64,000 nucleotides of DNA, taken from assembly GCA_028693035.1 (NCBI GenBank), contig JAQUWE010000003.1, forward strand, positions 8,255 through 72,254, written 5' to 3'. The DNA is from Bacilli bacterium. GTDB taxonomy: Bacteria > Bacillota_I > Bacilli_A > RF39 > UBA660. The notes under the pieces are model-generated. The model was given only the letters and a program-made list of their open reading frames with translations. It did not search any database and was not told the origin of the DNA. Numbering within the stretch: position 1 is the first letter of the stretch; every line of letters starts with the position of its first letter. Of this stretch, positions 1 through 64,000 are shown in pieces. The position numbers were made by a program, and so were the translations under genes.

Positions 1-16
1 CAGTTCGTTTGATAAT

Positions 17-802
17 ATGCCTGCTTTATTTTATTATGCACAGGAATGTGATTATAAAAAACTTTATGAAGAAAAATTTGGACAATCATTACATTTAATA
101 TTTAATAATAAAGAAGAAAATATTGAAATAGTAAGAAATAATTTGACGGTAGAAAGAAAAGATGAAATCACAAAAATTAATAGATCAAACGTTATAAAAT
201 TTTTTATAGACAAGAAACTGGTTGATATAAATAAAATTAATTGGAATCATAAGAATTACTCTGTAATAAGTTTTGCTGCTGCTAGTTTTGTATGCGGTTT
301 TGATAATTTAGGTAAATTTATTTACTCTATGAAAGGTTATAAAAAAATTGATAATAGTATTAGAGATGATTCTGATAAATTAATAATTGATATTTTAACC
401 CATAACCTAGGATGCTCTGAATCAGTAAATGATTTGTTTAAATTAATAGAAAATCCTAACTTTGAATGTTCACCAGAAAAATTTGATTACTTGATTAATT
501 TTTTTCTAAAAGAGTATATTGGAAATCCTACTGAATTGGTTAAAGAAGAAATAAATAGAGTCGTAAATATTTTATTGAGAAAAACCAAAAAAGAGGATTA
601 CAAAATAATTAAAGAATATATTAAAAAATTGAATATTAATATGAACAGTGATTTATTAAAACAAAAAAGGAAAAAAATTACGAATGTTTTGAGTGTTACT
701 AATGATTCACTAATGGAACAAGTACCAGCAAAAACAAAAATAAAAAATATTGAATTTCAACAAAAAAAAGTACTAGATAATAGTACTTCTATAGACAAAT
801 AA
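17..802 (+). CDS. hypothetical protein, K/N-rich. The frame is open back to the window edge, so it may be the C-terminal part of a longer protein.
   Basis: Long ORF with no in-frame stop between nt 2 and 17. No recognisable motif. Followed by a hairpin terminator. Confidence 0.4.
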   Translation: MPALFYYAQECDYKKLYEEKFGQSLHLIFNNKEENIEIVRNNLTVERKDEITKINRSNVIKFFIDKKLVDINKINWNHKNYSVISFAAASFVCGFDNLGKFIYSMKGYKKIDNSIRDDSDKLIIDILTHNLGCSESVNDLFKLIENPNFECSPEKFDYLINFFLKEYIGNPTELVKEEINRVVNILLRKTKKEDYKIIKEYIKKLNINMNSDLLKQKRKKITNVLSVTNDSLMEQVPAKTKIKNIEFQQKKVLDNSTSIDK

Positions 803-906
803 TATTTTAGTTGAAAAAAAAACTCATAATGCCTTGAATAAAATATAGATACCCTTTGTCAAATAGTGTTGGTAGACAATAAAAATGATAAATGGATTGG
901 CTATAG

Positions 907-930
907 AGAGTGATTTTAATCACTCTTTTA
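907..930 (+). terminator. intrinsic terminator after the first ORF
   Basis: AGAGTGATT / AATCACTCT inverted repeat followed by TTTTA. Confidence 0.5.
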
Positions 931-1107
931 TAATACTATTAATTAAGAAAATTCTAGCAATGAAATGATCGTATTTTCTGTAATCAAAAGCAATCTTTTT
1001 TAAAATTCAAATAAATTATCGTAAACTTAAAAATCAAAAATGACGATAAAATAAGCTTTTGTAACCTATAAGGGATTAAGGAGTGCGTGAATATATCAGC
1101 TCCTGAA

Positions 1108-1133
1108 GAGAACTAGAAGGTTCTCGCTTTTTT
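1108..1133 (+). terminator. intrinsic terminator closing an unannotated roughly 200-nt unit
   Basis: GAGAAC-tagaag-GTTCTC hairpin followed by GCTTTTTT. Confidence 0.5.
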
Positions 1134-1317
1134 GTCAAATAATTTTTGATGTTTTCTTTTGTTCAAGTTGTTATTATAAATTATTGTGCTAAAAAATATA
1201 AAATGAATGTGATATAATATTCATATACAAACGTTGCAAAGAAATTGATAGAAAATATTTAAGTAATTGGAATATTGTAATACAGACAAATTTATTGAGA
1301 GAAAGTGATGATAAAAA

Positions 1318-2313
1318 ATGGAATATCCAAAAAAATTGGAAAGAAAAAACATCGTAGGTGTATGTGCACCTAGTGATGGACTTATTGATACAAAATACAA
1401 ATTAATGTGTGATAGAGCCAAAGAAAAATGGAATAAAAAAGGAATAGAAGTTGTTTATACAGATAATTGTTTTAATACTAAAAGTGGTGTTAGTACTAAT
1501 GCTAAAGATAGAGCCAAAGAATTCATGCAGTTATGGAATGATGAAAAGATTAATACTATAATTTCTATTGGCGGAGGCGAGTACGAAATGGAAGTATTAG
1601 AGTATTTGAATTTTAAAAACGATAATATAAAATGGTTTTGTGGCAGGTCTGATAATTCAATACTAACTTATTTGCTAACAACAAAATACGATATTGCATC
1701 AATATATGGTCCGAATTTTTATGAAATGGCGATAGATCATAAAGTAATCAATGATAGTTTTGAATTATTACTCAGTTCAAAACAAAGTATAATAGAAATC
1801 CAAGATGTTTTAAAATGTGATTACTTCTATAAAAAGCAAGAGGCAGAATTTGAATACAACTGTGATTATAAAAACGAGTGGAAGTTATTTAATGCAAAAG
1901 ACTTAGATATAGATGGAATGTTAATAGGAGGTCTTCTAGACGATTTATCTTGTATTTGCGGTACAAAGTATGATAATACATGTAATTTTATTGAAAAATA
2001 TAAAACCAATGGTTTTATATGGTACTTTGATATTTGTGATTATAATCCAGCACAATCAAAAAGAGCTTTGTGGCAATTAAAAAATGCTGGATGGTTTAAA
2101 TATGCCAAGTTAATAATATTTGGACGCCCTTTAAATCAAGAAAATTTTTACGACATGACTTATATTGATAATATAAAATCTATTTTTGAATCAGATATAC
2201 CAATCATTTTTGATTTTAATATTGGACATATTCCACCTAGTTATAGTATGGTGAATGGAAGTATAATAAACGTTATTTACAATAAAGATAAAAAAGAGAT
2301 AATAACGAAGTAA
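1318..2313 (+). CDS. LD-carboxypeptidase (peptidase S66, LdcA/MccF-like)
   Basis: N-terminal VGVCAPSDG, a GRSDNS nucleophile-type motif, C-terminal GH motif (NIGHIPP), and about 330 aa, typical of the S66 family. Confidence 0.65.
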   Translation: MEYPKKLERKNIVGVCAPSDGLIDTKYKLMCDRAKEKWNKKGIEVVYTDNCFNTKSGVSTNAKDRAKEFMQLWNDEKINTIISIGGGEYEMEVLEYLNFKNDNIKWFCGRSDNSILTYLLTTKYDIASIYGPNFYEMAIDHKVINDSFELLLSSKQSIIEIQDVLKCDYFYKKQEAEFEYNCDYKNEWKLFNAKDLDIDGMLIGGLLDDLSCICGTKYDNTCNFIEKYKTNGFIWYFDICDYNPAQSKRALWQLKNAGWFKYAKLIIFGRPLNQENFYDMTYIDNIKSIFESDIPIIFDFNIGHIPPSYSMVNGSIINVIYNKDKKEIITK

Positions 2314-2451
2314 TATTACAAAAATAACGGGATATCGTTAGAGAGCATGGTGGAGCTACTTTAGTAATTGATACTAAAATTGTATTTGCTACTGAAAAAA
2401 TGAATAAATAAAGAATTATAAAAAATGTTATAATTATTAAGAGGATGAAAC

Positions 2452-3219
2452 ATGAAAAAACTAAATGAACAAGAACAAAAAGTTATAGCTATAATAAAAT
2501 CATTTCTAATTGAAACCGGGATTGAACAAAATATTTTGCAAGGCAATTTATTAAAACTAGAAGCAAAAAAATTACTGATTGAAAATCCTAATGCATTTTT
2601 ATTAGGATTAATTGCTGATCAATCAGTAAAAGCAGAAATAGCTTGGAGTTTACCATATAATTTAAAACAAAGAATTGGAACATTTGATTTTGATGAAATT
2701 TATACTAAATATAATGAAACATCATTAGAACAGGTGTTGAAAGAAAAGCCTGCTCTTCATAGATATCCAGGTAGAATATCAGTATATATATTTTCAGCAA
2801 TCGAAACTATTTTAAATAAGCACAAGGGAAATGCAAAAAATATTTGGGAAAATAAAACCGCTAGCGAGATTGTACTGGAATTAGAGGAATTTAAAGGTAT
2901 AAGTCATAAAAAAGCCTCTTTAGGAACTTTACTTTTGGTTAGGGATTTAGGGCTACAAATTATTGACAAGGAAAATATTGATATTGCCTATGATGTTCAC
3001 ATTAAAAGAATTTTTGGAAGAGTGGGTTTAGTAAACGTTGACTCAGAAGAAAATATATTAAATGCAGCTCGTAGATTAAATCCAAAATTTCCAGGCGAAT
3101 TAACTACTGCATTTTGGACAATAGGTCGTAAATATTGTTATGCTACTGATCCACAGTGTTTGCTATGTCCTTTAAATAATGTTTGTGAAAAAAATAAAAT
3201 AGATGCTAGTAAAAATTAG
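2452..3219 (+). CDS. endonuclease III-like HhH protein with an iron-sulfur cluster loop
   Basis: C-terminal Cx6Cx2Cx5C (CYATDPQCLLCPLNNVC) matches the EndoIII/MutY [4Fe-4S] loop spacing, with a helix-hairpin-helix-like region upstream. Confidence 0.55.
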   Translation: MKKLNEQEQKVIAIIKSFLIETGIEQNILQGNLLKLEAKKLLIENPNAFLLGLIADQSVKAEIAWSLPYNLKQRIGTFDFDEIYTKYNETSLEQVLKEKPALHRYPGRISVYIFSAIETILNKHKGNAKNIWENKTASEIVLELEEFKGISHKKASLGTLLLVRDLGLQIIDKENIDIAYDVHIKRIFGRVGLVNVDSEENILNAARRLNPKFPGELTTAFWTIGRKYCYATDPQCLLCPLNNVCEKNKIDASKN

Positions 3220-3243
3220 TTTCAAAATAAGGGAGGTATCAAA

Positions 3244-3861
3244 ATGAACATTATTTTTATGAGGCACGGAGAAGCAACAGATAATGTTAAAGAATTGATT
3301 TCAGATAAGGAAATTTATTGGTCAGTACTAACTGATAAAGGAATAAATAATGTATTGGAAGCAATTAATAAGTTGCCAACTGTTATTGATAAAATTTACG
3401 TTTCGCCATTACCTAGAACCATTCAAACCGCCCACTATGTTTTTAATAAATATTCTAAAACAGAATTTTTAATAGAAAACAGAATTCGTGAAATCAATAA
3501 TGGCAAATACTCTGGTCAAGTAAATAATGAAGAACTTGATAAAACAAGATGTAAACAAATAGAAGGGGACTATTTTATTCGATTTGGTGATTATGGAGAG
3601 AATAAATTTGATATTGAATCCAGATTATGCTCCTTCTTAAATGATGTATATCAATCTAATGATAAAAAAGATACAATTTTACTTATATCACATGGATCTA
3701 TTATTTCCTATATGAAACGTATTTTACATATAAAAACACCCCATATAAAAACAGGTGAAATAGAAGAATTTAAAAATATAGACTTTTCTTTTTTATTAAA
3801 ATATATAGAAAAATTAAATACAATAAAGATGGAAAATCTAGATAGTGACGAAATCTCATAA
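3244..3861 (+). CDS. histidine phosphatase family protein (phosphoglycerate mutase-like)
   Basis: N-terminal RHGE motif (FMRHGEATDN), later SHG (LISHGSI), and SD AAGGGAGG upstream. Confidence 0.7.
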   Translation: MNIIFMRHGEATDNVKELISDKEIYWSVLTDKGINNVLEAINKLPTVIDKIYVSPLPRTIQTAHYVFNKYSKTEFLIENRIREINNGKYSGQVNNEELDKTRCKQIEGDYFIRFGDYGENKFDIESRLCSFLNDVYQSNDKKDTILLISHGSIISYMKRILHIKTPHIKTGEIEEFKNIDFSFLLKYIEKLNTIKMENLDSDEIS

Positions 3862-3881
3862 CACTAGAAATTAACTTTATA

Positions 3882-3910
3882 ATACTAGAAGAATATCTAG
3901 TATTTTTTTT
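3882..3910 (+). terminator. intrinsic terminator
   Basis: ATACTAGA-agaata-TCTAGTAT hairpin followed by a T8 run. Confidence 0.7.
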
Positions 3911-4071
3911 GACACCTATATAAGAATGTAGCTATTAAATAATACTTTATTGTATTGGATTTAGTAGGAGGCAAATGTATTGAAATTTCACCTTTACAGT
4001 ATTTTGATAATACCAGTTATTTAAGTCTTTGCCTGGCAGCAGGCGGATGATATAATTGAGTAAGAGGGGGA

Positions 4072-4602
4072 ATGAGTTTGGAAAGTAAAAAAATAAGTAT
4101 TACAATGAAAAACCTAAGCTTAATTGCTGCAATAGGAAAAAACCGTGAATTAGGATACCATAATGATTTAATTTGGAGAATAAAAGAAGATTTAAACTTT
4201 TTTAAACATACAACAATGGGATCTTATATTATCATGGGAAAGAACACATATAACTCTTTACCAAAAAGTCTACCGGGAAGACAATATATGGTTTTAACCA
4301 GTGATCCTACTATTACTGCAACGGATAAACTGCAGGCTTTTAGAAACTTAAAAGATATATTGGAAATAGTGAATGTCCATCCATCAGATTCTTTTTATGT
4401 CGTGGGTGGTGGACAAGTATATAATAGTTTATTACCTTATGTAAATTCTATGCATCTAACTGAAATCCAGGATTCATATGAAAAAGCAGATACCTTTTTC
4501 CCTACATTTGATAAAGAGGAATGGACGCAAAAGGCAAGTCCCATACTTCAAGAAAATGATATTGAATATAAACATATATTATATTTGAGAAAAGAGCAGT
4601 AA
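4072..4602 (+). CDS. folA: dihydrofolate reductase
   Basis: LIAAIGKNRELG...LIW, FKHTTMG..IIMGKNTYNSLP and VVGGGQVYN motifs. The start is uncertain (ATG 4072, TTG 4078 or ATG 4105). Confidence 0.85.
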   Translation: MSLESKKISITMKNLSLIAAIGKNRELGYHNDLIWRIKEDLNFFKHTTMGSYIIMGKNTYNSLPKSLPGRQYMVLTSDPTITATDKLQAFRNLKDILEIVNVHPSDSFYVVGGGQVYNSLLPYVNSMHLTEIQDSYEKADTFFPTFDKEEWTQKASPILQENDIEYKHILYLRKEQ

Positions 4603-4640
4603 CTAAAAGTTAGGTTAAATTTAAAAGAGGAGAAACGTAT

Positions 4641-5306
4641 ATGCCAAGTCATAAAATACATTTAAAGATTGCGCAAGAAATAAATGTGAAATTAAAGTTA
4701 GATAATGATTCAATTATGCTAGGGAGTGTCTTGCCAGATCTTGCTATTTCTAAAAATCATGGGGAATCACATTTTCAATATATAGATGTATACCCTGACA
4801 ATTTAGCAAATGCGGATGCATTTATAAATAAATATAATGTCTTACTATCTAATCCTATTTCTATAGGTTATATAATTCATTTACTTACGGATCGATACTA
4901 TACAAATCAATTTTATGAATTCTTTTTTGACTTTGTTAATGGAAAACCCCATGGTTTAAAAAAGGAATATAAGGGATTAGAAAATGATAGAAGTTTTAAA
5001 CATCATTTGTTTGAAAGTTATGATAATTATTTAATAGCAAATAAATTGGTTTATCCTTTTACAGGTACAAAATGTATAGAATCTATACCAGAGTATCAAG
5101 ATTTAAAGTTTGATTATAAATATTTACAGCAGTATATAGCAAAAACAAATATAGAAATAATGGGTATAGAAAAAGCACCGATAGAATTAAAATATATAGA
5201 CTTTTTAAATAATACCTATATGGGTTGTATTAAATATATTGAATCCTATTTTGTAACAAACAAATTAATGAAACCGAATAATAAGGAATACACACGAAAT
5301 AAATAA
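4641..5306 (+). CDS. hypothetical protein, possibly a zinc-dependent phospholipase C-like fold
   Basis: Good SD (AGAGGAG). His-rich N-terminal pattern (HKIHLKIA, HGESH). No firm family assignment. Confidence 0.3.
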   Translation: MPSHKIHLKIAQEINVKLKLDNDSIMLGSVLPDLAISKNHGESHFQYIDVYPDNLANADAFINKYNVLLSNPISIGYIIHLLTDRYYTNQFYEFFFDFVNGKPHGLKKEYKGLENDRSFKHHLFESYDNYLIANKLVYPFTGTKCIESIPEYQDLKFDYKYLQQYIAKTNIEIMGIEKAPIELKYIDFLNNTYMGCIKYIESYFVTNKLMKPNNKEYTRNK

Positions 5307-5315
5307 TTGTATAAT

Positions 5316-5352
5316 AAAAACCCTAGTTTGAAAGAAACCAAGGTTTTTTTTT
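5316..5352. terminator. probable bidirectional terminator between convergent genes
   Basis: Imperfect A-rich/T-rich hairpin AAAAACCCTAGTTT-gaaag-AAACCAAGGTTTTT followed by a T run. Confidence 0.4.
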
Positions 5353-5359
5353 GAACTAT

Positions 5360-6286
5360 TTATTTTACTTGTAAGACCTGCCCAATACTAAGAGCGTCAC
5401 TTTTTAAATTGTTTAATCTTTTTAATTCAGCCACTGTTGTATTATACGTTTTAGCAAGATTCCATAAGGTATCACCACTACGAACGATATGAGAATTATT
5501 TGTTGTAGATTCACCAGGTGTCCCTGTTATAATAAGCTTTTGTCCGATACTAAGAGAATCACTCGTTAAATTGTTTAATCTTTTTAATTCAGCCACTGTT
5601 GTATTGTATTTTCTAGCAAGATCCCATAAAGTATCACCTGCTACTACAGTATGAATGGTATTATCTGATGGTTCTTCTATAGGTACTTCTGGTGTGCCAG
5701 CTACAATTAGTTTTTGTCCAATACTGAGGGAATCACTTGTTAAATTGTTTAACCTTTTTATTTCAGCTACAGTTGTATTGTATTTTCTAGCAAGATCCCA
5801 TAAGGTATCGCCAGCTACTACAGTATGTATTGTATTACCTGATGGCTCTTCTATAGGTACTTCTGGTGTGCCTGTTACAATTAGTCTTTGCCCAATGCTT
5901 AGAGAATCGCTTGTTAAATTATTTAATCTCTTAAGTTCAGCCACTGTTGTATTATATTTTCTAGCCAGGTTCCATAAAGTATCACCCGCTACTACAATGT
6001 GATAATTGGAAGTGCCACAAATGGCTAAAGGGGAGTATAAATAAATCAAAGCACTCCAGGTATCTTTGCCAACCACGCCATCACTTGTTAATTTATTATT
6101 GGTTTGAAATGTTTTGACACTTGCCGCCGTTGTTGCATTAAAATTCCCATCAATATTGCCGTTATAATATTTTAATTCTTTTAACTGGGTTTGTAATAAG
6201 GAAACATAACTTCCTTGATCTCCTTCTTTTATCGTAGGTCTTTCTAATACAGGAGACTCTGTTAAAAGGTTTATCTCTTCACTCAT
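5360..6286 (-). CDS. cell-wall-binding protein: N-terminal peptidoglycan-binding (PG_binding_1-like) domain plus four LysM repeats
   Basis: N-terminal GDQGSYVSLLQTQLKEL..YNGNIDGNFNATTAASVKTFQ. Four copies of H.V..GDTLW.LA..YNTTVAE.KRLNNL.SD.LSIGQ.L. Confidence 0.85.
   Translation of the reverse strand: MSEEINLLTESPVLERPTIKEGDQGSYVSLLQTQLKELKYYNGNIDGNFNATTAASVKTFQTNNKLTSDGVVGKDTWSALIYLYSPLAICGTSNYHIVVAGDTLWNLARKYNTTVAELKRLNNLTSDSLSIGQRLIVTGTPEVPIEEPSGNTIHTVVAGDTLWDLARKYNTTVAEIKRLNNLTSDSLSIGQKLIVAGTPEVPIEEPSDNTIHTVVAGDTLWDLARKYNTTVAELKRLNNLTSDSLSIGQKLIITGTPGESTTNNSHIVRSGDTLWNLAKTYNTTVAELKRLNNLKSDALSIGQVLQVK
5363..6004 (-). repeat. four tandem repeats of about 174 nt encoding LysM plus linker, with high nucleotide identity
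   Basis: Near-identical peptide blocks (TPEVPIEEPS.NTIHTVVAGDTLWDLARKYNTTVAE). The antisense ORF 5655-6002 shows the same periodicity, which indicates DNA-level repetition. Confidence 0.8.
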
Positions 6287-6371
6287 TTATATTCCTCTTT
6301 TCTTTGTACAGTATATTTTTAATAATGATATTTTATTACGAATAAGAATATACTTTGTTAGAGGTGGAAAT

Positions 6372-7640
6372 ATGGACAAAGGTTATTTAGTGGTAAGTGT
6401 ATACCACGATACAGTAGCAGAACCAGTAGAAGGCGCTACCGTTACAGTAAGAGGAGACAATTATGAGCAAAGCTTTAGTACAGATAATAGTGGAAAAACA
6501 CCTACAATTGAGTTAGAAGCACCCCTTAAAATTTATTCTTTAACGCCCCAGACGGAAGTAAGACCTTATTCGGTTTATCAGGTAGAAGTGAATAAGGCAG
6601 GCTACGAGACAACCATTATAAATGGGGTACAAATTTTACCAGATGAAACATCCCTACAAAATGTTTTCTTATCATCTATACCAGCAGTTACGACGATGCA
6701 AAAGACAATGCTGAAAAGAGTTCCTATTACAGTTATCGATATTCCTAATAATGAGTTATGGGATGTCGCGCAAGGTACCAGTGAAGGAAAACCAGAGGAT
6801 ACAGAGGAACCACAAAAGATAGAGACAGAGGATAGGGTTTTTCCTGAAATCTTAATTCCAGAATATGTCATTGTACATAATGGTGCGCCTACCAATACAA
6901 GTGCTACCAACAATTATGTAACATTTACAGATTACATTAAAAATGTCGCGTCAGGTGAGATATATAGTACCTGGCCTGTGGAAGCCATTAGAGCCAATGT
7001 ATATGCAATACTATCATTTACAATGAGTCGTATTTATTCGGAGTGGTATCGTTCACAAGGACGTAGTTTTACCATTACATCCCTTCCACAATACGACCAG
7101 ACTTATGCATACAATAGAACTATCTTTCAAAAGATTGCGGATGTTGTAGATGATATTTTTTTGTACCATATCCAGCTTCCAGGGAGAAATTATCCCTTTT
7201 TTGCGCAGTACAATGATGGAATTAAAGTAAACAATGCAGGCTGGTTAAGCCAGTGGGGTTCTAAGTCATTAGCAGACCAAGGGTATACCGCATTACAAAT
7301 ATTAAAATATTATTATGTAAATACATTGACTCTCCATTCTGCACAGGAAATAGAAGGGTTACCTTTATCCTTCCCAGGCTATAATTTAGAATTAGGGGCT
7401 TGCGGAGAAGCTGTACAAAAAATGCAAATCATGTTAAATACCATCAGTGGAAATTATCCTGCCATTCCTAAAATCAACCCTACAGATGGGCAATATAAAG
7501 AAAGTACTGTAGCAAGTGTAAAAAAGTTTCAGCAAGTTTTTAGTATTCCTACAACAGGAATTGCAGACTTTGCAACTTGGTACCGTATTTCTTATATTTA
7601 TATTGCAGTAAGCAAAATGCTACAAGGCGTTTCTAAATAG
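6372..7640 (+). CDS. SleC-like spore cortex-lytic enzyme / peptidoglycan-binding protein
   Basis: Its 422 aa and architecture (N-terminal beta-sandwich-like region, central IPEYVIVHNG...YIKNVASGEIYSTWP...AIRANVYAILSF...WYRS block, C-terminal PG-binding repeat GEAVQKMQ...VKKFQ) resemble my recollection of clostridial SleC. Confidence 0.55.
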   Translation: MDKGYLVVSVYHDTVAEPVEGATVTVRGDNYEQSFSTDNSGKTPTIELEAPLKIYSLTPQTEVRPYSVYQVEVNKAGYETTIINGVQILPDETSLQNVFLSSIPAVTTMQKTMLKRVPITVIDIPNNELWDVAQGTSEGKPEDTEEPQKIETEDRVFPEILIPEYVIVHNGAPTNTSATNNYVTFTDYIKNVASGEIYSTWPVEAIRANVYAILSFTMSRIYSEWYRSQGRSFTITSLPQYDQTYAYNRTIFQKIADVVDDIFLYHIQLPGRNYPFFAQYNDGIKVNNAGWLSQWGSKSLADQGYTALQILKYYYVNTLTLHSAQEIEGLPLSFPGYNLELGACGEAVQKMQIMLNTISGNYPAIPKINPTDGQYKESTVASVKKFQQVFSIPTTGIADFATWYRISYIYIAVSKMLQGVSK

Positions 7641-7731
7641 TAAGAATAATACTTATATTTTCTATTTGCTATTTCTCATAAAATAATACATATTTGCTTT
7701 TAAAAATAATAAAAAAAGAAAGCAATTTTCC

Positions 7732-7760
7732 TTGAAAATAAAGTATAAACAAGTTATAAT
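7732..7760 (+). promoter_or_regulatory. sigma-A-type promoter
   Basis: TTGAAA, a 17-nt spacer, then TATAAT. Confidence 0.55.
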
Positions 7761-7790
7761 TTAAGTGTAGTATGTTTGTGAGGTGGTTAT

Positions 7791-7877
7791 ATGAAAAGAG
7801 GAGTTATAGAAGTCGTTTTTTCAGCTGTCACAAATTTTATTTTTTATGTTGATATGAAACCTAGTTTAATTATATAA
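7791..7877 (+). CDS. candidate 28-aa hydrophobic small protein (MKRGVIEVVFSAVTNFIFYVDMKPSLII)
   Basis: SD GAGGTGG lies 5 nt upstream of the ATG. The near-consensus promoter above precedes it, and a weak hairpin plus T run follows. Confidence 0.3.
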   Translation: MKRGVIEVVFSAVTNFIFYVDMKPSLII

Positions 7878-8087
7878 CCAGGTTTTTTTGTGGCAAAAAA
7901 TTACAAGACGTGCTTGTTTATATAGAAATAGAAAGGAGAAAAATAATGAAAAGAAGGTAGAAAATATTCTATCTTTCTATCACACTATAAAATAATTTTA
8001 ATAAAAAAGGGGATATAGCATTCTGATAAAGATGGAATGCAGAAAAAAAATAATTAGAAAATCATTTTGTTTATGGAGGAAGAAACT

Positions 8088-10202
8088 ATGATGGAAGATA
8101 CAAAAGTTAAAATTATGAACATTTTAAATAAAAATAATAAGCCAATGGAGATTATCGATATTTCAAATGAAATTGGTGATGAATTTAGAGAAACAGCAGA
8201 AGCTTTAAGAGAATTAGAAAAAGAATCAAAGGTGAAACTTACCAAAAAAGGTAAATATATGTGTACAGATTATAAATTTGGTAAAATAAAAATCACAAAA
8301 AGTAATGTAGGGTATGTAAGCGTTATAGGAGAAGATGATATCTACATAAAAAACAGAGATACGAAAGGAGCCATTAGTGGGGATAGTGTCATTGTAGAGA
8401 TAAGTGATGTAGGAACAAGAACAGGAAAAATTATAAAAATTTTAGAAAAAGAAAGAGACCTTGAAGTAGGGCAAATTGTTACCATAGAAAACCAGCAGTA
8501 TGTACAATTAGATGATATTCAAAAAAATGGAATATTGGTTAAACTTAACGAAAAAGGATCATCTTTGGTAGAAGGTCATAAAGTAGCAGTTAAGATAGGA
8601 ACGCTTGTGAAAAAAAATATTTATAGTGGGCAATTACTCAAAGTAATAGGACATATAGGTGATCCCGGAATTGATATTATAAGTAAGGCTGTTATGTACC
8701 ATATTGAAACGGAATTTCCAGATAGAGTATTACAACAAGTTGAAAGAATATCTTCTAAACTTACAAAAGAAGACTATGAAAACAGAAGAGATTTGAGAGA
8801 TAAAACAATATTTACAATTGATGGGGATAGAGCTAAAGACTTTGATGATGCTGTTTCAATTGAACAACTGCCTAATAAAAATTTCCTGTTAGGTGTTCAT
8901 ATTGCAGATGTATCTGCTTATGTAAAGGAATCTAGTGCATTAGATAAAGAGGCTTTTAATAGAGGAACCTCTGTTTATTTAGCGGACAGAGTCATTCCAA
9001 TGCTTCCTCACCAATTGTCTGATGAAATATGCTCTTTAAAAGAAGGCGTTCCGCGTTTAACCTTGAGTGTAGAAATGGAAATTGATGCAAGTGGTACGGT
9101 TGTAAATCATGATTTTTTTGAGTCTGTAATTCAGTCTAAAAAGAGAATGACCTATCAAAAGGTAGAGGATGTCTTAAATGATGAAAGTAAAGATGATAGT
9201 TATAAACCTTTTGAGAACGATTTAAAAATGATGAAAAGTTTGTCTGTTCTATTAAGAAAAAAGAGAAATGAAAAGGGAAGTATAGATTTTAACAAAAAAG
9301 AGATGCGAATTGTTGTGAATGAAAATGGTAAAGCAGAAGATGTAGTCCAAGAAAAGCGCCTTTATTCTTGCAAAATTATTGAGGATTTCATGATTGAAGC
9401 CAATGTAACTGCTGCAGAGCATGTTTCTTCTATGGACTATCCATTTGTTTATAGAGTGCATGAAGCACCTAACGAAGACAAATTAGCAGAATTTACTAAA
9501 TTTGCAAAAACAATGAATGAAAGAATAGGAAAATTACCCAAAAATATGCATCCAAAAGTAATCCAACAAATATTAGAAACAATAAAAGGAAGCCCTGATT
9601 ATGAAGTATATTCCCAGTTACTTCTCAGATGTATGCAAAAGGCAGTGTATAATGCTCACAATATTGGGCACTTTGGTCTAGCACTCGAAAATTATACACA
9701 CTTTACTTCTCCGATAAGGCGTTATCCAGATCTACTGGTACATAGGGCATTAAAACAATATATAAAAAGAGATTTTTCTCTTAATGAGAGAAAGGCAAAT
9801 CAAAAAACAGAGTATCTACAAATAGCAGCCAACCATGCCTCTTTAAAAGAGCAGAATGCAGCAAAATGTGAAAGAGAAGTAAATAAAATGAAAGCTGCTG
9901 AATATATGCAGAGTCATATCGGACAAACCTTTAATGGAAAAATAACAGGTGTTACTGAACTTGGTATTTATGTAGACATTTATAATGGAGTAGAGGGTTT
10001 GATCAAACGTGTAGATTTAAATAAAGGCTTTTATGACCCTGCCACCTATGTTATTTCAACTGCAGATCATAGGCAATATAGATTAGGGGATTTTGTAGAA
10101 GTAATAGTAGACAGTACAATCAAAGAACTTGGTCAAATCAATTTAACATTGGTTAAAAAATTAGATAAAATTAAAAAATTAGATAAAATTAAAAAATTAT
10201 AA
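8088..10202 (+). CDS. rnr: ribonuclease R (VacB/RNase II family, with C-terminal S1 domain)
   Basis: RNB-domain motifs (DGDRAKDFDDAVS, ADVSAYV, LADRVIPMLP, HFGLA...YTHFTSPIRRYPDL) and an S1 domain (GKITGVTELGIYVD). Start moved to ATG 8088, which follows GGAGGA. Confidence 0.9.
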   Translation: MMEDTKVKIMNILNKNNKPMEIIDISNEIGDEFRETAEALRELEKESKVKLTKKGKYMCTDYKFGKIKITKSNVGYVSVIGEDDIYIKNRDTKGAISGDSVIVEISDVGTRTGKIIKILEKERDLEVGQIVTIENQQYVQLDDIQKNGILVKLNEKGSSLVEGHKVAVKIGTLVKKNIYSGQLLKVIGHIGDPGIDIISKAVMYHIETEFPDRVLQQVERISSKLTKEDYENRRDLRDKTIFTIDGDRAKDFDDAVSIEQLPNKNFLLGVHIADVSAYVKESSALDKEAFNRGTSVYLADRVIPMLPHQLSDEICSLKEGVPRLTLSVEMEIDASGTVVNHDFFESVIQSKKRMTYQKVEDVLNDESKDDSYKPFENDLKMMKSLSVLLRKKRNEKGSIDFNKKEMRIVVNENGKAEDVVQEKRLYSCKIIEDFMIEANVTAAEHVSSMDYPFVYRVHEAPNEDKLAEFTKFAKTMNERIGKLPKNMHPKVIQQILETIKGSPDYEVYSQLLLRCMQKAVYNAHNIGHFGLALENYTHFTSPIRRYPDLLVHRALKQYIKRDFSLNERKANQKTEYLQIAANHASLKEQNAAKCEREVNKMKAAEYMQSHIGQTFNGKITGVTELGIYVDIYNGVEGLIKRVDLNKGFYDPATYVISTADHRQYRLGDFVEVIVDSTIKELGQINLTLVKKLDKIKKLDKIKKL

Positions 10203-10219
10203 AGATTGGATAGTAAAAT

Positions 10220-11176
10220 ATGTATGACAAATATGTAAATAATATTATAAATTTAGTGCAGTATTATATGTTAAAAAATAAAAGCTTTGAAGAGATAAGA
10301 AATCGATTAAATATAACGGGAGATAATTTGATACAATTTATTGATGAAATAAATAGTATGAATGCTACAAAAGTTCCTATTTATATGGAAAATGGCCATC
10401 CTAGGATTGTATACAGTAAAAGAGAATATACTGTTCAACACTTGAATGCGCCTAAGAAAAAGTTTACTATCATGCTTGAATCCGATAAACATATAGACCA
10501 TGTTTGTGATAATTTTGAATATATTCATAACAATCATGAGGAAGCTGCCAAAAGAGGTGTCGATTATATTTTCGACCTGGGAGATGTATTTAACGGTCCT
10601 CTCTATAGAGTAAATAATCCTAAAAAGGTAAGAACAGGAACACTAGAAGGAGCTATTCAAAGACTAAAACAATATCATCCAAGTCGTATTCCTACCCATA
10701 TTATTACAGGAAATCATGATCTTAAATATATGGAATACTATGCTTGTGATATAGGGAGATTGGCAGAATATGAATGCAAAAATATAATATTTTGCGATAA
10801 TTTATTTACATCAATTCAAATTGGAAATTTCAGAGTCAATTTCTCTCATGGTAGTATAGAAAATAAACTTTTAGCAAATATAAATTTAAGTAAAGAACAC
10901 CCATTTTTAACCGCTAATAATCCTCATATGATCGCACAAGGCCATTTTCATATAAGTAGTTATCCAGAATATAGCAATCCCTTTTTATGCCAAGTTCCAA
11001 GCTCGAAAGTGAGTAAACAAAAAGAAAAAACTACTGTAGGAAACAAGGGTAAGGAAACGGGTATTGTTTTTATAACGGTTAATGAATTATCTGACGAATT
11101 TGAAATTGAGCAAGAAACAATAGAGTTTGGAGGCACTAAGAAATTTGTAAAAAGAGAAATACGAATTAAAAAATAA
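10220..11176 (+). CDS. metallophosphoesterase family protein with an N-terminal extension
   Basis: Calcineurin-like motifs SDKHIDH, LGDVFNG, GNHD, SHG and GHFH in the canonical order. Confidence 0.6.
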   Translation: MYDKYVNNIINLVQYYMLKNKSFEEIRNRLNITGDNLIQFIDEINSMNATKVPIYMENGHPRIVYSKREYTVQHLNAPKKKFTIMLESDKHIDHVCDNFEYIHNNHEEAAKRGVDYIFDLGDVFNGPLYRVNNPKKVRTGTLEGAIQRLKQYHPSRIPTHIITGNHDLKYMEYYACDIGRLAEYECKNIIFCDNLFTSIQIGNFRVNFSHGSIENKLLANINLSKEHPFLTANNPHMIAQGHFHISSYPEYSNPFLCQVPSSKVSKQKEKTTVGNKGKETGIVFITVNELSDEFEIEQETIEFGGTKKFVKREIRIKK

Positions 11177-11181
11177 AAAAA

Positions 11182-11224
11182 TATGCATATAGCAATTGAC
11201 AAAGCAATAAAATTGATGTATAAC
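11182..11224 (+). promoter_or_regulatory. promoter carrying a 20-nt module that is shared with 14759-14778
   Basis: TATGCATATAGCAATTGACA (includes the palindrome ATATGCATAT and the -35 element TTGACA), a 17-nt spacer, then TATAAC. Confidence 0.55.
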
Positions 11225-11291
11225 TGTATACAAGTGAGAGAACATAAGCATTATGTGAGCTGTTCTAGGTACACGCCTACACGAGCATTAA

Positions 11292-11336
11292 GCACGGAGT
11301 CACTATCATTTTTGATACTGATTTTGTGCTTTTTTT
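11292..11336 (+). terminator. leader terminator (attenuator) upstream of the ABC transporter operon
   Basis: 16-position stem GCACGGAGTCACTATC / GATACTGATTTTGTGC (one mismatch, three G-U pairs) followed by T7, located 58 nt upstream of the ABC ATPase start. Confidence 0.6.
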
Positions 11337-11394
11337 AGTGGCAATCATTCAGAAAATCAAAAAGGAGATAACATTTTAGATAGGAGTGATTGCG

Positions 11395-12375
11395 ATGGCA
11401 ATAATAGAAGTAAAAGACTTATGTAAAAACTATAAGTTTAGTGTGAAAGAAAAAAAACAAGGGATCATTAAACATTTATTTAAAAGTGATACCAAAGAAG
11501 TAAAAGCGGTAAATCATATTTCCTTTTCTGTAGAAAAAGGAGAGACTATTGCATTTATAGGACCTAATGGAGCAGGAAAATCAACCACGATTAAAATGCT
11601 GACAGGAATTCTGTCTCCAAGTGCAGGCTGCATTCAAATATGTGGTTTAACACCTATAAAAGATAGAAATAAACTTGCATACCAAATCGGAACAGTCTTT
11701 GGTCAAAGAAGTCAATTGTTACCAAATCTCCCTTTAACAGATACAATGGAAATGTTTGGTGCTATGTATGATATGTCAAAAGAGCAAAGTAAAAGCAGAA
11801 TTGAAGAATTGTCTATTTTATTTGAATTAGATTCTTTTATGCATCAACCCGTTCGAAAATTATCATTGGGACAAAGAATGCGTGCAGAAATTGCAACTTC
11901 CTTAATGCATAAACCTAAGATTATTTTCTTAGATGAACCTACTATTGGTCTTGATGTTGTTTCAAAAAAGAAGTTAAGAGATTTACTTATTAAAATCAAT
12001 GAAGAGGAAGAAACCACTATCTTTTTAACAAGTCACGATACGGAAGATATTCAAAGTATTTGTAAAAGATGTATCATTGTCAACAATGGAAAAATTATGA
12101 TAGATATGCCAACAAAAGAACTGATTGGTTCTTATATTAAAAATAAAAATATGATAATCACACCAGAAACAGTATTTGAAACATTTGAACAATTACCAAA
12201 AGGAGTAGAATACATAGAAAAGCATAAAGATCAAATTATCTTAAAAATAAATACAGAAATAATAAGTACACAAGAAGCATTGCAGAAAATAACCAAACTA
12301 TTTAATATTGATGATATCAACATAGAAAATGAATCATTAGAAAATATTATAAGAGGCATTTATGAAAAAAGTTAA
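11395..12375 (+). CDS. ABC transporter ATP-binding protein
   Basis: Walker A GPNGAGKST, signature LSLGQRMR and Walker B IIFLDEPT. Start moved to ATG 11395, downstream of AGGAG. Confidence 0.9.
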   Translation: MAIIEVKDLCKNYKFSVKEKKQGIIKHLFKSDTKEVKAVNHISFSVEKGETIAFIGPNGAGKSTTIKMLTGILSPSAGCIQICGLTPIKDRNKLAYQIGTVFGQRSQLLPNLPLTDTMEMFGAMYDMSKEQSKSRIEELSILFELDSFMHQPVRKLSLGQRMRAEIATSLMHKPKIIFLDEPTIGLDVVSKKKLRDLLIKINEEEETTIFLTSHDTEDIQSICKRCIIVNNGKIMIDMPTKELIGSYIKNKNMIITPETVFETFEQLPKGVEYIEKHKDQIILKINTEIISTQEALQKITKLFNIDDINIENESLENIIRGIYEKS

Positions 12376-13159
12376 ATTCTTTTGTACGGTTATTAAAATC
12401 TTCATGAAGAATCAAATGCAAAATAAAGGGTATATTTTCTTGGATTTATTTAATATGGTTTCTAGATGTCTTGTCTTATTTTTCTTGTATTCTTACATCT
12501 TTCATTTACAAGGTGGATCGATAAAAGGGATTTCTTATGAAACCACGCTTTGGAGTATGTTCATTTACTTCTGTATAATGACTTTAAACATCAGAAAAAT
12601 ATATAAACTTATTATGGATGATGTAAAAAGTGGAAATATAGAAATGTTTATGAATAAACCAGTGAGTTATATCGTTTTAAGTTTTTGTAAAATTATTGGG
12701 CAAGGTATATATTCCTTTTTAATCGTCAGTGTATTTGGAAGTATTGTGATGTCCTTGTTTGTAGGATTTCCTGAAGTGAATTTATTTTTATGGATACCAA
12801 GTATGTTTATTACTGTAATATTTGGACAAATTCTAGCTTTAATTATCTATTCTATTATTGGAATTTTATCCTTGTTTATGCAAGATGTTAGAGCTATCTA
12901 CTGGATTACAGATAAATTTGTCATGATACTAGGAGGAAGTTATTTGCCTATTTCTATGTTTCCAATTTATTTAAAAGTAATCGCATATATGAGTCCATTT
13001 GGCGCTATCAATTTCGCATCCAGTACGGTGTATGCATCTTGGAATAATGAATTTATAATTAGAATTTTACTTCAGCTAGGATGGATTGTATTATTTGGTG
13101 TTTTATTAAAGGTTATTTTTAATAAAGCAAAACAAAAAGCAATGATCAATGGAGGTTAA
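12362..13159 (+). CDS. ABC-2 family transporter permease
   Basis: Multi-TM protein that overlaps the ATPase stop. This is the typical ATPase plus two ABC-2 permeases arrangement. Confidence 0.65.
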   Translation: MKKVKFFCTVIKIFMKNQMQNKGYIFLDLFNMVSRCLVLFFLYSYIFHLQGGSIKGISYETTLWSMFIYFCIMTLNIRKIYKLIMDDVKSGNIEMFMNKPVSYIVLSFCKIIGQGIYSFLIVSVFGSIVMSLFVGFPEVNLFLWIPSMFITVIFGQILALIIYSIIGILSLFMQDVRAIYWITDKFVMILGGSYLPISMFPIYLKVIAYMSPFGAINFASSTVYASWNNEFIIRILLQLGWIVLFGVLLKVIFNKAKQKAMINGG

Positions 13160-13162
13160 AAA

Positions 13163-13954
13163 ATGAAAAATATAAAATTAGCCATTCTGAATATTAAAAA
13201 GAATTTTCAAAATGAAAAAGAATTAAAAAGTGCTTTTATCACTTCCATTATAGGAATGTGTATCAATAATATTGCTTTCATTTTACTATGGTTTAACTTT
13301 GGTAAAATTGCAGGTAATTTAAATGGATGGGAGCCTTTTGATATTATTGGTTTGTATGGTTTTTCAACAACTTCTTATGGTTTGGTCTTTTCCATATTTT
13401 ATGGAATTCAAAATTTGCCAAATTATATTAGTACTGGTAATTTTGATAAGTATTTATTAACACCAAAAAATATACTTTTGAAAGTAGCAACTTCCGCTGT
13501 TTCAACAAGTGCGATAGGAGATTTTCTATTTGGTTTTATTTGTTATATTATTTTTATGGTTACCAATCATTTTACTTTATTACAAATTCTAATTTCATTA
13601 CTTTTTTTAGTAATATCTTCTATTGTTTATTTTTCTTTTACTGTCATTAGTATGAGTTTATCTTTCTATTTTATGGATGGTGAAAATATATCAGATGGGT
13701 TATTTCAAATGCTATTAACGCCTTCTTTCTATCATGGTGGTGCTTTTAGTAAAGGACTTAGAATTGTCTTTACTTTTGTAATACCTTCTTTGGTATTGGG
13801 GGCAATCCCAGTTGAAATTATAAAGAATATTACAGTAGGCAATGTTTGTTTTGTATTAGGAATTGCTGTCTTTTGGTTTCTCTTTTCTATTTGGTTTTTC
13901 TATACCTCTTTAAAGAAATATGAAAGTAATAATTTCTTTGGTTTTGGTGGATAA
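13163..13954 (+). CDS. ABC-2 family transporter permease (second subunit)
   Basis: Multi-TM protein starting 4 nt after the previous gene. Confidence 0.65.
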   Translation: MKNIKLAILNIKKNFQNEKELKSAFITSIIGMCINNIAFILLWFNFGKIAGNLNGWEPFDIIGLYGFSTTSYGLVFSIFYGIQNLPNYISTGNFDKYLLTPKNILLKVATSAVSTSAIGDFLFGFICYIIFMVTNHFTLLQILISLLFLVISSIVYFSFTVISMSLSFYFMDGENISDGLFQMLLTPSFYHGGAFSKGLRIVFTFVIPSLVLGAIPVEIIKNITVGNVCFVLGIAVFWFLFSIWFFYTSLKKYESNNFFGFGG

Positions 13955-13988
13955 GAGAAAATCAAATTCTATAAATGTTATATAAAAG

Positions 13989-14015
13989 AATCTTAGTGTT
14001 TGCTAGGATTTTTTT
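13989..14015 (+). terminator. intrinsic terminator after the ABC operon
   Basis: AATCTTAG-tgtttg-CTAGGATT followed by T7. Confidence 0.65.
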
Positions 14016-14117
14016 ATTACAGTAATAAAGGCAGTATTTGCATCAATGGGTATGTTATAATAAAAAAAGAATAGAATCTAATTTTTATACAAAGTTTAAA
14101 ATAAGGAGTGCGCTAAA

Positions 14118-14747
14118 ATGAAGATAAGTGAAAAAAATAAAATAGCGATTGATACCTATGATCTTATTGCTGAAAAATACAAAATGGAATTTGAAAATGA
14201 TTTGTCAGATCAAATTTACATTGATAAATTCTTAGAATATGTAAAGACAGGTACAATCTTAGATATAGGATGTGGCATAGGGCACTTAACAAATTATATC
14301 AGCCAAAAGGGATTTCAAATAACGGGTATTGATCTTTCTACACACATGCTGGAAATAGCAAGACAGTCCTATCCTAATATAGAATTTTTAAAAATGAATA
14401 TGAGAGATTTACAGTTTGATAGTAATTATTTTACTGGTATTTTTGCGGCATATTCTTTATTTCATTTACCATTGGAAGAAATGAAACAGGTTCTTGCTAC
14501 GTGTAAACGTATTCTGAAAGAAAAGGGATTTATTATTTTATTTTTACAGGAAGGGACGGGAGACCATGTAATTAGGGAACCCCTTTTACCAGAAAAAAAT
14601 ACTTATATCCAATATATAGAAGAGTTTGAAATTGTACATATGCTTGGAGAAGCGGGTTTTCATATTTTGTGCAGTGCTAAAAAGAATATAAAGGAAGCAA
14701 TGGGATTAGGTGAAAATACGCTTATTTTAATTGCCAGTAGCCAATAA
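14118..14747 (+). CDS. class I SAM-dependent methyltransferase
   Basis: Motif I ILDIGCGIGHLT, with a motif II/III-like pattern downstream (GIDLS..ML, FAAYSLFHL). Confidence 0.8.
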   Translation: MKISEKNKIAIDTYDLIAEKYKMEFENDLSDQIYIDKFLEYVKTGTILDIGCGIGHLTNYISQKGFQITGIDLSTHMLEIARQSYPNIEFLKMNMRDLQFDSNYFTGIFAAYSLFHLPLEEMKQVLATCKRILKEKGFIILFLQEGTGDHVIREPLLPEKNTYIQYIEEFEIVHMLGEAGFHILCSAKKNIKEAMGLGENTLILIASSQ

Positions 14748-14758
14748 AAAATATATTT

Positions 14759-14800
14759 TATGCATATAGCAATTGACATAAGAATATAATTACTATATAC
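14759..14800 (+). promoter_or_regulatory. promoter carrying the same 20-nt module as 11182-11201
   Basis: Identical TATGCATATAGCAATTGACA followed by an AT-rich -10 region (TATATA/ATATAC at 15-16 nt spacing). Confidence 0.5.
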
Positions 14801-14832
14801 TTTAGTTGTAATTAACTTTAGAAAGGAGTGTG

Positions 14833-14925
14833 ATGGACATGATGAAAATTACAAAAACAAAAATGAACAATAAATGTAAGAGCAAGTCTAATCACATTCT
14901 TTTTAATTTTACTATAGAAAAATAA
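14833..14925 (+). CDS. candidate 30-codon leader peptide (MDMMKITKTKMNNKCKSKSNHILFNFTIEK)
   Basis: SD AAAGGAG lies 4-5 nt upstream of the ATG. The ORF ends 6 nt before a hairpin plus T run, all inside the 5-prime leader of 14980-16026. Confidence 0.45.
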   Translation: MDMMKITKTKMNNKCKSKSNHILFNFTIEK

Positions 14926-14931
14926 TGTGGT

Positions 14932-14955
14932 GGAGTCACTTGGTGATTCTTTTTT
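14932..14955 (+). terminator. leader terminator (attenuator) upstream of the kinase-like gene
   Basis: GGAGTCAC-ttg-GTGATTCT stem (8 pairs including 2 G-U) followed by a T run, 25 nt before the ATG at 14980. Confidence 0.45.
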
Positions 14956-14979
14956 CTTGCTCAAATAGAGGAGAAAAAA

Positions 14980-16026
14980 ATGAATAATAAATTATATATA
15001 ATTACTGGACCTGCTGGAGTAGGAAAAAGTACAGTCAGCAAAGAGATTGCTGAGACTTTAGAAAAAACAGTTTTAATTGAAGGGGATGACATTTATAATC
15101 AATTTATAAGTGGAAGAATCAGTCCTTATAAGGAAGAAGCACCACTAGATCTTTTTTGGCAAAACTGTACCGCATTAATAAACAACTATTTAAAAGATGG
15201 ATATACCGTTATATTCAATTATATAGTAAAACAAAAAGAATTAGAAAAATTGAAACAAATATTTAAAGAATATTATATTATTTTTGCTGTACTATTAACA
15301 GACGAAGAAACAATTATAAAAAGAGATAAAGAAAGACCCGTAGATTGTCAAATGGGAGAAAGAAGTCTTATTCTATTACAAGAATTTATAGAAGAAAATT
15401 ATTGTAGAGATAATATTTTAGATACTACCAAGCTCAGTATTTCTGAAATTGCAGACAAAATTATTAAAGATAAAAGATTTCATTTAAATAAAATAAAATT
15501 AGAAGAAATAAAAAAACCAGAAGATATTTTACAGTACATGAAAGATAATATAGAATATGGTTGGTTAGATAGTAACGGGGAAGAGCACATTGGTAATATG
15601 AAAGGTTTTAGAACTTTGTACAGAACTTCTTCTTTAGAAACTATTTTAAAACATAAGTTAGGCACTTGTATTGAACAAGTTTGGCTAATGAAATATTTGT
15701 TTGATAAATTGCAGATTCCTTCTAAAATGTTTTGTACAAGAATTTACGAAGGAAAAGATTTTAATAAGTTAGAGGAAGAAGAACACATGCATTGTTTCTT
15801 ACTTTACTATGTAAATGATAAGGTCTATCATATGGAACATCCAAACTTTAAATGTATAGGCATTTATGAATATAATAAGGAAGAAGAAGCGATTCAAAAG
15901 ATCAATGCCTATTACGAAGAAATGAGCGGTTCTACCGCAAGACCTGTTACAGAATTTTTTACAGTAGAACCCAATCTAACCTTTAAAGAATTTAATATGT
16001 ATATCAATCATTTAGATGAAAAATAA
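14980..16026 (+). CDS. fusion protein: N-terminal P-loop kinase-like domain (TmrB/chloramphenicol-phosphotransferase-like) plus C-terminal transglutaminase-like Cys-His domain
   Basis: Walker A GPAGVGKST near the N-terminus, with a short kinase-sized domain. The C-terminal half has GTCIEQV (Cys), HMHCF (His) and HMEHP spaced like a papain/transglutaminase core. Confidence 0.4.
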   Translation: MNNKLYIITGPAGVGKSTVSKEIAETLEKTVLIEGDDIYNQFISGRISPYKEEAPLDLFWQNCTALINNYLKDGYTVIFNYIVKQKELEKLKQIFKEYYIIFAVLLTDEETIIKRDKERPVDCQMGERSLILLQEFIEENYCRDNILDTTKLSISEIADKIIKDKRFHLNKIKLEEIKKPEDILQYMKDNIEYGWLDSNGEEHIGNMKGFRTLYRTSSLETILKHKLGTCIEQVWLMKYLFDKLQIPSKMFCTRIYEGKDFNKLEEEEHMHCFLLYYVNDKVYHMEHPNFKCIGIYEYNKEEEAIQKINAYYEEMSGSTARPVTEFFTVEPNLTFKEFNMYINHLDEK

Positions 16027-16052
16027 AAACGGATATAAAAAGGAGGCAAATA

Positions 16053-16472
16053 ATGGATATAAAATTGCAGAATGATTTACAGCCAAATGAATTTTTAGAA
16101 TTGATTGAGGCAGTCGGATGGAAGAGTTTATCAGAAAAACAAATTGAAAAATCTTTACGTCATTCTATGTATGTGGTAAAGGCTGTTGTTAATCAAAAAA
16201 CAGTTGCGATGGGAAGAATCATAGGAGATTTTAGTACAAGTGGTGTCCTTACGGATATTATTGTGCATCCAGATTACCAAGGAAATGGAATAGGTACAAA
16301 AATTGTCATGAACATCAAAGCATATATGAATGAATATGTAAAAGAAGGAGAACATTTTCTTATTGAGCTATGTCCGGCATATGGAAAAAGAAATTTCTAT
16401 GCCAATTGTGGATTTAAATACAAACCTGAAAACATGGATGGCATGTATTTATGGATTGATAAGACACTATAA
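16053..16472 (+). CDS. GNAT family N-acetyltransferase
   Basis: Acetyl-CoA motif A-like VHPDYQGNGIGTKIV, about 140 aa. Confidence 0.75.
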   Translation: MDIKLQNDLQPNEFLELIEAVGWKSLSEKQIEKSLRHSMYVVKAVVNQKTVAMGRIIGDFSTSGVLTDIIVHPDYQGNGIGTKIVMNIKAYMNEYVKEGEHFLIELCPAYGKRNFYANCGFKYKPENMDGMYLWIDKTL

Positions 16473-16544
16473 AATGTAGAAATACGATTACTTTTTAAAT
16501 CATTTTATTATCAATATGTTATAATTTTGATAGGAGGGATTACT

Positions 16545-16769
16545 GTGGAAGAAATGGAAAAAAGAGAACTTCAAACGAGTTGTATGAATTGTACCAATGG
16601 TACATGCAGGGTAGAATACAAAGAAAAAGTGGGACTTGATGAATATGGAAAGGCCCAAGGCTCTGATTGTTTTGGTTGGAAAAATCCAGAGATAGTAGAA
16701 AAGCATAAAATCTTAGAAAAAATGTATCAAAAAAAGGGACAAAAAACATATGAATCAAACCGAGTATGA
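16545..16769 (+). CDS. small Cys-rich hypothetical protein
   Basis: GTG start after AGGAGGG. Contains CMNCTNGTC and a later DCFGW. Overlaps the next gene by 20 nt. Confidence 0.35.
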   Translation: MEEMEKRELQTSCMNCTNGTCRVEYKEKVGLDEYGKAQGSDCFGWKNPEIVEKHKILEKMYQKKGQKTYESNRV

Positions 16770-17232
16770 GTACAGTTTTAAAGTCACTGACATAGAACCA
16801 TTTATAGAGTACTGCATAAAAAATGAATATGAAAAAGTAGAAGAAACCAAACAGACAAGAGTACTTTATAAAAAGCCAGATAAAACAATGGCAAGAGTTA
16901 CTACTAAAGAAAAAAATAATCAAAGTACAACCTTTCTAGATTTTAAAGAAGATGGACTTTCTGATAATGTGTTAGGAATCAACAGAGAAACAGGGATGCT
17001 TAAGGTAGAGAACATGGATGTTGTAGAAGATATCCTATCCTTCTTACAATATAAAAAAGAAGTCACTTTAAAAAGAAATCGTGCCATATATCAAAAAGGA
17101 GAAGTTGTTTTTGAAATAGACAATTATACAGAACCAGAGGCAATGTATGTTGTCGCAGTAGAGGGTCTTCCAAAAGAAGTAGATCCTGTATATGAAGATG
17201 TACAAAATAAATTAAAAGAGTATTTCTTGTAG
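16750..17232 (+). CDS. CYTH domain protein (CyaB-like class IV adenylate cyclase / triphosphatase fold)
   Basis: EYEYSFKV at the N-terminus (ExExK-like), alternating charged beta-strand pattern, a terminal VVFEIDNY...YVVAVEG block, and 160 aa. Confidence 0.5.
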   Translation: MNQTEYEYSFKVTDIEPFIEYCIKNEYEKVEETKQTRVLYKKPDKTMARVTTKEKNNQSTTFLDFKEDGLSDNVLGINRETGMLKVENMDVVEDILSFLQYKKEVTLKRNRAIYQKGEVVFEIDNYTEPEAMYVVAVEGLPKEVDPVYEDVQNKLKEYFL

Positions 17233-17240
17233 GAGGGTTC

Positions 17241-17804
17241 ATGAAAAAATTAGAATTAATAGAACCTGAGCTGAATGAATATGGATATGAAAAAAAGCTG
17301 TTAGAAGATCCTATTACTATGCATTATAATGCAGGATATGAAGTATCCTATGATGGCTACAATTATGAGACGGGTTGTATCCTTTTTCCAGAAATTAGAT
17401 GGGAAAGAGACTATATAAGAAGAAAAAATTCAAATCGATTTTTCTCTTATATAAAAGACATTTCCATAAACAAATATGTAGGATATGTAAATTATCAATA
17501 TAATGAGGCAGAACAGAAATATGAATGTGGAATTGTTATAGAAGGAGAACATAGAGGGAAAGGCTATGCAAGAGAAGCTTTAAAACTTTTATGCAGCGCC
17601 GCCTTCCAAAATGGTGTACATACTTTATATGATAATTTTGAAAAGGATAGGGGAAATACACTACAACTATTTCAGTCTATTGGTTTTAAAGTAGAAAAAG
17701 AAATGCAGTGGAAAAAGTTTGATCAAATGGTAGACGGTGTAATTGTTTCTTTAAAAAAAGAAGATTTTATTTCTGATAAATGTACTAGCAAGTTATCCAT
17801 TTAA
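17241..17804 (+). CDS. GNAT family N-acetyltransferase (RimJ/RimL-like)
   Basis: EGEHRGKGYAREALKLL acetyl-CoA binding motif. Confidence 0.7.
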   Translation: MKKLELIEPELNEYGYEKKLLEDPITMHYNAGYEVSYDGYNYETGCILFPEIRWERDYIRRKNSNRFFSYIKDISINKYVGYVNYQYNEAEQKYECGIVIEGEHRGKGYAREALKLLCSAAFQNGVHTLYDNFEKDRGNTLQLFQSIGFKVEKEMQWKKFDQMVDGVIVSLKKEDFISDKCTSKLSI

Positions 17805-17858
17805 CTCGCATAATATGTAAAAATATATGATATAATATTTTTAATGTAGGAGGAAAAT

Positions 17859-18062
17859 ATGAAACAATATAGAATGAACCCAGACCGAAAATATGTAGAC
17901 ATTATTATCAATGGTATTATGAAAAAAGAGGGACACTGTCCATGCCGGGTTAATGTAGATGAGACAACACTTTGTCCTTGTGATGAATTTATAGCCACAG
18001 GCATTTGTAAGTGCAAATTATTTATTCCATTAGAAGAAGTAAAAGTAGAGGAAAGCAAATAG
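17859..18062 (+). CDS. ferredoxin-thioredoxin reductase catalytic-subunit-like small protein
   Basis: CPC-x9-CPC-x8-CKC cysteine pattern, resembling the FTR catalytic-chain CPC...CPC...CHC arrangement. Confidence 0.5.
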   Translation: MKQYRMNPDRKYVDIIINGIMKKEGHCPCRVNVDETTLCPCDEFIATGICKCKLFIPLEEVKVEESK

Positions 18063-18069
18063 GCTTTCA

Positions 18070-18096
18070 AAAGAGTAAAAAAATACTCTTTTTTTA
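18070..18096 (+). terminator. intrinsic terminator
   Basis: AAAGAGTA-aaaaaa-TACTCTTT followed by a T run. Confidence 0.6.
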
Positions 18097-18106
18097 TATC
18101 ATTATA

Positions 18107-18136
18107 TTGACAGGGATACCCTCTACCCCCTATAAT
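18107..18136 (+). promoter_or_regulatory. promoter with a C-tract operator-like spacer upstream of the csoR-family gene
   Basis: TTGACA, an 18-nt spacer, then TATAAT. The spacer GGGATACCCTCTACCCCC contains TACCC twice and a C5 tract next to TATA. Confidence 0.5.
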
Positions 18137-18154
18137 GCATAATAGGTGATAAAA

Positions 18155-18457
18155 ATGAAAAAAAACTGTGAAGGATGTACAAGATCAAAACATAGAACAG
18201 AAGAAGAACAAAAAGATTTAAAAAGAAGATTAAAAATTATTGCAGGTCAAATAAATGGTATTGAACAAATGGTTGAAAATGATAGATATTGCGATGATAT
18301 TTTATTACAGATATCCTCTGCAACAAACGCTTTAAAAAGTCTTGGAAATAAGATATTAAAAAGTCATATGCAAACATGTGTCGTAGAAGACATCGCAAAT
18401 GGAAAATTAGAAGTCATTGATGACGTGATTGATTTATTTGGAAAGCTTAATAAATAA
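18155..18457 (+). CDS. csoR: CsoR/RcnR (DUF156) family metal-sensing transcriptional repressor
   Basis: RLKIIAGQINGIEQMVENDRYCDDIL...KSHMQTC has the C...H-x3-C ligand pattern of copper-type CsoR. There is an extra N-terminal CEGC. Confidence 0.8.
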   Translation: MKKNCEGCTRSKHRTEEEQKDLKRRLKIIAGQINGIEQMVENDRYCDDILLQISSATNALKSLGNKILKSHMQTCVVEDIANGKLEVIDDVIDLFGKLNK

Positions 18458-18470
18458 GGGAGAGGTATAT

Positions 18471-19604
18471 ATGATATATTTAGATTATGCAGCTGCGACA
18501 CCTACCGAAGAAGAGGTGTTAGATACTTTTTATACAGCTACAAAAAAATACTATGCCAATCCAAACTCTTCTCATGCATTAGGCTTAGAAGCGAAAGAAA
18601 TGATTGATACTTGTACCAAAGATATAGCAGATTATCTACAAATTCTACCGGAAGAAATTATTTATACTTCAGGTGCCAGTGAATCCAACAATCTAGCAGT
18701 TAAAGGTATTTGCGAAAGATATAGAAGCCGTGGCAAACATATTTTAATCAGTGGTTTGGAACACAATTCTATAGTAGCGCCTGCTGTAGCGATGCAAGAA
18801 CTTGGTTTTGAGGTAGAATTGATTCCTATTAACAAAGAAGGATATATAGACCTAGATGCTTTAAAACAAATGATAAGAGAAGATACTATTTTAGTAAGTG
18901 TCAGTGCAGTTGACAGTGAGCTTGGTATAAAGCAGCCTATCGAAGAAATAGGAGCCTTTTTAAAACAATACCCAAACTGTTTCTTTCATACTGATGCATC
19001 ACAGGCAATGGGTAAGGTAAACATAGAGTATAAACAAGCTGATTTAATTACAATCACTCCTCATAAATTTTATGGAATGAATGGATTTGGTTTATTAATC
19101 AAAAAAAATAATGTAAGTTTAAAACCTCAAATAAATGGAGGCAAGTCTACTACCATCTATAGAAGTGGCACTCCCTTTTTAGCAGGTATTGCATCTTGTG
19201 AAAAAGCATTTGCTTTGGCTCTACCAAAAGTAGAGGAAAGATATATATACGTAAAAAAATTAAGTGATAAAATCAAAGATAGAATAAGAGAATACAAAAA
19301 TGTTTCTATTAACAATACAGACAATTCAATTCCGCATACAATCAATCTTAGTATGAAGGGTATCAAAGCCATTCACTTACAACAAGAATTTGAAAAACAT
19401 GGTATTTTGGTTTCCACAAAAACATCTTGCTGTCCTATAGAAACACCTTCTAAACTTGTGTATGCTTTGACAAAGGACAAAGGAATTTCACATTCTTCTT
19501 TAAGAGTTAGTTTATCACATTTAACCAAGGAAGAAGAAGTAGATGCATTTTTAAATACATTTGATTTCATATATAAGGAGTATCAAAATAATGGAAAAAT
19601 ATAA
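18471..19604 (+). CDS. cysteine desulfurase (NifS/IscS-like class V aminotransferase)
   Basis: IYLDYAAATP at the N-terminus and the PHKFYG PLP-lysine motif. Start moved to ATG 18471, after GGGAGAGG. Confidence 0.8.
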   Translation: MIYLDYAAATPTEEEVLDTFYTATKKYYANPNSSHALGLEAKEMIDTCTKDIADYLQILPEEIIYTSGASESNNLAVKGICERYRSRGKHILISGLEHNSIVAPAVAMQELGFEVELIPINKEGYIDLDALKQMIREDTILVSVSAVDSELGIKQPIEEIGAFLKQYPNCFFHTDASQAMGKVNIEYKQADLITITPHKFYGMNGFGLLIKKNNVSLKPQINGGKSTTIYRSGTPFLAGIASCEKAFALALPKVEERYIYVKKLSDKIKDRIREYKNVSINNTDNSIPHTINLSMKGIKAIHLQQEFEKHGILVSTKTSCCPIETPSKLVYALTKDKGISHSSLRVSLSHLTKEEEVDAFLNTFDFIYKEYQNNGKI

Positions 19605-20418
19605 AGAAATAGAAAGAAATATCATAAAAAAATATCGTAAGGAAATTTGGAGTAAATTTATTAAAGCAGTACAACAATATGAACTTATCAAAGAAAATGA
19701 TCGGATTATGGTTTGTATTTCGGGTGGAAAAGATTCCTTTTTATTAGCAAAATGTATCCAAGAGTTAGAAAAACATGGAAAGGTTCCTTTTGAAGCACAT
19801 TACGTGGTAATGGATCCAGGGTATAATGCATACAATCGTGATTTTATCGTAGACAATGCCAAAACACTAGATGTACCTATTGAAATATTTGAAACAGATA
19901 TCTTTGATATAGTAGCGTCTACTGATAAAAGTCCTTGCTATTTATGTGCCAAAATGAGAAGGGGTTACTTATATAAAAAAGCAAGTGAATTAGGGTGTAA
20001 TAAAATTGCGCTTGGGCATCACTTTGACGATGTCATTGAAACCACTCTTTTATCTATGTTTTATGGTTCTGAAATCAAAACAATGATGCCAAAACTGCAT
20101 AGTGAAAATTTTGAGGGGCTCGAACTCATTAGACCTTTATACCTTGTTAAAGAAGAAGATATAATCGCTTGGAAAAAGTCTAATGAACTAACCTTTATCA
20201 ATTGTGCGTGCCGGTTTACAGAAGGGTGTTCTTTAGTCAATGATGGAACAAGTAAACGAAAAGAAATGAAAGAACTGATTAAAACTTTAAGAAAAGTAAA
20301 CCAAGATATAGACCATAACATTTTTAAGAGTCTAGACAATGTCAATTTAAATTGTATACTTGGTACTAAAAAGAATGGGGAATATAGTAGCTTTTTAGAA
20401 AAGTATGATGAAAAATAG
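19591..20418 (+). CDS. PP-loop ATPase, TtcA/tRNA thiolation family
   Basis: SGGKDS PP-loop, CYLCAKMRRG and a later CACRF cysteine pair. Overlaps the desulfurase gene by 14 nt. Confidence 0.75.
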   Translation: MEKYKEIERNIIKKYRKEIWSKFIKAVQQYELIKENDRIMVCISGGKDSFLLAKCIQELEKHGKVPFEAHYVVMDPGYNAYNRDFIVDNAKTLDVPIEIFETDIFDIVASTDKSPCYLCAKMRRGYLYKKASELGCNKIALGHHFDDVIETTLLSMFYGSEIKTMMPKLHSENFEGLELIRPLYLVKEEDIIAWKKSNELTFINCACRFTEGCSLVNDGTSKRKEMKELIKTLRKVNQDIDHNIFKSLDNVNLNCILGTKKNGEYSSFLEKYDEK

Positions 20419-20496
20419 AAGGGAAATTGTAAACAGATAAAAGGTTATACAATTTCATACATCTATGTAAAACCAATAAAAGATAGGTGATTTAAT

Positions 20497-21636
20497 ATGG
20501 CAGGATTACAAAAATTAAATTTAAAGTTTGAAAATGGAAATAACGTTTGTATAAATGATACTTATCTGGTTCCAATTTATGAAGAAATATTAGAATTCTT
20601 GAATAATGAAAAGTATATGGAAACGCTTTCATTTGCTAAAAGCGCTATGCTCTCTCAAGAAATAAAGTGCAATGTAACACTGGAAAAAATAGAACATACG
20701 TCAAATAATATTGACCAATTAATTATAAATGATAAAAAGATAAGAGTTGAAGAGAGGAAAAGAATTATCAACTTATATCATGGATATCAATATATTTTAT
20801 CAAACAAAATAATAAATCAAAATAATTTAACAGAATTGTATTCTATTTTGAGTCACGAAATACTTCTTACTAACAATCAAAAAAACACGGGACAATTTTA
20901 TAGAAATAAACCTGTCTATCTTTTGAAAAAATGTAAGTTAACAGAGGATGTCATTATGGGGGTTGATCCGTGTAATGTTCCTCAATATATGAACCATTTT
21001 TTTGATTATATAAATGATGGGAGTCCAACCACAAAAATGGAACACTTTCTGAAGTCACAAATCATGCATTTCTATTTCCTTTACATTCATCCATATCTTG
21101 ATATAAACGGACGGACTGCAAGAACTGTATCAATGTGGTATTTACTAAATAACAAATGTTATCCTTATGTCATATTTAATAAAGCAATTGCTTTCGCTAA
21201 GAAAGAATATGAAAATGCCCTAACAAAAGGAAGAGACAAAGGAGACATTACTTTATTTTTAAAATATATTTTGGTAAATATGAAAAGAGAATTAGAAAAA
21301 GAGTATATTATCCATAGTATTGTAGAAAATTGTAAGGAAGATATATCTAGAAAAGAACAGCAAGTAATTCATTATTTTTTAACTATGAATGGTAATTTAA
21401 CAGTAAAGGATTTAATAGGTGTTTATAATTGTTACAATCCTGCAAAAAGACCCAATATTGTATACGAAGAAAATGTAGTTTCTCTTATAGAAAAAGGAAT
21501 TTTTTTAAATAAGGGGTATACAAAAGGATATATAGCAAATGAAAAACCAAATATGATGATAGGTTTAAATCCAGATATGGTGAATGTCAATATATCTAAA
21601 GTAAAGCTTTTATCTTTAAATAAAATTATGTATTAG
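20497..21636 (+). CDS. Fic family protein
   Basis: Fic motif HPYLDINGRTAR (HxFx[DE]xNGRxxR-like). Confidence 0.8.
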   Translation: MAGLQKLNLKFENGNNVCINDTYLVPIYEEILEFLNNEKYMETLSFAKSAMLSQEIKCNVTLEKIEHTSNNIDQLIINDKKIRVEERKRIINLYHGYQYILSNKIINQNNLTELYSILSHEILLTNNQKNTGQFYRNKPVYLLKKCKLTEDVIMGVDPCNVPQYMNHFFDYINDGSPTTKMEHFLKSQIMHFYFLYIHPYLDINGRTARTVSMWYLLNNKCYPYVIFNKAIAFAKKEYENALTKGRDKGDITLFLKYILVNMKRELEKEYIIHSIVENCKEDISRKEQQVIHYFLTMNGNLTVKDLIGVYNCYNPAKRPNIVYEENVVSLIEKGIFLNKGYTKGYIANEKPNMMIGLNPDMVNVNISKVKLLSLNKIMY

Positions 21637-21652
21637 AAAAGGTGTTATTAGT

Positions 21653-22345
21653 ATGAATCAAGAAAATATAGGAAAATTCATAAAAAAACTTAGACAAGAA
21701 AGTCATTTGACCCAAAAACAATTTGCGGACAAATATGGGGTTACTTTCCAAGCTGTTAGTAAATGGGAGAATGGGAAAAACATTCCTGACATTTCTGTAT
21801 TAAGACAAATCTGCAAAGACCATGGCATTAGTATGGAAGAAATATTAGGAGATAAACCTACTCATAAAAGTAAGAAGCCATTTATTATTGTAGGGGCTAT
21901 CATTTTCCTTATTATTCTTTTCACTTGTTTATTTTTCTTTTTAGAAAATAAATCTTCAGACTTTCAGTTTAAAAAAATATCTACAACATGTTCTTCTTTT
22001 AAAATAACAGGAAGTGCAGCCTATAATAAAGATAAATCTTCTTTATATATTTCTAATATTGAATTTTGTGGAAAAAATGAAAATATAGAATATAAAGAAC
22101 TTACCTATACTTTATATGAAAATTATGAAAAGGGAAAATCAAAAATAAGTGGAGGAAATCAAGAACAAAATCTCACTTTAGTAAATTTCTTAAAAAAAAT
22201 AAAAATCAATGTAGATCATTATGAACAACTTTGTAAATCATTCACACATTCTAATTTATCTATTGAAATTAAAGCAATCGATTATGAAAATAAGGAAACC
22301 TTATTTAAAATCCCACTTTTATTAGAAAAAAATTGTGAAGTATAA
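21653..22345 (+). CDS. XRE-family HTH regulator with a single TM helix and an extracytoplasmic domain
   Basis: N-terminal IKKLRQESHLTQKQFADKYGVTFQAVSKWENGKNIPD, followed by the hydrophobic segment FIIVGAIIFLIILFTCLFFF. Confidence 0.8.
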   Translation: MNQENIGKFIKKLRQESHLTQKQFADKYGVTFQAVSKWENGKNIPDISVLRQICKDHGISMEEILGDKPTHKSKKPFIIVGAIIFLIILFTCLFFFLENKSSDFQFKKISTTCSSFKITGSAAYNKDKSSLYISNIEFCGKNENIEYKELTYTLYENYEKGKSKISGGNQEQNLTLVNFLKKIKINVDHYEQLCKSFTHSNLSIEIKAIDYENKETLFKIPLLLEKNCEV

Positions 22346-22436
22346 ATTCAACTGAGAATTTACGTAATTCAACCTATGCGTTATTGCTATAGAAGAAATT
22401 ATTATTATATAATAAACGTAGAAAAGGAGAAAAAAT

Positions 22437-23126
22437 ATGAAAAATAAAATAATAGCAGCTAGTTTAATATTTCTTACTGTTTTCACTTTAACCGCATGTA
22501 ATAAAGTAGAAAGCAATAAGGAAGAAGCCCTTAAATTTAAAGAAGATTATGAATCTTTAAATGGAAAAACAAATAGTGCTGGGAAAGAGCACCGTACCCT
22601 TGCCATCAAAGAGGACAACCCTTATGTTTTTACATCAGCAGATAAAATTGTAGAAAAAATAGAAAAAGGAGAAACTTTCTATGTTTACTTCGGTTCAAAA
22701 TTATGTCCTTGGTGCCGTAGTGTAATTGAAAAATCTATAGAAGTTGCGAAAGAAAAAGGCATTAAAAAAATCTATTATGTAGATATTTGGGATAATGAAG
22801 GAAATGAAATCTTAAGAGATAAATATAGTTTAGATGAAAATAAAGAAGCAAAACAATCTATAAAAGGTCCAGATTCTTATTATAAATTATTGGATCACTT
22901 TAAAGCATTGCTTCCAGATTATACTTTAACTGATGAAGAAGGAAATGAACATGCTGTTGGAGAAAAAAGAATTTTTGCCCCTACCTTTATTTATGTAAAA
23001 GAGGGTACTGCAAAAGCAATAACAGATGGTACATCAGACAAACAAAAAGATGCTAGAGCTACTTTAACAAAAGAATTATTAAATGATGAAGAACAATTAT
23101 TTACTAATTTTTTTGAAGCAAGGTAG
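22437..23126 (+). CDS. thioredoxin-fold lipoprotein
   Basis: Lipobox LTACN after the signal peptide, and a CPWC redox motif. Confidence 0.7.
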   Translation: MKNKIIAASLIFLTVFTLTACNKVESNKEEALKFKEDYESLNGKTNSAGKEHRTLAIKEDNPYVFTSADKIVEKIEKGETFYVYFGSKLCPWCRSVIEKSIEVAKEKGIKKIYYVDIWDNEGNEILRDKYSLDENKEAKQSIKGPDSYYKLLDHFKALLPDYTLTDEEGNEHAVGEKRIFAPTFIYVKEGTAKAITDGTSDKQKDARATLTKELLNDEEQLFTNFFEAR

Positions 23127-23152
23127 TAAAATAAATTCTAAGTAAAGAAGAG

Positions 23153-23188
23153 ATAGAGTAATTTCTAAAGGAAATTCTCTATTTTTTT
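23153..23188 (+). terminator. intrinsic terminator
   Basis: ATAGAG(T)AATTTC-taaag-GAAATTCTCTAT followed by T7. Confidence 0.7.
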
Positions 23189-23263
23189 ATAATGCAATCA
23201 ATTATTAAATAAATAAAAAAAGAGTAAAAATTGTTTAACAAAAAAACAATTTTTTTTATATGC

Positions 23264-23292
23264 TTGCCCTTATTTAGATGTAGTGCTATAAT
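23264..23292 (+). promoter_or_regulatory. sigma-A-type promoter of the 10-gene operon
   Basis: TTGCCC, a 17-nt spacer, then TATAAT. Confidence 0.55.
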
Positions 23293-23295
23293 TAT

Positions 23296-23316
23296 AAATG
23301 CAAATGATTAGCATTT
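23296..23316 (+). promoter_or_regulatory. Fur-family operator candidate (7-1-7 inverted repeat)
   Basis: AAATGCAAAT-G-ATTAGCATTT matches 9 of 10 positions between arms. The core TGCAAAT-G-ATTAGCA starts 7 nt after the -10 hexamer and 22 nt before the first ATG. Confidence 0.6.
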
Positions 23317-23337
23317 GTGCAAAAAGGAGAAAATATA

Positions 23338-23802
23338 ATGAATAATTTTTTAAATGCAAAAAGTGTAACTTTTCATGCTTATTATAAAGAAGACGAAGAG
23401 GGTCTTGCACTACCTATTTTACAGCAAGATGAAGAAAATATAAGTATTGAATTCGATGTGAAAGATTTTGATTGTCTAGAATTACAGCTCTTGTTCGATG
23501 ATAAACAATCGTTGCCATCAGAGCTTCATTTTAAAACAAAGGTAGCAGGGGATCCACTTTTACTTATAGTAGAACCCAAAAAGGAAATACCAGAAGAAGA
23601 GGAACCTGTCAAATATCATGATTATCAAATCGATGATGTAGAGCAAGAACTTCATATAGAATTAAATCCTATGACTAGGGAACTAAATATTGATGCATGG
23701 GGATGGATCAATCAAAATAGAAAAGCAGTTCTTTCCGTATCTGCTACTTATCAAAATGAAAAGAATTCACAATTTATAAAAACAAGGAAAGAAGGGAAAT
23801 AA
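23338..23802 (+). CDS. acidic hypothetical protein (first gene of the operon)
   Basis: ATG 23338 follows AAAGGAG; the GTG at 23317 in the ORF track lies inside the operator/SD region. No recognisable motif. Confidence 0.5.
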   Translation: MNNFLNAKSVTFHAYYKEDEEGLALPILQQDEENISIEFDVKDFDCLELQLLFDDKQSLPSELHFKTKVAGDPLLLIVEPKKEIPEEEEPVKYHDYQIDDVEQELHIELNPMTRELNIDAWGWINQNRKAVLSVSATYQNEKNSQFIKTRKEGK

Positions 23803-24800
23803 TGAGAGTATCATTCTTAGGAAAGGGTGGAAGCGGAAAAACAACGATATCTTCTGCTTTTATAGGATATTTACTTAATAAAAAAGAAAAGGTATTAGCG
23901 ATTGATGCTGATATGAATGTCCATTTAGAAAAAACATTTCATATGGAAACAAAGCCATTAAGTGATGCTAGTGAAGAAATTAAGGAATACTTAGAAGGTA
24001 ATAGAAGAGCTTATACAAAGAATAACAATAAAGTGAAAAGTTATTTAAACAAAGTGATCAATGGAGATACCAAAGCTCCGATTATAGGTTGTACCCCGCC
24101 AGCACGTTCCTCAAAGTTTATTAGAATTGACGAAAACGATCCCTTTATTAAAAAATATGCTACCAAAAAGGATGGACTTTATCTAATGACAGTTGGAACT
24201 TACAATGAAAGTGAAATAGGTTCTAGTTGTTACCACGGTAAGTTAGAAGTCGCAGAGATGGTGTATCACCACTTATTGGATAATGAAAACAACTATGTGG
24301 TTTCTGATTCAACGGCAGGAATAGACAGTGTAGGAACTTCTATGTTTTTTGTGTCTGATATAAATATATTTGTAATTGAACCTACAAAAAAAGGCATTGA
24401 TGTTTACAAAGATTTTAAAGAGGTTTCTAAAAAATATGGTATAAACACTTACGTAATTGGAAACAAAATTGAAAACCAAGAAGATATTGATTTTTTAAAA
24501 CAAGAAATTGGTACAGATGTAATTCTTGGGTTTATAAAAAATTCTTCAAAAATGAGAAAATTTGAACAAGGAAATGCAGTAGGAATGAAAGAATTTATCA
24601 AAGAAAATACAGATACTTTTGATAGAGTCTGCGCACTTATGCAAGAAACAAAACGGGATTGGGATAAATACTATCAAATATTGCTTGAAGTTTATAAAGC
24701 CAATATTGAGGAATGGTATAATGCATTTTATGGTGAGAAATTAGAAAAATATATTGATGAAGACTTCCACTATGAAAAGGTTTTCAATGAAGAAAATTAA
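23802..24800 (+). CDS. SIMIBI-class P-loop NTPase (CooC/MinD/ArsA-like), possible metallochaperone
   Basis: Deviant Walker A FLGKGGSGKTT, AIDADMN, and a later SDSTAG switch-like motif. TAATG overlap with the upstream gene. Confidence 0.65.
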   Translation: MRVSFLGKGGSGKTTISSAFIGYLLNKKEKVLAIDADMNVHLEKTFHMETKPLSDASEEIKEYLEGNRRAYTKNNNKVKSYLNKVINGDTKAPIIGCTPPARSSKFIRIDENDPFIKKYATKKDGLYLMTVGTYNESEIGSSCYHGKLEVAEMVYHHLLDNENNYVVSDSTAGIDSVGTSMFFVSDINIFVIEPTKKGIDVYKDFKEVSKKYGINTYVIGNKIENQEDIDFLKQEIGTDVILGFIKNSSKMRKFEQGNAVGMKEFIKENTDTFDRVCALMQETKRDWDKYYQILLEVYKANIEEWYNAFYGEKLEKYIDEDFHYEKVFNEEN

Positions 24801-26220
24801 ATTTACGCCTTTAATAGATGAACCGATTTTATCCTTTTTGAAAGATAAAAATCAGGTTAAGAAATTAACAAGTATGTTTGGTTCCCCATGCAATGTTCTT
24901 TTTCCTCAAAGGTTACAAGAAAATATAAATATATTCTATAATATTTTTGATAAACATTTGATTGATGGAAAGGTTTTTTATGCACATAAAGCCAATCAGT
25001 CTACTGCGATTGTTAAAGAGGCAGCGCTTACAAAAGCTAGTATTGATGTAGCTTCCTTAAATGAACTTAAAAGTGCTGTTTCATCAGGTTTTGTAGGCGA
25101 TAAAATAGAAGCAACAGGTCCTAAAAACATTCATTTTCTTATATTGGGATTGCAACACCATATTACTTTTAATATTGATTCTATTAGTGAACTAGAACAA
25201 CTTCTTATTTTAAAGGAAAAGTTAAAAATAAAACAGAAAATAAAAATAATATGTAGAATAAGTGGATTTAGATACAACGACATGCTTTCTAAAAAAAGTA
25301 GATTTGGAATAGATATAGAAGAAATGGATACCTGTTTTTGTATGATAAAAGAAAACTTGCAAAAGATAGATTTTCTAGGTTTTTCATTTCATTTAGATAC
25401 TATTATGAAGCAAGAAAAAGTCAATGCTATTTGTACATGTATTGAATTGTTTTTAACGGCTTATAAGTATGGTCTTACACCTCATATTTTAGATATTGGA
25501 GGTGGATACAAAGTCAATTACTTAAAAGATAAGGAAGAATGGGATGAAAGCATTACAGCATTAAAGTTGTCTCTTTTCTCACAAGAATCTTTTACATGGA
25601 ATGATGCTTCTTTTGGTTTAACAGTGAAAAATCATACCTTATCTGGTACTTTGAATATTTACAATTATTATGATGAAGAAACAGCAGATAAGTATTTAAA
25701 TGCTATATTAGAAAGCAAATTAGAACAATATCAAAATCAAACAATAGGAGAGATACTAAGTGAAAACATGATTACACTATATATCGAACCTGGAAAATCC
25801 CTTTTAAATCAAATGGGTATTACTTTAGCAAACGTTACATTTATAAAAAAAAGCAATCAAGAAATTTTGATTGGATTGGATATGAAAAAAAGTGATGTTG
25901 TAATTGGCGAACAAGAGCTTTTTATGGATCCTATCATTCTTTCTGATGCAGAAAAATTACAAAAAGAAGTAGGCGTTTATTTTGTTGGAAATCTTTGCCT
26001 AGAGAATGATTTAATTTTTAAACACAAAGTTTTTATTGATCGTATTCCTAAAATAGGTGATGTAATAGCTTTTATGAATACTGCAGGATATTTTATGGAC
26101 TTTAATGCAAGCTCTACCATAAAGCAAAATATAGCAAAAAAAGTAATTGCTATAAAAAAAGAAAAGGGTTTTGATTATTACGAAGATGAAATTTATCATC
26201 CGTTAGTAGATAAGGAGTAA
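24787..26220 (+). CDS. PLP-dependent decarboxylase, Orn/DAP/Arg decarboxylase (fold type III) family
   Basis: FYAHKANQS (PLP-lysine motif YAxKAN), DIGGGY and EPGKSL motifs. Start uncertain (24772 or 24787). Confidence 0.7.
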   Translation: MKKIKFTPLIDEPILSFLKDKNQVKKLTSMFGSPCNVLFPQRLQENINIFYNIFDKHLIDGKVFYAHKANQSTAIVKEAALTKASIDVASLNELKSAVSSGFVGDKIEATGPKNIHFLILGLQHHITFNIDSISELEQLLILKEKLKIKQKIKIICRISGFRYNDMLSKKSRFGIDIEEMDTCFCMIKENLQKIDFLGFSFHLDTIMKQEKVNAICTCIELFLTAYKYGLTPHILDIGGGYKVNYLKDKEEWDESITALKLSLFSQESFTWNDASFGLTVKNHTLSGTLNIYNYYDEETADKYLNAILESKLEQYQNQTIGEILSENMITLYIEPGKSLLNQMGITLANVTFIKKSNQEILIGLDMKKSDVVIGEQELFMDPIILSDAEKLQKEVGVYFVGNLCLENDLIFKHKVFIDRIPKIGDVIAFMNTAGYFMDFNASSTIKQNIAKKVIAIKKEKGFDYYEDEIYHPLVDKE

Positions 26221-26222
26221 AA

Positions 26223-27548
26223 ATGTTATATAAAAATACAATTGATTTAATTGGCAATACTCCACTAGTAGAGATTGATGCCAAAATACACGGGCTTAAA
26301 AATATAAATATATATGCAAAATTAGAAATATATAATCCTTTTGGATCCGTAAAAGATCGAACGGCTTATGGTCTTTTAAAAAATCATATAGAAGAAATCA
26401 AACAGAACAAACAAGTTGTTTTAGAATCTTCTAGTGGAAATACAGCCAAAGCCTTGTCTATCCTTTGTGGGATACATGATATTCCTTTTAAAACGATTAC
26501 AAATCGAATAAGGGTTTCAGAGACAAGAGACATTTTAAAAGTAGTAGGTGCTACCATAGAAGAACTTCCTGGTTTATCTGAATGCCCAGATCCAACAGAT
26601 CCTAATGATCCTATTAAATATATAGAACGTCTTATGGTAAAAGATCCAAACAAGTATTTTCATACATCACAGTATACCAATTTAGATAATCCCTTAATGC
26701 ATTACAATACAACAGGAAAAGAAATATGGGATGATTTAGGAAAGGTGGATTACTTTTTTGGTACCCTTGGGACAACCGGGTCGAGTCGTGGAATTGTAGA
26801 ATATTTACTAGAAAAAAATAGTCATTTAAAGAAGATGGGAATTATCGCATCAAAAGGAGATGACATTCCTGGTATTAGAAATCTTGACGAAATGTATGAA
26901 GTTGGAATTTTTGAGAAAAAACTTTATGATGATATTGTAACGGTAAACGCTATGGATGCTTTAGATGCTATGGACTCTTTAATTAAAAAATGTGGCATTT
27001 TAGGAGGACCAACCAGTGGTGCTTGCTACCAAGGTATGATGCAGTACTTAAAAAAAATAGATGCAACACTCAATAAAAAGGTTAATGCTGTCTTTGTAGT
27101 TTGTGATAGATTTGAAGGATATATATCTTATATTAAAAAAAGAAAACCAGAGATATTTAATAACGATGTAAAAAAGGAAAGTATATGGAATTTAAAAGAA
27201 GAGGATCAAAACTATGCAAAAGAAATAGACAGCAAAGATGCTATACATTGGATAGAAGATAGGCAATCACTTATAATTGATTTAAGAGGCAATCTTGCTT
27301 ACCGAAATGGTCATTTGAAAAATTCTATTAATATTTTAGAACACTGTTTTGAGGATTTAACAGATAACACGATTCCATTCACACCCAACAATAAAATTTT
27401 ATTAATATGTCCAACCGGTTTAAAATCAAAAAAATTTAGTATTTTATTAAACAAAAGAGGATTGGATGTATACAGTTTAAAAGGCGGTATAATAGAATGG
27501 CGCAATCAAAATTACCCTCTGGAAAGAATCAACATAGCGGAATCATGA
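26223..27548 (+). CDS. cysteine synthase/SbnA-like PLP enzyme (fold type II) fused to a C-terminal rhodanese domain
   Basis: GSVKDRTA (PLP Lys), SSGNTAKA, GTLGTTGSSRG and GGPTSGA. The C-terminal roughly 100 aa has IIDLRGNLAYRNGHLKNSINI and the active-site loop CPTGLKS. Confidence 0.75.
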   Translation: MLYKNTIDLIGNTPLVEIDAKIHGLKNINIYAKLEIYNPFGSVKDRTAYGLLKNHIEEIKQNKQVVLESSSGNTAKALSILCGIHDIPFKTITNRIRVSETRDILKVVGATIEELPGLSECPDPTDPNDPIKYIERLMVKDPNKYFHTSQYTNLDNPLMHYNTTGKEIWDDLGKVDYFFGTLGTTGSSRGIVEYLLEKNSHLKKMGIIASKGDDIPGIRNLDEMYEVGIFEKKLYDDIVTVNAMDALDAMDSLIKKCGILGGPTSGACYQGMMQYLKKIDATLNKKVNAVFVVCDRFEGYISYIKKRKPEIFNNDVKKESIWNLKEEDQNYAKEIDSKDAIHWIEDRQSLIIDLRGNLAYRNGHLKNSINILEHCFEDLTDNTIPFTPNNKILLICPTGLKSKKFSILLNKRGLDVYSLKGGIIEWRNQNYPLERINIAES

Positions 27549-28726
27549 ACATAGAAAAAATAAGATGTGAATTTCCTTTTTTTAAGAACAATCCAAATGT
27601 TATTTATTTTGACAATGCCGCTACCACACAAAAGCCAAAAATTGTACTTGAAAAAATAAATGATTATTATACCAATCAGTGCTATAATGTGAATAGGGGA
27701 AAATATAAACCTGCCAATGACTTGTCTTTAGAAATAGATAGAAGTAGGCAAAAAATTTGTGATTTTATAAATGCAAATAAAGTAGAAGAAGTACATTTTA
27801 TAAATGGAGCTTCCTCTGTTGCAAATGACTTATCTATTTTATTAAGTGGCGTTTTTTTAAAACCTTTAGATGAGGTACTTCTATGTAAAAGTGACCATAA
27901 ATCTACAGTTTCTCCTTGGATTCATGTTTTAGATACTATGAAAGAAAAAGAATGTAAAATAGTACCTATATTATTATCTCCATCGGGCGATTATGATGAG
28001 AATGATTTGTATCAGAAACTATCTAATAAGACAAAAGTTGTTATACTCACTCATATTCATAATGTACATGGTATGGAAATGAATATCCAAGAAATTATAA
28101 AAAAAGTTAGAGAAAAAACAAACGCAAAAATTATTGTGGATGCTACCCAAAGTATTGCACACACAAAAGTGGATGTGCAAGAGATAGATGCTGATGCTTT
28201 ATATTTTTCAGGGCATAAAATGTTTGCCCAAACAGGAATTGGTATTTTATGGATGAAGGAAGAAACAAATCAGGAATTATTGCAATATTTCTGTTATGAT
28301 AATCAGAATCCACATCAATTATTTGAAAAAGGAACACCCAATATCAGTGGAATATTGTCTTTGGGATGTGCTACTGATTTTATAACAATGCTAGGGATTG
28401 AAAAAATAGAGCAATATCTATTAGAACTTACTACATACCTTATCAATAATCTTAAAAAAATTGAAAGCGTAGAATTTGATAGTGGCCCCGCTGTATGCAG
28501 TTGCAAAGAAGGGTATGGGATTGTATCTTTTAAAGTAGATGGTTACCATGTTTCCGAAATAGCAGAAGCATTATCGTTTCAAAATATTTTTGTAAGAGCA
28601 GATACACAATGTTCCTACAATGAGAGAAATTCTTATCTTAGAGTCAGTCTTCAAATTTACAATACAAAAGAAGAAATAGATAGATTTATAAAAGCAATTA
28701 CACAAATTATAGAATGGAGTGTATAG
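27545..28726 (+). CDS. SufS/CsdA-like cysteine desulfurase (class V aminotransferase)
   Basis: FDNAATTQKP, the SGHKM PLP lysine, and a C-terminal RADTQCS loop with a candidate persulfide cysteine. ATGA overlap with the upstream gene. Confidence 0.75.
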   Translation: MNIEKIRCEFPFFKNNPNVIYFDNAATTQKPKIVLEKINDYYTNQCYNVNRGKYKPANDLSLEIDRSRQKICDFINANKVEEVHFINGASSVANDLSILLSGVFLKPLDEVLLCKSDHKSTVSPWIHVLDTMKEKECKIVPILLSPSGDYDENDLYQKLSNKTKVVILTHIHNVHGMEMNIQEIIKKVREKTNAKIIVDATQSIAHTKVDVQEIDADALYFSGHKMFAQTGIGILWMKEETNQELLQYFCYDNQNPHQLFEKGTPNISGILSLGCATDFITMLGIEKIEQYLLELTTYLINNLKKIESVEFDSGPAVCSCKEGYGIVSFKVDGYHVSEIAEALSFQNIFVRADTQCSYNERNSYLRVSLQIYNTKEEIDRFIKAITQIIEWSV

Positions 28727-28727
28727 T

Positions 28728-29129
28728 ATGAAAGAAATAATAGGAAAGAATACAAAACATAGAAAAAATTTGTTAGAAATTTTAAATAAGGCAGAAATAG
28801 CTTTATCTGTAGAAGATATTTATCAAATTATGGTGCAAAATGGAGATAAGAAATTAGCATTGTCTACTGTTTATCGCAATATGAATGTAATGGTAGAGTC
28901 TGGACAAGTCAGCAAAGTTTTTGACGAACTCGGTACCGCCCTATACAAGGTTAATTCTCATATACATTCTCATCAACTAGAGTGTCAAAAGTGTCATAAA
29001 AAGGTTGTAATAGATGTTTGTCCGTATGACTTAGTACAAAATACAATCTTAAAAGATAAAGATTTTACCATCGTAGAAAATACAGCTTTACTACAAGGAT
29101 ACTGTAAAGGCTGTCTACCAAAAGTGTAA
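28728..29129 (+). CDS. Fur family transcriptional regulator (Fur, Zur or PerR type not assignable)
   Basis: LSTVYRNM DNA-binding helix, HSHQLECQKCHK and CKGC (two CxxC pairs of the structural Zn site). Confidence 0.8.
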   Translation: MKEIIGKNTKHRKNLLEILNKAEIALSVEDIYQIMVQNGDKKLALSTVYRNMNVMVESGQVSKVFDELGTALYKVNSHIHSHQLECQKCHKKVVIDVCPYDLVQNTILKDKDFTIVENTALLQGYCKGCLPKV

Positions 29130-29147
29130 AGGAGAAAAATAGTCTAT

Positions 29148-30059
29148 ATGCAAGATTTATCTATTATATTTTTATCTATATTATTAGAAGCCATTCCCTT
29201 TATATTACTAGGGGTTTTTGTTTCCGCACTCATTGAAGAATTCGTATCTCCTGATTTTTTCAGTAAAATCATTCCTAAAAATCCTATTTTAGGAGCGATA
29301 GTAGGTGTTATTATGGGATTTTTTGTACCAGCCTGTGATTGTGCGGTTATCCCTATTTCTAAAAGACTTATCAAAAAAGGGGTTCCTATCAATGTTGCGA
29401 TTACCTTTATGTTAGCGTCTCCCATTGTAAACCCCGTTGTTATTTTATCCACATTCTACGCCTTTGGAACCTTGCTTCCTAAAATGATTATCATGAGAAC
29501 AATTCTTGGAATTATTTTAGCCATTATCATTGGATATAGAGTAGGATCTAACCAGGACGAAGAAGATATTTTGAAGTACAATGTGCAAGATGAAAATGAA
29601 AAATGTGGGTGTGAATCCTGTAATATGAGTGAACCTTACTTATTAAAAGGCAAAGGTTTAAAAAGCAGAATGATTAATATCTTAATTAGAGCCAATAAAG
29701 AATTTTGGGATATTTGTAAATATTTAATTATAGGTGCATTGATTGCCAGTGTTATGCAGGTCTATGTACCAAGAGATATTTTAACATCTATAAGCAGCAA
29801 TTCTATTTTATCAATTGTTTGCCTAATGATTTTTGCTTATTTACTATCCCTTTGTTCTACATCAGATTCTTTTGTTGCCAAAACATTTATCAATCAGTTC
29901 AGCAACAGTGCTGTTTTAGCTTTCCTTCTTTTAGGACCTATGATTGATATTAAAAATACCATTGTCTTAACAGGCAATTATCAGCCTAAATTTATTGTTA
30001 AATTACTTGTTTATATCTTTGTTTGTGTCTTTTTAACTGCTCTTATTATTAAAATATAG
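29148..30059 (+). CDS. DUF318-type permease (partner of a TIGR03943-family protein)
   Basis: About 8 TM segments with repeated PACDCAVIP / LCSTSDSF motifs and a Cys-rich loop CGCESC. Followed by its typical partner gene. Confidence 0.65.
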   Translation: MQDLSIIFLSILLEAIPFILLGVFVSALIEEFVSPDFFSKIIPKNPILGAIVGVIMGFFVPACDCAVIPISKRLIKKGVPINVAITFMLASPIVNPVVILSTFYAFGTLLPKMIIMRTILGIILAIIIGYRVGSNQDEEDILKYNVQDENEKCGCESCNMSEPYLLKGKGLKSRMINILIRANKEFWDICKYLIIGALIASVMQVYVPRDILTSISSNSILSIVCLMIFAYLLSLCSTSDSFVAKTFINQFSNSAVLAFLLLGPMIDIKNTIVLTGNYQPKFIVKLLVYIFVCVFLTALIIKI

Positions 30060-30075
30060 AAGGAGAAAATGCTTT

Positions 30076-30879
30076 ATGAAACTAAGAAAATCTTTTAAAA
30101 TAGTAATCTTTGCTTTTTATGCAGGAATGATTTTTTTCCTTTATTTTAGTGGTATGATAAAAAGGATGATCCATCCAAGAATGTATCCTTTTATTCTACT
30201 ATCAGCTGTTATCCTTCTTTTATTTTGTATCGTAGAACATCTCTTTTTAAAAAAACAGAGACTAGGGCGTATTCAATTTTTCAATTTTGTCTATTTAATT
30301 CCTATTGTTTGTATCTTTTTTACAAATAATGCGAATCTTAGTAATAAGATTATTCAAAATAAAGGAATCAATATTGGTCTTAATTCCAACCAAAATGCCA
30401 GTACAAATAAAGCACAAAAAAAGACTACGGATCAACAGGACAACGATATTATAGAAGAGCGTTTTGAAGAAGATATACCAAAGCAAAACCAGGAAGAAAC
30501 ATCTAAAAAAAGTAGTGAAAAAAAAGAAATGATTGAAATAGCGGATGCTGATTTCTTATGGCAAGTAAGTGATATTTCCATTAATATAAATGATTATGTT
30601 GGAAAAGAAGTTAGTTATACGGGATTTATTTATAGAGATGAAACAGTAGAAGCCAATCAGTTTGTAGTAGGAAGGCTCGCTATGACATGCTGCACAGCAG
30701 ATGCTGGACTTATGGGATTTTTGGCTACCTATGCTGATTATGCCAATATCAAAGATGGTGACTGGTATCAAATTAAAGCAGTTATTGATAAAAGAAAGTA
30801 TAATGGCGTTATGCTTCCTTATTTAAAAATATATGAGGTTGTAAAAGTAGATAAACCAGCTGACGAATATGTATATTAA
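30076..30879 (+). CDS. TIGR03943-family putative permease subunit
   Basis: Two or three N-terminal TM helices, a low-complexity linker, and a C-terminal domain with the conserved MTCCTADA motif. Confidence 0.65.
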   Translation: MKLRKSFKIVIFAFYAGMIFFLYFSGMIKRMIHPRMYPFILLSAVILLLFCIVEHLFLKKQRLGRIQFFNFVYLIPIVCIFFTNNANLSNKIIQNKGINIGLNSNQNASTNKAQKKTTDQQDNDIIEERFEEDIPKQNQEETSKKSSEKKEMIEIADADFLWQVSDISININDYVGKEVSYTGFIYRDETVEANQFVVGRLAMTCCTADAGLMGFLATYADYANIKDGDWYQIKAVIDKRKYNGVMLPYLKIYEVVKVDKPADEYVY

Positions 30880-30906
30880 AAAGGCTTGGTTATAAGGAAG
30901 TGTATT

Positions 30907-31986
30907 ATGAAAAAAAGAATCAATAAAAATAATTTAGTTCCAATTTTGCTCATACTTGGTGCGCTAAGTATGATCTTTTTTGTGTATCATAATGATGCTT
31001 TTTATTCTAAAACAATTGTAAAGTGTGAGAAAGTAGAAACAAGTAAAACAGAGGTATCTACCAATGCACAAGGATTTAAAGAACAATATTATAAACAAAA
31101 CATTATTGGTATGATTACAAATGGAAATCAAAAAGGGAAAGAAATAAAGCTTGCAAATGAATATGCAGATTCGCTAGTGGTTACAGAAAAATACAAAGTA
31201 GGGAACAAGGTATTTGTGGATGGCAAAAATATCGAAGGACTAAAAAGAGATACCTATATGGTAACTATGACTGTACTTTTTATTGTAATGCTTTATTTTA
31301 TTGGAAAAGTACGAGGCTTAACTGCCATTATCAGTGTTATTTTTAATATCCTTATTTTCTATTTTGGATTGTATTTTTATTTTAAAGGAATGAATTTGTT
31401 ATTGCTTTGTATGATAGAGTCCCTCTTTTTTACCGTCTTTTCTTTATTGCTAGCAGGTGGTAAAAATAAAAAAACAGTAGCGGCTATTCTATCGGTGATT
31501 GCGTCTACCATCCTATTGTTTATCATGACGTATATTGTCATTTCTGTTACTCATTACAAAGACATTAGTTTTAATGAAATGAATTTTCTTACCGTTCCTG
31601 TAGAAGATGTATTTATGGCAAGTCTTATGATTGGTGGTCTTGGTGCTATTATGGATATTGCTATCACTATGGCGTCTTCAATTGCGGAACTTATCCAAAA
31701 GGATAATAAAATAAGTACAAAGGCCTTAATAAAATCAGGCACAGAAATTGGAAAAGATATTTTTAGTACAATGATTAATGTTTTGTTTTTTACTTATTTA
31801 TGTGGAAGTTTGCCAATCTTTGTTTTATCTTTAAGAAATGGCTTTACTTTATATAATTATATAACAAGTAATTTTTCTATTGAATTATCTAGATTTTTTG
31901 TAGGGAGTATTGGCATTATTTTAACCATTTCTATTTCTTTACTTCTTTCTATTTTCCTTTTAAAAAGAGGTGATACACATGAATAA
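30907..31986 (+). CDS. YibE/F family membrane protein
   Basis: N-terminal TM helix plus an extracytoplasmic domain, then about 6 TM segments with the GLGAIMDIAITMASS motif. Confidence 0.6.
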   Translation: MKKRINKNNLVPILLILGALSMIFFVYHNDAFYSKTIVKCEKVETSKTEVSTNAQGFKEQYYKQNIIGMITNGNQKGKEIKLANEYADSLVVTEKYKVGNKVFVDGKNIEGLKRDTYMVTMTVLFIVMLYFIGKVRGLTAIISVIFNILIFYFGLYFYFKGMNLLLLCMIESLFFTVFSLLLAGGKNKKTVAAILSVIASTILLFIMTYIVISVTHYKDISFNEMNFLTVPVEDVFMASLMIGGLGAIMDIAITMASSIAELIQKDNKISTKALIKSGTEIGKDIFSTMINVLFFTYLCGSLPIFVLSLRNGFTLYNYITSNFSIELSRFFVGSIGIILTISISLLLSIFLLKRGDTHE

Positions 31987-32734
31987 AATACTTGGATGTA
32001 TTCTTATTTTACTGATGATTTTAGTCGGTGGTAAAAGAGGGGTTAAAGCATCTATTACTTTGGTACTAAATTTTCTTGTGTTACTGGTTGCTTTTTATTT
32101 GATTACACTTGGCATTTCTCCTATTGTAGTTTCTCTATTAGGGTGCTGTTTCATTGCTTATATTGTTTTATTTTTAACAGGTGGCGATACCATTAAAACA
32201 AGAACCACCTTTCTATCTGTTCTTTTGGTTTTGCTTTTGATGACAGCCTTTATTATAGTTGTAACCAAAGGGTCTATGATAGAAGGGTTTGGTAGTGAAT
32301 CATATGAAGAAATCAATATGTTTTCTTATGACATTGGCATTCGTTTAACAGATATTACCGTTTCTCTTATTTTAATAGGACTTATCGGTGCGATGATAGA
32401 TACTTCCATTGCGATAGCCTCTGCTGTTTATGAAGTTTATACAAATAACAAAGACCTAAATCAAAAGCAGCTATTTCATTCAGGTATGCGCATTGGTAGA
32501 GATATATTAGGCACTACAGTCAATACACTTTTCTTTGCATTTTTAGGAGAATTTATAACTTTACTTATTTGGTTTTATAGTTGCCATTATTCTTTTGGAG
32601 AAATTATCAATGCCAAAGTATTTTGTGCAGAATTCGTGAAAATATTATTTATAGGTTTTGGAAGTATCTTTATTATTCCTATTTCTGCTTATATGATTTC
32701 TTATCAAATCACTAAAAAAGTAAAAAAAGAATAA
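31979..32734 (+). CDS. YibE/F family membrane protein (second copy)
   Basis: Multi-TM protein with a paralogous motif GLIGAMIDTSIAIASA. Overlaps the previous gene by 8 nt. Confidence 0.6.
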   Translation: MNKILGCILILLMILVGGKRGVKASITLVLNFLVLLVAFYLITLGISPIVVSLLGCCFIAYIVLFLTGGDTIKTRTTFLSVLLVLLLMTAFIIVVTKGSMIEGFGSESYEEINMFSYDIGIRLTDITVSLILIGLIGAMIDTSIAIASAVYEVYTNNKDLNQKQLFHSGMRIGRDILGTTVNTLFFAFLGEFITLLIWFYSCHYSFGEIINAKVFCAEFVKILFIGFGSIFIIPISAYMISYQITKKVKKE

Positions 32735-32766
32735 ACAAAAAACATATAAACATATAAAAATAAAAG

Positions 32767-32798
32767 GGCATTTTTGAATTAGAAAAATGTCTTTTTTT
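32767..32798 (+). terminator. intrinsic terminator ending the operon
   Basis: GGCATTTTT-gaattag-AAAAATGTC followed by T7. It is the first convincing hairpin plus T run after 23188. Confidence 0.65.
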
Positions 32799-32831
32799 GT
32801 GTTATAATAGGGTAGGAAGGATAGATAAAAT

Positions 32832-33368
32832 ATGAAAAAATATAGTTATGTAGCGTTCTTTATTATAGGCATTACTTTAATGACAGGTTGTACAATAGGA
32901 CAAAAAAGTAAGGAAAAAGTCACCTTTGTAAAAGATCAAACCTATGGTACGATAGATAAAGCGACCTATCAATTTACAGGAGAATCAGCACATTTTTATT
33001 TTAAAACAGGAGAAGTATCTTATCAAGATAAAGAGGCAGAAATCAATATAAGTAACTTTGCTGCGAAAAAAAGTACCAAAGAATCTGCTACTGTAACAAT
33101 CAGTGTATGGTTTAATGGAAAAATATTTTATGGAAATCCAAAAGCGATAGATAATAAAGGTGTATATTCTGTTAAAGAGGTAAGCAATGTCTTAGTAGGA
33201 GATAAAGTTACTTTAAGTCAAAATATAAAGGAAGAATTAAATCCCTTTGCTTTAACAACCAAAGATACATTCAAAGAAAGTATGAAAATAGAAGCTGTAT
33301 ATTGTGAAGATGGCAAATGCACCAATGAGACCTTTAAACTCACATATGTAAACAAAAAAAACAAGTAA
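32832..33368 (+). CDS. lipoprotein of unknown function
   Basis: Signal peptide with lipobox LMTGC. Confidence 0.6.
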   Translation: MKKYSYVAFFIIGITLMTGCTIGQKSKEKVTFVKDQTYGTIDKATYQFTGESAHFYFKTGEVSYQDKEAEINISNFAAKKSTKESATVTISVWFNGKIFYGNPKAIDNKGVYSVKEVSNVLVGDKVTLSQNIKEELNPFALTTKDTFKESMKIEAVYCEDGKCTNETFKLTYVNKKNK

Positions 33369-33547
33369 AAAGAAGGAGCAATCTTTTCTTTTTTTATAAA
33401 ATAAATGTTGAGGTAGTAAGCAAAAGTGTAAAGGCAAAAGAAGGTACGACATAATCCATAAAAAAAGGACAAGAAATGCCACAAACCATTGCGATTCCAT
33501 AGAATTTTGTGCTATAATAGATGCAAGAATGCGAAAGGGGTACGGAA

Positions 33548-33811
33548 ATGAACGATTTTGTTACAAAAAAAATGTACGATGAAAATGGAATTTTAAGAGA
33601 TGTAAAAATTTATTTATATTTTTCTTTAGGAAAAGAAGAAAAGGAATATATGATTTATTCTTTTGAAGATATAGATGAAAATGATTTGATTACGTTACTT
33701 GTTTCTTCCATATCAAAAGATGAAGATGGAAACTTTAAATTTAGTGAAGTAGAGAATGAAGAAGACTGGAAAACAATTAAAACAATTATGAGAAAGATTA
33801 TAAAAGAGTAG
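33548..33811 (+). CDS. DUF1292-like small acidic protein
   Basis: DENG...Y.YFS...KEYMIYSFED pattern, about 87 aa. Start moved to the ATG after GAAAGGGG. Confidence 0.5.
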   Translation: MNDFVTKKMYDENGILRDVKIYLYFSLGKEEKEYMIYSFEDIDENDLITLLVSSISKDEDGNFKFSEVENEEDWKTIKTIMRKIIKE

Positions 33812-33822
33812 GAGCATGAAAC

Positions 33823-35607
33823 ATGAATAATGAAAATCAATTAGATGAAAAACAGGAACTGGCTATTATTAATGAAACAGAAAAAAGTGATTTAGATACA
33901 TTGATTGCTGGTATTGATTTAAAAATACTTGATGCAGCAGAGATTTTTAAAGATCAAGAAATGCTCAATACAAAAGAGGATGCTACAGGTGAGAAAAAAC
34001 AAAGTAGACCTATTAAAACAATCAAAGAATTTACTTCTAAATTACTTAGTAGAATAAAAAACAAGCATATGCAACAATTGAGAAATGAAATTGAAAAACA
34101 TATGGGGCAGATCAAAGCCATCAATAATTATGCTGGTAAACTAGGTGATATGCCAGAAACGGATATAGATACAGTTAAACGATCTGTAAAAAAGGCGTAT
34201 GGAATACTTGGAACAACAGTAGAAGAAGCTGAAAAAAAAGGTTTCTCAAAAGAAGAATTTGCACAGTATGATATAGAAATTAAAAGGGCTTCTTATCCTA
34301 CTGATATTGCCCTATTTATTAAAAAATATAATCAACCAGAAAACAAAATGAAAAAAGAAGAAATTGATAAATCTTTAAAAGATTCTTTAGAAAAAGTAAA
34401 GCTTATTGAAAATGTAGATATTAAAACAAAATATGAAGATGATCTTCTTCAAATTCAAAATAAAGTAAACGAGATGGGTACTGTAGAACAAGTTATAGAA
34501 AAATATGAAAAGAAATTAAAAGCTGCAGAAGCAAAGATAGAAGACCTTCAGTATAGAGTAGCTGCATTAAGTAATATCAATAAACAAAATATCGAAAAAG
34601 AAAATAATATAGAAGAAAAAGTAGAACCATCAAAAATAACTGCTAAGGAAGCATATGCAGATAGATACAAAGAAACAATTTCAAATATGAAAAAAGACAG
34701 TTATAAAAAGAGTGGAACCCAGTATTTACAGGATTTACTTTTTGCTAGATTTTATGAAGAAACAGATTTTTCTGAGTTACCACAGGAAGAATTTGATAGC
34801 AAATATGCAGTAGCAGTAGAAAAAGGAATGGAACGCTTTAGTAAAGCAAATGAAGAAACTAAAGAAATAAAAGCAGAAAAAAATGTAGAAGAGGTTAAGA
34901 CTGCACAAGTAACTAAAGAAGAAGTAAAAGAAGAATCTATCTTCCAAAAAGCACCTATTGTATCTATGCCAACAGAAGAAATGGAGCAACATAGAAAAGA
35001 TGTACAACAGGCACAAGAAGAATATAGAGCAGGGACTTATGTAGATATTAGCCAAAGTATTCTTAAAGCAGAACAAACAAGATTGCCAGAAGATATTAAA
35101 ATAGCAAAAGAAAAACTAGAACAATATCAAGGAACTGGTAAAATGGAATCTCTTAAGGCAAGAGTGGCTGCACTTACTCCTAAAACATTAGAACAAGAAC
35201 AAGAAGACTATAGAAAAGGTACTTATGTAGATATGAGTCAAAGTGTTCACAAAGCAGAACAAAGTAGTACTATGAAGGAAATTAATGAAGTTAAAGATAA
35301 AGTAAATCAGTACCAGGGAACTGGAAAAATTGACTCTTTAAAAGAACGTTTAGATGTAGCAGCGCAAGGAAATGTAACATCAGGTTATACCAATGAAGAA
35401 ATTGAGACACTATATAAAAATCATATAGATGATAAAATAAGTCATGCAAAAACACTAGAAGATTTAAAAGAAGCAGAAACGATTTTACGAAACAATGTTT
35501 CTCACATAAATCCAGAAATGTATGAACAAAAAATGCAACTTTTAAAAAATCAAATGCAATCTTTTGAATCAATAGAAATGGATACAACACAAGGAAAAAG
35601 AATGTAA
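33823..35607 (+). CDS. large K/E-rich coiled-coil protein with an internal duplication
   Basis: 594 aa with a heptad-like charged sequence and two homologous blocks of about 58 aa near the C-terminus. Confidence 0.6.
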   Translation: MNNENQLDEKQELAIINETEKSDLDTLIAGIDLKILDAAEIFKDQEMLNTKEDATGEKKQSRPIKTIKEFTSKLLSRIKNKHMQQLRNEIEKHMGQIKAINNYAGKLGDMPETDIDTVKRSVKKAYGILGTTVEEAEKKGFSKEEFAQYDIEIKRASYPTDIALFIKKYNQPENKMKKEEIDKSLKDSLEKVKLIENVDIKTKYEDDLLQIQNKVNEMGTVEQVIEKYEKKLKAAEAKIEDLQYRVAALSNINKQNIEKENNIEEKVEPSKITAKEAYADRYKETISNMKKDSYKKSGTQYLQDLLFARFYEETDFSELPQEEFDSKYAVAVEKGMERFSKANEETKEIKAEKNVEEVKTAQVTKEEVKEESIFQKAPIVSMPTEEMEQHRKDVQQAQEEYRAGTYVDISQSILKAEQTRLPEDIKIAKEKLEQYQGTGKMESLKARVAALTPKTLEQEQEDYRKGTYVDMSQSVHKAEQSSTMKEINEVKDKVNQYQGTGKIDSLKERLDVAAQGNVTSGYTNEEIETLYKNHIDDKISHAKTLEDLKEAETILRNNVSHINPEMYEQKMQLLKNQMQSFESIEMDTTQGKRM

Positions 35608-35659
35608 AAATGTTTATTTTATAAAAATATAGGCACAATAAAAATAATGAGGTGATTCT

Positions 35660-36118
35660 ATGAAAAAGATTACTACATTATTTTTTTTATTTATCTTGTA
35701 CCTTTCATTAAATAAAACAAATATTGTAAAACCAGTCGCAAGTATTGAAGAAAATAAAGATGATTACTTTTTTTGTTATACAAATTTTGAGAACAAGAAA
35801 ATTACTACTAAAAATTTTATGACATATTTTAAAGAAATGGAAATTGTATGGATTGAACCAGCCATAAATCCTTTATATGAAAAACAGTCTTTAAAAAAAA
35901 TAAATCCTTATATGTTTACAGCAGATACCAATGAAAATAATATAGAAAGATTTCAAAAAGAATATCAAAAAACATTCTATAATATGGGATTTACAAAAGA
36001 AGCAAATCAAGTATATATAGAAGGTATCCCAATCCATAGCGCGAAAATAGTATGCAATAATGAAATATATAATACACTAAAAAAAATAACCAATGAGATT
36101 GTACAAAGAGGAAACTAA
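35660..36118 (+). CDS. secreted or membrane-anchored hypothetical protein
   Basis: N-terminal signal/anchor KKITTLFFLFILYLSL and a good SD. Confidence 0.5.
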   Translation: MKKITTLFFLFILYLSLNKTNIVKPVASIEENKDDYFFCYTNFENKKITTKNFMTYFKEMEIVWIEPAINPLYEKQSLKKINPYMFTADTNENNIERFQKEYQKTFYNMGFTKEANQVYIEGIPIHSAKIVCNNEIYNTLKKITNEIVQRGN

Positions 36119-36188
36119 TTTCTCTTTTTTCTTTATTTCAGTTGTTTTTAAAGACCTCTAATAGTATAATAAGGATAGGTGATGTGAA

Positions 36189-36608
36189 ATGTGGTATATC
36201 TGGCTCGGAATTGTTATTTTATTAGCGCTTATGGAAGTAATGACTGTCAATCTTACAACAATATGGTTTGTTATAAGTGGTTTTGCAGCCCTTCTTTTAT
36301 CTTTAGTAATCGATAATTTCTTATTACAATTCGCTGTTTTTGTAATTTTAGGAATTGTTTTATTATCCCAAACCAAAGGGGTTTTAGAGAAATGGTTACA
36401 AAGCAATCATCCAAGGACCAATTTAGATAGAATTATTGGTATGGAAGCGATTGTTACAGAAGAAATCAAGAAAAATACACCTGGAGAAGTAAAAGTAGAC
36501 GGTAAATTATGGACAGCTATCGCAAGCAAAAAAATAAAAAAAGGAAGTACTGTGCATATATTAGATATTAGTGGCGTAAAAGTACTAGTAGAGGAGGTTG
36601 ATTCTTAA
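36189..36608 (+). CDS. NfeD family membrane protein
   Basis: Two or three TM helices plus a C-terminal OB-like GEVKVDGKLWTA motif. Immediately upstream of an SPFH gene. Confidence 0.8.
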   Translation: MWYIWLGIVILLALMEVMTVNLTTIWFVISGFAALLLSLVIDNFLLQFAVFVILGIVLLSQTKGVLEKWLQSNHPRTNLDRIIGMEAIVTEEIKKNTPGEVKVDGKLWTAIASKKIKKGSTVHILDISGVKVLVEEVDS

Positions 36609-37498
36609 TGCAATTTTTAATTATATTACTTGTAATTGCTGTTTTAATTATTATTCCTAATATTAAAGTGGTATCACAAGCAGAAGCTTATGTAATTGAA
36701 AGAATAGGTTCTTATCATGCAACTTGGAAAAATGGAATTCATTTTAAAATACCTTTTTTAGAGAGAGTATCAGGAAGAGTTTCTCTAAAAGAAATTGTAA
36801 AAGATTTTGCCCCACAACCTGTTATTACAAAAGACAATGTAACCATGCAAATAGATACAGTTGTTTATTTTCAAATAACAGATCCTAAACTATATACATA
36901 TGGAGTAGACAATCCTTTAAATGCTATTGAAAATTTAACCGCAACAACTCTTCGTAATATTATCGGAGATTTAGAACTTGATCAAACGCTTACTTCAAGA
37001 GATATTATCAATTCAAAAATGCGTGCTATTTTAGATGAAGCAACAGATCCTTGGGGTGTGAAAGTGACAAGAGTAGAACTTAAAAATATCTTGCCACCAA
37101 AAGATATCCAAGAATCAATGGAAAAACAAATGCGTGCAGAAAGAGAAAGAAGAGAATTAATCCTGAAAGCAGAAGGAGAAAAAAAATCTAGTATTCTTAT
37201 TGCTGAAGGAGAAAAACAAAGTGTTATTTTGAGAGCAGAAGCTAAAAAAGAAGCACAAATTAAAATGGCTGAAGGAGAAGCAGATGCTATTTTAAAAATC
37301 AAAAATGCAGAAGCTGAAGGAATTCGTTTTATTAAAGATGCCAAAGCAGATGAATCTGTTATTGCTCTAAAAAGTTTAGAAGCTTTAAAAGAAATTGCCC
37401 ATGGAGAAGCAAATAAAATATTTATTCCAACAGAACTACAATCTATCGCAACATTAGGAACTACATTTCACGAAATGACGAAAAATGAAAAAAAGTAA
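36608..37498 (+). CDS. SPFH/band 7 (stomatin/QmcA-like) protein
   Basis: N-terminal TM helix, the block ERIGSYH...PQPVITKDNV...D.VVYFQI, and a coiled-coil tail. TAATG overlap with nfeD. Confidence 0.85.
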   Translation: MQFLIILLVIAVLIIIPNIKVVSQAEAYVIERIGSYHATWKNGIHFKIPFLERVSGRVSLKEIVKDFAPQPVITKDNVTMQIDTVVYFQITDPKLYTYGVDNPLNAIENLTATTLRNIIGDLELDQTLTSRDIINSKMRAILDEATDPWGVKVTRVELKNILPPKDIQESMEKQMRAERERRELILKAEGEKKSSILIAEGEKQSVILRAEAKKEAQIKMAEGEADAILKIKNAEAEGIRFIKDAKADESVIALKSLEALKEIAHGEANKIFIPTELQSIATLGTTFHEMTKNEKK

Positions 37499-38225
37499 AA
37501 TTATTATAAAAACAATATTTTGGCCAGTCCTCTTATGGATTGGTCAATTTGCTATCTCCTTCCTTTTGTTCTTGTTTTTTGCTTCTAAGCATCCTGCTTT
37601 AGAAGGACAAGCTCTTACCAAAGCGTTCGCACCTTTTATAGAAACACAAGCGTATTTGTTTTTACTATGGAATACTCTTATTTTTCTGCCTATTTTCTAT
37701 AGGAAGTATAAAAAATATAAAGTTGGGAATAATGGGATAGGGAAGGGAGACATTGTTTCTATCCTTCTTTTAGCCCTTCCTTTATGTGTAAGTTTAAATT
37801 TAATCCTATCTCTTTTTACGCAAAATGCAGTAAAACCTACTTTTTCAATTATTATTTTATTATCCACAGGAGTTATAGGTCCTATTTTAGAAGAACTTTC
37901 CTTTAGGGGAATCGCACTTGAAGAAAGTAAGAAATTACTTTCTAAAAAGAATGCTTATATTTTTATAACACTTTTCTTTGCTTTTTCTCATCAAGGTATT
38001 ACACAGATTTTTTATGCCCTTGTGATGGGTTCAATCTTTCTTTTTATAAAAGAAAAATACAAGAATATAAATGCTGCTATTATTTGTCATATAAGTGTCA
38101 ATACCCTCTCATACTTTTTATCATTTTTCCTTCTTTCTATATCAATTCCATATAAAATATTTGTCTCATGCCTTCTTTTCGTCCTTTTCGTCCTTATTTT
38201 ACATAAACAATTAAAAAAAACATAG
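37485..38225 (+). CDS. CPBP family intramembrane glutamic endopeptidase (CAAX protease-like)
   Basis: EELSFRG and FAFSH motifs plus a later H (ICHISVN), in a multi-TM protein. Confidence 0.75.
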   Translation: MKKSKIIIKTIFWPVLLWIGQFAISFLLFLFFASKHPALEGQALTKAFAPFIETQAYLFLLWNTLIFLPIFYRKYKKYKVGNNGIGKGDIVSILLLALPLCVSLNLILSLFTQNAVKPTFSIIILLSTGVIGPILEELSFRGIALEESKKLLSKKNAYIFITLFFAFSHQGITQIFYALVMGSIFLFIKEKYKNINAAIICHISVNTLSYFLSFFLLSISIPYKIFVSCLLFVLFVLILHKQLKKT

Positions 38226-38276
38226 ACTTTTCTATATTTTTTTTGTATAGAATGGTATAATATTAATGGTGGTAAG

Positions 38277-39005
38277 ATGAAACAAAAAATTAATAATATA
38301 GAAGTCAATTATGTAGATTATGGAAATCCAAATGGAAAACCCGTTGTCCTTTTACATGGTTGGGGTCAAAATATAGAAATGATGAAATTTATTGGAGATC
38401 GTTTTGTAAACGACTTTAGAATCATCATTTTAGATTTGCCAGGTCATGGGCAAAGTGAAAAACCAACTACAGTATGGTCTATCTATGATTTTAGCGAATG
38501 TGTACATACTTTATTAGAAACGTTAAAAATCAAAAAGCCTATTATGATTGGTCACTCTTTTGGAGGCAAAGTTACGCTAGCATACGCTAGTAAATATGAA
38601 TGTGAAAAGATTGTTTTATTAGCAAGTCCTTTTAAAAAAGAAATAAAAAAACTATCTCTTAAAACAAAAGTCTTAAAATCATTAAAGAAAGTTCCAGGTT
38701 TAAATAAATTTGAAGAATTTGCAAAAAAACATATGGGTTCCACAGACTATAGAAATGCAGATCCTCTTATGAGAAGTATTTTGGTAGCACATGTTAATTT
38801 AGATATTACAGAGGATGTCAAAAAAATAAAGTGTCCTTCCTTAATTGTTTGGGGAACAGAAGATGATGATGTTCCTTATGAAAGAGCGGAGGAACTAGAA
38901 ACATTAATTGCAGACAGTGGTGTGGTAACATTAGAAGGTGGTACACACTATGCATATTTAGAATTTTTAGAAAGGGTAATTTCTGTTTTAAGAAATTTTC
39001 TATAG
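38277..39005 (+). CDS. alpha/beta hydrolase
   Basis: HGWGQN oxyanion region, the GHSFGG nucleophile elbow and a C-terminal GGTHY. Confidence 0.75.
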   Translation: MKQKINNIEVNYVDYGNPNGKPVVLLHGWGQNIEMMKFIGDRFVNDFRIIILDLPGHGQSEKPTTVWSIYDFSECVHTLLETLKIKKPIMIGHSFGGKVTLAYASKYECEKIVLLASPFKKEIKKLSLKTKVLKSLKKVPGLNKFEEFAKKHMGSTDYRNADPLMRSILVAHVNLDITEDVKKIKCPSLIVWGTEDDDVPYERAEELETLIADSGVVTLEGGTHYAYLEFLERVISVLRNFL

Positions 39006-39014
39006 GAGGTTTAT

Positions 39015-40607
39015 ATGTTAACTTATTTTATAATAGCACTACTTATTTACGCAGTATATATCTGTATTAAAGCAAAAAAAGCTTTACACATGTTACAACA
39101 AAACTGGTATGATGATGATCATCGCTACCTAAAATGGATTGTTGGAAATAAAGAAAAAGTATTTATTTCAACAGATTCCTTCTTTATTATCTTTATAGCG
39201 TTCTTATTTATGGGAGCTGAAATACAAGCTATTTTATTTGCTGCTTTCTATTTTGTAAATATTTTATTTATCAGAAATAAACATAGAAAAGAGCAAACAA
39301 AACTATCATTAGTCGTTACAGCAAGAGTAAGAAGACTCCTTGTAACACTTGTGATTTTGTATTTGATTCCAATTGTGGGAATGTGTTTTTATCTAGATGC
39401 ACATTTACTTCCTTACTATTTTCTTACATTAGGAGCGATGGCATACTTTACACACTTTATGGTTATGCTTGCAAATATTATCAATATTCCAATTGAAAAA
39501 CAAGTTTTCTATCATTTTAGAAGACAGGCCAAAAGAAAATTAAAAAGAATGTCTAATCTAAAAGTAGTAGGAATTACAGGTAGTTATGGAAAAACAAGTA
39601 GTAAAAACATTTTAAGCGATATTTTAAATGTTAAATTAAATGCAACTCCAACACCTAAAAACTTTAATACGCCATACGGACTTATTAATTCAATCAATAA
39701 TTATTTAGATAAATTTAGTGATGTTTTTATCGCAGAAATGGGCGCTTTCAAAAGAGGCGAAATTGCTGAACTTTGTGAACTTGTAAAACCAACATACGGG
39801 ATTTTAACAAGAGTAGGAACCGCACATTTAGAAAGTTTTGGTAGTAGAGAAAACATCCAAAGAGGAAAATTTGAACTTATCGAATCTCTTCCTTGGGACG
39901 GTGTAGGGGTTCTAAACGGAGATGATGAATATCAAACTTCTTACGAACTTAAAAATGATTGCCGTATTATTTGGATTGGTATTGATAATAAAGATGTAGA
40001 CGTAAGAGCTACCAATATTACATTAACCAAAGAAGGCACTACCTTTGATTGTATTTTCAAAGGAGATAAGAAAAAATATCATTTTGAAACAAAACTTTTA
40101 GGAAAAGCAAATATCTATAATATTTTAGCTTCTATCGCACTTAGTAAGGAATTTGGTATTGCTATCGATCAAATTATCTTAGGTGTTAAAAAAGTACTTC
40201 CAGTAGAGCACCGTTTAGAACTTAAGAAAATGGGCGATGTGCATATCATAGATGATGCTTATAATTCTAATCCAGTGGGTTCTAAAATGGCACTTGATGT
40301 GCTAGACTTAATGCCAGGCAAAAAGATTGTAGTAACACCTGGTATGATAGAACTTGGCGCAGAACAATATGAGATGAATTTAAAGTTTGGAGAATATATT
40401 GCAGCTGTCGCAGATGAAGTCATCCTAGTAGGGGCAGAACAAACAAGACCGATTCAGTTAGGGCTAGAAGCCAAAGAATTTGATGCCAAAAAAGTACATA
40501 TAATTAATGATGTCAAAGAAGCATTTCCAATGATTCAAAGATTAAAAAGTAAAGAAACGTATGTCCTTATCGAAAATGATTTACCGGACATATTTAATGA
40601 AAAATAA
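39015..40607 (+). CDS. murF: MurF-type UDP-MurNAc-tripeptide--D-alanyl-D-alanine ligase with an N-terminal polytopic membrane region
   Basis: GITGSYGKTSSK P-loop at about residue 186, with NFNTPYGL, AEMGAFKRGEI, TRVGTAHLE, HRLE and DDAYNSNP. Residues 1-165 are four or five hydrophobic helices. Confidence 0.75.
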   Translation: MLTYFIIALLIYAVYICIKAKKALHMLQQNWYDDDHRYLKWIVGNKEKVFISTDSFFIIFIAFLFMGAEIQAILFAAFYFVNILFIRNKHRKEQTKLSLVVTARVRRLLVTLVILYLIPIVGMCFYLDAHLLPYYFLTLGAMAYFTHFMVMLANIINIPIEKQVFYHFRRQAKRKLKRMSNLKVVGITGSYGKTSSKNILSDILNVKLNATPTPKNFNTPYGLINSINNYLDKFSDVFIAEMGAFKRGEIAELCELVKPTYGILTRVGTAHLESFGSRENIQRGKFELIESLPWDGVGVLNGDDEYQTSYELKNDCRIIWIGIDNKDVDVRATNITLTKEGTTFDCIFKGDKKKYHFETKLLGKANIYNILASIALSKEFGIAIDQIILGVKKVLPVEHRLELKKMGDVHIIDDAYNSNPVGSKMALDVLDLMPGKKIVVTPGMIELGAEQYEMNLKFGEYIAAVADEVILVGAEQTRPIQLGLEAKEFDAKKVHIINDVKEAFPMIQRLKSKETYVLIENDLPDIFNEK

Positions 40608-40619
40608 TGAGGTGAAAAG

Positions 40620-41843
40620 ATGAAAATTAAAGTAGGTGTAATCTTCGGTGGAGAAACCGTTGAACATGAAGTAAGTATTATTTCAGCAGTACAAGCAATG
40701 GGATTTATGGATGCTGACAAATATGATATAATCCCAATTTATATTAGTAAAGACCGTATTTGGTATACAGGACCTATGCTAAAAGAAATCGATGTTTATA
40801 AAGATTTTGAAGAACTTAAAAGATATGCAAAAAAATGTGTTTTATTTAAAAAGGATAACTCATTCTATTTACAATCTACTGGTTTCTTTAAAAGGATTTT
40901 ATCAGAGATTGATATTGCATTCCCAATTGTACATGGTAACAATGTAGAAGATGGTTCTTTAGCAGGTTACTTAGATACACTTGGTATTCCTTATGTAGGA
41001 CCTAAAGTATTAGGGGCTGCTATGGGACAAGATAAAGTTATTATGAAACAAGTAATGGCTTCTGAAAATATTCCAATCACAGATTATGAATGGTTCTATG
41101 ATACAGAATATTTAACTTACAAAGATGATATTTTAAAAGCGATTAAAAAAATAGGATATCCTGTTATTGTGAAACCAGCAACACTTGGAAGTAGTGTAGG
41201 AATTAGTGTAGCAAAATCAGAAAAAGAAATAGAAGATTCTATTATGGAAGCTATGAAATATGATGTTAAAATTGTTGTAGAAAAAGTAGTAGCTAATTTA
41301 GTAGAAGTAAATTGTAGTGTTCTTGGAAACTATGCATCACAAGAAACAAGTGTTCTTGAAGAAGTTATGAGTAAAGATGAATTCTTAACCTATGCTGAAA
41401 AATACATTGGCAATGGTAAAGGAATGAAAACAAAAGGAAAAATGGCAGCTGTAGGTTCTAAAGGAATGGCTTCCGCAGACCGTATTATTCCAGCACGTAT
41501 TAGCAAAGAAATGTCTGATAAAGTAGTAGCGTATGCTAAACAAACTTTTAAAGCATTAAATCTAAGTGGAGTATGTCGTATTGACTTCCTTATTGATAAA
41601 AAAACAGGCGATGTTTTTGTAAATGAACCAAATACCATTCCAGGTTCTTTAGCGTTCTATCTATGGGAACCAGCTGGAAAAGAATATCATTCTTTATTAG
41701 ATGATATGATTACTCTTGCGATTAAAGAGTACAAAAATAAAAGTAAAAAAACATATTCATTTGATACAAACATTTTAAGTAATTTTGATGGTCTAAAAGG
41801 ATTAAAAGGTTTGAAGGGTATGAAAGGAAAGTTAAGAAAATAA
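40620..41843 (+). CDS. ddl: D-alanine--D-alanine ligase (long DdlA-type)
   Basis: KVGVIFGGETVEHEVS, HGNNVEDGSLAGYLD, GYPVIVKPATLGSSVGI and NEPNTIPGS motifs. Confidence 0.85.
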   Translation: MKIKVGVIFGGETVEHEVSIISAVQAMGFMDADKYDIIPIYISKDRIWYTGPMLKEIDVYKDFEELKRYAKKCVLFKKDNSFYLQSTGFFKRILSEIDIAFPIVHGNNVEDGSLAGYLDTLGIPYVGPKVLGAAMGQDKVIMKQVMASENIPITDYEWFYDTEYLTYKDDILKAIKKIGYPVIVKPATLGSSVGISVAKSEKEIEDSIMEAMKYDVKIVVEKVVANLVEVNCSVLGNYASQETSVLEEVMSKDEFLTYAEKYIGNGKGMKTKGKMAAVGSKGMASADRIIPARISKEMSDKVVAYAKQTFKALNLSGVCRIDFLIDKKTGDVFVNEPNTIPGSLAFYLWEPAGKEYHSLLDDMITLAIKEYKNKSKKTYSFDTNILSNFDGLKGLKGLKGMKGKLRK

Positions 41844-41872
41844 TCTTAACTTTTTTTATTCGAAAATTATAC

Positions 41873-41897
41873 ATAAAAAAAACATCCTTAGATGTTT
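41873..41897 (-). terminator. intrinsic terminator of the minus-strand oxidoreductase gene
   Basis: AAACATC-cttag-GATGTTT. On the minus strand it is followed by a T run. Confidence 0.55.
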
Positions 41898-41902
41898 CAG
41901 TA

Positions 41903-43372
41903 TCAATCTTTTTCTACGGAAATAGACATGGTACTAGGACCTTCTATAACACTGCCATCTACCGTAAAACGGGAACCATGACATGGGCAGTCCCAAGTTT
42001 TATCTTTACTGTTAAAGATAAGAGAACATCCCATATGGGGACACTTATGTAGAACGGTATGCTTTATGTTTTCTTCATCGGTATATTCCCCGTAATATAT
42101 TCCATTTTCTTTATACACTCTCACATGGTTTTTATAAAAAGAGGGATTTCTTTTTAATTTAGTTTCCGCATAGATTTTGCTTGTACCAAGTCCATTTTTA
42201 AGAAGTTCTAATGTTCTCTTTATATTGTATTTTCGATAAGGAGCAAATAACTCTATATAAGGATTTTCTCTTCCTAGGATAAGATCTGAAAGGACTTTTC
42301 CGGCTATGGTTCCATTGGTCATACCCCATTTATTAAAACCTGTTGCTAATAAAAGAAAAGGATTGTCTTCTTTTATTTTTCCTATATAGGGAAGACTGTC
42401 TTCTGTGATAATATCATGGGTAGACCACATATAGTCTGGTTTGTTTTGAAAATAATGTAGATAGTGTTCTAGCAAGGTATCATAGTTTTCTTCATAATTG
42501 GTAGAGTCACTCATCCTATGGGAATAGCCGCCATAAATAAAATGATTTTTATAATATCTCATAGAATAGGATGGCTTCTTAGATAATATTGCGCTAAAAT
42601 TTTGGATGTTTTTAGTCTTGGAAGCAAGTACATAGGATTTTTCTATATGACTCTTAAAAGGTATGAAACCAGGTTTTATAAAGAAAGGGTAATGGGTACA
42701 AACAACCACATACTGTGCTTTTATGAAACCACGATTGGTATGTACAAGGTAAAAGTCTTCCCTTTTTGTAATGGTATCTGCCATTGTTTGCTCACAAATT
42801 AGAATATCCTGTTTTTTAATAATAGTAACTAAAGATTCTAAATATTTAAGAGGATGAAAAACATATGTGTCTTCTACAGAAAATGCATATTTACAAGGGT
42901 ATGGAATAGGAAGGTTTTGGTTTTCTTTATAAGAAATAGAGGCTTTATCTAATAGTTCTGTTTCTTTTTTTAAGTTTTTAATTTCTTTTTCTTCTTCCGT
43001 AAATACATAAGAAGGTGTTTTTGTAAGATCACATTTTATTTTATATTCGTCTACAATACTTTTTACTATATCAATAGCTTCTTTTTGTGAACGCAGATAA
43101 AGGAAACTCTTTTCTTCGTTGTAGATGTTTTTGATTTTATCATAGATAAGGCCTTGTAGAAAGGTAAGTTTCCCTGTTGTTTTCGCGGTTACCCCTTGTC
43201 CTACATCCCCCTTATCAATTAGGGTTACTTTATAAGGAGAATCCTTTAGATGGAAAGCAGTACTAATGCCCGCAATGCCTCCTCCTATAATAAGAATATC
43301 AGTTTCTTTAGGTAGAAATTTATTTTTAATTCTTTTTTGTATGCTTGTTTTTTCCCAAATGGATGCATTCAT
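41903..43372 (-). CDS. FAD-dependent oxidoreductase with a C-terminal Rieske [2Fe-2S] domain (YhfW-like)
   Basis: DILIIGGGIAG dinucleotide fold and the Rieske motif CPHMGC...CPCHGSRF. Start moved to ATG 43372, after GGTGAT. Confidence 0.8.
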   Translation of the reverse strand: MNASIWEKTSIQKRIKNKFLPKETDILIIGGGIAGISTAFHLKDSPYKVTLIDKGDVGQGVTAKTTGKLTFLQGLIYDKIKNIYNEEKSFLYLRSQKEAIDIVKSIVDEYKIKCDLTKTPSYVFTEEEKEIKNLKKETELLDKASISYKENQNLPIPYPCKYAFSVEDTYVFHPLKYLESLVTIIKKQDILICEQTMADTITKREDFYLVHTNRGFIKAQYVVVCTHYPFFIKPGFIPFKSHIEKSYVLASKTKNIQNFSAILSKKPSYSMRYYKNHFIYGGYSHRMSDSTNYEENYDTLLEHYLHYFQNKPDYMWSTHDIITEDSLPYIGKIKEDNPFLLLATGFNKWGMTNGTIAGKVLSDLILGRENPYIELFAPYRKYNIKRTLELLKNGLGTSKIYAETKLKRNPSFYKNHVRVYKENGIYYGEYTDEENIKHTVLHKCPHMGCSLIFNSKDKTWDCPCHGSRFTVDGSVIEGPSTMSISVEKD

Positions 43373-43451
43373 ATTTATCACCATTGTATTTTGAATAAAA
43401 AAAGATGATTTTATACAAAAAATGATATAATAAAAATGGAAGTGATTGTAT

Positions 43452-44249
43452 ATGAAAAAAAATGATCTTAAATTGTTAGAAACAGCAATTGGTAAAAATA
43501 ACGAAAAATTAATACACAAGAAATATAGTATACCGGCTTTTCTTTTTGGACCTCTTTATTTTGCCTATAGAAAGTGCTACTTCATTTCTTTTATATTTTT
43601 TATAATAGGTTTACTTACAGGTGTTTTATTTACTAAAGTATTAAATCTCTCTTTTTTAATACCACTGTTCCTTTTGCACCTCTCTTATCTTTACCTTTTT
43701 CCTATTTTATACAAACGAAATATTTCTAAAAAAATAGAAAAATATAAAAAGGATCTTTCTATATTAAAAGAAAGAGGAGGCGTTTCTGTAGTAGGCGTTA
43801 TCTTTAGTACTATTCTTTATTCACTAATTACAGTTTGTGTAGTGGTAAGCGTGGCAGTATTATGGAAAAGGCAAGTGCATACAAATAAACTCTTTTTTGA
43901 TACAAAGGGTTTTGCAGTAGCAGATGCTAGTGGAACTGTTTTTATCAAACAAGAAAAAGATAAAACTTGTATGATGCAGATAGGGCCTTTAAATGAAACA
44001 GGAATGCATTTGATGCAGTACTATTATGGATTTAAAGAAGACTTTTCTAATATGGAAAAAGAAACCATCAATAAGAAAACATGGTATGTAAATAACCAGA
44101 CCTCTCAGGAAGAAAATTTTACAACCATTTACTTATACAAAGAAGAAAAGAAAACTTACATCGCTAAATTCTATGGTAAAGAAGAAAAAGACTATGCATT
44201 GTGTCAGCAAGATTTTAATGAAGTCAAAGAGAGTTTAAAATTCAAATAA
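43452..44249 (+). CDS. membrane protein (DUF2628-like N-terminus)
   Basis: IPAFLFGPLYFAYRKCY motif followed by TM helices. Confidence 0.45.
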   Translation: MKKNDLKLLETAIGKNNEKLIHKKYSIPAFLFGPLYFAYRKCYFISFIFFIIGLLTGVLFTKVLNLSFLIPLFLLHLSYLYLFPILYKRNISKKIEKYKKDLSILKERGGVSVVGVIFSTILYSLITVCVVVSVAVLWKRQVHTNKLFFDTKGFAVADASGTVFIKQEKDKTCMMQIGPLNETGMHLMQYYYGFKEDFSNMEKETINKKTWYVNNQTSQEENFTTIYLYKEEKKTYIAKFYGKEEKDYALCQQDFNEVKESLKFK

Positions 44250-44286
44250 AAAAAGGTTTGTATAGAAAAGCTATATAAACCTTTTA
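44250..44286. terminator. bidirectional terminator between convergent genes
   Basis: 12-bp stem AGGTTTGTATAG / CTATATAAACCT flanked by an A run and a T run. Confidence 0.65.
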
Positions 44287-44952
44287 ATTTTTTATAGTAA
44301 TATGTAAATCTTCTTCTAATTTTTGTAACTCGTCTTTAGAAAAAGCTTTAAAGTCTTTTTTTATGATTTGATTCTCATTAAACTGATAAGGTTGCAAAAG
44401 AAGTTTATTTGGGTATTTCAAATAGGTTAGTACTTCTTTTATATTTTTGCTTGTATGCATGGTTTTATTGATAGTCATTCTAAATTCATAGTAAATATTA
44501 CTGTTTTCTAGAAGCCCAATACTTTTTTTAATAGCGTTTGTATTTATTTTAGTACCTACTGTTTCTTCATATTTATCAAAAGTATTTTTTATATCCATAG
44601 CGATATAATCCACTAAATCTTTTTCTATAATTTCTTTTATAAGAGCAGGATTGGTACCATTTGTATCTAGTTTAATAGAGAAGGGGAATTGGCGGAGTTC
44701 TTCCAATAAAGCAATTAAATCATCTCCATAGAGAGTGGGTTCACCACCAGTTACAACAACTCCATTTAAAAAGTGAATTCTACTTTTCAGTAAAGTTTTT
44801 ACATATTCTAAAGTATAAGTATTACTTTTTTTAGAAACAATACTATCATTATGACAATAAGGACATCTTAAATTACAGCCTCCTAAGAATAAAACCAAAG
44901 CTGGTTTACCAGGATAGTCTACCAGCGATAGTTTTTGAATGCCATAAATCAT
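44284..44952 (-). CDS. nrdG: anaerobic ribonucleoside-triphosphate reductase activating protein (radical SAM)
   Basis: CNLRCPYCHN radical-SAM cluster motif. Overlaps the nrdD stop by 4 nt. Confidence 0.85.
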   Translation of the reverse strand: MIYGIQKLSLVDYPGKPALVLFLGGCNLRCPYCHNDSIVSKKSNTYTLEYVKTLLKSRIHFLNGVVVTGGEPTLYGDDLIALLEELRQFPFSIKLDTNGTNPALIKEIIEKDLVDYIAMDIKNTFDKYEETVGTKINTNAIKKSIGLLENSNIYYEFRMTINKTMHTSKNIKEVLTYLKYPNKLLLQPYQFNENQIIKKDFKAFSKDELQKLEEDLHITIKN

Positions 44953-47042
44953 TCTACAACATACTCTTTACGGCAATGAAATTCCTCTTGTTTTGACTTG
45001 TTGAAGTTTTGTACAGGACGATAATAGCCAACGACACGTGTCCAAACTTCGCAATCACTGCCACAAGTAGGGCAAATAAAGTGTTCTCCACTTATATACC
45101 CATGTTCCTTACAAACACTAAAGGTTGGTGTAATAGATAGATAAGGCAAACGATAATTATCAAAAATATTTTTAATTAAGTTTTTTGTAACTTCAGGATC
45201 GTGGATTCTCTCTCCCATAAAGGCATGGAGTACAGTACCACCTGTATATTTAGTCTGTAAATCATCTTGCAAGGTAATGGCTTCAAATAAGTCATCTGTT
45301 GCACCTACGGGAAGCTGGGTACTATTCGTGTAACAATCTTCCTTTTCTCCTGATGTAATAATATCTGGATACATCTTTTTATCAATGCGGGCAAGTCTTG
45401 GTGCTGTTCCTTCTGCAGGTGTTGCTTCTAGATTATACAAATCTCCATTTTCTTGGTACTCTGTTAATACATCATTCATAAAATCTAGAATATCCTTCGC
45501 AAATTCTTGTCCGTAAAGACCTGAAATATCTTCTTTTCCATCTGTAAAGTTTAAAATACATTCATTCATTCCAATAATACCAATGGTGTTGAAATGGTTT
45601 TTCCAATATTCTCCAAAACGTTCTTTGATATCTTGTAAGTAAAATTTACTATATGGGTAAAGGCCTTCTTCTGTATTCTTTTCAATAATTTTTCTTTTTG
45701 TTTCAAGAATATTTTGACACATATCCATTAAATCTTTTAAATGTTTTTTTAATTCTTTTTTATTTTTATATAAATAACCAAGTCTTGGAAGATTGATTGT
45801 AGTAATACCGATGCTTCCTGTTAGTGGGTTTGCGCCAAATAAACCTCCACCTCTTTTTCTTAAGACACGGTTATCAATACGAAGACGGCAACACATACTT
45901 CTTGCATCTTCTGGAGACATGTCACTATTTACAAAGTTTGCAAAGTAGGGAATTCCATATTTACTTGTCATTTTCATAACATCTGTTACAATAGGTCGTT
46001 CCCAGTCAAAATCTTTTCCAATATTGTAAGTCGGAATAGGGAAGGTAAAGATTCTACCACTTGCATCTCCTTCCGTCATGGCTTCACAAAAGGCTTTGTT
46101 TATAATATCCATTTCCTTTTGAAATTCGCCATAGGTTTCTTCTTTATATTCTCCTCCAATAATGACATGTTTATCTTTTAAAAGAGAAGTGACTTTTAAA
46201 TCTAATGTAATATTGAAAAAAGGAGTTTGAAAGCCTACTCTTGTAGGTACATTTACATTGAAAATAAATTCTTGCATCGCTTGCTTTACAGAGGCATAAT
46301 CTAAGCCATCATAGCGAATGAAAGGGGCTAGGTAAGTATCAAAACTAGAAAGGGCTTGCGCCCCTGCAGCTTCTCCTTGTAAGGTATAGATAAAGTTGAC
46401 GATTTGCCCTAAAGCACTTCTAAAGTGTTTGGCAGGTTTACTTTGTACTTTGTTTTGTACACCTCCAAAACCTTTCATCAAAAGTTGTTCTAAATCCCAT
46501 CCACAACAATAGGTAGACAAAAGGCATAAGTCATGGATATGAATGTCTCCATTTTCGTGTGCTTTTCTTTGTTCTAGGGTAAAAATATGATTGAGCCAGA
46601 AGTTCTTAGTGACTTCTGTAACCACATAATTGTTGAGTCCTTGCAATGAATAATTCATATTGGCATTTTCATTGACAGCCATATCGGAACCTTTTATATA
46701 GTGCGCGATCATTTTTTCGACAGCCTTGCTACTTAATTTATCGTTTCGTAGTAATTCCCTTTGATATCTATAACGGATATAGTTTTTAGAGACTTCTACT
46801 TTATTTGAATAGATAAGAGCTCTTTCAACAGCATCTTGTACTTGTTCAAGCCCTACAATAGGAATATTTAATCCTTCTAAATCTATCATGGCATTGTTGG
46901 CAAGTAATGCAGCTTCTCTTTTTATAGATGCATCTTCTTTATCTGGATAAGTTGCTTTCATTGCTTTTACAATGGCTTTTTCCATTTTCTCTTTTTTAAA
47001 TTCTTGTTTACTACCATTTCTTTTTACGATAAATTCTATCAT
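44949..47042 (-). CDS. nrdD: anaerobic ribonucleoside-triphosphate reductase (class III)
   Basis: N-terminal ATP-cone, the STYCCGWD and SMCCRLR cysteine motifs, a C-terminal CPTCGSDC zinc ribbon and the RVVGYYRP glycyl-radical motif. Confidence 0.9.
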   Translation of the reverse strand: MIEFIVKRNGSKQEFKKEKMEKAIVKAMKATYPDKEDASIKREAALLANNAMIDLEGLNIPIVGLEQVQDAVERALIYSNKVEVSKNYIRYRYQRELLRNDKLSSKAVEKMIAHYIKGSDMAVNENANMNYSLQGLNNYVVTEVTKNFWLNHIFTLEQRKAHENGDIHIHDLCLLSTYCCGWDLEQLLMKGFGGVQNKVQSKPAKHFRSALGQIVNFIYTLQGEAAGAQALSSFDTYLAPFIRYDGLDYASVKQAMQEFIFNVNVPTRVGFQTPFFNITLDLKVTSLLKDKHVIIGGEYKEETYGEFQKEMDIINKAFCEAMTEGDASGRIFTFPIPTYNIGKDFDWERPIVTDVMKMTSKYGIPYFANFVNSDMSPEDARSMCCRLRIDNRVLRKRGGGLFGANPLTGSIGITTINLPRLGYLYKNKKELKKHLKDLMDMCQNILETKRKIIEKNTEEGLYPYSKFYLQDIKERFGEYWKNHFNTIGIIGMNECILNFTDGKEDISGLYGQEFAKDILDFMNDVLTEYQENGDLYNLEATPAEGTAPRLARIDKKMYPDIITSGEKEDCYTNSTQLPVGATDDLFEAITLQDDLQTKYTGGTVLHAFMGERIHDPEVTKNLIKNIFDNYRLPYLSITPTFSVCKEHGYISGEHFICPTCGSDCEVWTRVVGYYRPVQNFNKSKQEEFHCRKEYVVE

Positions 47043-47404
47043 ACTTACAATCTCCTTCTTTTTGTTTGTGGTACCCTAATACCCTGATTATACACTTCAC
47101 GGAAATTAAAAGTCAATAGTAAAAAAGTAAAACATTTAGGATAATGTAAAATACTAGAAAATAATAAAAATACAAAAAAAGAATAAAAAAACATTAACCA
47201 ACAGTAGAACTGAAAAACAATATACGCCTTATAATATAAAGTGTAAATACGTATTTTGATAAGTAAAAATAAAAATGTTTTTTTTGATAAAAAATAAAAA
47301 TATGATAAAAATAAATTAAATTAAAATTTTGAAAATAGATTGATACAACAGATAAAATGCAGTATAATAGTAGAAGATAACTGGAAATAGTAGGAGGCAT
47401 ACAT

Positions 47405-49537
47405 ATGGTAGAAAAAAAGAAACCACTTGACACTTTAATTGTTGTAAAAAGAAGTGGGCAAAGAACAGAGTTTAATGGAGAAAAAATAGCCCTCGCAATT
47501 AAAAAAGCTTTTGATAGCGCTCTTACGGTGTATGATCCAGAAAGTGCAAATAAAGTATATGGTAAAGTTTTAGAAAAATTAGAAAAAGAATATCAAGATA
47601 GAAAGACCATCAAGATAGAAGATATTCAAGATAAAATAGAAGAACAACTCAAAAAAAGTAATTATATAGATGTTTATGAATCTTTTTCTAACTATCGTAT
47701 TAAAAGATCTCTATCTAGAGAAACGTTTGCTTTGAAGCAGCAACACAAATTTTTAAAAGCAATAGAGTCTTTGGGTTTATCTTCCTTAAAAGAAGGAGGA
47801 ACACCTCTTGCTTTGGAAGAACAAAGTCCAGCAGAAGTCATCTATAACTTTGGGGTTACTATTTCTAAGGAATTTGCGAAAGCTTACCTATTAGACAATA
47901 AGTTTGTAAGAGCTATGGATAGTGGTATGATTCACATTCATGGATTAGAGTTTTTATCAATGGGAACAACCTCTACCATTCAAGTAGAATTAGAAAAACT
48001 ATTTAAAAATGGCTTTTCTTTAGGCTATGGAAATAAAAGTATGCCATCAGATATCTATGAATATGCAAACAAAGCTGCTTTTGTTATAGAAGCTGCAGAA
48101 AATAACCAACATGGAAGTGCTGTGATAGGTGCATTTGATTATGCTATGGCGCCTGGTGTTTTAAAAACATTCAAAAAAATCTTTAAAAAACAGGTACACG
48201 AACTTTTGTTATATGAAGATATTTTTGAATTTGTAAATATAGAAAGAGTAGGTAAAGAAATTGATAAAATGGATAGTCTTTCTATTTCATTAAGTACTTT
48301 TGATTTTGCTTACAGAAATTCTAAAAAGATTTATCATTTGTTTGATGAAGCATATGAAAATGCGGTTATGGAAACAAAAGAGGATGTAAGAAAAGCAATG
48401 CTTTACTTTATAGAGAGTTTGAATGCAGTGTATGCAAAGGCAAAACCAAGAGATTACCTTTCTACCATTTGTTTTGGAACGGATACTTCTTTAGAAGGAC
48501 ATATGATTAGTGAAAGTATTCTTGATGTTTTAGATATGCTTAATAAAGAAGGAAAAACAGTAATTAGACCTGTTTCTATCTTTAAAGTCAAAGAAGGTAT
48601 CAATTTTACTAAAGAGGATATGCTATATAGTTTATATGAAAAAGCTGTAAATACAGCGCTTTATACAGGTCTTGTAAGGTTTAGTTTCCTTGATTCTCCA
48701 CCAAATAAAAAAATGTATAAAAAAACTGACTATACATCGGAGGTTACCTATACAGAAAAGGGAGAACGTACGGCTGAAGATGGTACAAGTGTGGATGTAC
48801 AAACATCTGGTGGAAAAGGAAATATTTCAGCAACTTCTCTAAATTTACCTAGACTTGCGATTAAATATGGTATTTGCACGAAAGAAAGAGAAACGGCAGA
48901 TATGAAAGGTTTCTATAAAGAATTAGAAGAATACTTAGATATTGTCAAAGACCAATTGTTAGAGAGATTTGAAATTCAGTGTAGTAAGCACAATTACAAT
49001 TTTCCTTTTTTAATAGGACAGGGTGTATGGAAAGATGGAGAAAAGGCTAAAGATACAGATCGTCTACGTAAAATATTAAAACATGGAAATTTAACCATTC
49101 ATTTTGTAGGTCTTGCGGAAGCTTTAACCGCTCTTATTGGAAAACACCATGGACAAAGTGAGGAAGCTTTAGAATTAGGTTTAGAAATCGTTACTTTCAT
49201 GAAAAAGAAAACTGATATTTATACAGAAAGAAACAATCTTAATTTTGCGTTATCAGGTGTGAATTATAAACAAGAAAACGAAAGATTCATAAATATTGAT
49301 AAAGCTATTTATGGAAAAATAAAGGATGTAACAGATGGGGAATCTTATACAGAGTCTTTTCATATTCCTATGAAGAAAAAGATATCTGAAAAAGAAAGAA
49401 TAGAAAAAGAAGCACCATTTCATACGCTTACAAATGGTGGACATATATTTTACTATAATGGAAAAAGAGAGATTAAAGAATGCATGGATACTTTATCCCA
49501 TATGAAAGGGTCTGGGATTGGTTATACAAAAGTGTAG
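47405..49537 (+). CDS. NrdD-like protein with an ATP-cone that lacks the catalytic cysteines and zinc ribbon (degenerate class III RNR paralog)
   Basis: ATP-cone VVKRSGQRTEFNGEKIALAIKKAF. It shares the IHIHGLE and SLNLPRLA blocks with NrdD. GTTSTIQ replaces YCCGWD, there is no CCR motif, and the protein ends at GSGIGYTKV. Confidence 0.6.
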   Translation: MVEKKKPLDTLIVVKRSGQRTEFNGEKIALAIKKAFDSALTVYDPESANKVYGKVLEKLEKEYQDRKTIKIEDIQDKIEEQLKKSNYIDVYESFSNYRIKRSLSRETFALKQQHKFLKAIESLGLSSLKEGGTPLALEEQSPAEVIYNFGVTISKEFAKAYLLDNKFVRAMDSGMIHIHGLEFLSMGTTSTIQVELEKLFKNGFSLGYGNKSMPSDIYEYANKAAFVIEAAENNQHGSAVIGAFDYAMAPGVLKTFKKIFKKQVHELLLYEDIFEFVNIERVGKEIDKMDSLSISLSTFDFAYRNSKKIYHLFDEAYENAVMETKEDVRKAMLYFIESLNAVYAKAKPRDYLSTICFGTDTSLEGHMISESILDVLDMLNKEGKTVIRPVSIFKVKEGINFTKEDMLYSLYEKAVNTALYTGLVRFSFLDSPPNKKMYKKTDYTSEVTYTEKGERTAEDGTSVDVQTSGGKGNISATSLNLPRLAIKYGICTKERETADMKGFYKELEEYLDIVKDQLLERFEIQCSKHNYNFPFLIGQGVWKDGEKAKDTDRLRKILKHGNLTIHFVGLAEALTALIGKHHGQSEEALELGLEIVTFMKKKTDIYTERNNLNFALSGVNYKQENERFINIDKAIYGKIKDVTDGESYTESFHIPMKKKISEKERIEKEAPFHTLTNGGHIFYYNGKREIKECMDTLSHMKGSGIGYTKV

Positions 49538-49670
49538 TAGAGGAGAAGAAATAGGAAGACAAACGTTTCTTCTTTTTTTTATAAATTTTGAAAGGAAGGG
49601 ATTTATTTTTTATAAAAGTGTGCTATAATATAAATTGTAATGAAGAAATGGTTTACTAAATTAAGTATAT

Positions 49671-49746
49671 GTCTCCGTAGCTCAGTTGGTAGAGCAACTG
49701 ACTCTTAATCAGTGGGTCCACGGTTCGAGCCCGTGCGGGGACACCA
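49671..49746 (+). tRNA. tRNA-Lys (anticodon CTT), CCA encoded
   Basis: Manual cloverleaf: acceptor GTCTCCG/CGGGGAC, anticodon stem ACTGA/TCAGT with loop CTCTTAA, and T arm CACGG-TTCGAGC-CCGTG. Confidence 0.9.
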
Positions 49747-49756
49747 ATTTGAATTT

Positions 49757-49783
49757 AAAGATAGTTTTTCTATCTTTTTTTTA
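49757..49783 (+). terminator. intrinsic terminator after tRNA-Lys
   Basis: AAAGATAG-ttttt-CTATCTTT followed by a T run. Confidence 0.7.
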
Positions 49784-49945
49784 TAATAAAAATTGATTTA
49801 AAGTTATTGATTCTAAATGAATCTTAACAATGTTAATCGTACTATTAGAATGTTAAAAAATAAAAATTTATCAATACAAACATCAAAAGACTTATTCCTA
49901 TTATCAAGAAAATAGTATATAATTAATTTGTTAGGAGGTTGTTGT

Positions 49946-50965
49946 ATGGAACATTATAACACAATAATAATTGGTGGTGGCTTATCTGGGTGTACTCTCG
50001 GTTATTTACTAAGAAAACAAGAAAAAAAGGTTTTAATAATTGAAAAGCAAAAACTAACATTAAAAAATAAATTGTGTGGTGGTCTTTTAACTAATAAATC
50101 GCTTGAACTCTTAAAGAAAATTTACAAGGATAACAATTTAGAAGAACTTAATATTAAAAGTTATGATAAGGCAAAAATCACTAATAACAATATTACATTC
50201 GATGTCGACAATATAAATACTTATAGTACTTATAGAAAAAAATTAGATGATTATGTTTTAAATAAATATAAAAGTTTAGATGGAGAAATAGTAGATAAGA
50301 CCACATATGATTATATAGACTTTGATAATAATATTGTTTATTTTGAAGATAGACAAATCTCATTTGATTCTATTGTGGGTGCAGATGGGGTATTTAGTCA
50401 ATTGAGAAAAGATGTTATGAATAAAAATCAGAGAATGAACTTTGCACTTGAAGTTGCCTGTGAAAGCAGTAATTTTAATGAGGTCAATATTTCTTTTTTT
50501 GATAATTTTAAGGGTTATGGATGGATTATTCCAAATGAAAATTATGCGATGGTTGGTATTGGAAATGTTGATGAAAAAAATAAAATTGATAATGATTTCA
50601 ATAGTTATTTGAAAGGAATTAATATTAGACCAACAAATAAAAAGGGTGCTTTTCTACCTACAGGAAATGATATTTTACTTAATTATAAAAATAATATATT
50701 TTTTGTAGGAGATAGTGCAGGCTTAATATCACCTATTACAGGGGAAGGAATTTATTATTCATTATATTCTGCCTTGATTTTAAGCAATACTATGAATAAA
50801 AATTACAGTAAAAATATGAATTTTATTATAAAAAATATTAAAAGGGATTTGTTTTTTATGAAGTTTGTATATAATAATAAAATAAGAAATTATCTGTTTT
50901 CAAAATATAAAAAGAACAAAAACATTACAAAACGTATTAACAAATTTGCTAAACATATATTATAA
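49946..50965 (+). CDS. FAD-dependent oxidoreductase, geranylgeranyl reductase-like family
   Basis: IIIGGGLSGC dinucleotide motif, KLCGGLL, GADGVFSQLR and GDSAGLISPITGEGI. Confidence 0.65.
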   Translation: MEHYNTIIIGGGLSGCTLGYLLRKQEKKVLIIEKQKLTLKNKLCGGLLTNKSLELLKKIYKDNNLEELNIKSYDKAKITNNNITFDVDNINTYSTYRKKLDDYVLNKYKSLDGEIVDKTTYDYIDFDNNIVYFEDRQISFDSIVGADGVFSQLRKDVMNKNQRMNFALEVACESSNFNEVNISFFDNFKGYGWIIPNENYAMVGIGNVDEKNKIDNDFNSYLKGINIRPTNKKGAFLPTGNDILLNYKNNIFFVGDSAGLISPITGEGIYYSLYSALILSNTMNKNYSKNMNFIIKNIKRDLFFMKFVYNNKIRNYLFSKYKKNKNITKRINKFAKHIL

Positions 50966-51051
50966 TTAAAACATCTTTAATGAACGGTGGTTAAAGTATA
51001 ACCAAGTAGAATTAGGTATTATTAAAAAACTATATAATAAGGAGATAAGAA

Positions 51052-51597
51052 ATGGATGAATTAATGAAACATTTAAATGGTTTTAAAATATCTGCTCGAA
51101 GAATAGAAACTCTTCCTGTATATAAAATAGAGGATGATGAGTGGGAGGAATATCAAAATTATATAAATGGTGTTCCCGAACATTCTTTTGAACCTAGTGA
51201 TTGGTTTAGGACTGTAGTGCAACACACAAAAAATGGTAGAGTGGTTGAGAGAATTAGGGTCATACCGGAAGAGATTAATCCGTATATAATATTTGAGTTC
51301 GAAACGGGTTATGTACCACATTCAGTGGCAGGAGAAAAGATTCATACAATTAGTATAGAAAAATATAATGCCTTACTTAGTCAAATTAAAAAGGGTGATT
51401 TTTGGATTTTTGATGATGAAACAGTTCTCGAAATGATTTATAGTGATGACGGTAAATTTTTGGGTACCAATGTTGTTGATGAATCATTTGCGGTACAGGA
51501 ATTTATTAGATCTTACGATAAAATCAAAAAAGATGCTGATGATTTTTCTGCAGTATTAAAAATTATTCGAAATAAAAGTATAAAAAAAGAATATTAA
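51052..51597 (+). CDS. hypothetical protein (DUF6879-like by recollection)
   Basis: Good SD AAGGAG. No catalytic motif recognised. Confidence 0.35.
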   Translation: MDELMKHLNGFKISARRIETLPVYKIEDDEWEEYQNYINGVPEHSFEPSDWFRTVVQHTKNGRVVERIRVIPEEINPYIIFEFETGYVPHSVAGEKIHTISIEKYNALLSQIKKGDFWIFDDETVLEMIYSDDGKFLGTNVVDESFAVQEFIRSYDKIKKDADDFSAVLKIIRNKSIKKEY

Positions 51598-51716
51598 ATC
51601 AGTAGAAATTATATTGTTAATTTTTACGTTAATTGTAGTATAGATTTTGCTAAATATAAACACATAGATTATAATACATAATTTTGGTGTGATTGACTTA
51701 TAGTAGGAGTGAAAAT

Positions 51717-52577
51717 ATGAGAGAAGATATCATAAAAAATAGCGTTTATTTTTTAAAGTTAAATGAAATTGATTATTATATTAAACAGAATACAACATTT
51801 AAATCAATATTTGATAATACTGATAAAGAAAAATTAATTGAAATATATTATAGAAACAAACAAAATAGTAATGTATTTAATGGCGTATCTACTAGATTAG
51901 ATAAAATTATTTTAAATAAGCAAAACTGTATTTTAGAAATATCAAAAGTTAATTATTTTGATTTAATAACCTCCAATATGTTATATTTTAAACCCAACCA
52001 ATGGTTAGATAATTGCTTAAGTGAAGATGAATTAAACTTTTGTAAAAATAAGATAGGGGAAATAAGAGGTGTAATAGAAGGTCATAAGAAATTAGAAGAT
52101 ATTATAAATAATGAAAACATTTCAAATATTATGGCTGTTAGTGTATTAATAGAGGATATGGATGGTAAAATTGGTATTACAAAAAGAACATCCAATGTCA
52201 GTATGTCATCTGGATTTGTTAGTACTTCAGTAACCGGATCTGTTGATGGAGAAAATTATCTTGATGATAATCCACTTATTCACTGTGTTAACAAAGAAGT
52301 GTTTGAAGAATTGGGATTAAAAATAAATCAAATAGAACTAAAGGGACTTGCAATCTCTAAAACAAAATTACAACCAATTTTCCTCTTTAATGCTAAATTA
52401 GATGATACTTGGGAAAACGTAATACAAAAGATGAAATCAGCTAAAGATTATAAAAAGGAAATAGAAAAATTTTCTATCGTTTCAATTTCTGATATTCCAG
52501 GGTTATTAACTAATAATGAATTATCAGATGCTACAAGATATCATATTTATTTAAAGTATAAGGGAAATAATAAATAA
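51717..52577 (+). CDS. Nudix-fold-like protein with a degenerate Nudix box
   Basis: AVSVLIEDMDGKIGITKRT...SGF...TGSVDGE...CVNKEVFEELGL resembles Gx5Ex7REUxEExGU, but R is replaced by K and the first E is absent. Start moved to ATG 51717, after AGGAG. Confidence 0.4.
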   Translation: MREDIIKNSVYFLKLNEIDYYIKQNTTFKSIFDNTDKEKLIEIYYRNKQNSNVFNGVSTRLDKIILNKQNCILEISKVNYFDLITSNMLYFKPNQWLDNCLSEDELNFCKNKIGEIRGVIEGHKKLEDIINNENISNIMAVSVLIEDMDGKIGITKRTSNVSMSSGFVSTSVTGSVDGENYLDDNPLIHCVNKEVFEELGLKINQIELKGLAISKTKLQPIFLFNAKLDDTWENVIQKMKSAKDYKKEIEKFSIVSISDIPGLLTNNELSDATRYHIYLKYKGNNK

Positions 52578-52681
52578 TATAAAGAGAACTAGTCATAGTC
52601 TCTTTTTTGATGATATAATATTGATGAGATTGAAATTATAAAAACAAAATAAATTTATTTTTAAATCAAAGGAGAATGAAA

Positions 52682-53011
52682 ATGTTAGAACTAGAAGAAT
52701 TTGAAAAAGTAGATATGAGAGTAGGAACCATTACAGATGCTTCTTTAAATAAACGTGCTAGAAAACCTGCTTATAAACTAAAAATAGATATGGGAGAAAC
52801 ACTAGGTATTAAAAATTCTTCTGCCCAAATCACAGAATTATATAGTGCAGAAGAACTAATAGGAAGACAAGTTGTTGTAGTAACCAATTTCGCACCTATT
52901 AGAATTGCTGATGTAAAAAGTGAAGTACGTATTCTAGGTGCTGATACCAAAGAAGGGGTCGTACTATTGTCACTAGAAAGACCTTTAGAAAATGGTGCTA
53001 AAATATATTAA
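52682..53011 (+). CDS. csaA: tRNA-binding domain protein (CsaA-like chaperone)
   Basis: FEKVDMRVGTI...AYKLKIDMGE...SSAQIT...GRQVVVVTNFAP pattern typical of CsaA and the tRNA-binding OB fold. Confidence 0.75.
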   Translation: MLELEEFEKVDMRVGTITDASLNKRARKPAYKLKIDMGETLGIKNSSAQITELYSAEELIGRQVVVVTNFAPIRIADVKSEVRILGADTKEGVVLLSLERPLENGAKIY

Positions 53012-53042
53012 AACAAACAAAAAATGGATTGCTCCATTTTTT

Positions 53043-54563
53043 TTATGCTCTTTTCTTTTCCCATAACATGTATTTAAAACGTTTTTCTTCATACGTAACA
53101 TTAACATCCATTCGCTTGGTATAATTTTTACGAATATGAGGTGGATATTTTCTTGGTACAAAATAATTCAAAGGGGTTCTTGTAATTACAAAATCAACTT
53201 CCCTGTGTTTAATCATACGATTTTGTTCTCTTGTAATATAAGGATATACAGAATCAGAAATATTTTGTTTTTGAAAATAACGATTGATAGGAAGTTTACC
53301 TGTTACCGTATAAAAACCACCATCTAAAAATCCATAATTTAAAAGTGTAGAATCTTTTTCTTTATTAATTACTTCAGCAAACTTGTACTGTACCAAATCC
53401 TTTTTAGTTCCGATAGGCCAAATAGAGTGGGTATTAGGAGAACCATAGAATGTAAGTGCAAAAAAGACAGACGTTACTATAATAAAAATAGCTTCTTTGT
53501 TTTGTTTTAAAGCAAATCCATATTCTTTTTGAAGCACTGAACCAAGCGCAATCACACCAAATACAGAAAAAGGAACTAAAATTAAATAATAATAACGGAA
53601 AGATACCCCTCCACAGAAGACACCGATACATAAAAATAAATAAGTCATAAAAATAATAATTTTGTATTCCTTTTTATGAAAATGTTTTTTATCTAAGAAA
53701 ATAAATAAAGCACCTGTTAATAATAAAAGACCAATTCCTAAGTTTCTGGAAATAAAACGCAAAGGTTTATCAATTACCATAAAGAACTTCAAAAGAGGAG
53801 AAATAGTAGATACATAATATTTAACATTAAAAAGAAGATAAGAATTAATAAAAGCATCCATCGCATGGTTCCACAAAAAGTAAAAGATCCAAGGTATGAC
53901 AGGAACAAACATACCACCTAAGAAAATAAAACAACTAAGGAAAGCTTTTTTTATTTCCTTTTCTTTTAACATAAGGAAGAATAAACACATCATGAAAGCA
54001 AACCAAAATCCCAACATCGAAAATTTGATAGTAAAAACAAAACCTGCCATCAAACCATTGATAAAAATCATTTTATAACTTGGTGTATCTTTTTTACTTT
54101 GAAAGAAACGGACCAAAGAATAAATACTATACATCAAAAATGGGAGACATAGTTCTTCCGCACTATCTCCGTGAGAAAAGGCGGGAAGTGTTAAAATAAT
54201 AAAACTAATAAAAGGTAGAGCACATATAGAAAGACTCTTCTTTAAAAATAGATGACATGTTTGATAAAAATAATATAAAAAGAAAGTAAAAGAAACAACT
54301 TCTATAACAAAGACCCCTAAGAAAGACCTATAAGAGATAAGAGAGGCAATCGCGTGATAAAAAAATAGAAGTGGTCCTTTTTGATCAAACAAATCCATAT
54401 AAAGAACTTTACCATGAAACATACCTTTTCCAACAGTAAAGAAACAATTGGCATCCATCCATTCATTTAAGGGATACAAGAAAGATGATTTGGTACCAAT
54501 CAGTAAAAATAGGAACGCTGTTAAAAAACAAATCCCCATTATTTTTAAACGACTCTTTTTCAT
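53043..54563 (-). CDS. GT-C fold membrane glycosyltransferase (ArnT/PMT-like)
   Basis: About 12 TM helices. The first loop contains YMDLFDQKGPLLF, resembling the DxD/KPP loop of GT39/GT83 enzymes. Confidence 0.5.
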   Translation of the reverse strand: MKKSRLKIMGICFLTAFLFLLIGTKSSFLYPLNEWMDANCFFTVGKGMFHGKVLYMDLFDQKGPLLFFYHAIASLISYRSFLGVFVIEVVSFTFFLYYFYQTCHLFLKKSLSICALPFISFIILTLPAFSHGDSAEELCLPFLMYSIYSLVRFFQSKKDTPSYKMIFINGLMAGFVFTIKFSMLGFWFAFMMCLFFLMLKEKEIKKAFLSCFIFLGGMFVPVIPWIFYFLWNHAMDAFINSYLLFNVKYYVSTISPLLKFFMVIDKPLRFISRNLGIGLLLLTGALFIFLDKKHFHKKEYKIIIFMTYLFLCIGVFCGGVSFRYYYLILVPFSVFGVIALGSVLQKEYGFALKQNKEAIFIIVTSVFFALTFYGSPNTHSIWPIGTKKDLVQYKFAEVINKEKDSTLLNYGFLDGGFYTVTGKLPINRYFQKQNISDSVYPYITREQNRMIKHREVDFVITRTPLNYFVPRKYPPHIRKNYTKRMDVNVTYEEKRFKYMLWEKKRA

Positions 54564-54659
54564 ATATATAACTCCATTTCCGTTTCATTATAGCATAACT
54601 GTTTGCTAAATAAGTGAATATATTGTCATTATTAAACAAAATAAAAATAGTATACACTA

Positions 54660-54953
54660 TTATATAAATAGGAATACTACTTGGAAAACAGTGATACAAA
54701 AAGAGAGATAAAATAAGATAAGAGGAATACTTCTTTCCTGTTTCTCTAATTTCTTTCTTTTTAAGGACATAGATATACCAAGACCAATCATAATACCCTG
54801 TATTAAGAAAAATCCAATAAAAAATCCAATTTTTTTAGAAGAATCTAAAATTGCTAAAGTTTCTTTTGTTTTTGAAATATCTAAAAAAGTAATAAAAGTA
54901 AAAAGTAGGGTAAATATACCAAAGACAAGTAGGGTGTTTTTATTTTTGTTCAT
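54660..54953 (-). CDS. small membrane protein
   Basis: Three predicted TM helices. No motif recognised. Confidence 0.4.
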   Translation of the reverse strand: MNKNKNTLLVFGIFTLLFTFITFLDISKTKETLAILDSSKKIGFFIGFFLIQGIMIGLGISMSLKRKKLEKQERSIPLILFYLSFCITVFQVVFLFI

Positions 54954-55208
54954 TGTACTTTATGCCTCATTTCTATTTTATATTATACTTATTTTTATAG
55001 AAAAAGACAAATCAAAACCATTGATTTATATAAATATTTAAAGTATAATAAAAAAGCGAGATGAGCAGAATATAATAAAAGAAACAAAAACATATATTAT
55101 ATAAGATTTAAATAAGATGATTTTATTTGAAAAGAGTAGGCAAAATCTACATTTTAAAATTAAAAAATAAACTTTTTAATAAAAAGATAAAAAAAATGTA
55201 AAAAAGTA

Positions 55209-55237
55209 TTGCCAAATCACATAAAATAAGTTATACT
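55209..55237 (+). promoter_or_regulatory. promoter of the tRNA cluster
   Basis: TTGCCA, a 17-nt spacer, then TATACT, about 25 nt upstream of tRNA-Ile. Confidence 0.5.
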
Positions 55238-55261
55238 TAATTAGTCTTTGACATGTTAAAT

Positions 55262-55338
<77 letters not shown>

Positions 55339-55405
55339 TTTATATTGTTAAAATGTATTGCATTTTAGAAGACTTTATATTATAATGAAATAGCAATTTC
55401 GTATT

Positions 55406-55481
55406 GCCTGATTAGCTCAGTTGGTAGAGCAAACGGCTGTTAACCGTTGGGTCGTAGGTTCGAGTCCTACATCAGGCGCCA
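55406..55481 (+). tRNA. tRNA-Asn (anticodon GTT), CCA encoded
   Basis: Acceptor GCCTGAT/ATCAGGC, anticodon loop CTGTTAA, and T arm GTAGG-TTCGAGT-CCTAC. Confidence 0.9.
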
Positions 55482-55484
55482 TTT

Positions 55485-55561
55485 GGCCAGTTGGTGAAGC
55501 GGCTTAACACACTGCCCTTTCACGGCAGCATTCACGGGTCCGAATCCCGTACTGGTCACCA
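55485..55561 (+). tRNA. tRNA-Glu (anticodon TTC), CCA encoded, with an atypical T loop
   Basis: Acceptor GGCCAGT/ACTGGTC and anticodon loop CTTTCAC. The T arm is ACGGG-TCCGAAT-CCCGT, giving C at the normally invariant U55 position. Confidence 0.75.
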
Positions 55562-55572
55562 TATGAGTAAAC

Positions 55573-55599
55573 AAACTCTTGTATTTACAAGAGTTTTTT
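55573..55599 (+). terminator. intrinsic terminator after tRNA-Glu
   Basis: AAACTCTTG-tattta-CAAGAGTTT followed by a T run. Confidence 0.75.
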
Positions 55600-55728
55600 A
55601 TTGCATATAAATAAGAAAACTCCCTTTAATAAGAATTCTAAATAAAAAGGAGTCTACATAAAGTAGAGAAGGGGAACATTACTAAAATATATTTATAAAA
55701 AACTGTATCATAAATTTATATAAAATGA

Positions 55729-55757
55729 TTGACAAGGTATCTTTTATCCTGTAAAAT
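55729..55757 (+). promoter_or_regulatory. promoter of tRNA-Ser
   Basis: TTGACA, a 17-nt spacer, then TAAAAT. Confidence 0.55.
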
Positions 55758-55772
55758 ATAAAACGTAGCGTT

Positions 55773-55863
55773 GGAGTAGTACTCAAGAGGCTGAAGAGGC
55801 GCCCCTGCTAAGGGTGTAGGTCGGGCAACTGGCGCGAGAGTTCAAATCTCTCCTACTCCGCCA
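55773..55863 (+). tRNA. tRNA-Ser (anticodon GCT), long variable arm, CCA encoded
   Basis: Acceptor GGAGTAG/CTACTCC, anticodon loop CTGCTAA, a 17-nt variable arm, and T arm GAGAG-TTCAAAT-CTCTC. Confidence 0.9.
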
Positions 55864-55876
55864 TTAAGAAATTAAG

Positions 55877-55902
55877 ATCTTTGGGCAACCAAAGATTTTT
55901 TT
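55877..55902 (+). terminator. intrinsic terminator after tRNA-Ser
   Basis: ATCTTTGG-gcaa-CCAAAGAT followed by T7. Confidence 0.75.
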
Positions 55903-55977
55903 ATGTATAATACAAATATCATAGAAAAAAGACTATGTAAAATAGAAACATAGTGTATCAAGAAAGAGGTGTTATCT

Positions 55978-57708
55978 ATGAAAAAAATGAAGAATTTTTC
56001 TTTACTATGGAAATATTTAAAAAATGAAAAAGCAAAAATGGTTATTTATATTATTTTAGTAATCTTATCTTATCTACCTGTTGTAGTGGCACCTATCTTT
56101 TGGGGCCATGCATTAGAAGCTTTAATTTTAAAAGATATGAAAACTTTTGTTTTATTTTTAAGTGGTTGGAGTGGTATGTATATTGTATTTTATTCTATAT
56201 TACAAATACCAAGAGATATGCTTTACAATAATTTAGAAATTCTTTTTACTAAAAATATTAGTAAAGATTTATTTAAAAAGAGTTTGGATCTTCCTTCTAT
56301 CGCATTTGAGGATATTGGAGTAGGAGAACTAATCAATCGTCTTTATACAGATCCTGATAGAATTGTAGAACTTTTAGCAAAATTAATCCGTATGCTGTGT
56401 AAATTCACGGTTGTGATTGTGGTTTTTATTTTATGTTTTAAAACATCCCTTTTACTAGGTCTTGAACTTCTTGTTTTTGCGATCATCATGGGACTTATTT
56501 CAGCAGGATTCTTTCCTAAAATAAAGAAAGAACAAGAAGCAATTAAAAAGGAATCTGATTTATATGTAAAAAGCCTAACAGAAGATATTACAGGTATTAG
56601 AGAAATTAAATCTCTAGGTATTAAAAAGAATATTAGAAACTATGTAAATCAAAATATAGAAAATTTATTTATTAAAACAAAAAAACAAAAGAAATATGAA
56701 GTATTATATTTTACTTCCAATAATTTCTGTTTCTTTGTCTTACAATTTATCATTTTATTTACTTGTGGATACTTATTTGTCAAAGGAAATATCACTTATA
56801 GTGTTTTTATCATGTTAGAAGTGTATATTTGGAGAATTGATGATGTGGTAGAAAGCATTAGTGATTTTGGTGTCAATTATAACAAAATAGCTGTTTCTCT
56901 AAAAAGAATGAATGAAATCTTAGATAATGTTCTATATAAAGATGAACATTATGGTAAAGAAATAGAGAAAAAACAAAGCCATACCATCGCCTTTAAAAAA
57001 GTAAAATTCCACTATAGAAAAGGGGAGAAAGATACCTTAGCAGGCCTTAATCTAGTGATAGAACCCCATAAAAAAATAGCCGTTGTAGGACGTAGTGGAA
57101 ATGGAAAAAGTACTATTTTTAATTTATTACTTCGTTATTTTGATGCAACACAAGGTAAAGTTACAATCGATAACATTCCTATTCAAAATTTCACAGAGGA
57201 AGCCTTAAGAAGCCAAATCTCTATCATTAGACAATCTCCTTTCTTATTCAATCTTTCTATTTTTGACAATTTTAAATTGGTAAAAGAAGATGTGACATTA
57301 GAAGAGGTAAGAAAAGCTTGTAAAAAGGCCTATATTGATGACTATGTTATGTCACTACAAAAAGGATATGAAACCATTATAGGAGAGGGTGGCGTAAACC
57401 TTTCTGGTGGTCAAAAACAAAGGATTGCGATCGCGCGTACCCTGCTTTTAAATACACCTATTATTTTGTTTGATGAAGCTACAAGTGCTTTAGATAATGA
57501 ATCCCAGGAATATATAAAGAAAACCATCAATGACCTTACCAAGGATCATACGGTAATTATAGTGGCGCACCGTTTATCTACTATAATGGATGCTGATGTC
57601 ATTCACGTGATTGATGCCGGTAAATTGGCTGCGAGTGGCTCTCATAAAGAACTGCTTAAAAACAGTGAAACGTATAAAAAATTATATACTTCTGAATCGA
57701 TTTCCTAA
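55978..57708 (+). CDS. ABC exporter, fused permease and ATPase (MsbA/multidrug type)
   Basis: Six N-terminal TM helices, Walker A GRSGNGKST, signature LSGGQKQR and Walker B ILFDEATSALD. Confidence 0.9.
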   Translation: MKKMKNFSLLWKYLKNEKAKMVIYIILVILSYLPVVVAPIFWGHALEALILKDMKTFVLFLSGWSGMYIVFYSILQIPRDMLYNNLEILFTKNISKDLFKKSLDLPSIAFEDIGVGELINRLYTDPDRIVELLAKLIRMLCKFTVVIVVFILCFKTSLLLGLELLVFAIIMGLISAGFFPKIKKEQEAIKKESDLYVKSLTEDITGIREIKSLGIKKNIRNYVNQNIENLFIKTKKQKKYEVLYFTSNNFCFFVLQFIILFTCGYLFVKGNITYSVFIMLEVYIWRIDDVVESISDFGVNYNKIAVSLKRMNEILDNVLYKDEHYGKEIEKKQSHTIAFKKVKFHYRKGEKDTLAGLNLVIEPHKKIAVVGRSGNGKSTIFNLLLRYFDATQGKVTIDNIPIQNFTEEALRSQISIIRQSPFLFNLSIFDNFKLVKEDVTLEEVRKACKKAYIDDYVMSLQKGYETIIGEGGVNLSGGQKQRIAIARTLLLNTPIILFDEATSALDNESQEYIKKTINDLTKDHTVIIVAHRLSTIMDADVIHVIDAGKLAASGSHKELLKNSETYKKLYTSESIS

Positions 57709-57941
57709 AAAACAAACAGGAAAACCTATCAAAAAAAGGGTTTTCTTTTTTTCTATATGTAAACCTCATTTTAAAATAGACAAACGTTAAAAATTCCTTA
57801 TAAAATAAGGGATAAATCATAAAATGTATAAAATTTAATATTCTGTTTATCCTAATAAATGTAAAAGGAGAGTTGTCTCGATTTTACAAAATTTGCTAAA
57901 TATGTTAGAATAATTCCTGCACGAAGGAGAGTGTACAGATT

Positions 57942-59006
57942 ATGAAAACAAATAAGAAGAGAAAGAGTCTCTATCGAGTCATTCTTTTATCCTCTTTATG
58001 TATTTTGATTACCACTTCATTCTTACTAGAGAAGTATAGTAATCAAACCGTATTAACCCAAAAAGTAAAAGCTTATCAAAGCGTACTTGTATCTTTTAAA
58101 GATACTCCTATTTTAGAATATGGACAAAAAGAGTATTCATTAAAACCATTTATTAAAGATGTAAAAGGGGAGCTTAGAGTAGAGCGTAACTATATTGATA
58201 CATCAAAAGTAGGAGAATACCTAGTAATGTTTACTGCATCAAATAACAATACAAAGAAAAACTATATGTTGAAGGTAATTGTGAAAGATACAAAAGCACC
58301 TAGTATTGCTTTAAAAGAAAATCAAATCTCTATTTCAAAAGGACAAAATTATTCTATTTTAGATAATATTGCTTCTGTAAGTGATGAAATAGATGGAGAT
58401 ATGGCTTATTTAGATCATGAGGAACTTCAAAAAGAAGAAAATCTAAATAAGACAAATTATTATACCTATAGTACGGATTTAGATGTAAACAAAGCAGGCA
58501 ATTATACAGCTAACATAAAAGCAGTAGATGTAAATGGCAATGTCACAGAAGTATCTTATCCAATCGTAGTAAAAGAAACATATAAGATAGTCAAGACAAG
58601 CACAGTTGCTATGAATATGAATTTTGTAGCAGAGGGAGGTAAAGCAGAAGTAGTAAATGCAGCTTACTCTCTATTAGGTTCCCCTTATGTAGCAGGTGGA
58701 AATAGTCCAAGTGGTTTTGATTGTGCTGGATTTGTCTCATATGTATATGGAACAACAGGTACTTATATTTCTAAGAGTTCGGCAGCGCAGCTTTATACAG
58801 GAACAAGTGTTTCTTTAGAGCAAATGATGCCAGGAGATATTATTGTCTTTAGTACTCGTTCTGACGGTAGTCCTACGCATACAGCACTTTATATAGGTGG
58901 TGGAAACATGATTCATGCAGCCAACCCTAGACAAGGTGTTATTATAAGTAATGTGAGTGCATGGGTTTCTTATGGAGCTTCTATCGTTTCGATTAGAAGA
59001 GTCTAA
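57942..59006 (+). CDS. NlpC/P60 (C40) cell-wall peptidase with N-terminal Ig-like repeats
   Basis: C-terminal GFDCAGFVSYVY (catalytic Cys) and HTALYIGGGNMIHA (His), with a signal/anchor at the N-terminus. Confidence 0.85.
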   Translation: MKTNKKRKSLYRVILLSSLCILITTSFLLEKYSNQTVLTQKVKAYQSVLVSFKDTPILEYGQKEYSLKPFIKDVKGELRVERNYIDTSKVGEYLVMFTASNNNTKKNYMLKVIVKDTKAPSIALKENQISISKGQNYSILDNIASVSDEIDGDMAYLDHEELQKEENLNKTNYYTYSTDLDVNKAGNYTANIKAVDVNGNVTEVSYPIVVKETYKIVKTSTVAMNMNFVAEGGKAEVVNAAYSLLGSPYVAGGNSPSGFDCAGFVSYVYGTTGTYISKSSAAQLYTGTSVSLEQMMPGDIIVFSTRSDGSPTHTALYIGGGNMIHAANPRQGVIISNVSAWVSYGASIVSIRRV

Positions 59007-59173
59007 TGCAGTAGCACTAAAAAAATAGAAAAAGGATTTCTTATGAAATCTTTTTATTTTTTGCCCCTTTTTCTGCTATACTAAAGGTAGGCAACCCGTA
59101 GTTGCGCAAAAACAACTCATAGTTGGTAGTAAAAATAAAGAGTTTTGGATATATTGGTAGAGAGGTGAAACAA

Positions 59174-60028
59174 ATGAATTTTAGAGAGAAGTTACAAAAG
59201 TTAAGAAAAGAGAGAGGGTACTCACAAGAAGACCTTGCAGACGTGATTGGTGTTTCTAGGCAAGCGGTATCAAAATGGGAATCAGGTACCAGTTATCCAG
59301 AGACAGAAAAACTAATAGAACTCAGCAAGTTATTTTCTATATCATTAGATGAATTTTTAAAAGAAGAAAAAAAAGAAGAAAAGCCAGTAATAGATCCTAT
59401 TATAGAAAAACAGTTTCTTACATTTTATAAGAAATTTTCAATTATGATAAGTCTTGGTGTTTTCTTATGTATTATGGGTCTAGTAGCTACTGCCTTTATG
59501 GAAGATATTTTTAAAAGTGATATTCCCCAAATCATCACACTATTTTCATTCTTCTTAGTTGCAGTCATTCTGTTTGTCTATTATGGAATTGAATATTCTA
59601 GATATGAAAAGGTAGAAAAATTATACAAACAAAAAATAAAAGATAAAGATTTACTAACAAACACATCTAAAAAGTTTTCTCTTATGATGACACTAGGTGT
59701 TGCTTTATGTATTTTAGGTATCGTTTTTGGTGGAGTAGCAGGGGAACTTACCAACGCAAACGGATTCCAAGCCCTTGCATTCTTTGGACCCATTTCTATT
59801 GCCCTTTGGATTTTTATTTATTGTGGAATGGAGCACGCTTTATATCATCCCGAAGCCGAAAAGAAAAATGAACCAGATACAAGAATACATGGCGCTATTA
59901 TGTTAACAGCGACGCTTATCTTTATATTAATTGGTCTTTTAACAAACGCGTGGCATCCAGCCTGGGTTGTATTTCCGGTAGGAGGCATTCTCTGCGCAAT
60001 CGTTTCTGTTTTAACAAATGAAAAATAA
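59174..60028 (+). CDS. XRE-family HTH protein with four to six TM helices
   Basis: LRKERGYSQEDLADVIGVSRQAVSKWESG followed by hydrophobic segments. Start moved to ATG 59174, after GAGAGGTG. Confidence 0.8.
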   Translation: MNFREKLQKLRKERGYSQEDLADVIGVSRQAVSKWESGTSYPETEKLIELSKLFSISLDEFLKEEKKEEKPVIDPIIEKQFLTFYKKFSIMISLGVFLCIMGLVATAFMEDIFKSDIPQIITLFSFFLVAVILFVYYGIEYSRYEKVEKLYKQKIKDKDLLTNTSKKFSLMMTLGVALCILGIVFGGVAGELTNANGFQALAFFGPISIALWIFIYCGMEHALYHPEAEKKNEPDTRIHGAIMLTATLIFILIGLLTNAWHPAWVVFPVGGILCAIVSVLTNEK

Positions 60029-60066
60029 AAGAAAGACGAAAGTCTTTTTTTGTTTCTATAAAAAGA

Positions 60067-60107
60067 TTGACACAAAATTATAAACTGTGTATACTGTATA
60101 TATACAG
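60067..60107 (+). promoter_or_regulatory. promoter plus a perfect 14-bp palindromic operator upstream of the GntR/ABC operon
   Basis: TTGACA, a 17-nt spacer, then TATACT. The perfect palindrome CTGTATATATACAG (60094-60107) overlaps the end of the -10 element. Confidence 0.6.
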
Positions 60108-60117
60108 AGGTGATGTA

Positions 60118-60504
60118 ATGCATATCATTATTAGTAATAGTTCTAATAAACCTATTTATGAACAAATCAAGGACAATATTAAAGAAATGATTTTATCTGG
60201 AGAACTAAGTGGAGAAGAAACGCTTCCTTCCATTCGAATGCTCGCTAAAGATTTAAGAGTCAGTGTGATTACAACCAAAAGAGCTTATGAAGAATTAGAA
60301 AAAGAATCTTTTGTAACCGTCATTCCTGGAAAAGGATACTTCGTTAAAAATAAAAGTGAAGTACTTAGAAGAGAAGAAGTTCTAAAAAAGATTGAAGAAC
60401 TATTAGAAAAAGCCATTACAACAGCCCAAACCTATCACATCGATAAAGAGGAACTCTTACAAATGGCAGATATATTATATGAGGGGGATTCACATGGAAA
60501 ATAA
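60118..60504 (+). CDS. GntR family transcriptional regulator (YtrA subfamily)
   Basis: PIYEQIKDNIKEMILSGEL...LPSIRMLAKDLRVSVITTKRAYEELE, about 128 aa with a short effector domain. Confidence 0.85.
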   Translation: MHIIISNSSNKPIYEQIKDNIKEMILSGELSGEETLPSIRMLAKDLRVSVITTKRAYEELEKESFVTVIPGKGYFVKNKSEVLRREEVLKKIEELLEKAITTAQTYHIDKEELLQMADILYEGDSHGK

Positions 60505-61345
60505 TATTGAAGTGAAAAATATAACAAAAAAATTTAAAGACTTTTCATTAAAAGATGTAAGCCTTTCTGTTCCAAAAGGAAGTATTATTGGACTTATTGG
60601 AGAAAATGGAGCAGGTAAAACCACGCTGATTAAATGTATATTGGATACCATGCATATTGATATGGGTTCTATTACTGTTTTAGGTAAGGATAGTACACAC
60701 CTTGTAAAGGAAGAAGTAGGGGTTGTTTTAGATGGAGCTTTCTTCCCAGAAATTTTAAAAGGAAAAGATATGGCTGCTATTATGAAAAAAATCTTTAAGA
60801 ATTGGGATGATCCTCTTTTCTTACAATATATCAAAGATTTTAAAATTCCTTTAGAAAAGCCAATCAAAGAACTTTCAAAAGGAATGCGCAAAAAATTAGA
60901 AATTGCTTCCGCTTTAGCCCATCACCCAGAAGTTCTTATTTTAGATGAACCTACAAGTGGTCTAGATCCCGTTGTAAGAAATGAAATCTTAGATATATTT
61001 TTAGAATTTACTAGAGATGAAAACCATAGTATTTTACTTTCTTCACATATCACCAGTGATTTAGAACATATTGCTGATCAAATTGCTTTTATGGAAGATG
61101 GCAAAATGATTTTCTGTAAAGAAAAAGATACTCTTTTAGAAGAATACGGAATCATTAGATGTGAAGAAAATGTCTTTACACAAATAAAAAAAGAAGAAAT
61201 GATTTCTTATAGAAAAAATAAATATAGTTATGATATTTTGATCAATAATAAAAAAGAGATATTAAAAAAATATAAAGATATAGTAATGGATACACCGGCC
61301 ATTGATGAAATTATGTTTTTGTATAGTAAGGGGGAACAAAAATGA
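60494..61345 (+). CDS. ABC transporter ATP-binding protein
   Basis: Walker A GENGAGKTT, signature LSKGMRKK and Walker B LILDEPTSGLD. Confidence 0.9.
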   Translation: MENNIEVKNITKKFKDFSLKDVSLSVPKGSIIGLIGENGAGKTTLIKCILDTMHIDMGSITVLGKDSTHLVKEEVGVVLDGAFFPEILKGKDMAAIMKKIFKNWDDPLFLQYIKDFKIPLEKPIKELSKGMRKKLEIASALAHHPEVLILDEPTSGLDPVVRNEILDIFLEFTRDENHSILLSSHITSDLEHIADQIAFMEDGKMIFCKEKDTLLEEYGIIRCEENVFTQIKKEEMISYRKNKYSYDILINNKKEILKKYKDIVMDTPAIDEIMFLYSKGEQK

Positions 61346-61986
61346 AAGGTCTTATTTTAAAAGATATTTTATTTATTAAAAATTTATCTAAAAACATTTT
61401 AATTATTTTCCTTGCTCTTGCCCTAATGGATTTGGTCAATGGAAACACAGCGGCTTCCTTCTTTCTCCCTTTTATTGCTGTGATGCTATCTCTTTCTACT
61501 TTCAATTATGATGCTTTTAATCATTGGGATACGTATATGTTGACGCTTCCTCTCAAAAGAAAACAAATTGTAAGAGCCAAATATATCTTTGCTTTATTAG
61601 GTGTTTTTATTATGTTCCTTGTGGCAATGGTACTTCTATTTGCGTCTGCTGCATGGAAAGGCAATATAGATATCCCTCATTTATTAGAACAGGGACTTGG
61701 AGGATTCTTTGCTGCTATCTTTGTCGTTTCTATGGTCTATCCACTTTTATATAAATTTGGTGCTGAAAAGGGAAGAATTTGGTTTTTTGTACTTTGCTTT
61801 GGAATAGGTATTGTAGCGTCTCTTATTGGCTTTATTTTCTCCTTTTTCCATATTGGTATTCCTTCCAAAGAAATCTTACTTTATCTAAACCAATATGGTG
61901 CTTATATAGCGGTTTTATGTATTGTTATTTTCTATTCTCTTTCTTATAAAATTTCCTGTCATATTTATCAAAAAAAGGAGTTTTAA
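61342..61986 (+). CDS. ABC-2 transporter permease
   Basis: Six TM helices, with a 4-nt overlap with the ATPase gene. Confidence 0.65.
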   Translation: MKGLILKDILFIKNLSKNILIIFLALALMDLVNGNTAASFFLPFIAVMLSLSTFNYDAFNHWDTYMLTLPLKRKQIVRAKYIFALLGVFIMFLVAMVLLFASAAWKGNIDIPHLLEQGLGGFFAAIFVVSMVYPLLYKFGAEKGRIWFFVLCFGIGIVASLIGFIFSFFHIGIPSKEILLYLNQYGAYIAVLCIVIFYSLSYKISCHIYQKKEF

Positions 61987-61987
61987 T

Positions 61988-62452
61988 ATGAATGGTTTTG
62001 TCTATCAAACAAAAATAGGGGAACTTACTTTTATTGAAGAGAATGGTATCCTTATAGAAATTGGTTTTGGTTCTGCCCTGGGTTCTGTTTTAGAAAAGGA
62101 AACTTCCTTTTTAAAAGAAGCCAAGCAACAAGTAGAAGAATATTTAGAGGGAAACAGAAAGCAGTTTACCATTCCTTTTAAAGTGCAGGGGACTTCTTTT
62201 CAAAAAAGTGTTTATGAAGCCCTTCTACAAATTCCTTATGGAGAAGTAAGAAGCTATAGTGATATAGCAAGGGCTATCCAAAACCCAAAAGCCGTACGTG
62301 CTGTAGGGAATGCAAATAACCACAATCGTCTTCCTATTCTTATCCCTTGTCATAGAGTGGTAGGAAAAAACGGGAAAATGGTAGGGTATGCAGGGGGTCT
62401 ATCTATAAAAGAAACACTTCTTACTATAGAAGGATATACAAAAAAGGATTGA
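61988..62452 (+). CDS. ogt: methylated-DNA--protein-cysteine methyltransferase
   Basis: IPCHRVV active site, SYSDIA and NPKAVRAVGNANNHN. Start moved to ATG 61988, after AAGGAG. Confidence 0.9.
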   Translation: MNGFVYQTKIGELTFIEENGILIEIGFGSALGSVLEKETSFLKEAKQQVEEYLEGNRKQFTIPFKVQGTSFQKSVYEALLQIPYGEVRSYSDIARAIQNPKAVRAVGNANNHNRLPILIPCHRVVGKNGKMVGYAGGLSIKETLLTIEGYTKKD

Positions 62453-62468
62453 TTTTTTTTCAATCCTT
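62444..62468. terminator. bidirectional terminator between convergent genes
   Basis: AAGGATTG-ttttttttt-CAATCCTT flanked by an A run and a T run. Confidence 0.6.
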
Positions 62469-62470
62469 TT

Positions 62471-63343
62471 TTAATCATATAATTCTTGTTTTAATAATTC
62501 AATATTATTATTCATAAGGGAAATATAATCTTTGTTTTCTTTTCTAGAAGCATCATCTAGATTAGAGATGGTATGGAAAGTAAGAGTAGGAACTTCTGTA
62601 TTTTTTATTAATTTTTGAACAGTTCCATTGACTTCTTCATTATCAAGAACAAAGATATTCTTAATCGTACCCAAACGAATCATCTTTTGCACATCACTTA
62701 CAGTCTTTTGTGTTAAATTCGCATTTTCTTCTAAAGAGATTACATTAAAATTATATTTTTCTAAAAATTTAAATACATCATTCGAAACAACAATGGTTTT
62801 ACGATTCGCACTTTCACTAACAAGTTTAAATTTTGCATCTAAAGAAGAAATTTCTAATTTTAAAGCATCATAGTTCTGATTGATTTCTTCTTTTAAGTAG
62901 TGATTGCTGATATATTCATTTAATCCATTTTTGATATTTTGAGAAAGCATTAAGAAATTAGAAGGATTTAACCATAAATCTTCAATTTCATTTGTATATT
63001 CCATACTAAGGGTTGTATCAATAATTTTGATGTTTTTGTTTTCTTTGAACATTTTAATAACATCTTTTTTCTCATTTTCAACAAGTCCATTAAAAATAAA
63101 CATACTGCCTTTACTATAATCTTTGATTTGTTTATCAGTAAGTTTATAGTTTCTAGGATCAACACCATCTGGATACACACTGCTTACAGTACTGTGGGTT
63201 CCATATAAACGGTTTGTGATATATTCCATTGGATAAGAAGTTGTATAAATGGTGATATCTTCTAAAACATCCCTTTTAAAGCATCCTGTAAGTCCTATAC
63301 ATAAAATAGATAGAAGTAGGATTGTTCCTATTTTTTTCTTCAT
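62471..63343 (-). CDS. TroA/ZnuA-fold substrate-binding lipoprotein without the usual His ligands, and with no adjacent ABC partner
   Basis: Lipobox LTGCF. The family-like blocks [25 protein letters not shown] and DLWLNP carry R/D where ZnuA-type proteins have His. Confidence 0.5.
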
Positions 63344-63561
63344 TTTTCTTTCCTCCTTGGTACAAGATCTATACCACCTTTATGAAAAGGATTGCATTTT
63401 AAAATCCTTTTGACTGCTAAATAACTTCCCTTACATGCGCCATGAATGGTAATGGCTTCTATCGCATAATTAGAACACGTGGGAATAAAATTACAATGAT
63501 TGTGGAAATCACCAGGTATTTTTTGGTAAATTCGTATCATTTTAATAAGTACTTTTTTCAT
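63340..63561 (-). CDS. yidD: membrane protein insertion efficiency factor YidD
   Basis: [20 protein letters not shown]...[13 protein letters not shown]. Confidence 0.85.
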
Positions 63562-63759
63562 ATACTAACACCAATGCTATTATACCAAAAAAAATGTAAA
63601 TATAAAACAAGAATGTTAGAAAAAAAGACTTTATAAGTGGACTTTTTATTTTGATACATGTAAGGCTGGATATGCTTTTAAGGAATTGTATCTTTATTTA
63701 TGGGACTTACCGTGCTATAATAGAGATGCAAAAAAACGTAGTACAAAAGGAGAATATAT

Positions 63760-64000
63760 ATGAAAATTTTAAATGAATTAGGAATTAAAGTAAACAATCA
63801 AGACTTATTTGATACTGCTTTTACACACACTTCTTATGCCAATGAGTGTGGTGTTGAAAGTTATGAAAGACTTGAATACTTAGGAGATGCTGTTTTAGAA
63901 ATGGTTATGAGTGAATATCTTTATAACAATACAACATCCAATGAAGGAGATATGACCAAAACAAGAGCGCATTATGTATGTGAAAATGCTTTATATGAAT
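63760..64000 (+). CDS. rnc: ribonuclease III (5-prime partial, runs off the window)
   Basis: FTHTSYANE...YERLEYLGDAVLE signature, with SD AAAGGAG upstream. Confidence 0.85.
   Translation, partial: MKILNELGIKVNNQDLFDTAFTHTSYANECGVESYERLEYLGDAVLEMVMSEYLYNNTTSNEGDMTKTRAHYVCENALYE

Follow-up and report, generated by a model that had tools for sequence, protein, structure and literature searches.

What might a ten-gene operon accomplish that combines a deviant-Walker-A ATPase, three PLP enzymes, a Fur-family regulator and two pairs of membrane proteins behind a single inverted repeat, and which metal could it serve? Our best explanation, to which we give a probability of about one half, is that it is an autoregulated metal-starvation operon in which a new metallochaperone-type ATPase would act together with a sulfur-relay pathway to an N,S ligand; zinc is the favoured metal, and nickel or cobalt is possible. 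Gene content, catalytic motifs, a conserved cassette, a conserved operator and metal-related neighbours are established by the analysis below. A literature search found no paper describing this gene combination, in line with the earlier note, which had not recognised it as a characterised system.

Layout and control of the operon

Ten tightly packed ORFs on one strand (+) occupy positions 23338-32734 of the window, the 64-kb stretch of DNA analysed here (Table 1). p1 and p2 share a single base (23802), p2 overlaps p3, p4 overlaps p5 by ~52 nt, p5 and p6 overlap or abut, and p9 overlaps p10; the spacings of p3/p4, p6/p7, p7/p8 and p8/p9 are 2, 18, 16 and 6-27 nt, respectively. The start of p3 is most likely ATG 24787 rather than TTG 24754, matching the L007 gene call on the same DNA. 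The arrangement described in the earlier note, one promoter and inverted repeat followed by ten same-strand genes, was confirmed, with an extended -10, a 10-1-10 repeat and overlaps or small gaps, and Pfam and NCBIfam searches returned the domain content it had given for the ten genes. Its statement that no hairpin with a T run lies between 23188 and 32767 was wrong: a 10-bp hairpin at 30950-30973, followed by UCUUUUUUGU, lies within the 5' part of p9 and equals the terminal terminator in strength. This hairpin is a possible attenuator, or may be a coincidence since terminator-like sites in the region are as numerous as chance predicts (4 versus 3.7 expected).

Table 1 Features of the operon and its control region
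Feature	Coordinates	Strand	Description
Promoter	23264..23292	+	sigma-70-type; TTGCCC, 17 nt, TG-extended TATAAT; 10/12 match
Operator	23296..23316		inverted repeat AAATGCAAAT-G-ATTAGCATTT; arms 23296-23305 / 23307-23316, 9/10 complementary
p1	23338..23802	+	acidic cytoplasmic protein, 154 aa; 32 D+E vs 17 K+R; predicted all-beta sandwich
p2	23802..24800	+	CooC-like deviant-Walker-A ATPase; GKGGSGKT; invariant Cys143-Tyr-His145
p3	24787..26220	+	fold-type III PLP decarboxylase, nearest diaminopimelate decarboxylase; lysA 115 bits vs 298 cut-off
p4	26223..27548	+	fusion of CysM/SbnA-like beta-replacement PLP domain (8-302) and rhodanese domain (340-428); Pfam/NCBIfam
p5	27497..28726	+	type II (SufS/CsdA-like) cysteine desulfurase; TIGR01979 297 bits, cut-off 475
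p6	28728..29129	+	Fur-family regulator; PF01475; two CxxC pairs, HxHxH motif, DVCPY
p7	29148..30059	+	DUF318/ArsP_1 permease; PF03773, 240 bits; membrane CDC motif, CGCESC loop
p8	30076..30879	+	TIGR03943/DUF1980 partner subunit, CCTADA motif; 140.5 bits vs 88.8 cut-off; DUF1980 N- and C-terminal domains
p9	30886..31986	+	YibE/F-family membrane protein; PF07907, 199 bits; N-terminal extracytoplasmic domain ~100 aa
p10	31970..32734	+	second YibE/F-family membrane protein; PF07907, 226.5 bits
Internal hairpin	30950..30983	+	terminator-like hairpin and U run inside p9; -11 kcal/mol, z -3.05
Terminator	32762..32798	+	intrinsic, operon end; hairpin 32762-32796, -11.7 kcal/mol, z -4.08, then UUUUUUUG

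Promoter-like matches are no commoner in this AT-rich DNA than expected by chance (63 found versus 68.9), so the promoter call rests on its position and on conservation in orthologues, the order of -35, -10 and box being kept in the low-GC orthologous loci L006, L010, L012, L014, L015, L019, L023 and L024. The operator repeat itself exceeds chance, and is the sole match to TGCAAATNATTTGCA at ≤2 mismatches in the window. It begins 4 nt past the -10, and this position is kept in at least 10 independent related loci, a geometry that fits repression; the box was found upstream of the operon in L006, L008, L010-L015, L019, L023, L024, L032, L070 and L075. Its core reads TGCAAAT-N-ATTAGCA here (23299-23313) and TGCAAAT-N-ATTTGCA as conserved across loci. 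The PerR box is TTATAAT-N-ATTATAA, and the operator differs from it and from the Fur and Zur boxes; it is not a known Fur or Zur box. Written as aTGCAA-N5-TTGCAt, it matches the Nur box, tTGCaa-N5-ttGCAA, at 10/12 positions with identical spacing (PMC2691836).

For p6, every NCBIfam subfamily model scored under its cut-off, PerR models being the best (48 and 43 bits), and among PDB entries S. coelicolor and M. tuberculosis Zur ranked highest (E about 3e-8); Nur (3EYY) was not among the PDB matches at E≤0.01. p6 lacks the sensing residues that are canonical for Zur, PerR and Nur, which counts against our main reading. It carries no histidine where PerR has His37, His91 and His93, and in our alignment Lys and Phe stand opposite His70 and His72 of the Nur nickel site. 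p6 is presumed to be an autorepressor binding the operator, and the operon is apparently switched off by this metal-sensing repressor of its own. Another lineage with the same cassette has a second Fur subfamily and its own box at the same position, indicating that Fur-family control is the constant, not one particular regulator. The Fur-family control proposed earlier is supported by the conservation of the operator and of a cluster-encoded Fur-family gene across distant loci, but not by the nature of the box or by the sensing histidines of Zur and PerR, which p6 lacks.

A four-gene cassette in related genomes

Comparison with 90 related loci indicated that the conserved unit is four genes, encoding the CooC-like ATPase, the DAP-decarboxylase-like enzyme, the CysM/SbnA-like-rhodanese fusion and the SufS-like desulfurase. 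Judged by gene neighbourhoods, this core recurs in many anaerobic Firmicutes of gut and sediment. Its genes lie side by side and overlap one another in gut MAGs, Alkaliphilus metalliredigens (with a p4/p5 overlap of similar kind) and Natranaerovirga pectinivora, as they do in environmental contigs, to ~39% ATPase identity. The locus is therefore not the fixed ten-gene system envisaged earlier: only the ATPase gene and the PLP trio travel together, and both membrane pairs (DUF318 with TIGR03943, YibE with YibF) are, on the same comparison, add-ons of this lineage. Often found with the cassette are genes for a Fur-family protein and a small acidic protein. p1 has no Pfam or NCBIfam match, and a search of 1.8 billion proteins at E≤1e-3 yielded just 4 representative clusters; its homologues adjoin the ATPase gene in L006, L010, L014, L015, L019, L024 and L001. 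Its AF2 model (pLDDT 64) gave generic jelly-roll structure matches only.

Variant cassettes bear on function. In the closest relatives, L006 and L012, the PLP trio is swapped for a radical-SAM/SPASM enzyme and two other proteins, so the ATPase does not strictly need the trio; this replaceability, like the non-conservation of the membrane genes with the cassette, speaks against the main reading. L026 keeps ATPase, decarboxylase and fusion without the desulfurase. Judged by sequence motifs, the L026 cassette also encodes a SAM methyltransferase and a flavin reductase, and that of L018 a GNAT; such tailoring genes fit small-molecule synthesis. Metal-related neighbours include a His/Cys-rich COG0523 GTPase inserted in the L023 cassette, Fur, ZIP and YibE/F genes opposite the ATPase gene in L090, and ABC-3/ZnuBC-type genes upstream in L050, L058 and L064; in Alkaliphilus, CbiMQO (CbiM-CbiQ-CbiO Ni/Co ECF transporter), which adjoins the cassette, is preceded by a second copy of the box at a distance of 76 nt. 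None of the loci with gene calls or annotated neighbours showed a nickel enzyme (CODH, hydrogenase, urease) beside the cassette.

Redox genes adjoin the cassette in L001-L003, that of L001 lying amid the redox-stress genes for desulfoferrodoxin, glutathione peroxidase and a thioredoxin-reductase-like flavoprotein. It is conceivable, though quite unlikely, that the trio makes a low-molecular-weight thiol protecting strict anaerobes under a PerR-like regulator, with metal only as the sensor cofactor. Such a pathway would agree with these neighbours, the top PerR scores of p6, the sulfur-centred chemistry and the hosts, as Alkaliphilus and Natranaerovirga are anaerobes and the other cassette contigs come from gut-type metagenomes. 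However, p6 lacks the PerR histidines, the operator is unlike the PerR box, and the ZIP, COG0523, ABC-3 and CbiMQO neighbours and the metal-site ATPase would be left unexplained.

The ATPase and the proposed sulfur-relay enzymes

The closest solved relative of p2 is CooC1, a nickel chaperone. When p2 was aligned to CooC1 (3KJE), its SCYH fell on QCYC, placing Cys143-x-His145 on Cys112-x-Cys114, the cysteines through which the CooC1 dimer bridges Zn or Ni at its interface (PMC6006190); the p2 family thus differs from CooC in having Cys-x-His where the bridging Cys-x-Cys stands. C143 and H145 are invariant in a 31-sequence alignment, and C[YF]H occurs in 89/90 p2 homologues. The family (489 relatives at E≤1e-10) has a specific C-terminal extension of about 80 aa, and p2 has a single conserved cysteine per monomer. 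The best reading is that p2 is a putative new metallochaperone-type ATPase, and this motif, with the metal-handling neighbours in other lineages, supports the metal link proposed for the locus. Zur regulons typically comprise importers, chaperone NTPases and metallophore clusters, which speaks for the main reading. The earlier note had called metallochaperone-type NTPases recurrent in zinc-starvation regulons, but the known ones are COG0523 GTPases (PMC6103462), and CooC/MinD-type ATPases are not known as members.

A nickel or cobalt version of the system, which we regard as somewhat unlikely, would have a Ni- or Co-sensing Fur homologue, p2 as a nickel-inserting CooC relative and a trio making an N,S nickelophore or nickel-trafficking ligand, an aid that anaerobes require since sulfides tie up nickel and cobalt. 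It draws on the kinship of p2 with CooC1, the Nur-like operator, the box before CbiMQO and the L023 COG0523 protein, whose His/Cys-rich stretch is of a type that occurs in nickel chaperones. Against it, the Nur histidines are replaced in p6, Zur proteins head the PDB matches where Nur is absent, no nickel enzyme stood beside the cassette in the loci with gene calls or annotated neighbours, and the ZIP and ZnuBC-type neighbours and the Cys2His2-type site suit zinc better.

The PLP enzymes retain their catalytic residues. Kept in at least 90% of orthologues are PLP Lys79, H213, GGG249-251, EPG345-347 and Cys415 of p3 (13 orthologues); Lys44, the SSSGNT loop, Ser265 and rhodanese Cys396 of p4, together with its extra Cys121 (insertion LPGLSECPDPxDPND) and Cys294 (10 orthologues); and His134, Asp215, Gln218, His240-Lys241 and catalytic-loop Cys372 of p5 (9 orthologues), which matches SufS 5XT5 at E 1e-56. 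The nearest models of p4 are CysM (170 bits) and SbnA (158 bits); CysM-type enzymes take bulky or protein-borne sulfur donors. Every enzyme comes from a housekeeping superfamily and conservation of the cassette does not extend to the membrane genes, as would suit routine metabolism of cysteine, lysine or polyamines that happens to stand behind a Fur-type box and is followed by membrane proteins with no connection to it. This is very improbable, as p3, p4 and p5 lie far under the curated cut-offs of CysM, CysK, SbnA, LysA and SufS, and distant lineages share the fusion, the overlaps, the link to a metal-site ATPase and Fur-family control. The analogy drawn earlier with SbnA-SbnH and aes is weakened: staphyloferrin and EDDS pathways need an SbnB/AesA-type partner, which is absent. 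That the operon encodes no ligase, opine dehydrogenase or SbnB-type enzyme also speaks against the main reading.

A separate housekeeping NifS-like gene lies upstream (18429-19604), making p5 an extra copy. This would also suit a back-up metal-sulfur cluster or sulfur-trafficking system, in which p5 and the rhodanese relay feed a cluster that is built or carried where the Cys/His motifs of a p2 dimer meet, in the manner of Mrp/NBP35/ApbC-type ATPases, on induction by iron or zinc scarcity, for example bypassing zinc-dependent SufU. Desulfurase, rhodanese and MinD/Mrp-class ATPase form a minimal sulfur-to-scaffold route, and the L001 cassette sits amid redox-stress genes. We nevertheless find this unlikely, because the decarboxylase and CysM-like domain are conserved as strictly as the desulfurase and have no known role in cluster assembly, L026 dispenses with the desulfurase, p2 has one conserved cysteine per monomer, and a U-type or A-type scaffold is absent.

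A proposed pathway to an N,S ligand

For the metal-starvation operon that we favour, metal-dependent repression, the sequence of reactions, the kind of product, the choice of metal and which way transport runs are all inferred. When metal is plentiful, p6 would bind the inverted repeat past the -10 and block transcription; when it is short, all ten genes would be expressed. A p2 dimer might hold one metal ion between its two Cys-x-His motifs and release it upon ATP turnover. p5 would strip sulfur from cysteine as a persulfide for the rhodanese domain of p4, whose CysM/SbnA-like domain could join the sulfur, or a thiol, to PLP-bound aminoacrylate, and p3 would take off a carboxylate. The resulting ligand would be a small amine/thiol or thioether compound, possibly a sulfur-containing metal-binding molecule, which could be secreted as a metallophore or stay inside the cell and pass metal to p2.

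Two further observations run against this proposal. Serine-derived aminoacrylate and cysteine-derived sulfur would most simply yield cysteine, a futile outcome, and a chaperone ATPase is unusual in metallophore pathways, its welding to the PLP trio being unexplained. The metal clues also conflict: ZIP, ZnuBC-type, COG0523 and the Cys2His2-type site point to zinc, and CooC ancestry, CbiMQO and the Nur-like box to nickel or cobalt.

The DUF318 and TIGR03943 proteins and the YibE and YibF proteins would move metal, ligand or complex across the membrane. p7 matches the SO_0444 Cu/Zn efflux and SaoE models weakly, under cut-off, and L006 has an 80% identical copy in unchanged position. YibE/F genes also lie beside distant ATPase homologues in L070, L075, L090 and probably L039.

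Operon layout and the Fur-family regulator

The region from 23338 to 32734 is packed with ten ORFs, all on one strand, which encode in order an acidic protein (p1), a CooC-like ATPase (p2), a decarboxylase (p3), a CysM/SbnA-like-rhodanese fusion (p4), a SufS-like desulfurase (p5), a Fur-family regulator (p6), a DUF318 permease (p7), its TIGR03943 partner (p8) and two YibE/F-family membrane proteins (p9 and p10). All junctions are overlaps or gaps of at most 27 nt, which bears out the ten tightly spaced same-strand genes described in the earlier note. The four genes p2 to p5, hereafter the cassette, comprise the ATPase gene and a PLP enzyme trio and are translationally coupled. The start of p3 is most likely the ATG at 24787, which matches an independent gene call for the same DNA (L007). 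A TG-extended promoter followed by an inverted repeat (the box) precedes the operon, and a hairpin with a U run closes it (see the table). The same note had claimed that no hairpin with a T run lies inside the operon, which is wrong, as one occurs within p9 and equals the end terminator in strength. Because the number of terminator-like sites in the region is close to chance (4 found versus 3.7 expected), we read this hairpin only as a possible attenuator of the last two genes, or as a chance occurrence, and do not take it to demonstrate that there are two transcription units. The G+C content is uniform at ~29%, and there is therefore no indication of recent transfer. The nearest relatives of this low-GC Firmicute-like contig were found in Logan assemblies only.

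Just upstream of the operon lies a gene whose 229-aa product is lipoprotein-like, contains a CPWC motif of the thioredoxin type and has no Pfam match; this gene is preceded by genes for a Fic-domain protein (379 aa) and then an XRE-type HTH protein with a membrane segment. Further upstream, the gene of a NifS/IscS-like class-V aminotransferase (391 aa) overlaps that of a PP-loop ATPase. This pair is presumably a housekeeping desulfurase and thiolation enzyme, and the SufS-like p5 would therefore be an extra copy.

Coordinates of sequence features in the window and in related loci (L numbers)
Feature	Sequence	Position	Detail
Class-V aminotransferase and PP-loop ATPase genes	window	18429-20418	
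Fic-domain and XRE-type HTH protein genes	window	20497-22345	
Lipoprotein-like protein gene	window	22437-23126	
Terminator of the preceding gene	window	23147-23188	-16.5 kcal/mol
Promoter, TG-extended	window	23264-23292	TTGCCC-17-TATAAT
Inverted repeat, 10-1-10 (the box)	window	23296-23316	AAATGCAAAT-G-ATTAGCATTT; begins four bases past the -10
Internal hairpin in the 5' part of p9	window	30950-30983	10 bp, -11 kcal/mol, z -3.05, then UCUUUUUUGU (U run)
Operon-closing hairpin and U run	window	32762-32798	-11.7 kcal/mol
Second operator copy	L008	14171-14185	TGCAACTCATATGCA; 2 mismatches
Alternative palindrome	L001	7175-7193	GAAAACGAT-T-ATCATTTTC
Alternative palindrome	L030	3182-3200	GAAAACGAT-T-ATCATTTTC
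Alternative palindrome	L016, L017		same region
Radical-SAM variant	L006	878-4258	
Radical-SAM variant	L012	3313-5413	
CobW/COG0523 GTPase	L023	2385-3803	
YibE/F genes beside distant ATPase homologues	L090	3031-6378	
YibE/F genes beside distant ATPase homologues	L070	9312-12685	
YibE/F genes beside distant ATPase homologues	L075	1313-4022	
NucS shadow ORF	L058	3320-3709	
NucS shadow ORF	L084	1508-1900	
NucS shadow ORF	L090	6443-6892	

p6 belongs to the Fur family (PF01475, 64.8 bits against a cut-off of 23.1) and contains two CxxC pairs. Its best PDB matches are the Zur structures 3MWM and 2O03 (E ~3e-8); the Zur model itself gave 23.5 bits against a cut-off of 167, and in the HMMER alignment three of the sensing-site residues of S. 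coelicolor Zur (Asp65, Cys79, His85 and His87), namely Cys79, His85 and His87, correspond to Val, Ser and Gln. The histidines of the HIHSH stretch of p6 precede the first CxxC cysteine by 4, 6 and 8 residues, rather than by 3 and 5. PerR models scored 48 versus 200 bits, and of the PerR regulatory site (His37, Asp85, His91, His93 and Asp104), p6 has no histidine at the His37 position. A PerR-type thiol defence, in which the operon would serve a redox function, is disfavoured both by these absent PerR residues and by the neighbouring metal-transport genes. Nur was absent from the PDB matches of p6 at E≤0.01, and in our own alignment with the Nur sequence, p6 has Lys and Phe at His70 and His72 and no histidine at His33. 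In Nur, the Ni-site involves His70, His72 and His126, and the M-site His33 (PMC2691836). Overall, p6 is without the conserved residues of the Zur M-site, the PerR site and the Nur Ni-site, and its subfamily has the motifs HxHxH(E/Q)xxCxKCH and D(V/I)CPY in common.

With at most 2 mismatches allowed, TGCAAAT-N-ATTTGCA occurs once in the window, at the promoter. Among the related loci compared, the box lies directly upstream of the operon in L006, L008, L010-L015, L019, L023, L024, L032, L070 and L075. In L010, L012 and L014 its palindrome is perfect, and in low-GC loci it is located 2-12 nt past TATAAT. The core TGCAAAT is unlike the half-sites of Fur (TGATAAT), PerR (TTATAAT) and B. subtilis-type Zur (TCGTAAT, in the box TCGTAAT-N-ATTACGA). 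The core TGCAA-N5-TTGCA is shared with the box of Nur, the nickel-responsive Fur homologue of Streptomyces (tTGCaa-N5-ttGCAA; PMC2691836). At equal spacing, the Nur box agrees in 10/12 positions with the box in the window (aTGCAA-ATGAT-TAGCAt) and with that of the orthologue consensus (aTGCAA-N5-TTGCAt); the central ATNAT conserved in the present boxes is not found in Nur boxes. In a gut lineage (L001, L016, L017 and L030), the same cassette is accompanied by a Fur protein that shares just 26% identity with p6, and by another palindrome, likewise just past the -10. As two Fur subfamilies have been recruited to the same genes, we argue that metal-type control is the selected feature. In addition, a second copy of the operator was observed in Alkaliphilus metalliredigens (L008, CP000724), 76 nt upstream of a CbiM-CbiQ-CbiO operon without a CbiN/NikN gene, which suggests that a Ni/Co-type transporter and the cassette are co-regulated.

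The ATPase, the PLP enzymes and the membrane proteins

p2 is a MinD/CooC-class ATPase, and its sole significant solved relative is CooC1 (3KJE, E 4e-10), the ATP-dependent CODH nickel-insertion factor of Carboxydothermus hydrogenoformans. The two proteins share GKGGxGKTT and a MinD/SIMIBI fold alignable over both halves, and the deviant Walker A GKGGSGKTT with its signature lysine is invariant in the 31 sequences aligned. They also have a two-residue metal motif at the same alignment position, where 'IGSSCYH' of p2 stands opposite 'GGSQCYC' of CooC1 in the HMMER alignment. In CooC1, Cys112 and Cys114 bridge a single Zn or Ni where the two subunits of the dimer meet (PMC6006190). Unlike CooC, p2 has Cys-Tyr-His in place of the strictly conserved metal-bridging Cys-x-Cys motif; Cys143 and His145 are invariant in the 31 sequences, and C[YF]H is found in 89/90 homologues. 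This is direct sequence evidence for a predicted metal site of two Cys and two His across the p2 dimer, and we infer that p2 acts as a metallochaperone. p2 further differs from CooC in its low identity, in a family-specific, conserved C-terminal domain of ~80 residues with invariant Trp, Tyr and Phe (W287, Y290, W305, F322 and Y324), and in its partners, which are PLP or radical-SAM enzymes with no CO dehydrogenase gene nearby. No cooS/acs (CODH) genes were found where genes had been called or neighbours annotated, the other metagenome loci having been queried only with window and L006 proteins. At E≤1e-10 the family of this ATPase comprises 489 members, whose public names are only 'ATP-binding protein', 'AAA family ATPase' and 'CO dehydrogenase maturation factor'.

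The first enzyme of the trio, p3, is a fold-type III PLP decarboxylase closest to LysA, in which Lys79, G249-251, E345-P346-G347 and Cys415 are kept in at least 90% of 13 orthologues. It scored 115 bits against TIGR01048 (LysA, cut-off 298), and the Pfam C-terminal decarboxylase domain was not detected in it. In p4, a CysM/SbnA-like PLP domain is joined to a rhodanese domain, with Lys44, the SSSGNT loop (69-74), Ser265 and the rhodanese Cys396 kept in at least 90% of 10 orthologues. The scores of p4 were far below the cut-offs for CysM (170/413 bits), the SbnA family (158/350), CysK (134/351) and also FslC. Two extra cysteines, Cys121 in a family-specific insertion of the CysM-like domain (LPGLSECPDPTDPNDP, residues 115-130) and Cys294, are kept in at least 90% of orthologues and could carry the rhodanese-bound persulfide on to the PLP site. 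PDB entries 8H4H and 8H4Q ('Rhodanese domain-containing protein', 525-531 aa) are alignable with p4 from the PLP domain into the rhodanese region (E ~1e-21), and our literature search found no paper on this crystallised PALP+rhodanese protein. An AlphaFold model of p4 built on a shallow 10-sequence alignment had a mean pLDDT of 45, and a genome-contig scan with the p4 protein alone yielded two Ferruginibacter CysK-like loci and nothing else. The third enzyme of the trio, p5, is a SufS/CsdA-like desulfurase of type II (296.7 bits against TIGR01979 for SufS, cut-off 475.1), with His240-Lys241, which includes the PLP lysine, and the catalytic-loop Cys372 kept in at least 90% of 9 orthologues. The locus has no SufE or SufU partner and contains the rhodanese domain instead.

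All four enzymes and the regulator fall far under every curated equivalog cut-off. Judged by these scores, they are divergent superfamily members, not housekeeping versions. Ordinary metabolism would assign housekeeping roles to the LysA-, CysM- and SufS-like enzymes, an explanation that is disfavoured by their scores below threshold and by the conservation of the fusion.

p1 is a strongly acidic 154-aa protein with no family match. Its profile search found four representative relatives only, among 1.8 billion proteins, and its model (pLDDT 64) matched only generic beta-sandwich/CBM folds (TM ≤0.46). p1 was rejected as a sulfur-carrier protein since it is without a C-terminal Gly-Gly, and as the substrate of the enzymes since its single cysteine is unconserved and p1 is absent from Alkaliphilus and Natranaerovirga. 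Among the membrane proteins, p7 is a PF03773 (DUF318) permease with a membrane CxC motif, encoded 16 nt upstream of p8, which exceeds the TIGR03943/DUF1980 cut-off (140.5 vs 88.8 bits) and carries MTCCTADAG, of the CCxxDA type. The CCTADA motif and the adjoining p7 resemble the DUF318 (ArsP_1)/TIGR03943 two-subunit permeases, whereas p7 is well below the cut-offs for SO_0444-family Cu/Zn efflux (108 vs 300 bits) and SaoE (82 vs 325 bits). This pair accompanies the cassette only in the lineage of the window and L006. p9 and p10 match YibE/F (PF07907) over their full length (198.8 and 226.5 bits, cut-off 27.2), which may be a metal transporter family. YibE/F genes also adjoin distant ATPase homologues without the PLP trio in L070, L075 and L090. 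The homologues in L070 and L075 show 31-33% ATPase identity, and a TGCAAAT-type box lies in the intergenic region there; L070 and L090 each contain a Fur-family gene, and L090 also encodes a ZIP transporter.

Conservation and modularity across loci

ATPase contexts were inspected in 13 looked-up loci and 80 metagenome loci. The decarboxylase, fusion and desulfurase genes come directly after the ATPase gene in Alkaliphilus metalliredigens QYMF (cassette at about 1,737,200-1,742,200 of CP000724) and Natranaerovirga pectinivora, as well as in environmental contigs and several lineages from the gut. The adjacency of ATPase and trio persists to ~39% ATPase identity, and ATPase homologues at 30-35% identity, often from high-G+C DNA, are without the trio. 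Metagenome contigs contain abundant p4 homologues with 64-65% identity, and two of these contigs belong to MAGs that NCBI names "Clostridiales bacterium". In these contigs the gene order is Fur, ATPase, decarboxylase, fusion and desulfurase, with an acidic 144-aa protein encoded divergently and no membrane genes. Across the loci, the Fur gene and the acidic protein are frequent, not universal, and the DUF318 gene recurs only in L006, the closest relative, where it is 80% identical.

In the two closest relatives, L006 and L012 (ATPase 74% and 63% identical), other genes occupy the place of the PLP trio. The replacement in L006 consists of a radical-SAM/SPASM enzyme, to which the sactisynthase CteB is nearest (E 8e-10), and two unassigned proteins, one with a GCGLNPGLV motif, while the acidic protein, ATPase, Fur and DUF318 genes are retained in place; the L012 contig contains only the start of the radical-SAM gene. 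The u203/u151 proteins of this variant show a weak likeness to carboxyspermidine dehydrogenase (E 0.44 only), which we regard as a lead. In L023, a CobW/COG0523 GTPase is wedged between the ATPase and decarboxylase genes and contains the His/Cys-rich stretch HKGCSHSSHSHEH twice, then HHEG; thus, two different chaperone-type NTPases occur in one cassette. Judging from sequence motifs, L026 encodes a methyltransferase and a flavin reductase, and L018 a GNAT protein, which would fit small-molecule tailoring. The variable partners across loci therefore indicate a modular unit, in which the Fur-controlled ATPase is constant, the coupled chemistry is a module and the transporters are optional.

Some apparent neighbours were rejected. 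The two largest neighbour clusters (0 and 4) consist of shadow ORFs that high-GC DNA gives rise to within the ATPase gene, and the small 'partner' ORF behind the ATPase in many high-GC loci (cluster 2) is spurious. It matches PF20704 'NucS shadow ORF', and therefore the true neighbour is nucS on the opposite strand and the small ORF is an ORF-calling artefact.

A candidate metallophore pathway and its cognate metal

We tentatively propose, with a probability of about 0.3, that this cassette of anaerobic Firmicutes, including abundant uncultured gut lineages, makes a new thiol- or thioether-amine metallophore through desulfurase-to-rhodanese delivery of sulfur into a CysM-like active site. The product would work together with a new CooC-derived class of Cys-x-His metallochaperone, so that zinc or nickel/cobalt is won from sulfidic, metal-poor surroundings under a new Fur-family sensor and operator, and in sister lineages a radical-SAM route would replace the PLP chemistry. 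In such a pathway, p5 would convert cysteine to a persulfide, as in the established SufS-type mechanism, and the rhodanese domain of p4 would accept the persulfide sulfur. The CysM-like domain would then add sulfur, or a thiol, to aminoacrylate, and p3 would decarboxylate the p4 product; a diaminopimelate-like substrate would suit the LysA-like p3. Speculatively, the product may be a persulfide or an N,S ligand of the lanthionine, thialysine or cysteamine type. Such a ligand could be exported and taken up again with metal via the DUF318/TIGR03943 and YibE/F systems, or alternatively could be used intracellularly together with the ATPase.

Persulfide relays and the CysM mechanism are well established. 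As in SufS-SufE/SufU, CsdA-CsdE and IscS-rhodanese (ThiI, MOCS3), the operon combines a desulfurase with a catalytic cysteine and a dedicated acceptor cysteine, and as in CysM-CysO of M. tuberculosis, a CysM-type enzyme would use a protein-borne sulfur donor. Unlike in these relays, the acceptor is fused to the CysM-like enzyme, a decarboxylase follows, and there is no SufE, SufU or CysO. A rival explanation is a back-up metal-sulfur cluster or sulfur-trafficking route, but a role in cluster assembly alone is disfavoured, as both the decarboxylase and the CysM-like lysine are strictly conserved.

Among metallophore systems, a CysK-like and a DAP-decarboxylase-like enzyme are paired in staphyloferrin B synthesis (SbnA/SbnH) and in that of [S,S]-EDDS (AesB/AesC, Zur-repressed); the operon likewise places a CysM/SbnA-like enzyme and a DAP-decarboxylase-like one under a metal regulator of the Fur family. 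From SbnA/SbnH enzymology and the aes gene identities, such enzymes reportedly make metallophore building blocks. Metallophore clusters, EDDS among them, are present in Zur regulons (PMC6103462, where the enzymology is not given). No SbnB/AesA-type, NAD-dependent dehydrogenase was found in the window operon or in related loci with called genes or annotated neighbours. In contrast to the staphyloferrin B and EDDS systems, the operon has no synthetase and its chaperone-type ATPase is integral, and the fusion of the CysM-like enzyme to rhodanese, together with the desulfurase, points to sulfur rather than nitrogen chemistry. The operon also resembles Zur regulons with COG0523 chaperones (YciC/ZigA/ZagA), which combine a repressor, importers, a chaperone NTPase and sometimes a metallophore cluster (PMC6103462), but its NTPase is of the MinD/CooC class and not G3E/COG0523. 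By analogy, it would work like a Zur-/Nur-type starvation regulon with a metallophore cluster, using the CysK-like/decarboxylase pairing of staphyloferrin B and EDDS.

No description of the system was found in the literature, searched by its gene combination and its components. The ATPase subfamily and the Fur subgroup with its operator are new here, and the chemistry is probably new too. Strict anaerobes have to acquire Zn, Ni and Co where sulfide leaves these metals nearly insoluble, and few dedicated Zn/Ni/Co metallophores are known, to our knowledge, from gut or sediment anaerobes. The four-gene cassette with its predicted on/off switch is a concrete, cloneable candidate in this respect, carried by the cultured A. 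metalliredigens QYMF and N. pectinivora as well as by many gut-metagenome contigs. The Cys-x-His CooC/MinD branch would extend metallochaperone biology past the COG0523, HypB and UreG GTPases, and the Fur-family subgroup is set apart by its own operator and by a sensing site that departs from the canonical one. Should the pathway yield a sulfur-based chelator, this would represent a new chemical class of metallophore.

As to the cognate metal, we place zinc somewhat short of an even chance, nickel or cobalt at about one in three, and other metals at about one in five. Zinc is favoured by the Cys2His2-type site, by Zur proteins as the best regulator matches and by the COG0523 GTPase with its His/Cys-rich insert inside the L023 cassette. 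In L050, L058 and L064 the ATPase gene is closely preceded by ABC genes of the ZnuBC type, in L090 ZIP transporter, Fur and YibE/F genes are divergent from it, and the overall composition is like a Zur regulon (PMC6103462). A nickel/cobalt-specific version of the system is the rival to this assignment, and is favoured by the CooC descent of the ATPase, by the Nur-like box and by the second Alkaliphilus box preceding the CbiM-CbiQ-CbiO genes beside the cassette.

Follow-up and report, generated by a model that had tools for sequence, protein, structure and literature searches.

Aspergillomarasmine A (AMA) synthase from Aspergillus oryzae (PDB 8H4H/8H4Q) and Fda4 from Fusarium poae combine a CysK-fold PLP domain with a C-terminal rhodanese domain that retains its Cys, which is the same arrangement as in a protein encoded in the window analysed here (a 64,000-nucleotide stretch of a Bacilli bacterium genome, GCA_028693035.1, JAQUWE010000003.1:8255-72254). 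Both enzymes join O-phosphoserine to the nitrogen of an amino acid, with metal chelators or Dap units as products, and the fusadapamide cluster of Fda4 is devoid of SufS-, CooC- or decarboxylase-type partner genes (PMC12751119). A P-x-x-P-x-P-x-D loop follows the fourth strand in AMA synthase, Fda4 and the window protein alike, whereas the former two are fungal, about 80 residues longer, only 22% identical to the window protein over the structural alignment and weaker sequence matches to it than CysM; further, fungal AMA synthase carries Gln at the position of a loop cysteine (C121) of the window protein.

The best sequence matches to the PLP domain are the CysM proteins of E. coli/Salmonella and M. 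tuberculosis (E 9e-34; Z 37.6 to 3DKI), with which the fusion has the Arg of an IPGIR motif in common. In M. tuberculosis, CysM is specific for O-phosphoserine and obtains its sulfur from the protein thiocarboxylate CysO. A rhodanese-bearing MoeZR is reportedly linked to this CysM/CysO pathway (PMC3227635). The fusion differs from CysM in its extra Cys loop and in the fused rhodanese, with neither CysO nor MoeZ encoded nearby and no cysE match found in the 93%-complete genome. The product of the SufS-like gene that follows the fusion possesses the type II desulfurase fold and the catalytic residues known from the SufS/SufU/SufE systems, while it differs from SufS in having RADTQC for RAGHHC, a shorter segment after the Cys and no SufU/SufE/SufBCD alongside; here, a PLP enzyme would offer one of its domains as the acceptor. 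Desulfurases of type II depend on a dedicated acceptor for their persulfide, a part that rhodanese domains are known to play (for example, IscS passes sulfur to the rhodanese domain of ThiI and to YnjE).

The staphyloferrin B genes (SbnA/SbnH) and the Zur-controlled EDDS genes (aes cluster) of Amycolatopsis japonicum (PMC6103462) likewise pair an O-phosphoserine-dependent CysK-fold enzyme with a decarboxylase of Orn/DAP type for metallophore synthesis under metal regulation. As compared to the Sbn system, the window lacks an SbnB-type dehydrogenase, NIS synthetases and SbnI, and contains a rhodanese domain, a SufS-like gene and a CooC-like ATPase in addition. The nearest mechanistic precedent for delivering a persulfide to an aminoacrylate is SepCysS, which forms cysteine in a sulfide-free manner as its enzyme-bound persulfides attack a phosphoserine-derived PLP intermediate; unlike the PALP domain, SepCysS is a fold-type I enzyme acting on tRNA-bound phosphoserine, and the two are not homologous.

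In the literature, no paper was found that describes the bacterial gene cassette or the role of the rhodanese domain in AMA synthase. The best explanation for the present locus, with a rough probability of 0.4, is that the fusion and the SufS-like enzyme handle sulfur, through a persulfide relay, as one half of a biosynthetic cassette that is metal-regulated and was acquired horizontally.

Operon and cassette context

The fusion and the SufS-like gene are part of a 10-gene operon located behind a Fur-type palindrome (Table 1). Promoter-like sites are no commoner in the region than in shuffles and the one listed is thus only a candidate, which gains credibility from its placement just before the first gene. 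The palindrome begins 4 nt past TATAAT, and further copies in the genome did not exceed the control rate. The first gene, listed as an ORF opening at GTG 23317, has an AAAGGAG Shine-Dalgarno before ATG 23338 and encodes a small acidic protein with no Pfam or NCBIfam match. Among solved structures, the closest relative of the P-loop ATPase is CooC, the nickel-insertion protein of CO-dehydrogenase (3KJE, E 4e-10). The decarboxylase retains the fold and PLP motifs of DAP decarboxylases (1e-16 to those in the PDB, with the AHKAN Lys, GGG and EPGKS motifs aligned), bears an extra insertion of about 55 residues and scores below the NCBIfam lysA equivalog cut-off (E 2.7e-33, 115 bits against 298). 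The Fur-family regulator is the second, more divergent of two such genes in the genome and falls below the cut-offs of all NCBIfam Fur, Zur and PerR models. An SbnB-like dehydrogenase was found neither in the operon nor elsewhere in the window, and serC and cysE, the latter encoding the serine acetyltransferase that provides CysK/CysM with O-acetylserine, had no match in the genome, which is 93% complete.

Table 1. Features of the operon, with positions counted from the first letter of the window
Feature	Position	Strand	Basis
Promoter-like site (TTGCCC, 17 nt, TATAAT, TG before -10), candidate	23264..23292	+	Consensus scan, 10/12 matches
Imperfect 10-1-10 palindrome AAATGCAAAT-G-ATTAGCATTT, candidate Fur-family operator	23296..23316	.	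Read from sequence
Small acidic protein, first operon gene	23338..23802	+	ORF list
CooC/MinD-class P-loop ATPase, 332 aa	23802..24800	+	Pfam CbiA, AAA_31, ArsA_ATPase
Fold-type III PLP decarboxylase, nearest diaminopimelate decarboxylase, 488 aa	24754..26220	+	Pfam Orn_Arg_deC_N, E 4e-25
PALP (CysM/SbnA-like) enzyme fused to rhodanese, 441 aa	26223..27548	+	ORF, Pfam, NCBIfam, homologs, model
SufS-like (type II) cysteine desulfurase paralog, 393 aa	27545..28726	+	Pfam, NCBIfam, SufS alignment, ortholog comparison
Fur-family regulator, start GTG 28719 or ATG 28728	28719..29129	+	Pfam FUR, E 1e-17
ArsP_1/DUF318 permease	29148-30059	+	Pfam, E 4.9e-71
DUF1980/TIGR03943 partner of permease	30076-30879	+	Pfam, E 2.2e-35; TIGR03943, 140 bits (cut-off 88.8)
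YibE/F-family membrane protein 1	30886-31986	+	Pfam YibE_F, E 1.3e-58
YibE/F-family membrane protein 2, operon end	31970-32734	+	Pfam YibE_F, E 4.7e-67

In the cassette as seen across lineages, the PALP-rhodanese fusion is grouped with genes for a CooC-like ATPase and a DAP-decarboxylase-like enzyme, often joined by a SufS-like gene. About nine separate lineages, among them Clostridiales MAGs, Streptomyces and a contig from a human oral metagenome, have the SufS-like gene directly downstream of the fusion, with the two genes overlapping or almost doing so. In two further lineages it is located 1-3 kb upstream, and the available flanking sequence of loci L018, L027, L047, L028 and L032 contains none. 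In every group-1 locus with upstream sequence, the decarboxylase directly precedes the fusion. The more distant bacterial fusions (group 2) are accompanied only by Fur and the CooC-like ATPase, with neither a decarboxylase nor a SufS-like gene. An ortholog of the CooC-like ATPase occurs in most cassettes, making it the most constant partner of the fusion in both groups. Metal-related neighbours recur, namely Fur-family genes, large COG0523-like GTPases and a ZIP transporter, and the Streptomyces cassette contains two reductive-aminase-like genes and methyltransferases in addition. A YibE/F-like gene also adjoins the cassette in L035.

Apart from these, aminoacyl-tRNA synthetase genes were seen among the cassette neighbours, and redox genes (glutathione peroxidase, thioredoxin-reductase-like and desulfoferrodoxin) are found next to the cassette in one lineage.

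The cassette ranges over Streptomyces, Clostridiales MAGs from the gut, bacteria of oral metagenomes and probable members of candidate phyla with recoded TGA. A search of 40 near relatives of the present organism and of 398 other genomes from its phylum did not turn up the fusion, and horizontal acquisition of the cassette seems likely. The product of this widespread, metal-regulated cassette is probably a small sulfur- or nitrogen-containing metal-binding amine.

The nitrogen-containing option corresponds to chemistry of the AMA synthase or SbnA type. Here, O-phosphoserine would be joined to the amino nitrogen of an amino acid or amine, and the decarboxylase would remove the alpha-carboxylate so introduced, giving a unit of the ethylenediamine type, so that the product would be an aminopolycarboxylate metallophore resembling EDDS or aspergillomarasmine; the rhodanese would be structural or regulatory, and the SufS-like enzyme would serve another step or purpose. 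The recurring metal context agrees with this, as do the additional genes of the Streptomyces version and the group 2 fusions, which resemble AMA synthase far more closely (254 bits) and occur without a SufS-like gene. Zur-controlled EDDS biosynthesis in Amycolatopsis japonicum is, moreover, a known zincophore pathway (PMC6103462). The window is nevertheless without a dehydrogenase of the SbnB/AesB type, and no role is left for the dedicated, translationally coupled SufS-like gene that recurs in about eleven lineages.

The fusion protein and its conserved cysteines

Both domains of the fusion exceed the curated Pfam cut-offs (PALP, residues 8-295, E 1.7e-45; Rhodanese, residues 340-428, E 9.3e-13, 48.9 bits against 22.2). 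The CysK/CysM hallmarks are all present and conserved, namely the SxKDR Lys (K44 in GSVKDR, codon 26352-26354), the SGNT asparagine loop (residues 70-74, within SSGNTAKA at residues 69-76) and the glycine-rich phosphate loop (GTTGSSRG, about residues 182-190); R219 (codon 26877-26879) is a further key residue. An earlier note on this DNA had listed the fold-type-II PLP motifs (SVKDR, SSGNTAKA, GTTGSSRG) along with the rhodanese loop CPTGLKS, and every one of them was located in the translated ORF. Its view that such a fusion is unusual has to be given up: PF00291 and PF00581 occur together in 120/120 best database matches, around 30 clusters (50% identity) represent full-length fusions, and some fusions already bear the IMG label 'cysteine synthase/rhodanese-related sulfurtransferase'. 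A scan of genome contigs with the single fusion protein returned only Ferruginibacter CysM-like genes without rhodanese.

With respect to family affinity, the PLP domain matches CysM (E 9e-34) better than AMA synthase (E 1e-21), and the fusion stays below the NCBIfam equivalog cut-offs for CysM (170 of 413 bits), cysKM (169 of 344), cysK (134 of 351) and SbnA (TIGR03945, 158 of 350). A housekeeping cysteine synthase was rejected in view of scores far below the cut-offs, an operon shared with a decarboxylase and a metal regulator, and another CysK/M-like gene on contig 21. For AMA-synthase-type chemistry, the structural comparison is favourable, 8H4H/8H4Q being the sole solved structure to cover the model across its two domains (415 aligned residues), and the relatives AMA synthase, Fda4, Tln5, SbnA and CmnB all use O-phosphoserine and form C-N bonds. 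The better scores for CysM than for SbnA or AMA synthase argue against it, as does its failure to assign a role to an invariant rhodanese cysteine (C396) or to the rhodanese-linked C121, the latter being absent from AMA synthase. On balance, this chemistry is regarded as possible, though rather unlikely.

The preferred reading, a persulfide relay, depends on these two cysteines. Where the earlier note had left room for a rhodanese Cys that varies among homologs, Cys396 (codon 27408-27410) is invariant, together with D353 and R355, in 30/30 fusion representatives (alignment A1, 34-64% identity). In CPTGLKS, this homolog-conserved catalytic Cys opens a six-residue active-site loop, as expected of a rhodanese, and the C-x-x-G-x-x-S pattern is that of single-domain sulfurtransferases, with GlpE among the nearest solved relatives in the PDB. 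Since AMA synthase, whose product is free of sulfur, also keeps the rhodanese Cys, this residue alone is not diagnostic. Cys121 (codon 26583-26585) of the PLP domain is invariant in all 25 rows of a second alignment that covers both bacterial fusion groups (A2) and nearly so (90% or more) across A1 with its 30 rows. Seven relatives that lack the rhodanese (38-48% identity) were aligned as well; all are without Cys at this position, and the PALP-DAP-epimerase fusions among them show a deletion of 9 residues at precisely this point. The AlphaFold2 model of the fusion has a mean pLDDT of 90.6 and a pTM of 0.87, and loop 119-125, which includes C121 in an acidic, Asp- and Pro-rich CPDPxDP stretch, is its sole part with pLDDT < 50.

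These properties would also suit a metal site or redox switch built from C121 and C396 in place of a persulfide relay, with the CooC-like ATPase, or a COG0523-like GTPase elsewhere, loading or sensing the metal. The low model confidence confined to the Asp/Pro-rich loop, the constancy of the CooC-like partner in both groups, the recurrence of COG0523-like GTPases and the redox genes near the fusion in one lineage are compatible with such a site. The rhodanese loop, on the other hand, is of an ordinary sulfurtransferase type, the dedicated desulfurase is left unexplained, and metal sites involving the catalytic Cys of a rhodanese have no precedent known to us; the proposal is accordingly considered improbable.

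The overlapping SufS-like gene

The relay reading further requires a sulfur donor, for which the adjoining gene is the candidate. The junction of the two genes (27535-27560, TAGCGGAATCATGAACATAG) bears out the ATGA overlap (27545-27548) proposed in the earlier note, the fusion ending with TGA at 27546-27548 and the SufS-like gene beginning with ATG at 27545. The product of this start aligns with Bacillus SufS from residue 1 (MNIEKIRCEFPF vs MNITDIREQFPI); an alternative ATG at 27497 would extend the overlap to 52 nt, and the genes overlap with either start. The PLP Lys and the C-terminal Cys pointed out in the same note are both present, as K225 in SGHKM (28217-28219) and C356 in RADTQCS (28610-28612). 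Along with H118, D199, R351 and R366, they align with the catalytic residues of SufS structures and are kept in 7/7 cassette orthologs. The note had also allowed for a plain class V aminotransferase, from which the full desulfurase residue set in the window protein and six orthologs points away.

The enzyme is a strong Aminotran_5 match (E 5.4e-82) and scores below the SufS model TIGR01979 (297 bits against a cut-off of 475), with RADTQC in contrast to AGHHC and AGNHC in the two canonical SufS of the genome. These two are among five Aminotran_5 genes, and one of them adjoins SufU on another contig; the existence of this separate SufS-SufU pair marks the cassette copy as a dedicated paralog. 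In a small tree, the cassette SufS-like proteins split from the canonical copies with modest support (80/88). Searches of the 10-gene operon with Pfam and NCBIfam revealed no SufU, SufE or SufBCD and no Fe-S scaffold genes. A complex prediction for the SufS-like dimer with the rhodanese domain, run without controls, scored 0.00 and speaks neither for nor against binding.

A dedicated desulfurase in a metal-regulated operon might alternatively serve sulfur trafficking. When metal is scarce, the rhodanese would then work with the SufS-like enzyme as a zinc-free route of sulfur mobilisation replacing the zinc-dependent SufU, and cysteine would be regenerated by the PLP domain from sulfane sulfur and serine. 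SufU of Bacillus is indeed zinc-dependent. The presence of the housekeeping acceptor SufU in the genome, the group 2 minimal unit devoid of a decarboxylase and the aminoacyl-tRNA synthetase genes nearby are in keeping with trafficking, and metal-starvation regulons often hold metal-free substitutes (PMC6103462). Such a function would leave the decarboxylase of every group-1 cassette idle, the methyltransferase and reductive-aminase genes of some cassettes suggest a small-molecule product, and the operon has no Fe-S scaffold genes; hence, it appears to have little likelihood. A selenium-based reading (selenocysteine lyase and rhodanese) was tentatively set aside, as no selD was found in the genome and there was no selenium-related context.

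The proposed sulfur relay

For the preferred relay, we infer the chemical steps, substrate, product and metal from the domain identities, catalytic residues, conservation and linkage across lineages described above. The SufS-like enzyme would draw sulfur from L-cysteine to form a persulfide on Cys356, which would pass to Cys396 of the rhodanese in the protein made just before, a handover proposed because no SufU/SufE adjoins the SufS-like gene. The PLP domain would convert a beta-activated serine to the aminoacrylate, O-phosphoserine being the most likely substrate since the fusion has the CysM-type IPGIR Arg and all characterised relatives use this compound. The sulfane sulfur might then reach the aminoacrylate through a two-cysteine relay, from Cys396 to Cys121 on the flexible loop of the PLP domain. 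As the conversion of cysteine sulfur to cysteine would be futile, the true product must be something else, presumably a beta-thio amino acid (such as cysteine persulfide or a thioether resembling lanthionine), from which the adjacent decarboxylase would generate a metal-binding thiol or thioether amine.

The individual steps differ in their standing. Persulfide transfer from the desulfurase to the rhodanese is plausible; gene coupling kept in about nine lineages and a dedicated paralog without SufU/SufE make this handover reasonable. The delivery of the persulfide onto the aminoacrylate is put at somewhat below even odds. Against the relay, the only characterised PALP-rhodanese enzymes, AMA synthase and Fda4, form C-N and not C-S bonds, some cassettes have no SufS-like gene in the available flanking sequence, and a product that avoids the futile cycle has to be assumed. 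The source of activated serine also counts against it, given the lack of a serC or cysE match in the genome.

In its most far-reaching form, the proposal would make the fusion a new C-S-forming PLP enzyme, in which a rhodanese-tethered persulfide, privately loaded and passed via a loop Cys, acts as the nucleophile in beta-replacement. Together with the decarboxylase, it would yield an as yet unknown thiol or thioether amine, such as cysteamine persulfide or a ligand of the thialysine/thia-diamine type, which small-genome bacteria of several phyla would employ, along with the CooC-like ATPase, against shortage of a metal (probably zinc). This extended form is offered as a speculative and, at present, rather doubtful possibility.

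If the relay holds true, it would represent a third protein-bound sulfur feed for a PLP beta-replacement enzyme, besides the CysO thiocarboxylate and SepCysS, as well as a new sulfur-containing metal ligand from organisms with very small genomes. If the chemistry proves to be AMA-synthase-like instead, the cassette would provide a bacterial route to chelators of a class studied as metallo-beta-lactamase inhibitors. Either outcome would explain the retention of a rhodanese domain on these enzymes, fungal AMA synthase included.

Operon organisation and metabolic setting

Ten tightly spaced or overlapping genes on the + strand, running from 23317/23338 to 32734 in a window of ~29% G+C, form the operon that contains the PALP-rhodanese fusion. 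A genome search for its control-region palindrome yielded no second copy above the control rate, and the operon's Fur-family regulator fitted none of the curated Fur, Zur or PerR models. The genome search turned up a single ZnuA-family solute-binding protein gene, with no copy of the palindrome near it. A further sulfur-transfer operon, distinct from the cassette operon, lies 3 kb upstream, and the Fic/DOC and HTH_3 genes just 5' of the cassette operon fit an accessory, possibly mobile, region.

Features of the fusion operon and of nearby loci in the window
Feature	Position	Strand	Description
Promoter-like site	ends at 23292		
10-1-10 palindrome	starts 4 nt past the promoter-like site		AAATGCAAAT-G-ATTAGCATTT
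Operon gene 1		+	Small acidic protein without known family
Operon gene 2		+	CooC/MinD-class ATPase; closest solved relative CooC (3KJE)
Operon gene 3		+	Fold-III PLP decarboxylase; nearest DAP decarboxylase, far under the lysA cut-off
Operon gene 4	26223-27548	+	PALP-rhodanese fusion (Pfam domains)
Operon gene 5	27545-28726	+	SufS-like enzyme (Aminotran_5)
Operon gene 6		+	Divergent Fur-family regulator
Operon genes 7-8		+	ArsP_1/DUF318 permease, then its TIGR03943 partner
Operon genes 9-10	to 32734	+	Two YibE/F proteins
Second sulfur-transfer operon	18146-20418	+	CsoR-type metal-sensing repressor, NifS/IscS-like desulfurase, TtcA-like PP-loop ATPase
Fic/DOC and HTH_3 genes	20497-22345	+	Fic/DOC-family gene and Xre-type regulator
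ZnuA-family gene	~62486-63250	-	Solute-binding protein

A role for the fusion as housekeeping cysteine synthase was rejected, since neither cysE nor serC was found in the 93%-complete genome and one other CysK/M-like gene is present. A search of the genome for selD was likewise negative.

The fusion protein and its family

The fusion protein is 441 aa long; its PALP domain spans residues 8-295 (E 1.7e-45) and its rhodanese domain residues 340-428 (E 9.3e-13). The fold-type-II PLP motifs read from the sequence in the earlier note (K44 in GSVKDR, the SSGNT asparagine loop and GTTGSSRG) are all present, as are the rhodanese cysteine loop (CPTGLKS, with C396) and the overlap of the stop codon (TGA, 27546-27548) with the ATG of the following gene. 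The same note had considered the fusion of these two domains unusual, which the domain-architecture search contradicts: the best 120 matches among 5.8 billion proteins all carry both domains (nearest 64-65% identical), and the 50%-identity representatives comprise ~30 full-length fusion clusters (34-64% identity) together with a second, more distant full-length group (~30%). The PALP-rhodanese fusion is thus a family and not an oddity, with members in Clostridiales MAGs, many Streptomyces and one human oral metagenome contig. Since searches did not find the fusion in 40 near relatives of the genome or in 398 other genomes of the phylum, the operon was probably acquired horizontally.

In the alignment of 30 fusion representatives, four proteins (P0126, P0135, P0150 and P0169) show W at otherwise invariant glycines (e.g., WSVKDR, SSWNT), a pattern suggesting hosts that read TGA as Gly; gene callers probably took TGA as Trp in hosts that would use code 25. 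Other architectures were also encountered, namely four very long proteins (P0144, P0173, P0178 and P0207; 1197-2327 aa), each with 8-16 separate stretches matching the query's rhodanese domain, and a 768-aa protein (P0202) in which a CysK-like PALP domain is fused with an entire cysteinyl-tRNA synthetase.

K44, C396, D353 and R355 are invariant in the 30 representatives, while C121, set in the motif S-E-C-P-D-P-x-D-P, is nearly invariant among them and invariant once the second group joins the alignment. The AlphaFold2 model (pLDDT 90.6, pTM 0.87) is confident overall except for loop 119-125, which holds C121. This loop aligns with the CysM segment containing the Gly-Met-Glu-Gly turn, which in CysK structures borders the active-site entrance. 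None of the seven rhodanese-less relatives aligned (38-48% identity) has an equivalent cysteine, and those among them that are PALP-DAP-epimerase fusions carry a 9-residue deletion exactly at this position; in bacteria, therefore, the loop cysteine accompanies the rhodanese domain. Either a two-cysteine relay or a site common to both domains would lead one to expect such co-occurrence. A metal or redox site formed by C121 and C396 is considered improbable.

The PALP-DAP-epimerase fusions include the closest rhodanese-less relatives (48% identity; P0157, L042:7001-8641 and L104:2633-4285), and their neighbours differ (GlmS-like, DUF4954 and FTCD genes). Considered alongside the window's DAP-decarboxylase-like enzyme, they hint that products of this clade resemble diaminopimelate, with two amino-acid ends bridged by a heteroatom.

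The SufS-like partner enzyme

Translation from the ATG at 27545 gives a 393-aa product that matches Aminotran_5 (E 5.4e-82) and aligns with Bacillus SufS from residue 1. The PLP lysine (SGHKM, K225) and C-terminal cysteine (RADTQCS, C356) noted earlier are both in place; along with H118, D199, R351 and R366, they align with catalytic residues of SufS structures and are kept in seven cassette orthologs (31-51% identity). Nevertheless, the enzyme is not a canonical SufS, scoring 297 bits where the family cut-off is 475 and carrying RADTQC in place of the AGHHC of canonical copies. Of the genome's five Aminotran_5 genes, two are canonical SufS (one adjoining SufU), and a small tree separates the cassette copies from canonical SufS with modest support (80/88); the cassette enzyme is therefore a dedicated paralog without SufU or SufE. 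The two canonical SufS and two SufU genes lie on contigs C3, C23 and C2 of the assembly, for which contamination is estimated at 6%, and one SufS/SufU pair may derive from contamination of the bin by another genome. Near the SufS-like enzyme, the rhodanese cysteine is the only candidate acceptor cysteine; that the pair serves as a sulfur-trafficking bypass appears a slim prospect.

Cassette neighbourhood and proposed chemistry

Gene calls and tblastn with the window's proteins were compared across 35 related loci. The decarboxylase lies directly 5' of the fusion in every locus of the closer group (group 1) with upstream sequence present, and most of the loci compared have the CooC-like ATPase. 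The SufS-like gene is immediately 3' of the fusion in ~9 separate lineages (often overlapping by 1-8 nt) and 1-3 kb 5' in two further ones; none was detected within the available flanks in five lineages. Fur-family genes occur near the fusion in several lineages, and in the distant group 2 the fusion is accompanied only by a Fur gene and the ATPase, in one case next to a ZIP transporter. Four lineages have large COG0523-like GTPases; unusually large CobW/COG0523-like forms (472-569 aa) lie within or beside the cassette at L027:2997-4583, L039:2385-3803, L047:3905-5614 and L018:9100-10764, with no CooC-like gene detected beside that of L047. Downstream of the cassette, L022 (MetRS) and L027 have aminoacyl-tRNA synthetase genes.

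By sequence, the closest match to the PLP domain is CysM (E 9e-34), with fungal aspergillomarasmine A (AMA) synthase matching more weakly (E 1e-21). Aspergillomarasmine A synthetase (8H4H/8H4Q) is the only solved structure to cover both domains. AMA synthase couples O-phosphoserine with aspartate, and Fda4, likewise a PALP-rhodanese protein, couples it with alanine (PMC12751119); Tln5, SbnA and CmnB perform similar C-N chemistry. Since AMA synthase, a C-N enzyme, keeps the rhodanese cysteine, conservation of C396 alone is no proof of sulfur chemistry. A C-N reaction of this type leading to an ethylenediamine-type chelator is an alternative of lesser, though real, likelihood. AMA synthase has Gln where the bacterial fusions have C121, and this difference, together with the private desulfurase, sets the bacterial family apart.

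The earlier note had proposed that a desulfurase persulfide passes via the rhodanese cysteine to the aminoacrylate; conserved C396, the retained desulfurase residues and the gene linkage support this in part, while the supposed rarity of the fusion does not stand. From these domains, residues, conservation and linkage we infer a modified relay, held tentatively (probability roughly 0.4), in which the persulfide sulfur of the SufS-like enzyme would be handed to C396, relayed by C121 and delivered to the aminoacrylate. The expected product, a sulfur-containing amino acid distinct from cysteine, would be converted by the decarboxylase to a metal-binding thiol or thioether amine.

A literature search found no paper describing the bacterial cassette, which is widespread and undescribed. 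The Streptomyces cassette has two extra reductive-aminase-like genes and methyltransferases. In L017 (Streptomyces sp., GCA_042268605.1) it is preceded by a SARP-type regulator together with the two reductive-aminase-like genes, followed by methyltransferases and an acetyltransferase, and lacks the CooC-like ATPase. This locus looks like a secondary-metabolite cluster and could serve for finding the cassette product by expression.

Follow-up and report, generated by a model that had tools for sequence, protein, structure and literature searches.

A catalytically dead NrdD descendant with a conserved ATP-cone is a candidate nucleotide-sensing accessory of anaerobic ribonucleotide reductase

The current analysis concerns a 710-aa protein of a Bacilli bacterium, which resembles the anaerobic ribonucleotide reductase (RNR) NrdD, retains an ATP-cone, and has lost every catalytic motif. 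Its gene lies divergently from nrdD and the activase gene nrdG within the 64,000-nucleotide stretch of DNA that was analyzed (the window; Table 1). We consider the protein to be a non-catalytic descendant of the formate-type NrdDs, a pseudo-NrdD, which probably serves as an ATP- and dATP-sensing accessory of the anaerobic RNR system, and we assign this reading a probability of roughly 0.6. A role as a nucleotide-sensing helper of the reductase system is probable because the large family of dead proteins to which it belongs usually adjoins working reductase genes. The first-pass annotation of this DNA had likewise proposed a pseudoenzyme sensing (d)ATP in concert with NrdD/NrdG. The loss of motifs, the selection acting on the gene, the existence of a dead family, the conservation of the cone, and the gene linkage all fit that proposal, and from these we infer the regulatory role. 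In the literature that we searched, neither a dead NrdD family nor ATP-cone pseudoenzymes are described. Length was the only filter that Burnim et al. 2022 applied to their sequences, and such dead proteins are not discussed there. Where members of the family have been named publicly at all, it is as "ribonucleoside-triphosphate reductase", i.e. as an active enzyme.

Results

Gene, protein, and fold

The dead gene begins with an ATG codon preceded by GGAGG at 47393-47397. In its product, Pfam recognizes the ATP-cone and an NRDD domain at residues 140-709, the latter covering profile positions 7-503 of 562 (E 1e-91). The top NCBIfam match, NF005497/PRK07111, reaches 527.5 bits against a cut-off of 764 (profile positions 3-683 of 746), TIGR02487 scores 293.7 against a cut-off of 326, and the protein remains under every NrdD equivalog cut-off in NCBIfam. 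An AlphaFold2 model (pLDDT 79, pTM 0.72) predicts that the NrdD barrel fold is kept, and Foldseek searches with this model retrieved P. copri NrdD (PcNrdD; 8p2c, E 2e-41, TM up to 0.86 on target) and T4 NrdD (1h79, E 3e-26). PcNrdD is both the best fold match and the best sequence match (E 9.5e-84).

Table 1. Coordinates of the dead gene, its parts, and its neighbors in the window
Feature	Position	Strand	Basis or remark
NrdG activase, 222 aa, NrdG2 type	44284..44952	-	TIGR02495, 198 bits vs cut-off 131
NrdD, 697 aa, T. maritima-like PRK08270 type	44949..47042	-	NF006126, 1028 bits vs cut-off 548
nrdD promoter: TTGACT, 18 nt, TATAAT	47087..47116	-	conserved in L001, L003, L034
AATGTTTTTTT, minus-strand copy of the conserved element	47185..47195	-	68 nt upstream of nrdD -35 box
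Conserved AATGTTTTTTTT element	47274..47285	+	54 nt 5' of the -35 box of the dead gene
Dead gene's own sigma-70-type promoter: TTGATA, 17 nt, TATAAT	47340..47368	+	11/12 consensus matches
Gene for 710-aa catalytically dead NrdD-like protein	47405..49537	+	ORF; Pfam ATP-cone and NRDD
ATP-cone, residues 12-102	47438..47710	+	Pfam PF03477, E 3.6e-16, 59.9 bits vs cut-off 25.8
Linker helix after cone, residues 103-121	47711..47767	+	F108, K111, H114, K115, F116, K118, E121
Degenerate former NxN substrate flap, residues 122-150	47768..47854	+	alignment; pLDDT <50 over residues 113-144
Predicted NrdD alpha/beta-barrel core without catalytic residues	47855..49534	+	AlphaFold2 model, Foldseek; ends at last barrel strand, residues 707-709
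Codon T191, beta-1 cysteine position (T4 C79, PcNrdD C171)	47975..47977	+	alignment
Finger loop Y449-T456 (YTEKGERT) without thiyl-radical cysteine	48749..48772	+	YMGCRTRV in active relatives
Substrate phosphate loop remnant, GVNYKQ where active NrdDs have ATPAEG	49256..49273	+	alignment
Weak terminator-like hairpin with U run directly 3' of stop codon	49539..49578	+	-11.1 kcal/mol, z-score -1.75
tRNA-Lys downstream of dead gene	49671-49746		

Loss of the catalytic parts

The motifs of the dead protein were compared with those of its closest active relatives (50-52% identity), PcNrdD, and T4 NrdD, with the residue roles in PcNrdD, including loop 577-581 and Glu581, taken from PMC11226230. At the beta-1 position, the three closest dead orthologs have TTSTIQ, TTANMQ, or TTSSIQ in place of the TTTCMQ of active relatives. 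The position of the thiyl cysteine (T4 C290, PcNrdD C416) is occupied by K452 according to MAFFT and by E454 according to HMMER, and the finger-loop cysteine is absent from all three closest orthologs as well. The alignments thereby agree with the first-pass annotation in that both catalytic cysteines and the Zn ribbon are lost. The annotation had also denied any counterpart of the SMCCRLR region of the adjacent NrdD; while the cysteine is indeed missing, the finger loop itself is present at residues 449-456 and even carries a signature of its own within the dead family, with G453 conserved at 91% and R455 at 72%. The losses extend to the substrate-binding motifs. The NxN flap, KRENANVDG in active relatives, has suffered a 3-residue deletion plus a change to LAL, ATL, or AVL, the HxHD motif reads IHIHG, and YTNS has become YTES.

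The C-terminal Zn ribbon and the whole glycyl-radical domain (RxxGY) are absent, as the protein stops at the last barrel strand. The terminal GSGIGYTKV, once suspected to be a vestigial glycyl-radical motif, aligns with ESGIGYGAINHPVD, which precedes the Zn ribbon in active relatives, and it forms that last strand in the model. Downstream of the stop codon, neither three-frame translation nor tblastn with full NrdDs revealed any trace of a C-terminal domain. Relative to PcNrdD, the dead protein thus lacks the radical cysteines (Cys171 and Cys416), the NxN flap, the phosphate loop, the specificity-site Asn (Asn298), the Zn ribbon, and the glycyl-radical domain, and without these parts it cannot reduce nucleotides.

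A large dead family and its likely origin

Among the 150 best cluster representatives at 50% identity, at least 58 are both dead and full length, and 53 of these 58 form a single clade (SH-aLRT 100), which is sister to a group of active NrdDs that we term split. Within the dead family, the HxHD, NxN, ATPAEG, and TNS motifs as well as loop 2 all vary, and the protein of the window is among the least diverged members. One dead protein, P0129, has retained its Zn ribbon, and another, P0220, belongs to a separate dead lineage and is fused to an intact NrdG domain.

Judging from sequence comparison, the ancestry of the dead protein lies among PRK07111-like NrdDs of the formate type. The active enzymes most closely related to it are the split NrdDs, in which the radical glycine resides on a separate 56-aa ORF and for which we found no paper. 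The likely ancestor would have been the large chain of a split NrdD. Once the gene for the separate radical peptide had been lost, the orphan barrel would have shed its catalytic residues and, last of all, its Zn ribbon. A pseudoenzyme could plausibly arise in this way, when a split enzyme is deprived of its detachable radical peptide and the barrel left behind is put to use again.

The first-pass annotation had regarded the dead protein as a paralog of the adjacent NrdD. The motif pairings on which it relied (IHIHGLE with IHIHDLC, SMGTTSTIQ with STYCCGWD, and SLNLPRLA with TINLPRLG) were reproduced by BLASTP against the neighboring NrdD. A recent duplication was nonetheless rejected, as the two proteins share only 28% identity, restricted to the N-terminal 250 aa, and their best-matching families differ, which places the dead protein in another NrdD subfamily. 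The adjacent NrdD itself has an ATP-cone, an NxN flap, a CC finger loop, a Zn ribbon, and an RVVGY radical motif, and its core matches 4coi and 4u3e.

Conservation of the ATP-cone and linker

The ATP-cone and the linker helix are the most conserved part of the dead family. The mean frequency of the top residue is 0.68 in the cone versus 0.41-0.52 in the core, whereas active NrdDs exhibit the opposite pattern. Five nucleotide ligands, K15, R16, Y97, R101, and R105, are predicted from PcNrdD K7, R8, Y83, R87, and R91, and all five are conserved at 98-100% across 53 members of the dead family. The conserved ligand residues suggest that the cone still binds two molecules of ATP or dATP. Beyond the ligands, the cone surface residues S17, Q19, R20, N49, Y52, and R66-T68 are conserved too, and the presence of so many conserved non-ligand surface residues suggests a protein interface. 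The linker residues listed in Table 1 are 87-100% conserved in the dead family, and the AlphaFold2 model places a helix at residues 88-122. A phmmer search with cone sequences detected no further ATP-cone ORFs in the window.

The gene as a whole is kept under purifying selection. Its syntenic orthologs, at 72, 57, and 48% identity, maintain an intact frame of 710-715 aa, and relative to them dN/dS is about 0.12-0.16 for the whole gene, 0.06-0.18 for the cone and linker, and 0.13-0.24 for the core, all of which are approximate values since dS is saturated (>1.2).

Linkage to class III RNR genes

Of 18 informative loci, 14 have the dead gene next to class III RNR genes. Two different arrangements recur. 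In the divergent layout, found in the window, L001, L003, and L034, the dead gene faces away from nrdD-nrdG, while in L021-L026, L028, L029, and L035 it forms a dead-nrdG-nrdD operon, whose genes either overlap at their stop and start codons or lie no more than about 20 nt apart. In L014, the dead gene is located upstream of a different active NrdD of the PRK07111 type. The remaining 4 of the 18 loci (L020, L037, L038, and L039) encode it away from RNR genes. The first-pass annotation had raised the question of whether the family always sits beside nrdDG; in these loci, the association is usual, but not universal.

Discussion

Proposed function

Based upon this linkage, the dead protein would act in trans on the adjacent anaerobic RNR system. 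In active NrdDs, the cone responds to the dATP/ATP ratio with a change of conformation or oligomeric state. Similarly, a cone mounted on a probably dimeric, inert barrel would shift its conformation or oligomeric state with this ratio. From there, two routes are conceivable: 1) modulation of the activase NrdG, and with it the installation of the glycyl radical, or 2) modulation of the active NrdD through cone-cone or cone-core contacts. The recurrence of the linkage in two different gene arrangements argues for an accessory role in the RNR system, and the P0220 fusion of a dead NrdD with NrdG argues for a link to NrdG in particular. Three observations count against these ideas. The dead gene is found away from RNR genes in 4 of the 18 loci, a second sensor is not obviously needed, since an apparently intact ATP-cone is already present on the partner NrdD itself, and the glycyl-radical domain, which is the part that NrdG normally recognizes, is missing from the dead protein.

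A broader version of the proposal, in which dead cone-bearing NrdDs constitute a widespread regulatory subunit whose two-nucleotide cone, carried by the inert barrel, reads the dATP/ATP ratio and gates NrdG or the active NrdD in trans, is put forward tentatively, and we would lean against it if pressed. If true, overall activity would be controlled partly at the installation of the glycyl radical. To our knowledge, allosteric control at radical installation is known for no RNR and for no glycyl-radical enzyme.

Comparison with known systems

The formate-type NrdD of P. copri (PDB 8P23; NF005497/PRK07111) has a two-nucleotide-type ATP-cone, a linker helix, and a 10-stranded alpha/beta barrel, and the dead protein shares this organization in the same order as well as the cone ligand residues. 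With the split NrdDs of uncultured Bacilli, such as P0078 (766 aa, plus a 56-aa radical-peptide ORF and NrdG), it has in common a large chain without a radical domain. Unlike the dead protein, the split NrdDs keep all catalytic motifs, the Zn ribbon, and an adjacent radical-peptide gene.

There are also parallels to NrdR, a non-catalytic protein which employs an ATP-cone to read ATP and dATP in the control of dNTPs, as the cone of the dead protein is predicted to do. However, NrdR is a protein of ~150 aa that binds DNA with its Zn ribbon, whereas the dead protein carries a 600-aa inert barrel, no Zn ribbon, and no detectable DNA-binding domain. A further precedent is provided by the AdoMetDC and DHS "prozymes" of trypanosomatids, dead paralogs that regulate an active partner (PMC5201418, PMC3663545). 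Like the prozymes, the dead protein has lost its catalytic residues, is kept under selection, and is linked to an active enzyme, in this case genetically. Prozymes, however, form heterodimers with a close paralog, whereas the neighboring NrdD belongs to a distant subfamily whose similarity is confined to the N-terminus, and any interaction with it is putative.

Dead homologs of an RNR subunit also occur among the beta-herpesviruses, whose R1 homologs have lost the catalytic residues and act on host cell-death pathways rather than on RNR. RNR is a classic example of allostery, and its ATP-cones are known in cis on the catalytic subunits; one NrdB and the repressor NrdR carry a cone as well. The NrdB in question, that of Leeuwenhoekiella blandensis (PDB 5OLK, a weak cone match to the dead protein at E 6e-4), similarly bears its cone on a polypeptide other than the catalytic one, but in that class I enzyme the subunit carrying the cone is an active one. 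A large family with its cone on a dead reductase, encoded beside both enzyme and activase, would thus, if our reading holds true, represent a new wiring of dNTP control in anaerobes. As the dead proteins are named as active enzymes, metabolic reconstructions of gut and digester Bacilli may already count a reductase that is absent.

The divergent control region and a possible regulation of transcription

The spacer between nrdD and the dead gene occupies 47043-47404, in agreement with the 362 bp initially reported. Its two promoters are accompanied by conserved sequences: the -10 block of the dead gene, GGTATAAT, is conserved in L001, L003, and L034, and AAAAAAACATT is conserved in all four divergent-type spacers. 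Upstream of the dead-gene start, an AATGT(6+) sequence is found in 10 other loci (L014, L021, L022, L023, L025, L028, L029, L034, L035, and L037), and with the exception of L022 and L037, these loci also have a copy of the form A(6+)CATT that coincides with the -35 box or lies close to it. No match to the NrdR box ACACWATATATWGTGT with three or fewer mismatches exists in the 362-bp spacer, the best candidate having four mismatches and no conservation, and a scan of the orthologous spacers with the same sequence yielded no convincing NrdR box. A riboswitch or other RNA was likewise not detected in the spacer; Rfam at its gathering threshold reports only tRNAs in the window.

These features raise the question of whether the dead protein could be a nucleotide-sensing regulator whose target is something other than an RNR protein, for example the transcription of nrd promoters or other genes, either in place of NrdR or beside it. 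The cone being the conserved part of the protein, the occurrence of AATGT(7-8) at both divergent promoters and its recurrence upstream of dead-gene operons in distant relatives, and a spacer devoid of an NrdR box are all consistent with such a function. We still judge it unlikely, given that Pfam reports only the ATP-cone and NRDD and no DNA-binding domain is detectable, that the protein no longer has the Zn ribbon with which NrdR binds DNA, and that the conserved AATGT(7-8) element may simply be an UP-element-like promoter feature.

An improbable new activity in the old barrel

The purifying selection on the core and the specific conservation of G453, R455, N480, and R483 within the dead family could also reflect a new, non-RNR enzyme activity housed in the old barrel. 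In one variant of this idea, the protein would be a radical enzyme supplied in trans with a free glycyl-radical peptide, much as the sister lineage uses its separate 56-aa radical peptide, and the first-pass annotation had itself entertained a glycyl-radical protein with different chemistry. This did not withstand closer inspection, because the protein has no radical domain and the window and syntenic loci contain no free radical-peptide ORF (tblastn with the 56-aa peptide gave no match in the window, L001, or L003). Furthermore, conservation within the dead family is lowest at what used to be the active site, there is no thiyl cysteine for a radical relay, and the barrel has lost the residues to which the radical domain docks, the Glu of ATPAEG among them. 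We therefore regard a new enzyme activity as improbable.

Other improbable readings: a buffer, a decoy, or a relic

The conserved two-nucleotide cone and the separation of some family members from RNR genes would also be expected of a passive nucleotide buffer, or of a decoy for ATP/dATP or for a phage-encoded RNR effector, acting without a specific partner. Such a role appears very improbable, since the tight operons with nrdG and nrdD and the P0220 fusion to NrdG point to a specific partner and the conserved non-ligand surface of the cone to a protein interface. Finally, a decaying pseudogene or functionless relic, as might be suspected from the loss of every catalytic motif and from a rate of protein evolution ~3.5 times that of the neighboring NrdD, is contradicted by the dN/dS of 0.12-0.16 and the at least 58 clusters at 50% identity, and is hardly credible considering that the reading frame is intact down to 48% identity with synteny and promoter conserved.

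Returning to the pseudo-NrdD as a gene in nature, the single possible RNA library, X6, yielded contigs of low depth that cover parts of the gene and come from a strain ~96% identical, for which DNA carry-over is possible. Metagenome runs containing the dead-gene sequence derive from landfill, bioreactor, and digester samples.

Results

The catalytically dead NrdD-like gene and protein encoded divergently from nrdD and nrdG (hereafter, the dead gene and dead protein) are found in a window of low G+C content (~29%), close copies of which are present in metagenomes from landfills, bioreactors, and anaerobic digesters. The coordinates and by-eye alignments of the first-pass annotation were reproduced by BLASTP; the divergent spacer measures 362 bp. 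Identity to the adjacent NrdD is 28% and is confined to the N-terminal 250 residues plus one short C-terminal stretch. Furthermore, the core of the adjacent NrdD is closest to T. maritima NrdD (4COI, 4U3E), whereas the dead protein is closest to the formate-type Prevotella copri NrdD (PcNrdD; 8P23, E 9.5e-84). Given this partial identity and the different closest NrdDs, we rejected the dead gene as a copy of its neighbor. Against NCBIfam PRK07111, it scores 527 bits, under the cut-off of 764, over profile positions 3-683 of 746. Its nearest active relatives (50-52% identical, 765-774 aa) stop just past the Zn ribbon and carry the radical motif RRVTGYL on a separate 56-aa ORF followed by nrdG, although some relatives have the fused form of NrdD (L012, L014, L018). 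Downstream of the dead gene there is only a weak hairpin, followed by a tRNA gene.

Features of the dead gene locus (window coordinates unless given as residues)
Feature	Position	Strand	Details
Dead gene	47405-49537	+	ORF, 710 aa; ATG start, GGAGG 7 nt upstream
ATP-cone of dead protein	residues 12-102		Pfam
NRDD family match in dead protein	residues 140-709		Pfam; only profile positions 7-503 of 562
Complete NrdD	44949-47042	opposite, divergent from dead gene	NF006126/PRK08270, 1028 bits vs cut-off 548
NrdG2-type activase	44284-44952	opposite, divergent from dead gene	TIGR02495
Promoter of dead gene	47340-47368		TTGATA, 17 nt, TATAAT; -10 block kept in orthologous spacers
AATGT(7-8) element copies	47185-47195 and 47274-47285		one upstream of each divergent promoter
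tRNA-Lys(CTT)	49671-49746		
Lower-G+C block	49747-52600		24% G+C in 50001-52000

The block following the tRNA gene codes for a geranylgeranyl-reductase-like flavoprotein and two unknown proteins; at the orthologous position of L001, a fetched locus of a relative, it is missing and a 153-aa unknown ORF is found instead.

Residue roles were taken from PcNrdD (PMC11226230) and compared in alignments to active relatives and the closest dead orthologs. Across alignments to PcNrdD, T4 NrdD, and active relatives, no cysteines occupy the catalytic positions, and the original observation of an ATP-cone-bearing paralog without them is confirmed. The region described as having no counterpart of SMCCRLR does have one, as the finger loop exists, but its thiyl Cys is indeed missing. 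Loop 2 differs between the three closest dead orthologs.

Catalytic and specificity motifs in active enzymes and the dead protein
Motif	Active	Dead protein
beta-1 Cys (PcNrdD C171, T4 C79)	TTTCMQ	T191; orthologs N or S
Thiyl Cys (C416, C290), finger loop	YMGCRTRV	YTEKGERT
NxN flap	KRENANVDG	3-residue deletion + LAL
HxHD	IHIHD	IHIHG
Phosphate loop	ATPAEG	GVNYKQ
YTNS	YTNS	YTES
Specificity-site Asn298	N	S338
Conserved Glu of AMEAF, near specificity site	E	L333

Alignment to active relatives also bears out the reported loss of the Zn ribbon and reveals the absence of the glycyl-radical domain, with no C-terminal-domain remnant downstream of the dead gene or in the syntenic loci. The terminal GSGIGYTKV, previously proposed as a vestigial glycyl-radical motif, pairs in the alignment with 'ESGIGYGAINHPVD', a segment located ahead of the Zn ribbon in active relatives, and forms the last barrel strand (residues 707-709) in an AlphaFold2 model (pLDDT 79, pTM 0.72); therefore, it is not a radical motif. 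The model retains the NrdD fold (Foldseek, PcNrdD E 2e-41, T4 NrdD E 3e-26), with residues 113-144, the former flap, predicted to be disordered. Judged by its motifs, the dead protein can act neither as a ribonucleotide reductase nor as a glycyl-radical enzyme. The suggestion of a glycyl-radical protein with different chemistry fails for lack of both a glycyl-radical domain and a free radical-peptide ORF in the window or syntenic loci.

Intact orthologs of 710, 715, and 713 aa (72, 57, and 48% identity) share the same synteny, consisting of a Mur ligase, ddl, a Rieske/FAD protein, an unknown gene, nrdG, nrdD, and then the divergent dead gene. The dN/dS ratios (NG86) were 0.12-0.16 for the whole dead gene (cone and linker, 0.06-0.18; barrel, 0.13-0.24), 0.05 for nrdD, and 0.13-0.22 for nrdG; these values are approximate because dS is saturated, but their direction is clear. 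A decaying pseudogene is thus rejected by the intact syntenic orthologs, the low dN/dS, and the conserved promoter. Low-depth contigs from run X6, the only possible RNA library matching the window ('METAGENOMIC RNA-Seq', insect gut), represent a strain ~96% identical and cover parts of the spacer and dead gene (47000-49500), which is possible, if weak, evidence for transcription.

A profile built from the three closest dead proteins was searched against 1.84 billion cluster representatives and the best 150 matches were sorted by motif. Among these, 58 were dead and full-length (630-758 aa), lacking the thiyl Cys, NxN flap, ATPAEG loop, Zn ribbon, and radical domain, and 61 were ordinary active NrdDs, many with inteins. 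In an IQ-TREE phylogeny, 53 dead sequences formed one clade (SH-aLRT 100) sister to the split active NrdDs (support 100), with the window protein in a 13-member subclade on a branch among the shortest. Smaller dead groups branch outside this clade, and therefore inactivation may have occurred more than once, although long-branch effects could also separate these groups. Within the main clade, P0129 is dead and still ends in a Zn ribbon without a radical domain, which fits descent of the family from a split enzyme's large subunit after loss of the radical peptide gene. MAG labels of relatives include uncultured Bacilli, Erysipelotrichaceae, 'Ca. Faecenecus', Mollicutes, and Tenericutes. Sources naming these proteins use 'ribonucleoside-triphosphate reductase', and our literature search found no published description of this NrdD-derived, cone-bearing pseudoenzyme family.

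Among the 53 clade members, conservation is by far the highest in the ATP-cone and the helix after it (103-121). The most frequent residue has a mean frequency of 0.68 in the cone vs 0.41-0.52 in the barrel, whereas active NrdDs show the reverse (0.41 vs 0.55-0.65). The two-nucleotide ligands of PcNrdD (K7, R8, Y83, R87, R91) correspond to K15, R16, Y97, R101, and R105, all 98-100% conserved, and the cone presumably binds ATP or dATP. Many cone residues other than the ligands (S17, Q19, R20, N49, Y52, R66, K67, T68) are conserved in the dead family alone, which suggests a protein interface on the cone. Conserved barrel positions are mostly fold determinants common to active enzymes, and the clearest dead-specific position is G453 of the finger loop (91%).

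Whether the gene always adjoins nrdDG had been raised as a question; adjacency to class III RNR genes is common but not constant. Among the 18 loci with sufficient flanking sequence, 14 show it, and four dead genes (L020, L037, L038, L039) lie elsewhere. The dead gene is divergent from nrdD-nrdG in four loci (window, L001, L003, L034) and heads a dead-nrdG-nrdD operon in nine (L021-L026, L028, L029, L035), with stop and start codons overlapping or ~20 nt or less apart. In L014, its immediate downstream neighbors are a different NrdD, fused and of the PRK07111 type, and nrdG, so the family is not tied to a single NrdD subtype. This member (L014:2785-4809, ~675 aa) is on the same strand as its active neighbors, and the locus looks Bacilli-like despite a Muribaculaceae MAG label. 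In a separate dead lineage, P0220 (904 aa) has a barrel without Cys, retains the Zn ribbon, carries RRINDLL in place of RRITGYL, and is fused to an NrdG domain whose CxxxCxxC (C767, C771, C774) is intact.

In the window spacer, both promoters have the same AATGT(7-8) element, located 54-68 nt before the -35 box. It also precedes the dead gene in 10 other fetched loci (including L014, L021, L023, L025, L028, L029, L035, and L037), and in eight of these A(6+)CATT, its inverted copy, lies at the -35 box or close to it. AATG-T(7-8) and A(7-8)-CATT form a conserved inverted pair, 54-70 nt apart, and in operon-type loci the second member of the pair abuts the -35 box (AAAAAAACATTGAC). The exact decamer occurs only ~0.1 times per kb across all fetched DNA. 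The element may be an operator or UP-like element for co-regulation.

Discussion

The dead protein is maintained by selection as a member of a large family, and the motif losses, selection, family, cone conservation, and linkage all favor the pseudoenzyme interpretation of the first-pass annotation. Judging from the genomic linkage and one NrdG fusion, it probably works with the anaerobic RNR system. In active NrdDs, ATP or dATP alters the position of the cones and their oligomeric state (PMC11226230; PMC12662201), which makes a trans-acting cone the most economical mechanism. Mounted on an inert scaffold that is probably dimeric, the cone would tune NrdG or NrdD in response to the dATP/ATP ratio. 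Against this, a cone is already present in the partner NrdD and the dead protein lacks the domain normally bound by NrdG. Four other readings each have less support: a role in transcription, a barrel with some new activity, passive buffering of nucleotides, and a relic devoid of function.

Split class III RNRs like those of the nearest active relatives occur in L004:5001-8066 as well as L006-L011, L013, L015, L016, and L031, and our literature search found no paper on this layout. Their NrdD, 765-772 aa long, stops after the Zn ribbon, the small ORF (~56 aa) carries RRVTGYL...NNGKRAEEHDRVKH, and nrdG lies directly downstream in most split loci, with none detected in L015, L016, or L031. Within L009:5770-6000, upstream of the nrdD of a split operon, is a perfect 22-bp palindrome, AAAATGTAAAATTTTACATTTT. 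Related AATGT/ACATT motifs precede other split operons, and L032 (Oscillospiraceae) has classical NrdR boxes in their place.
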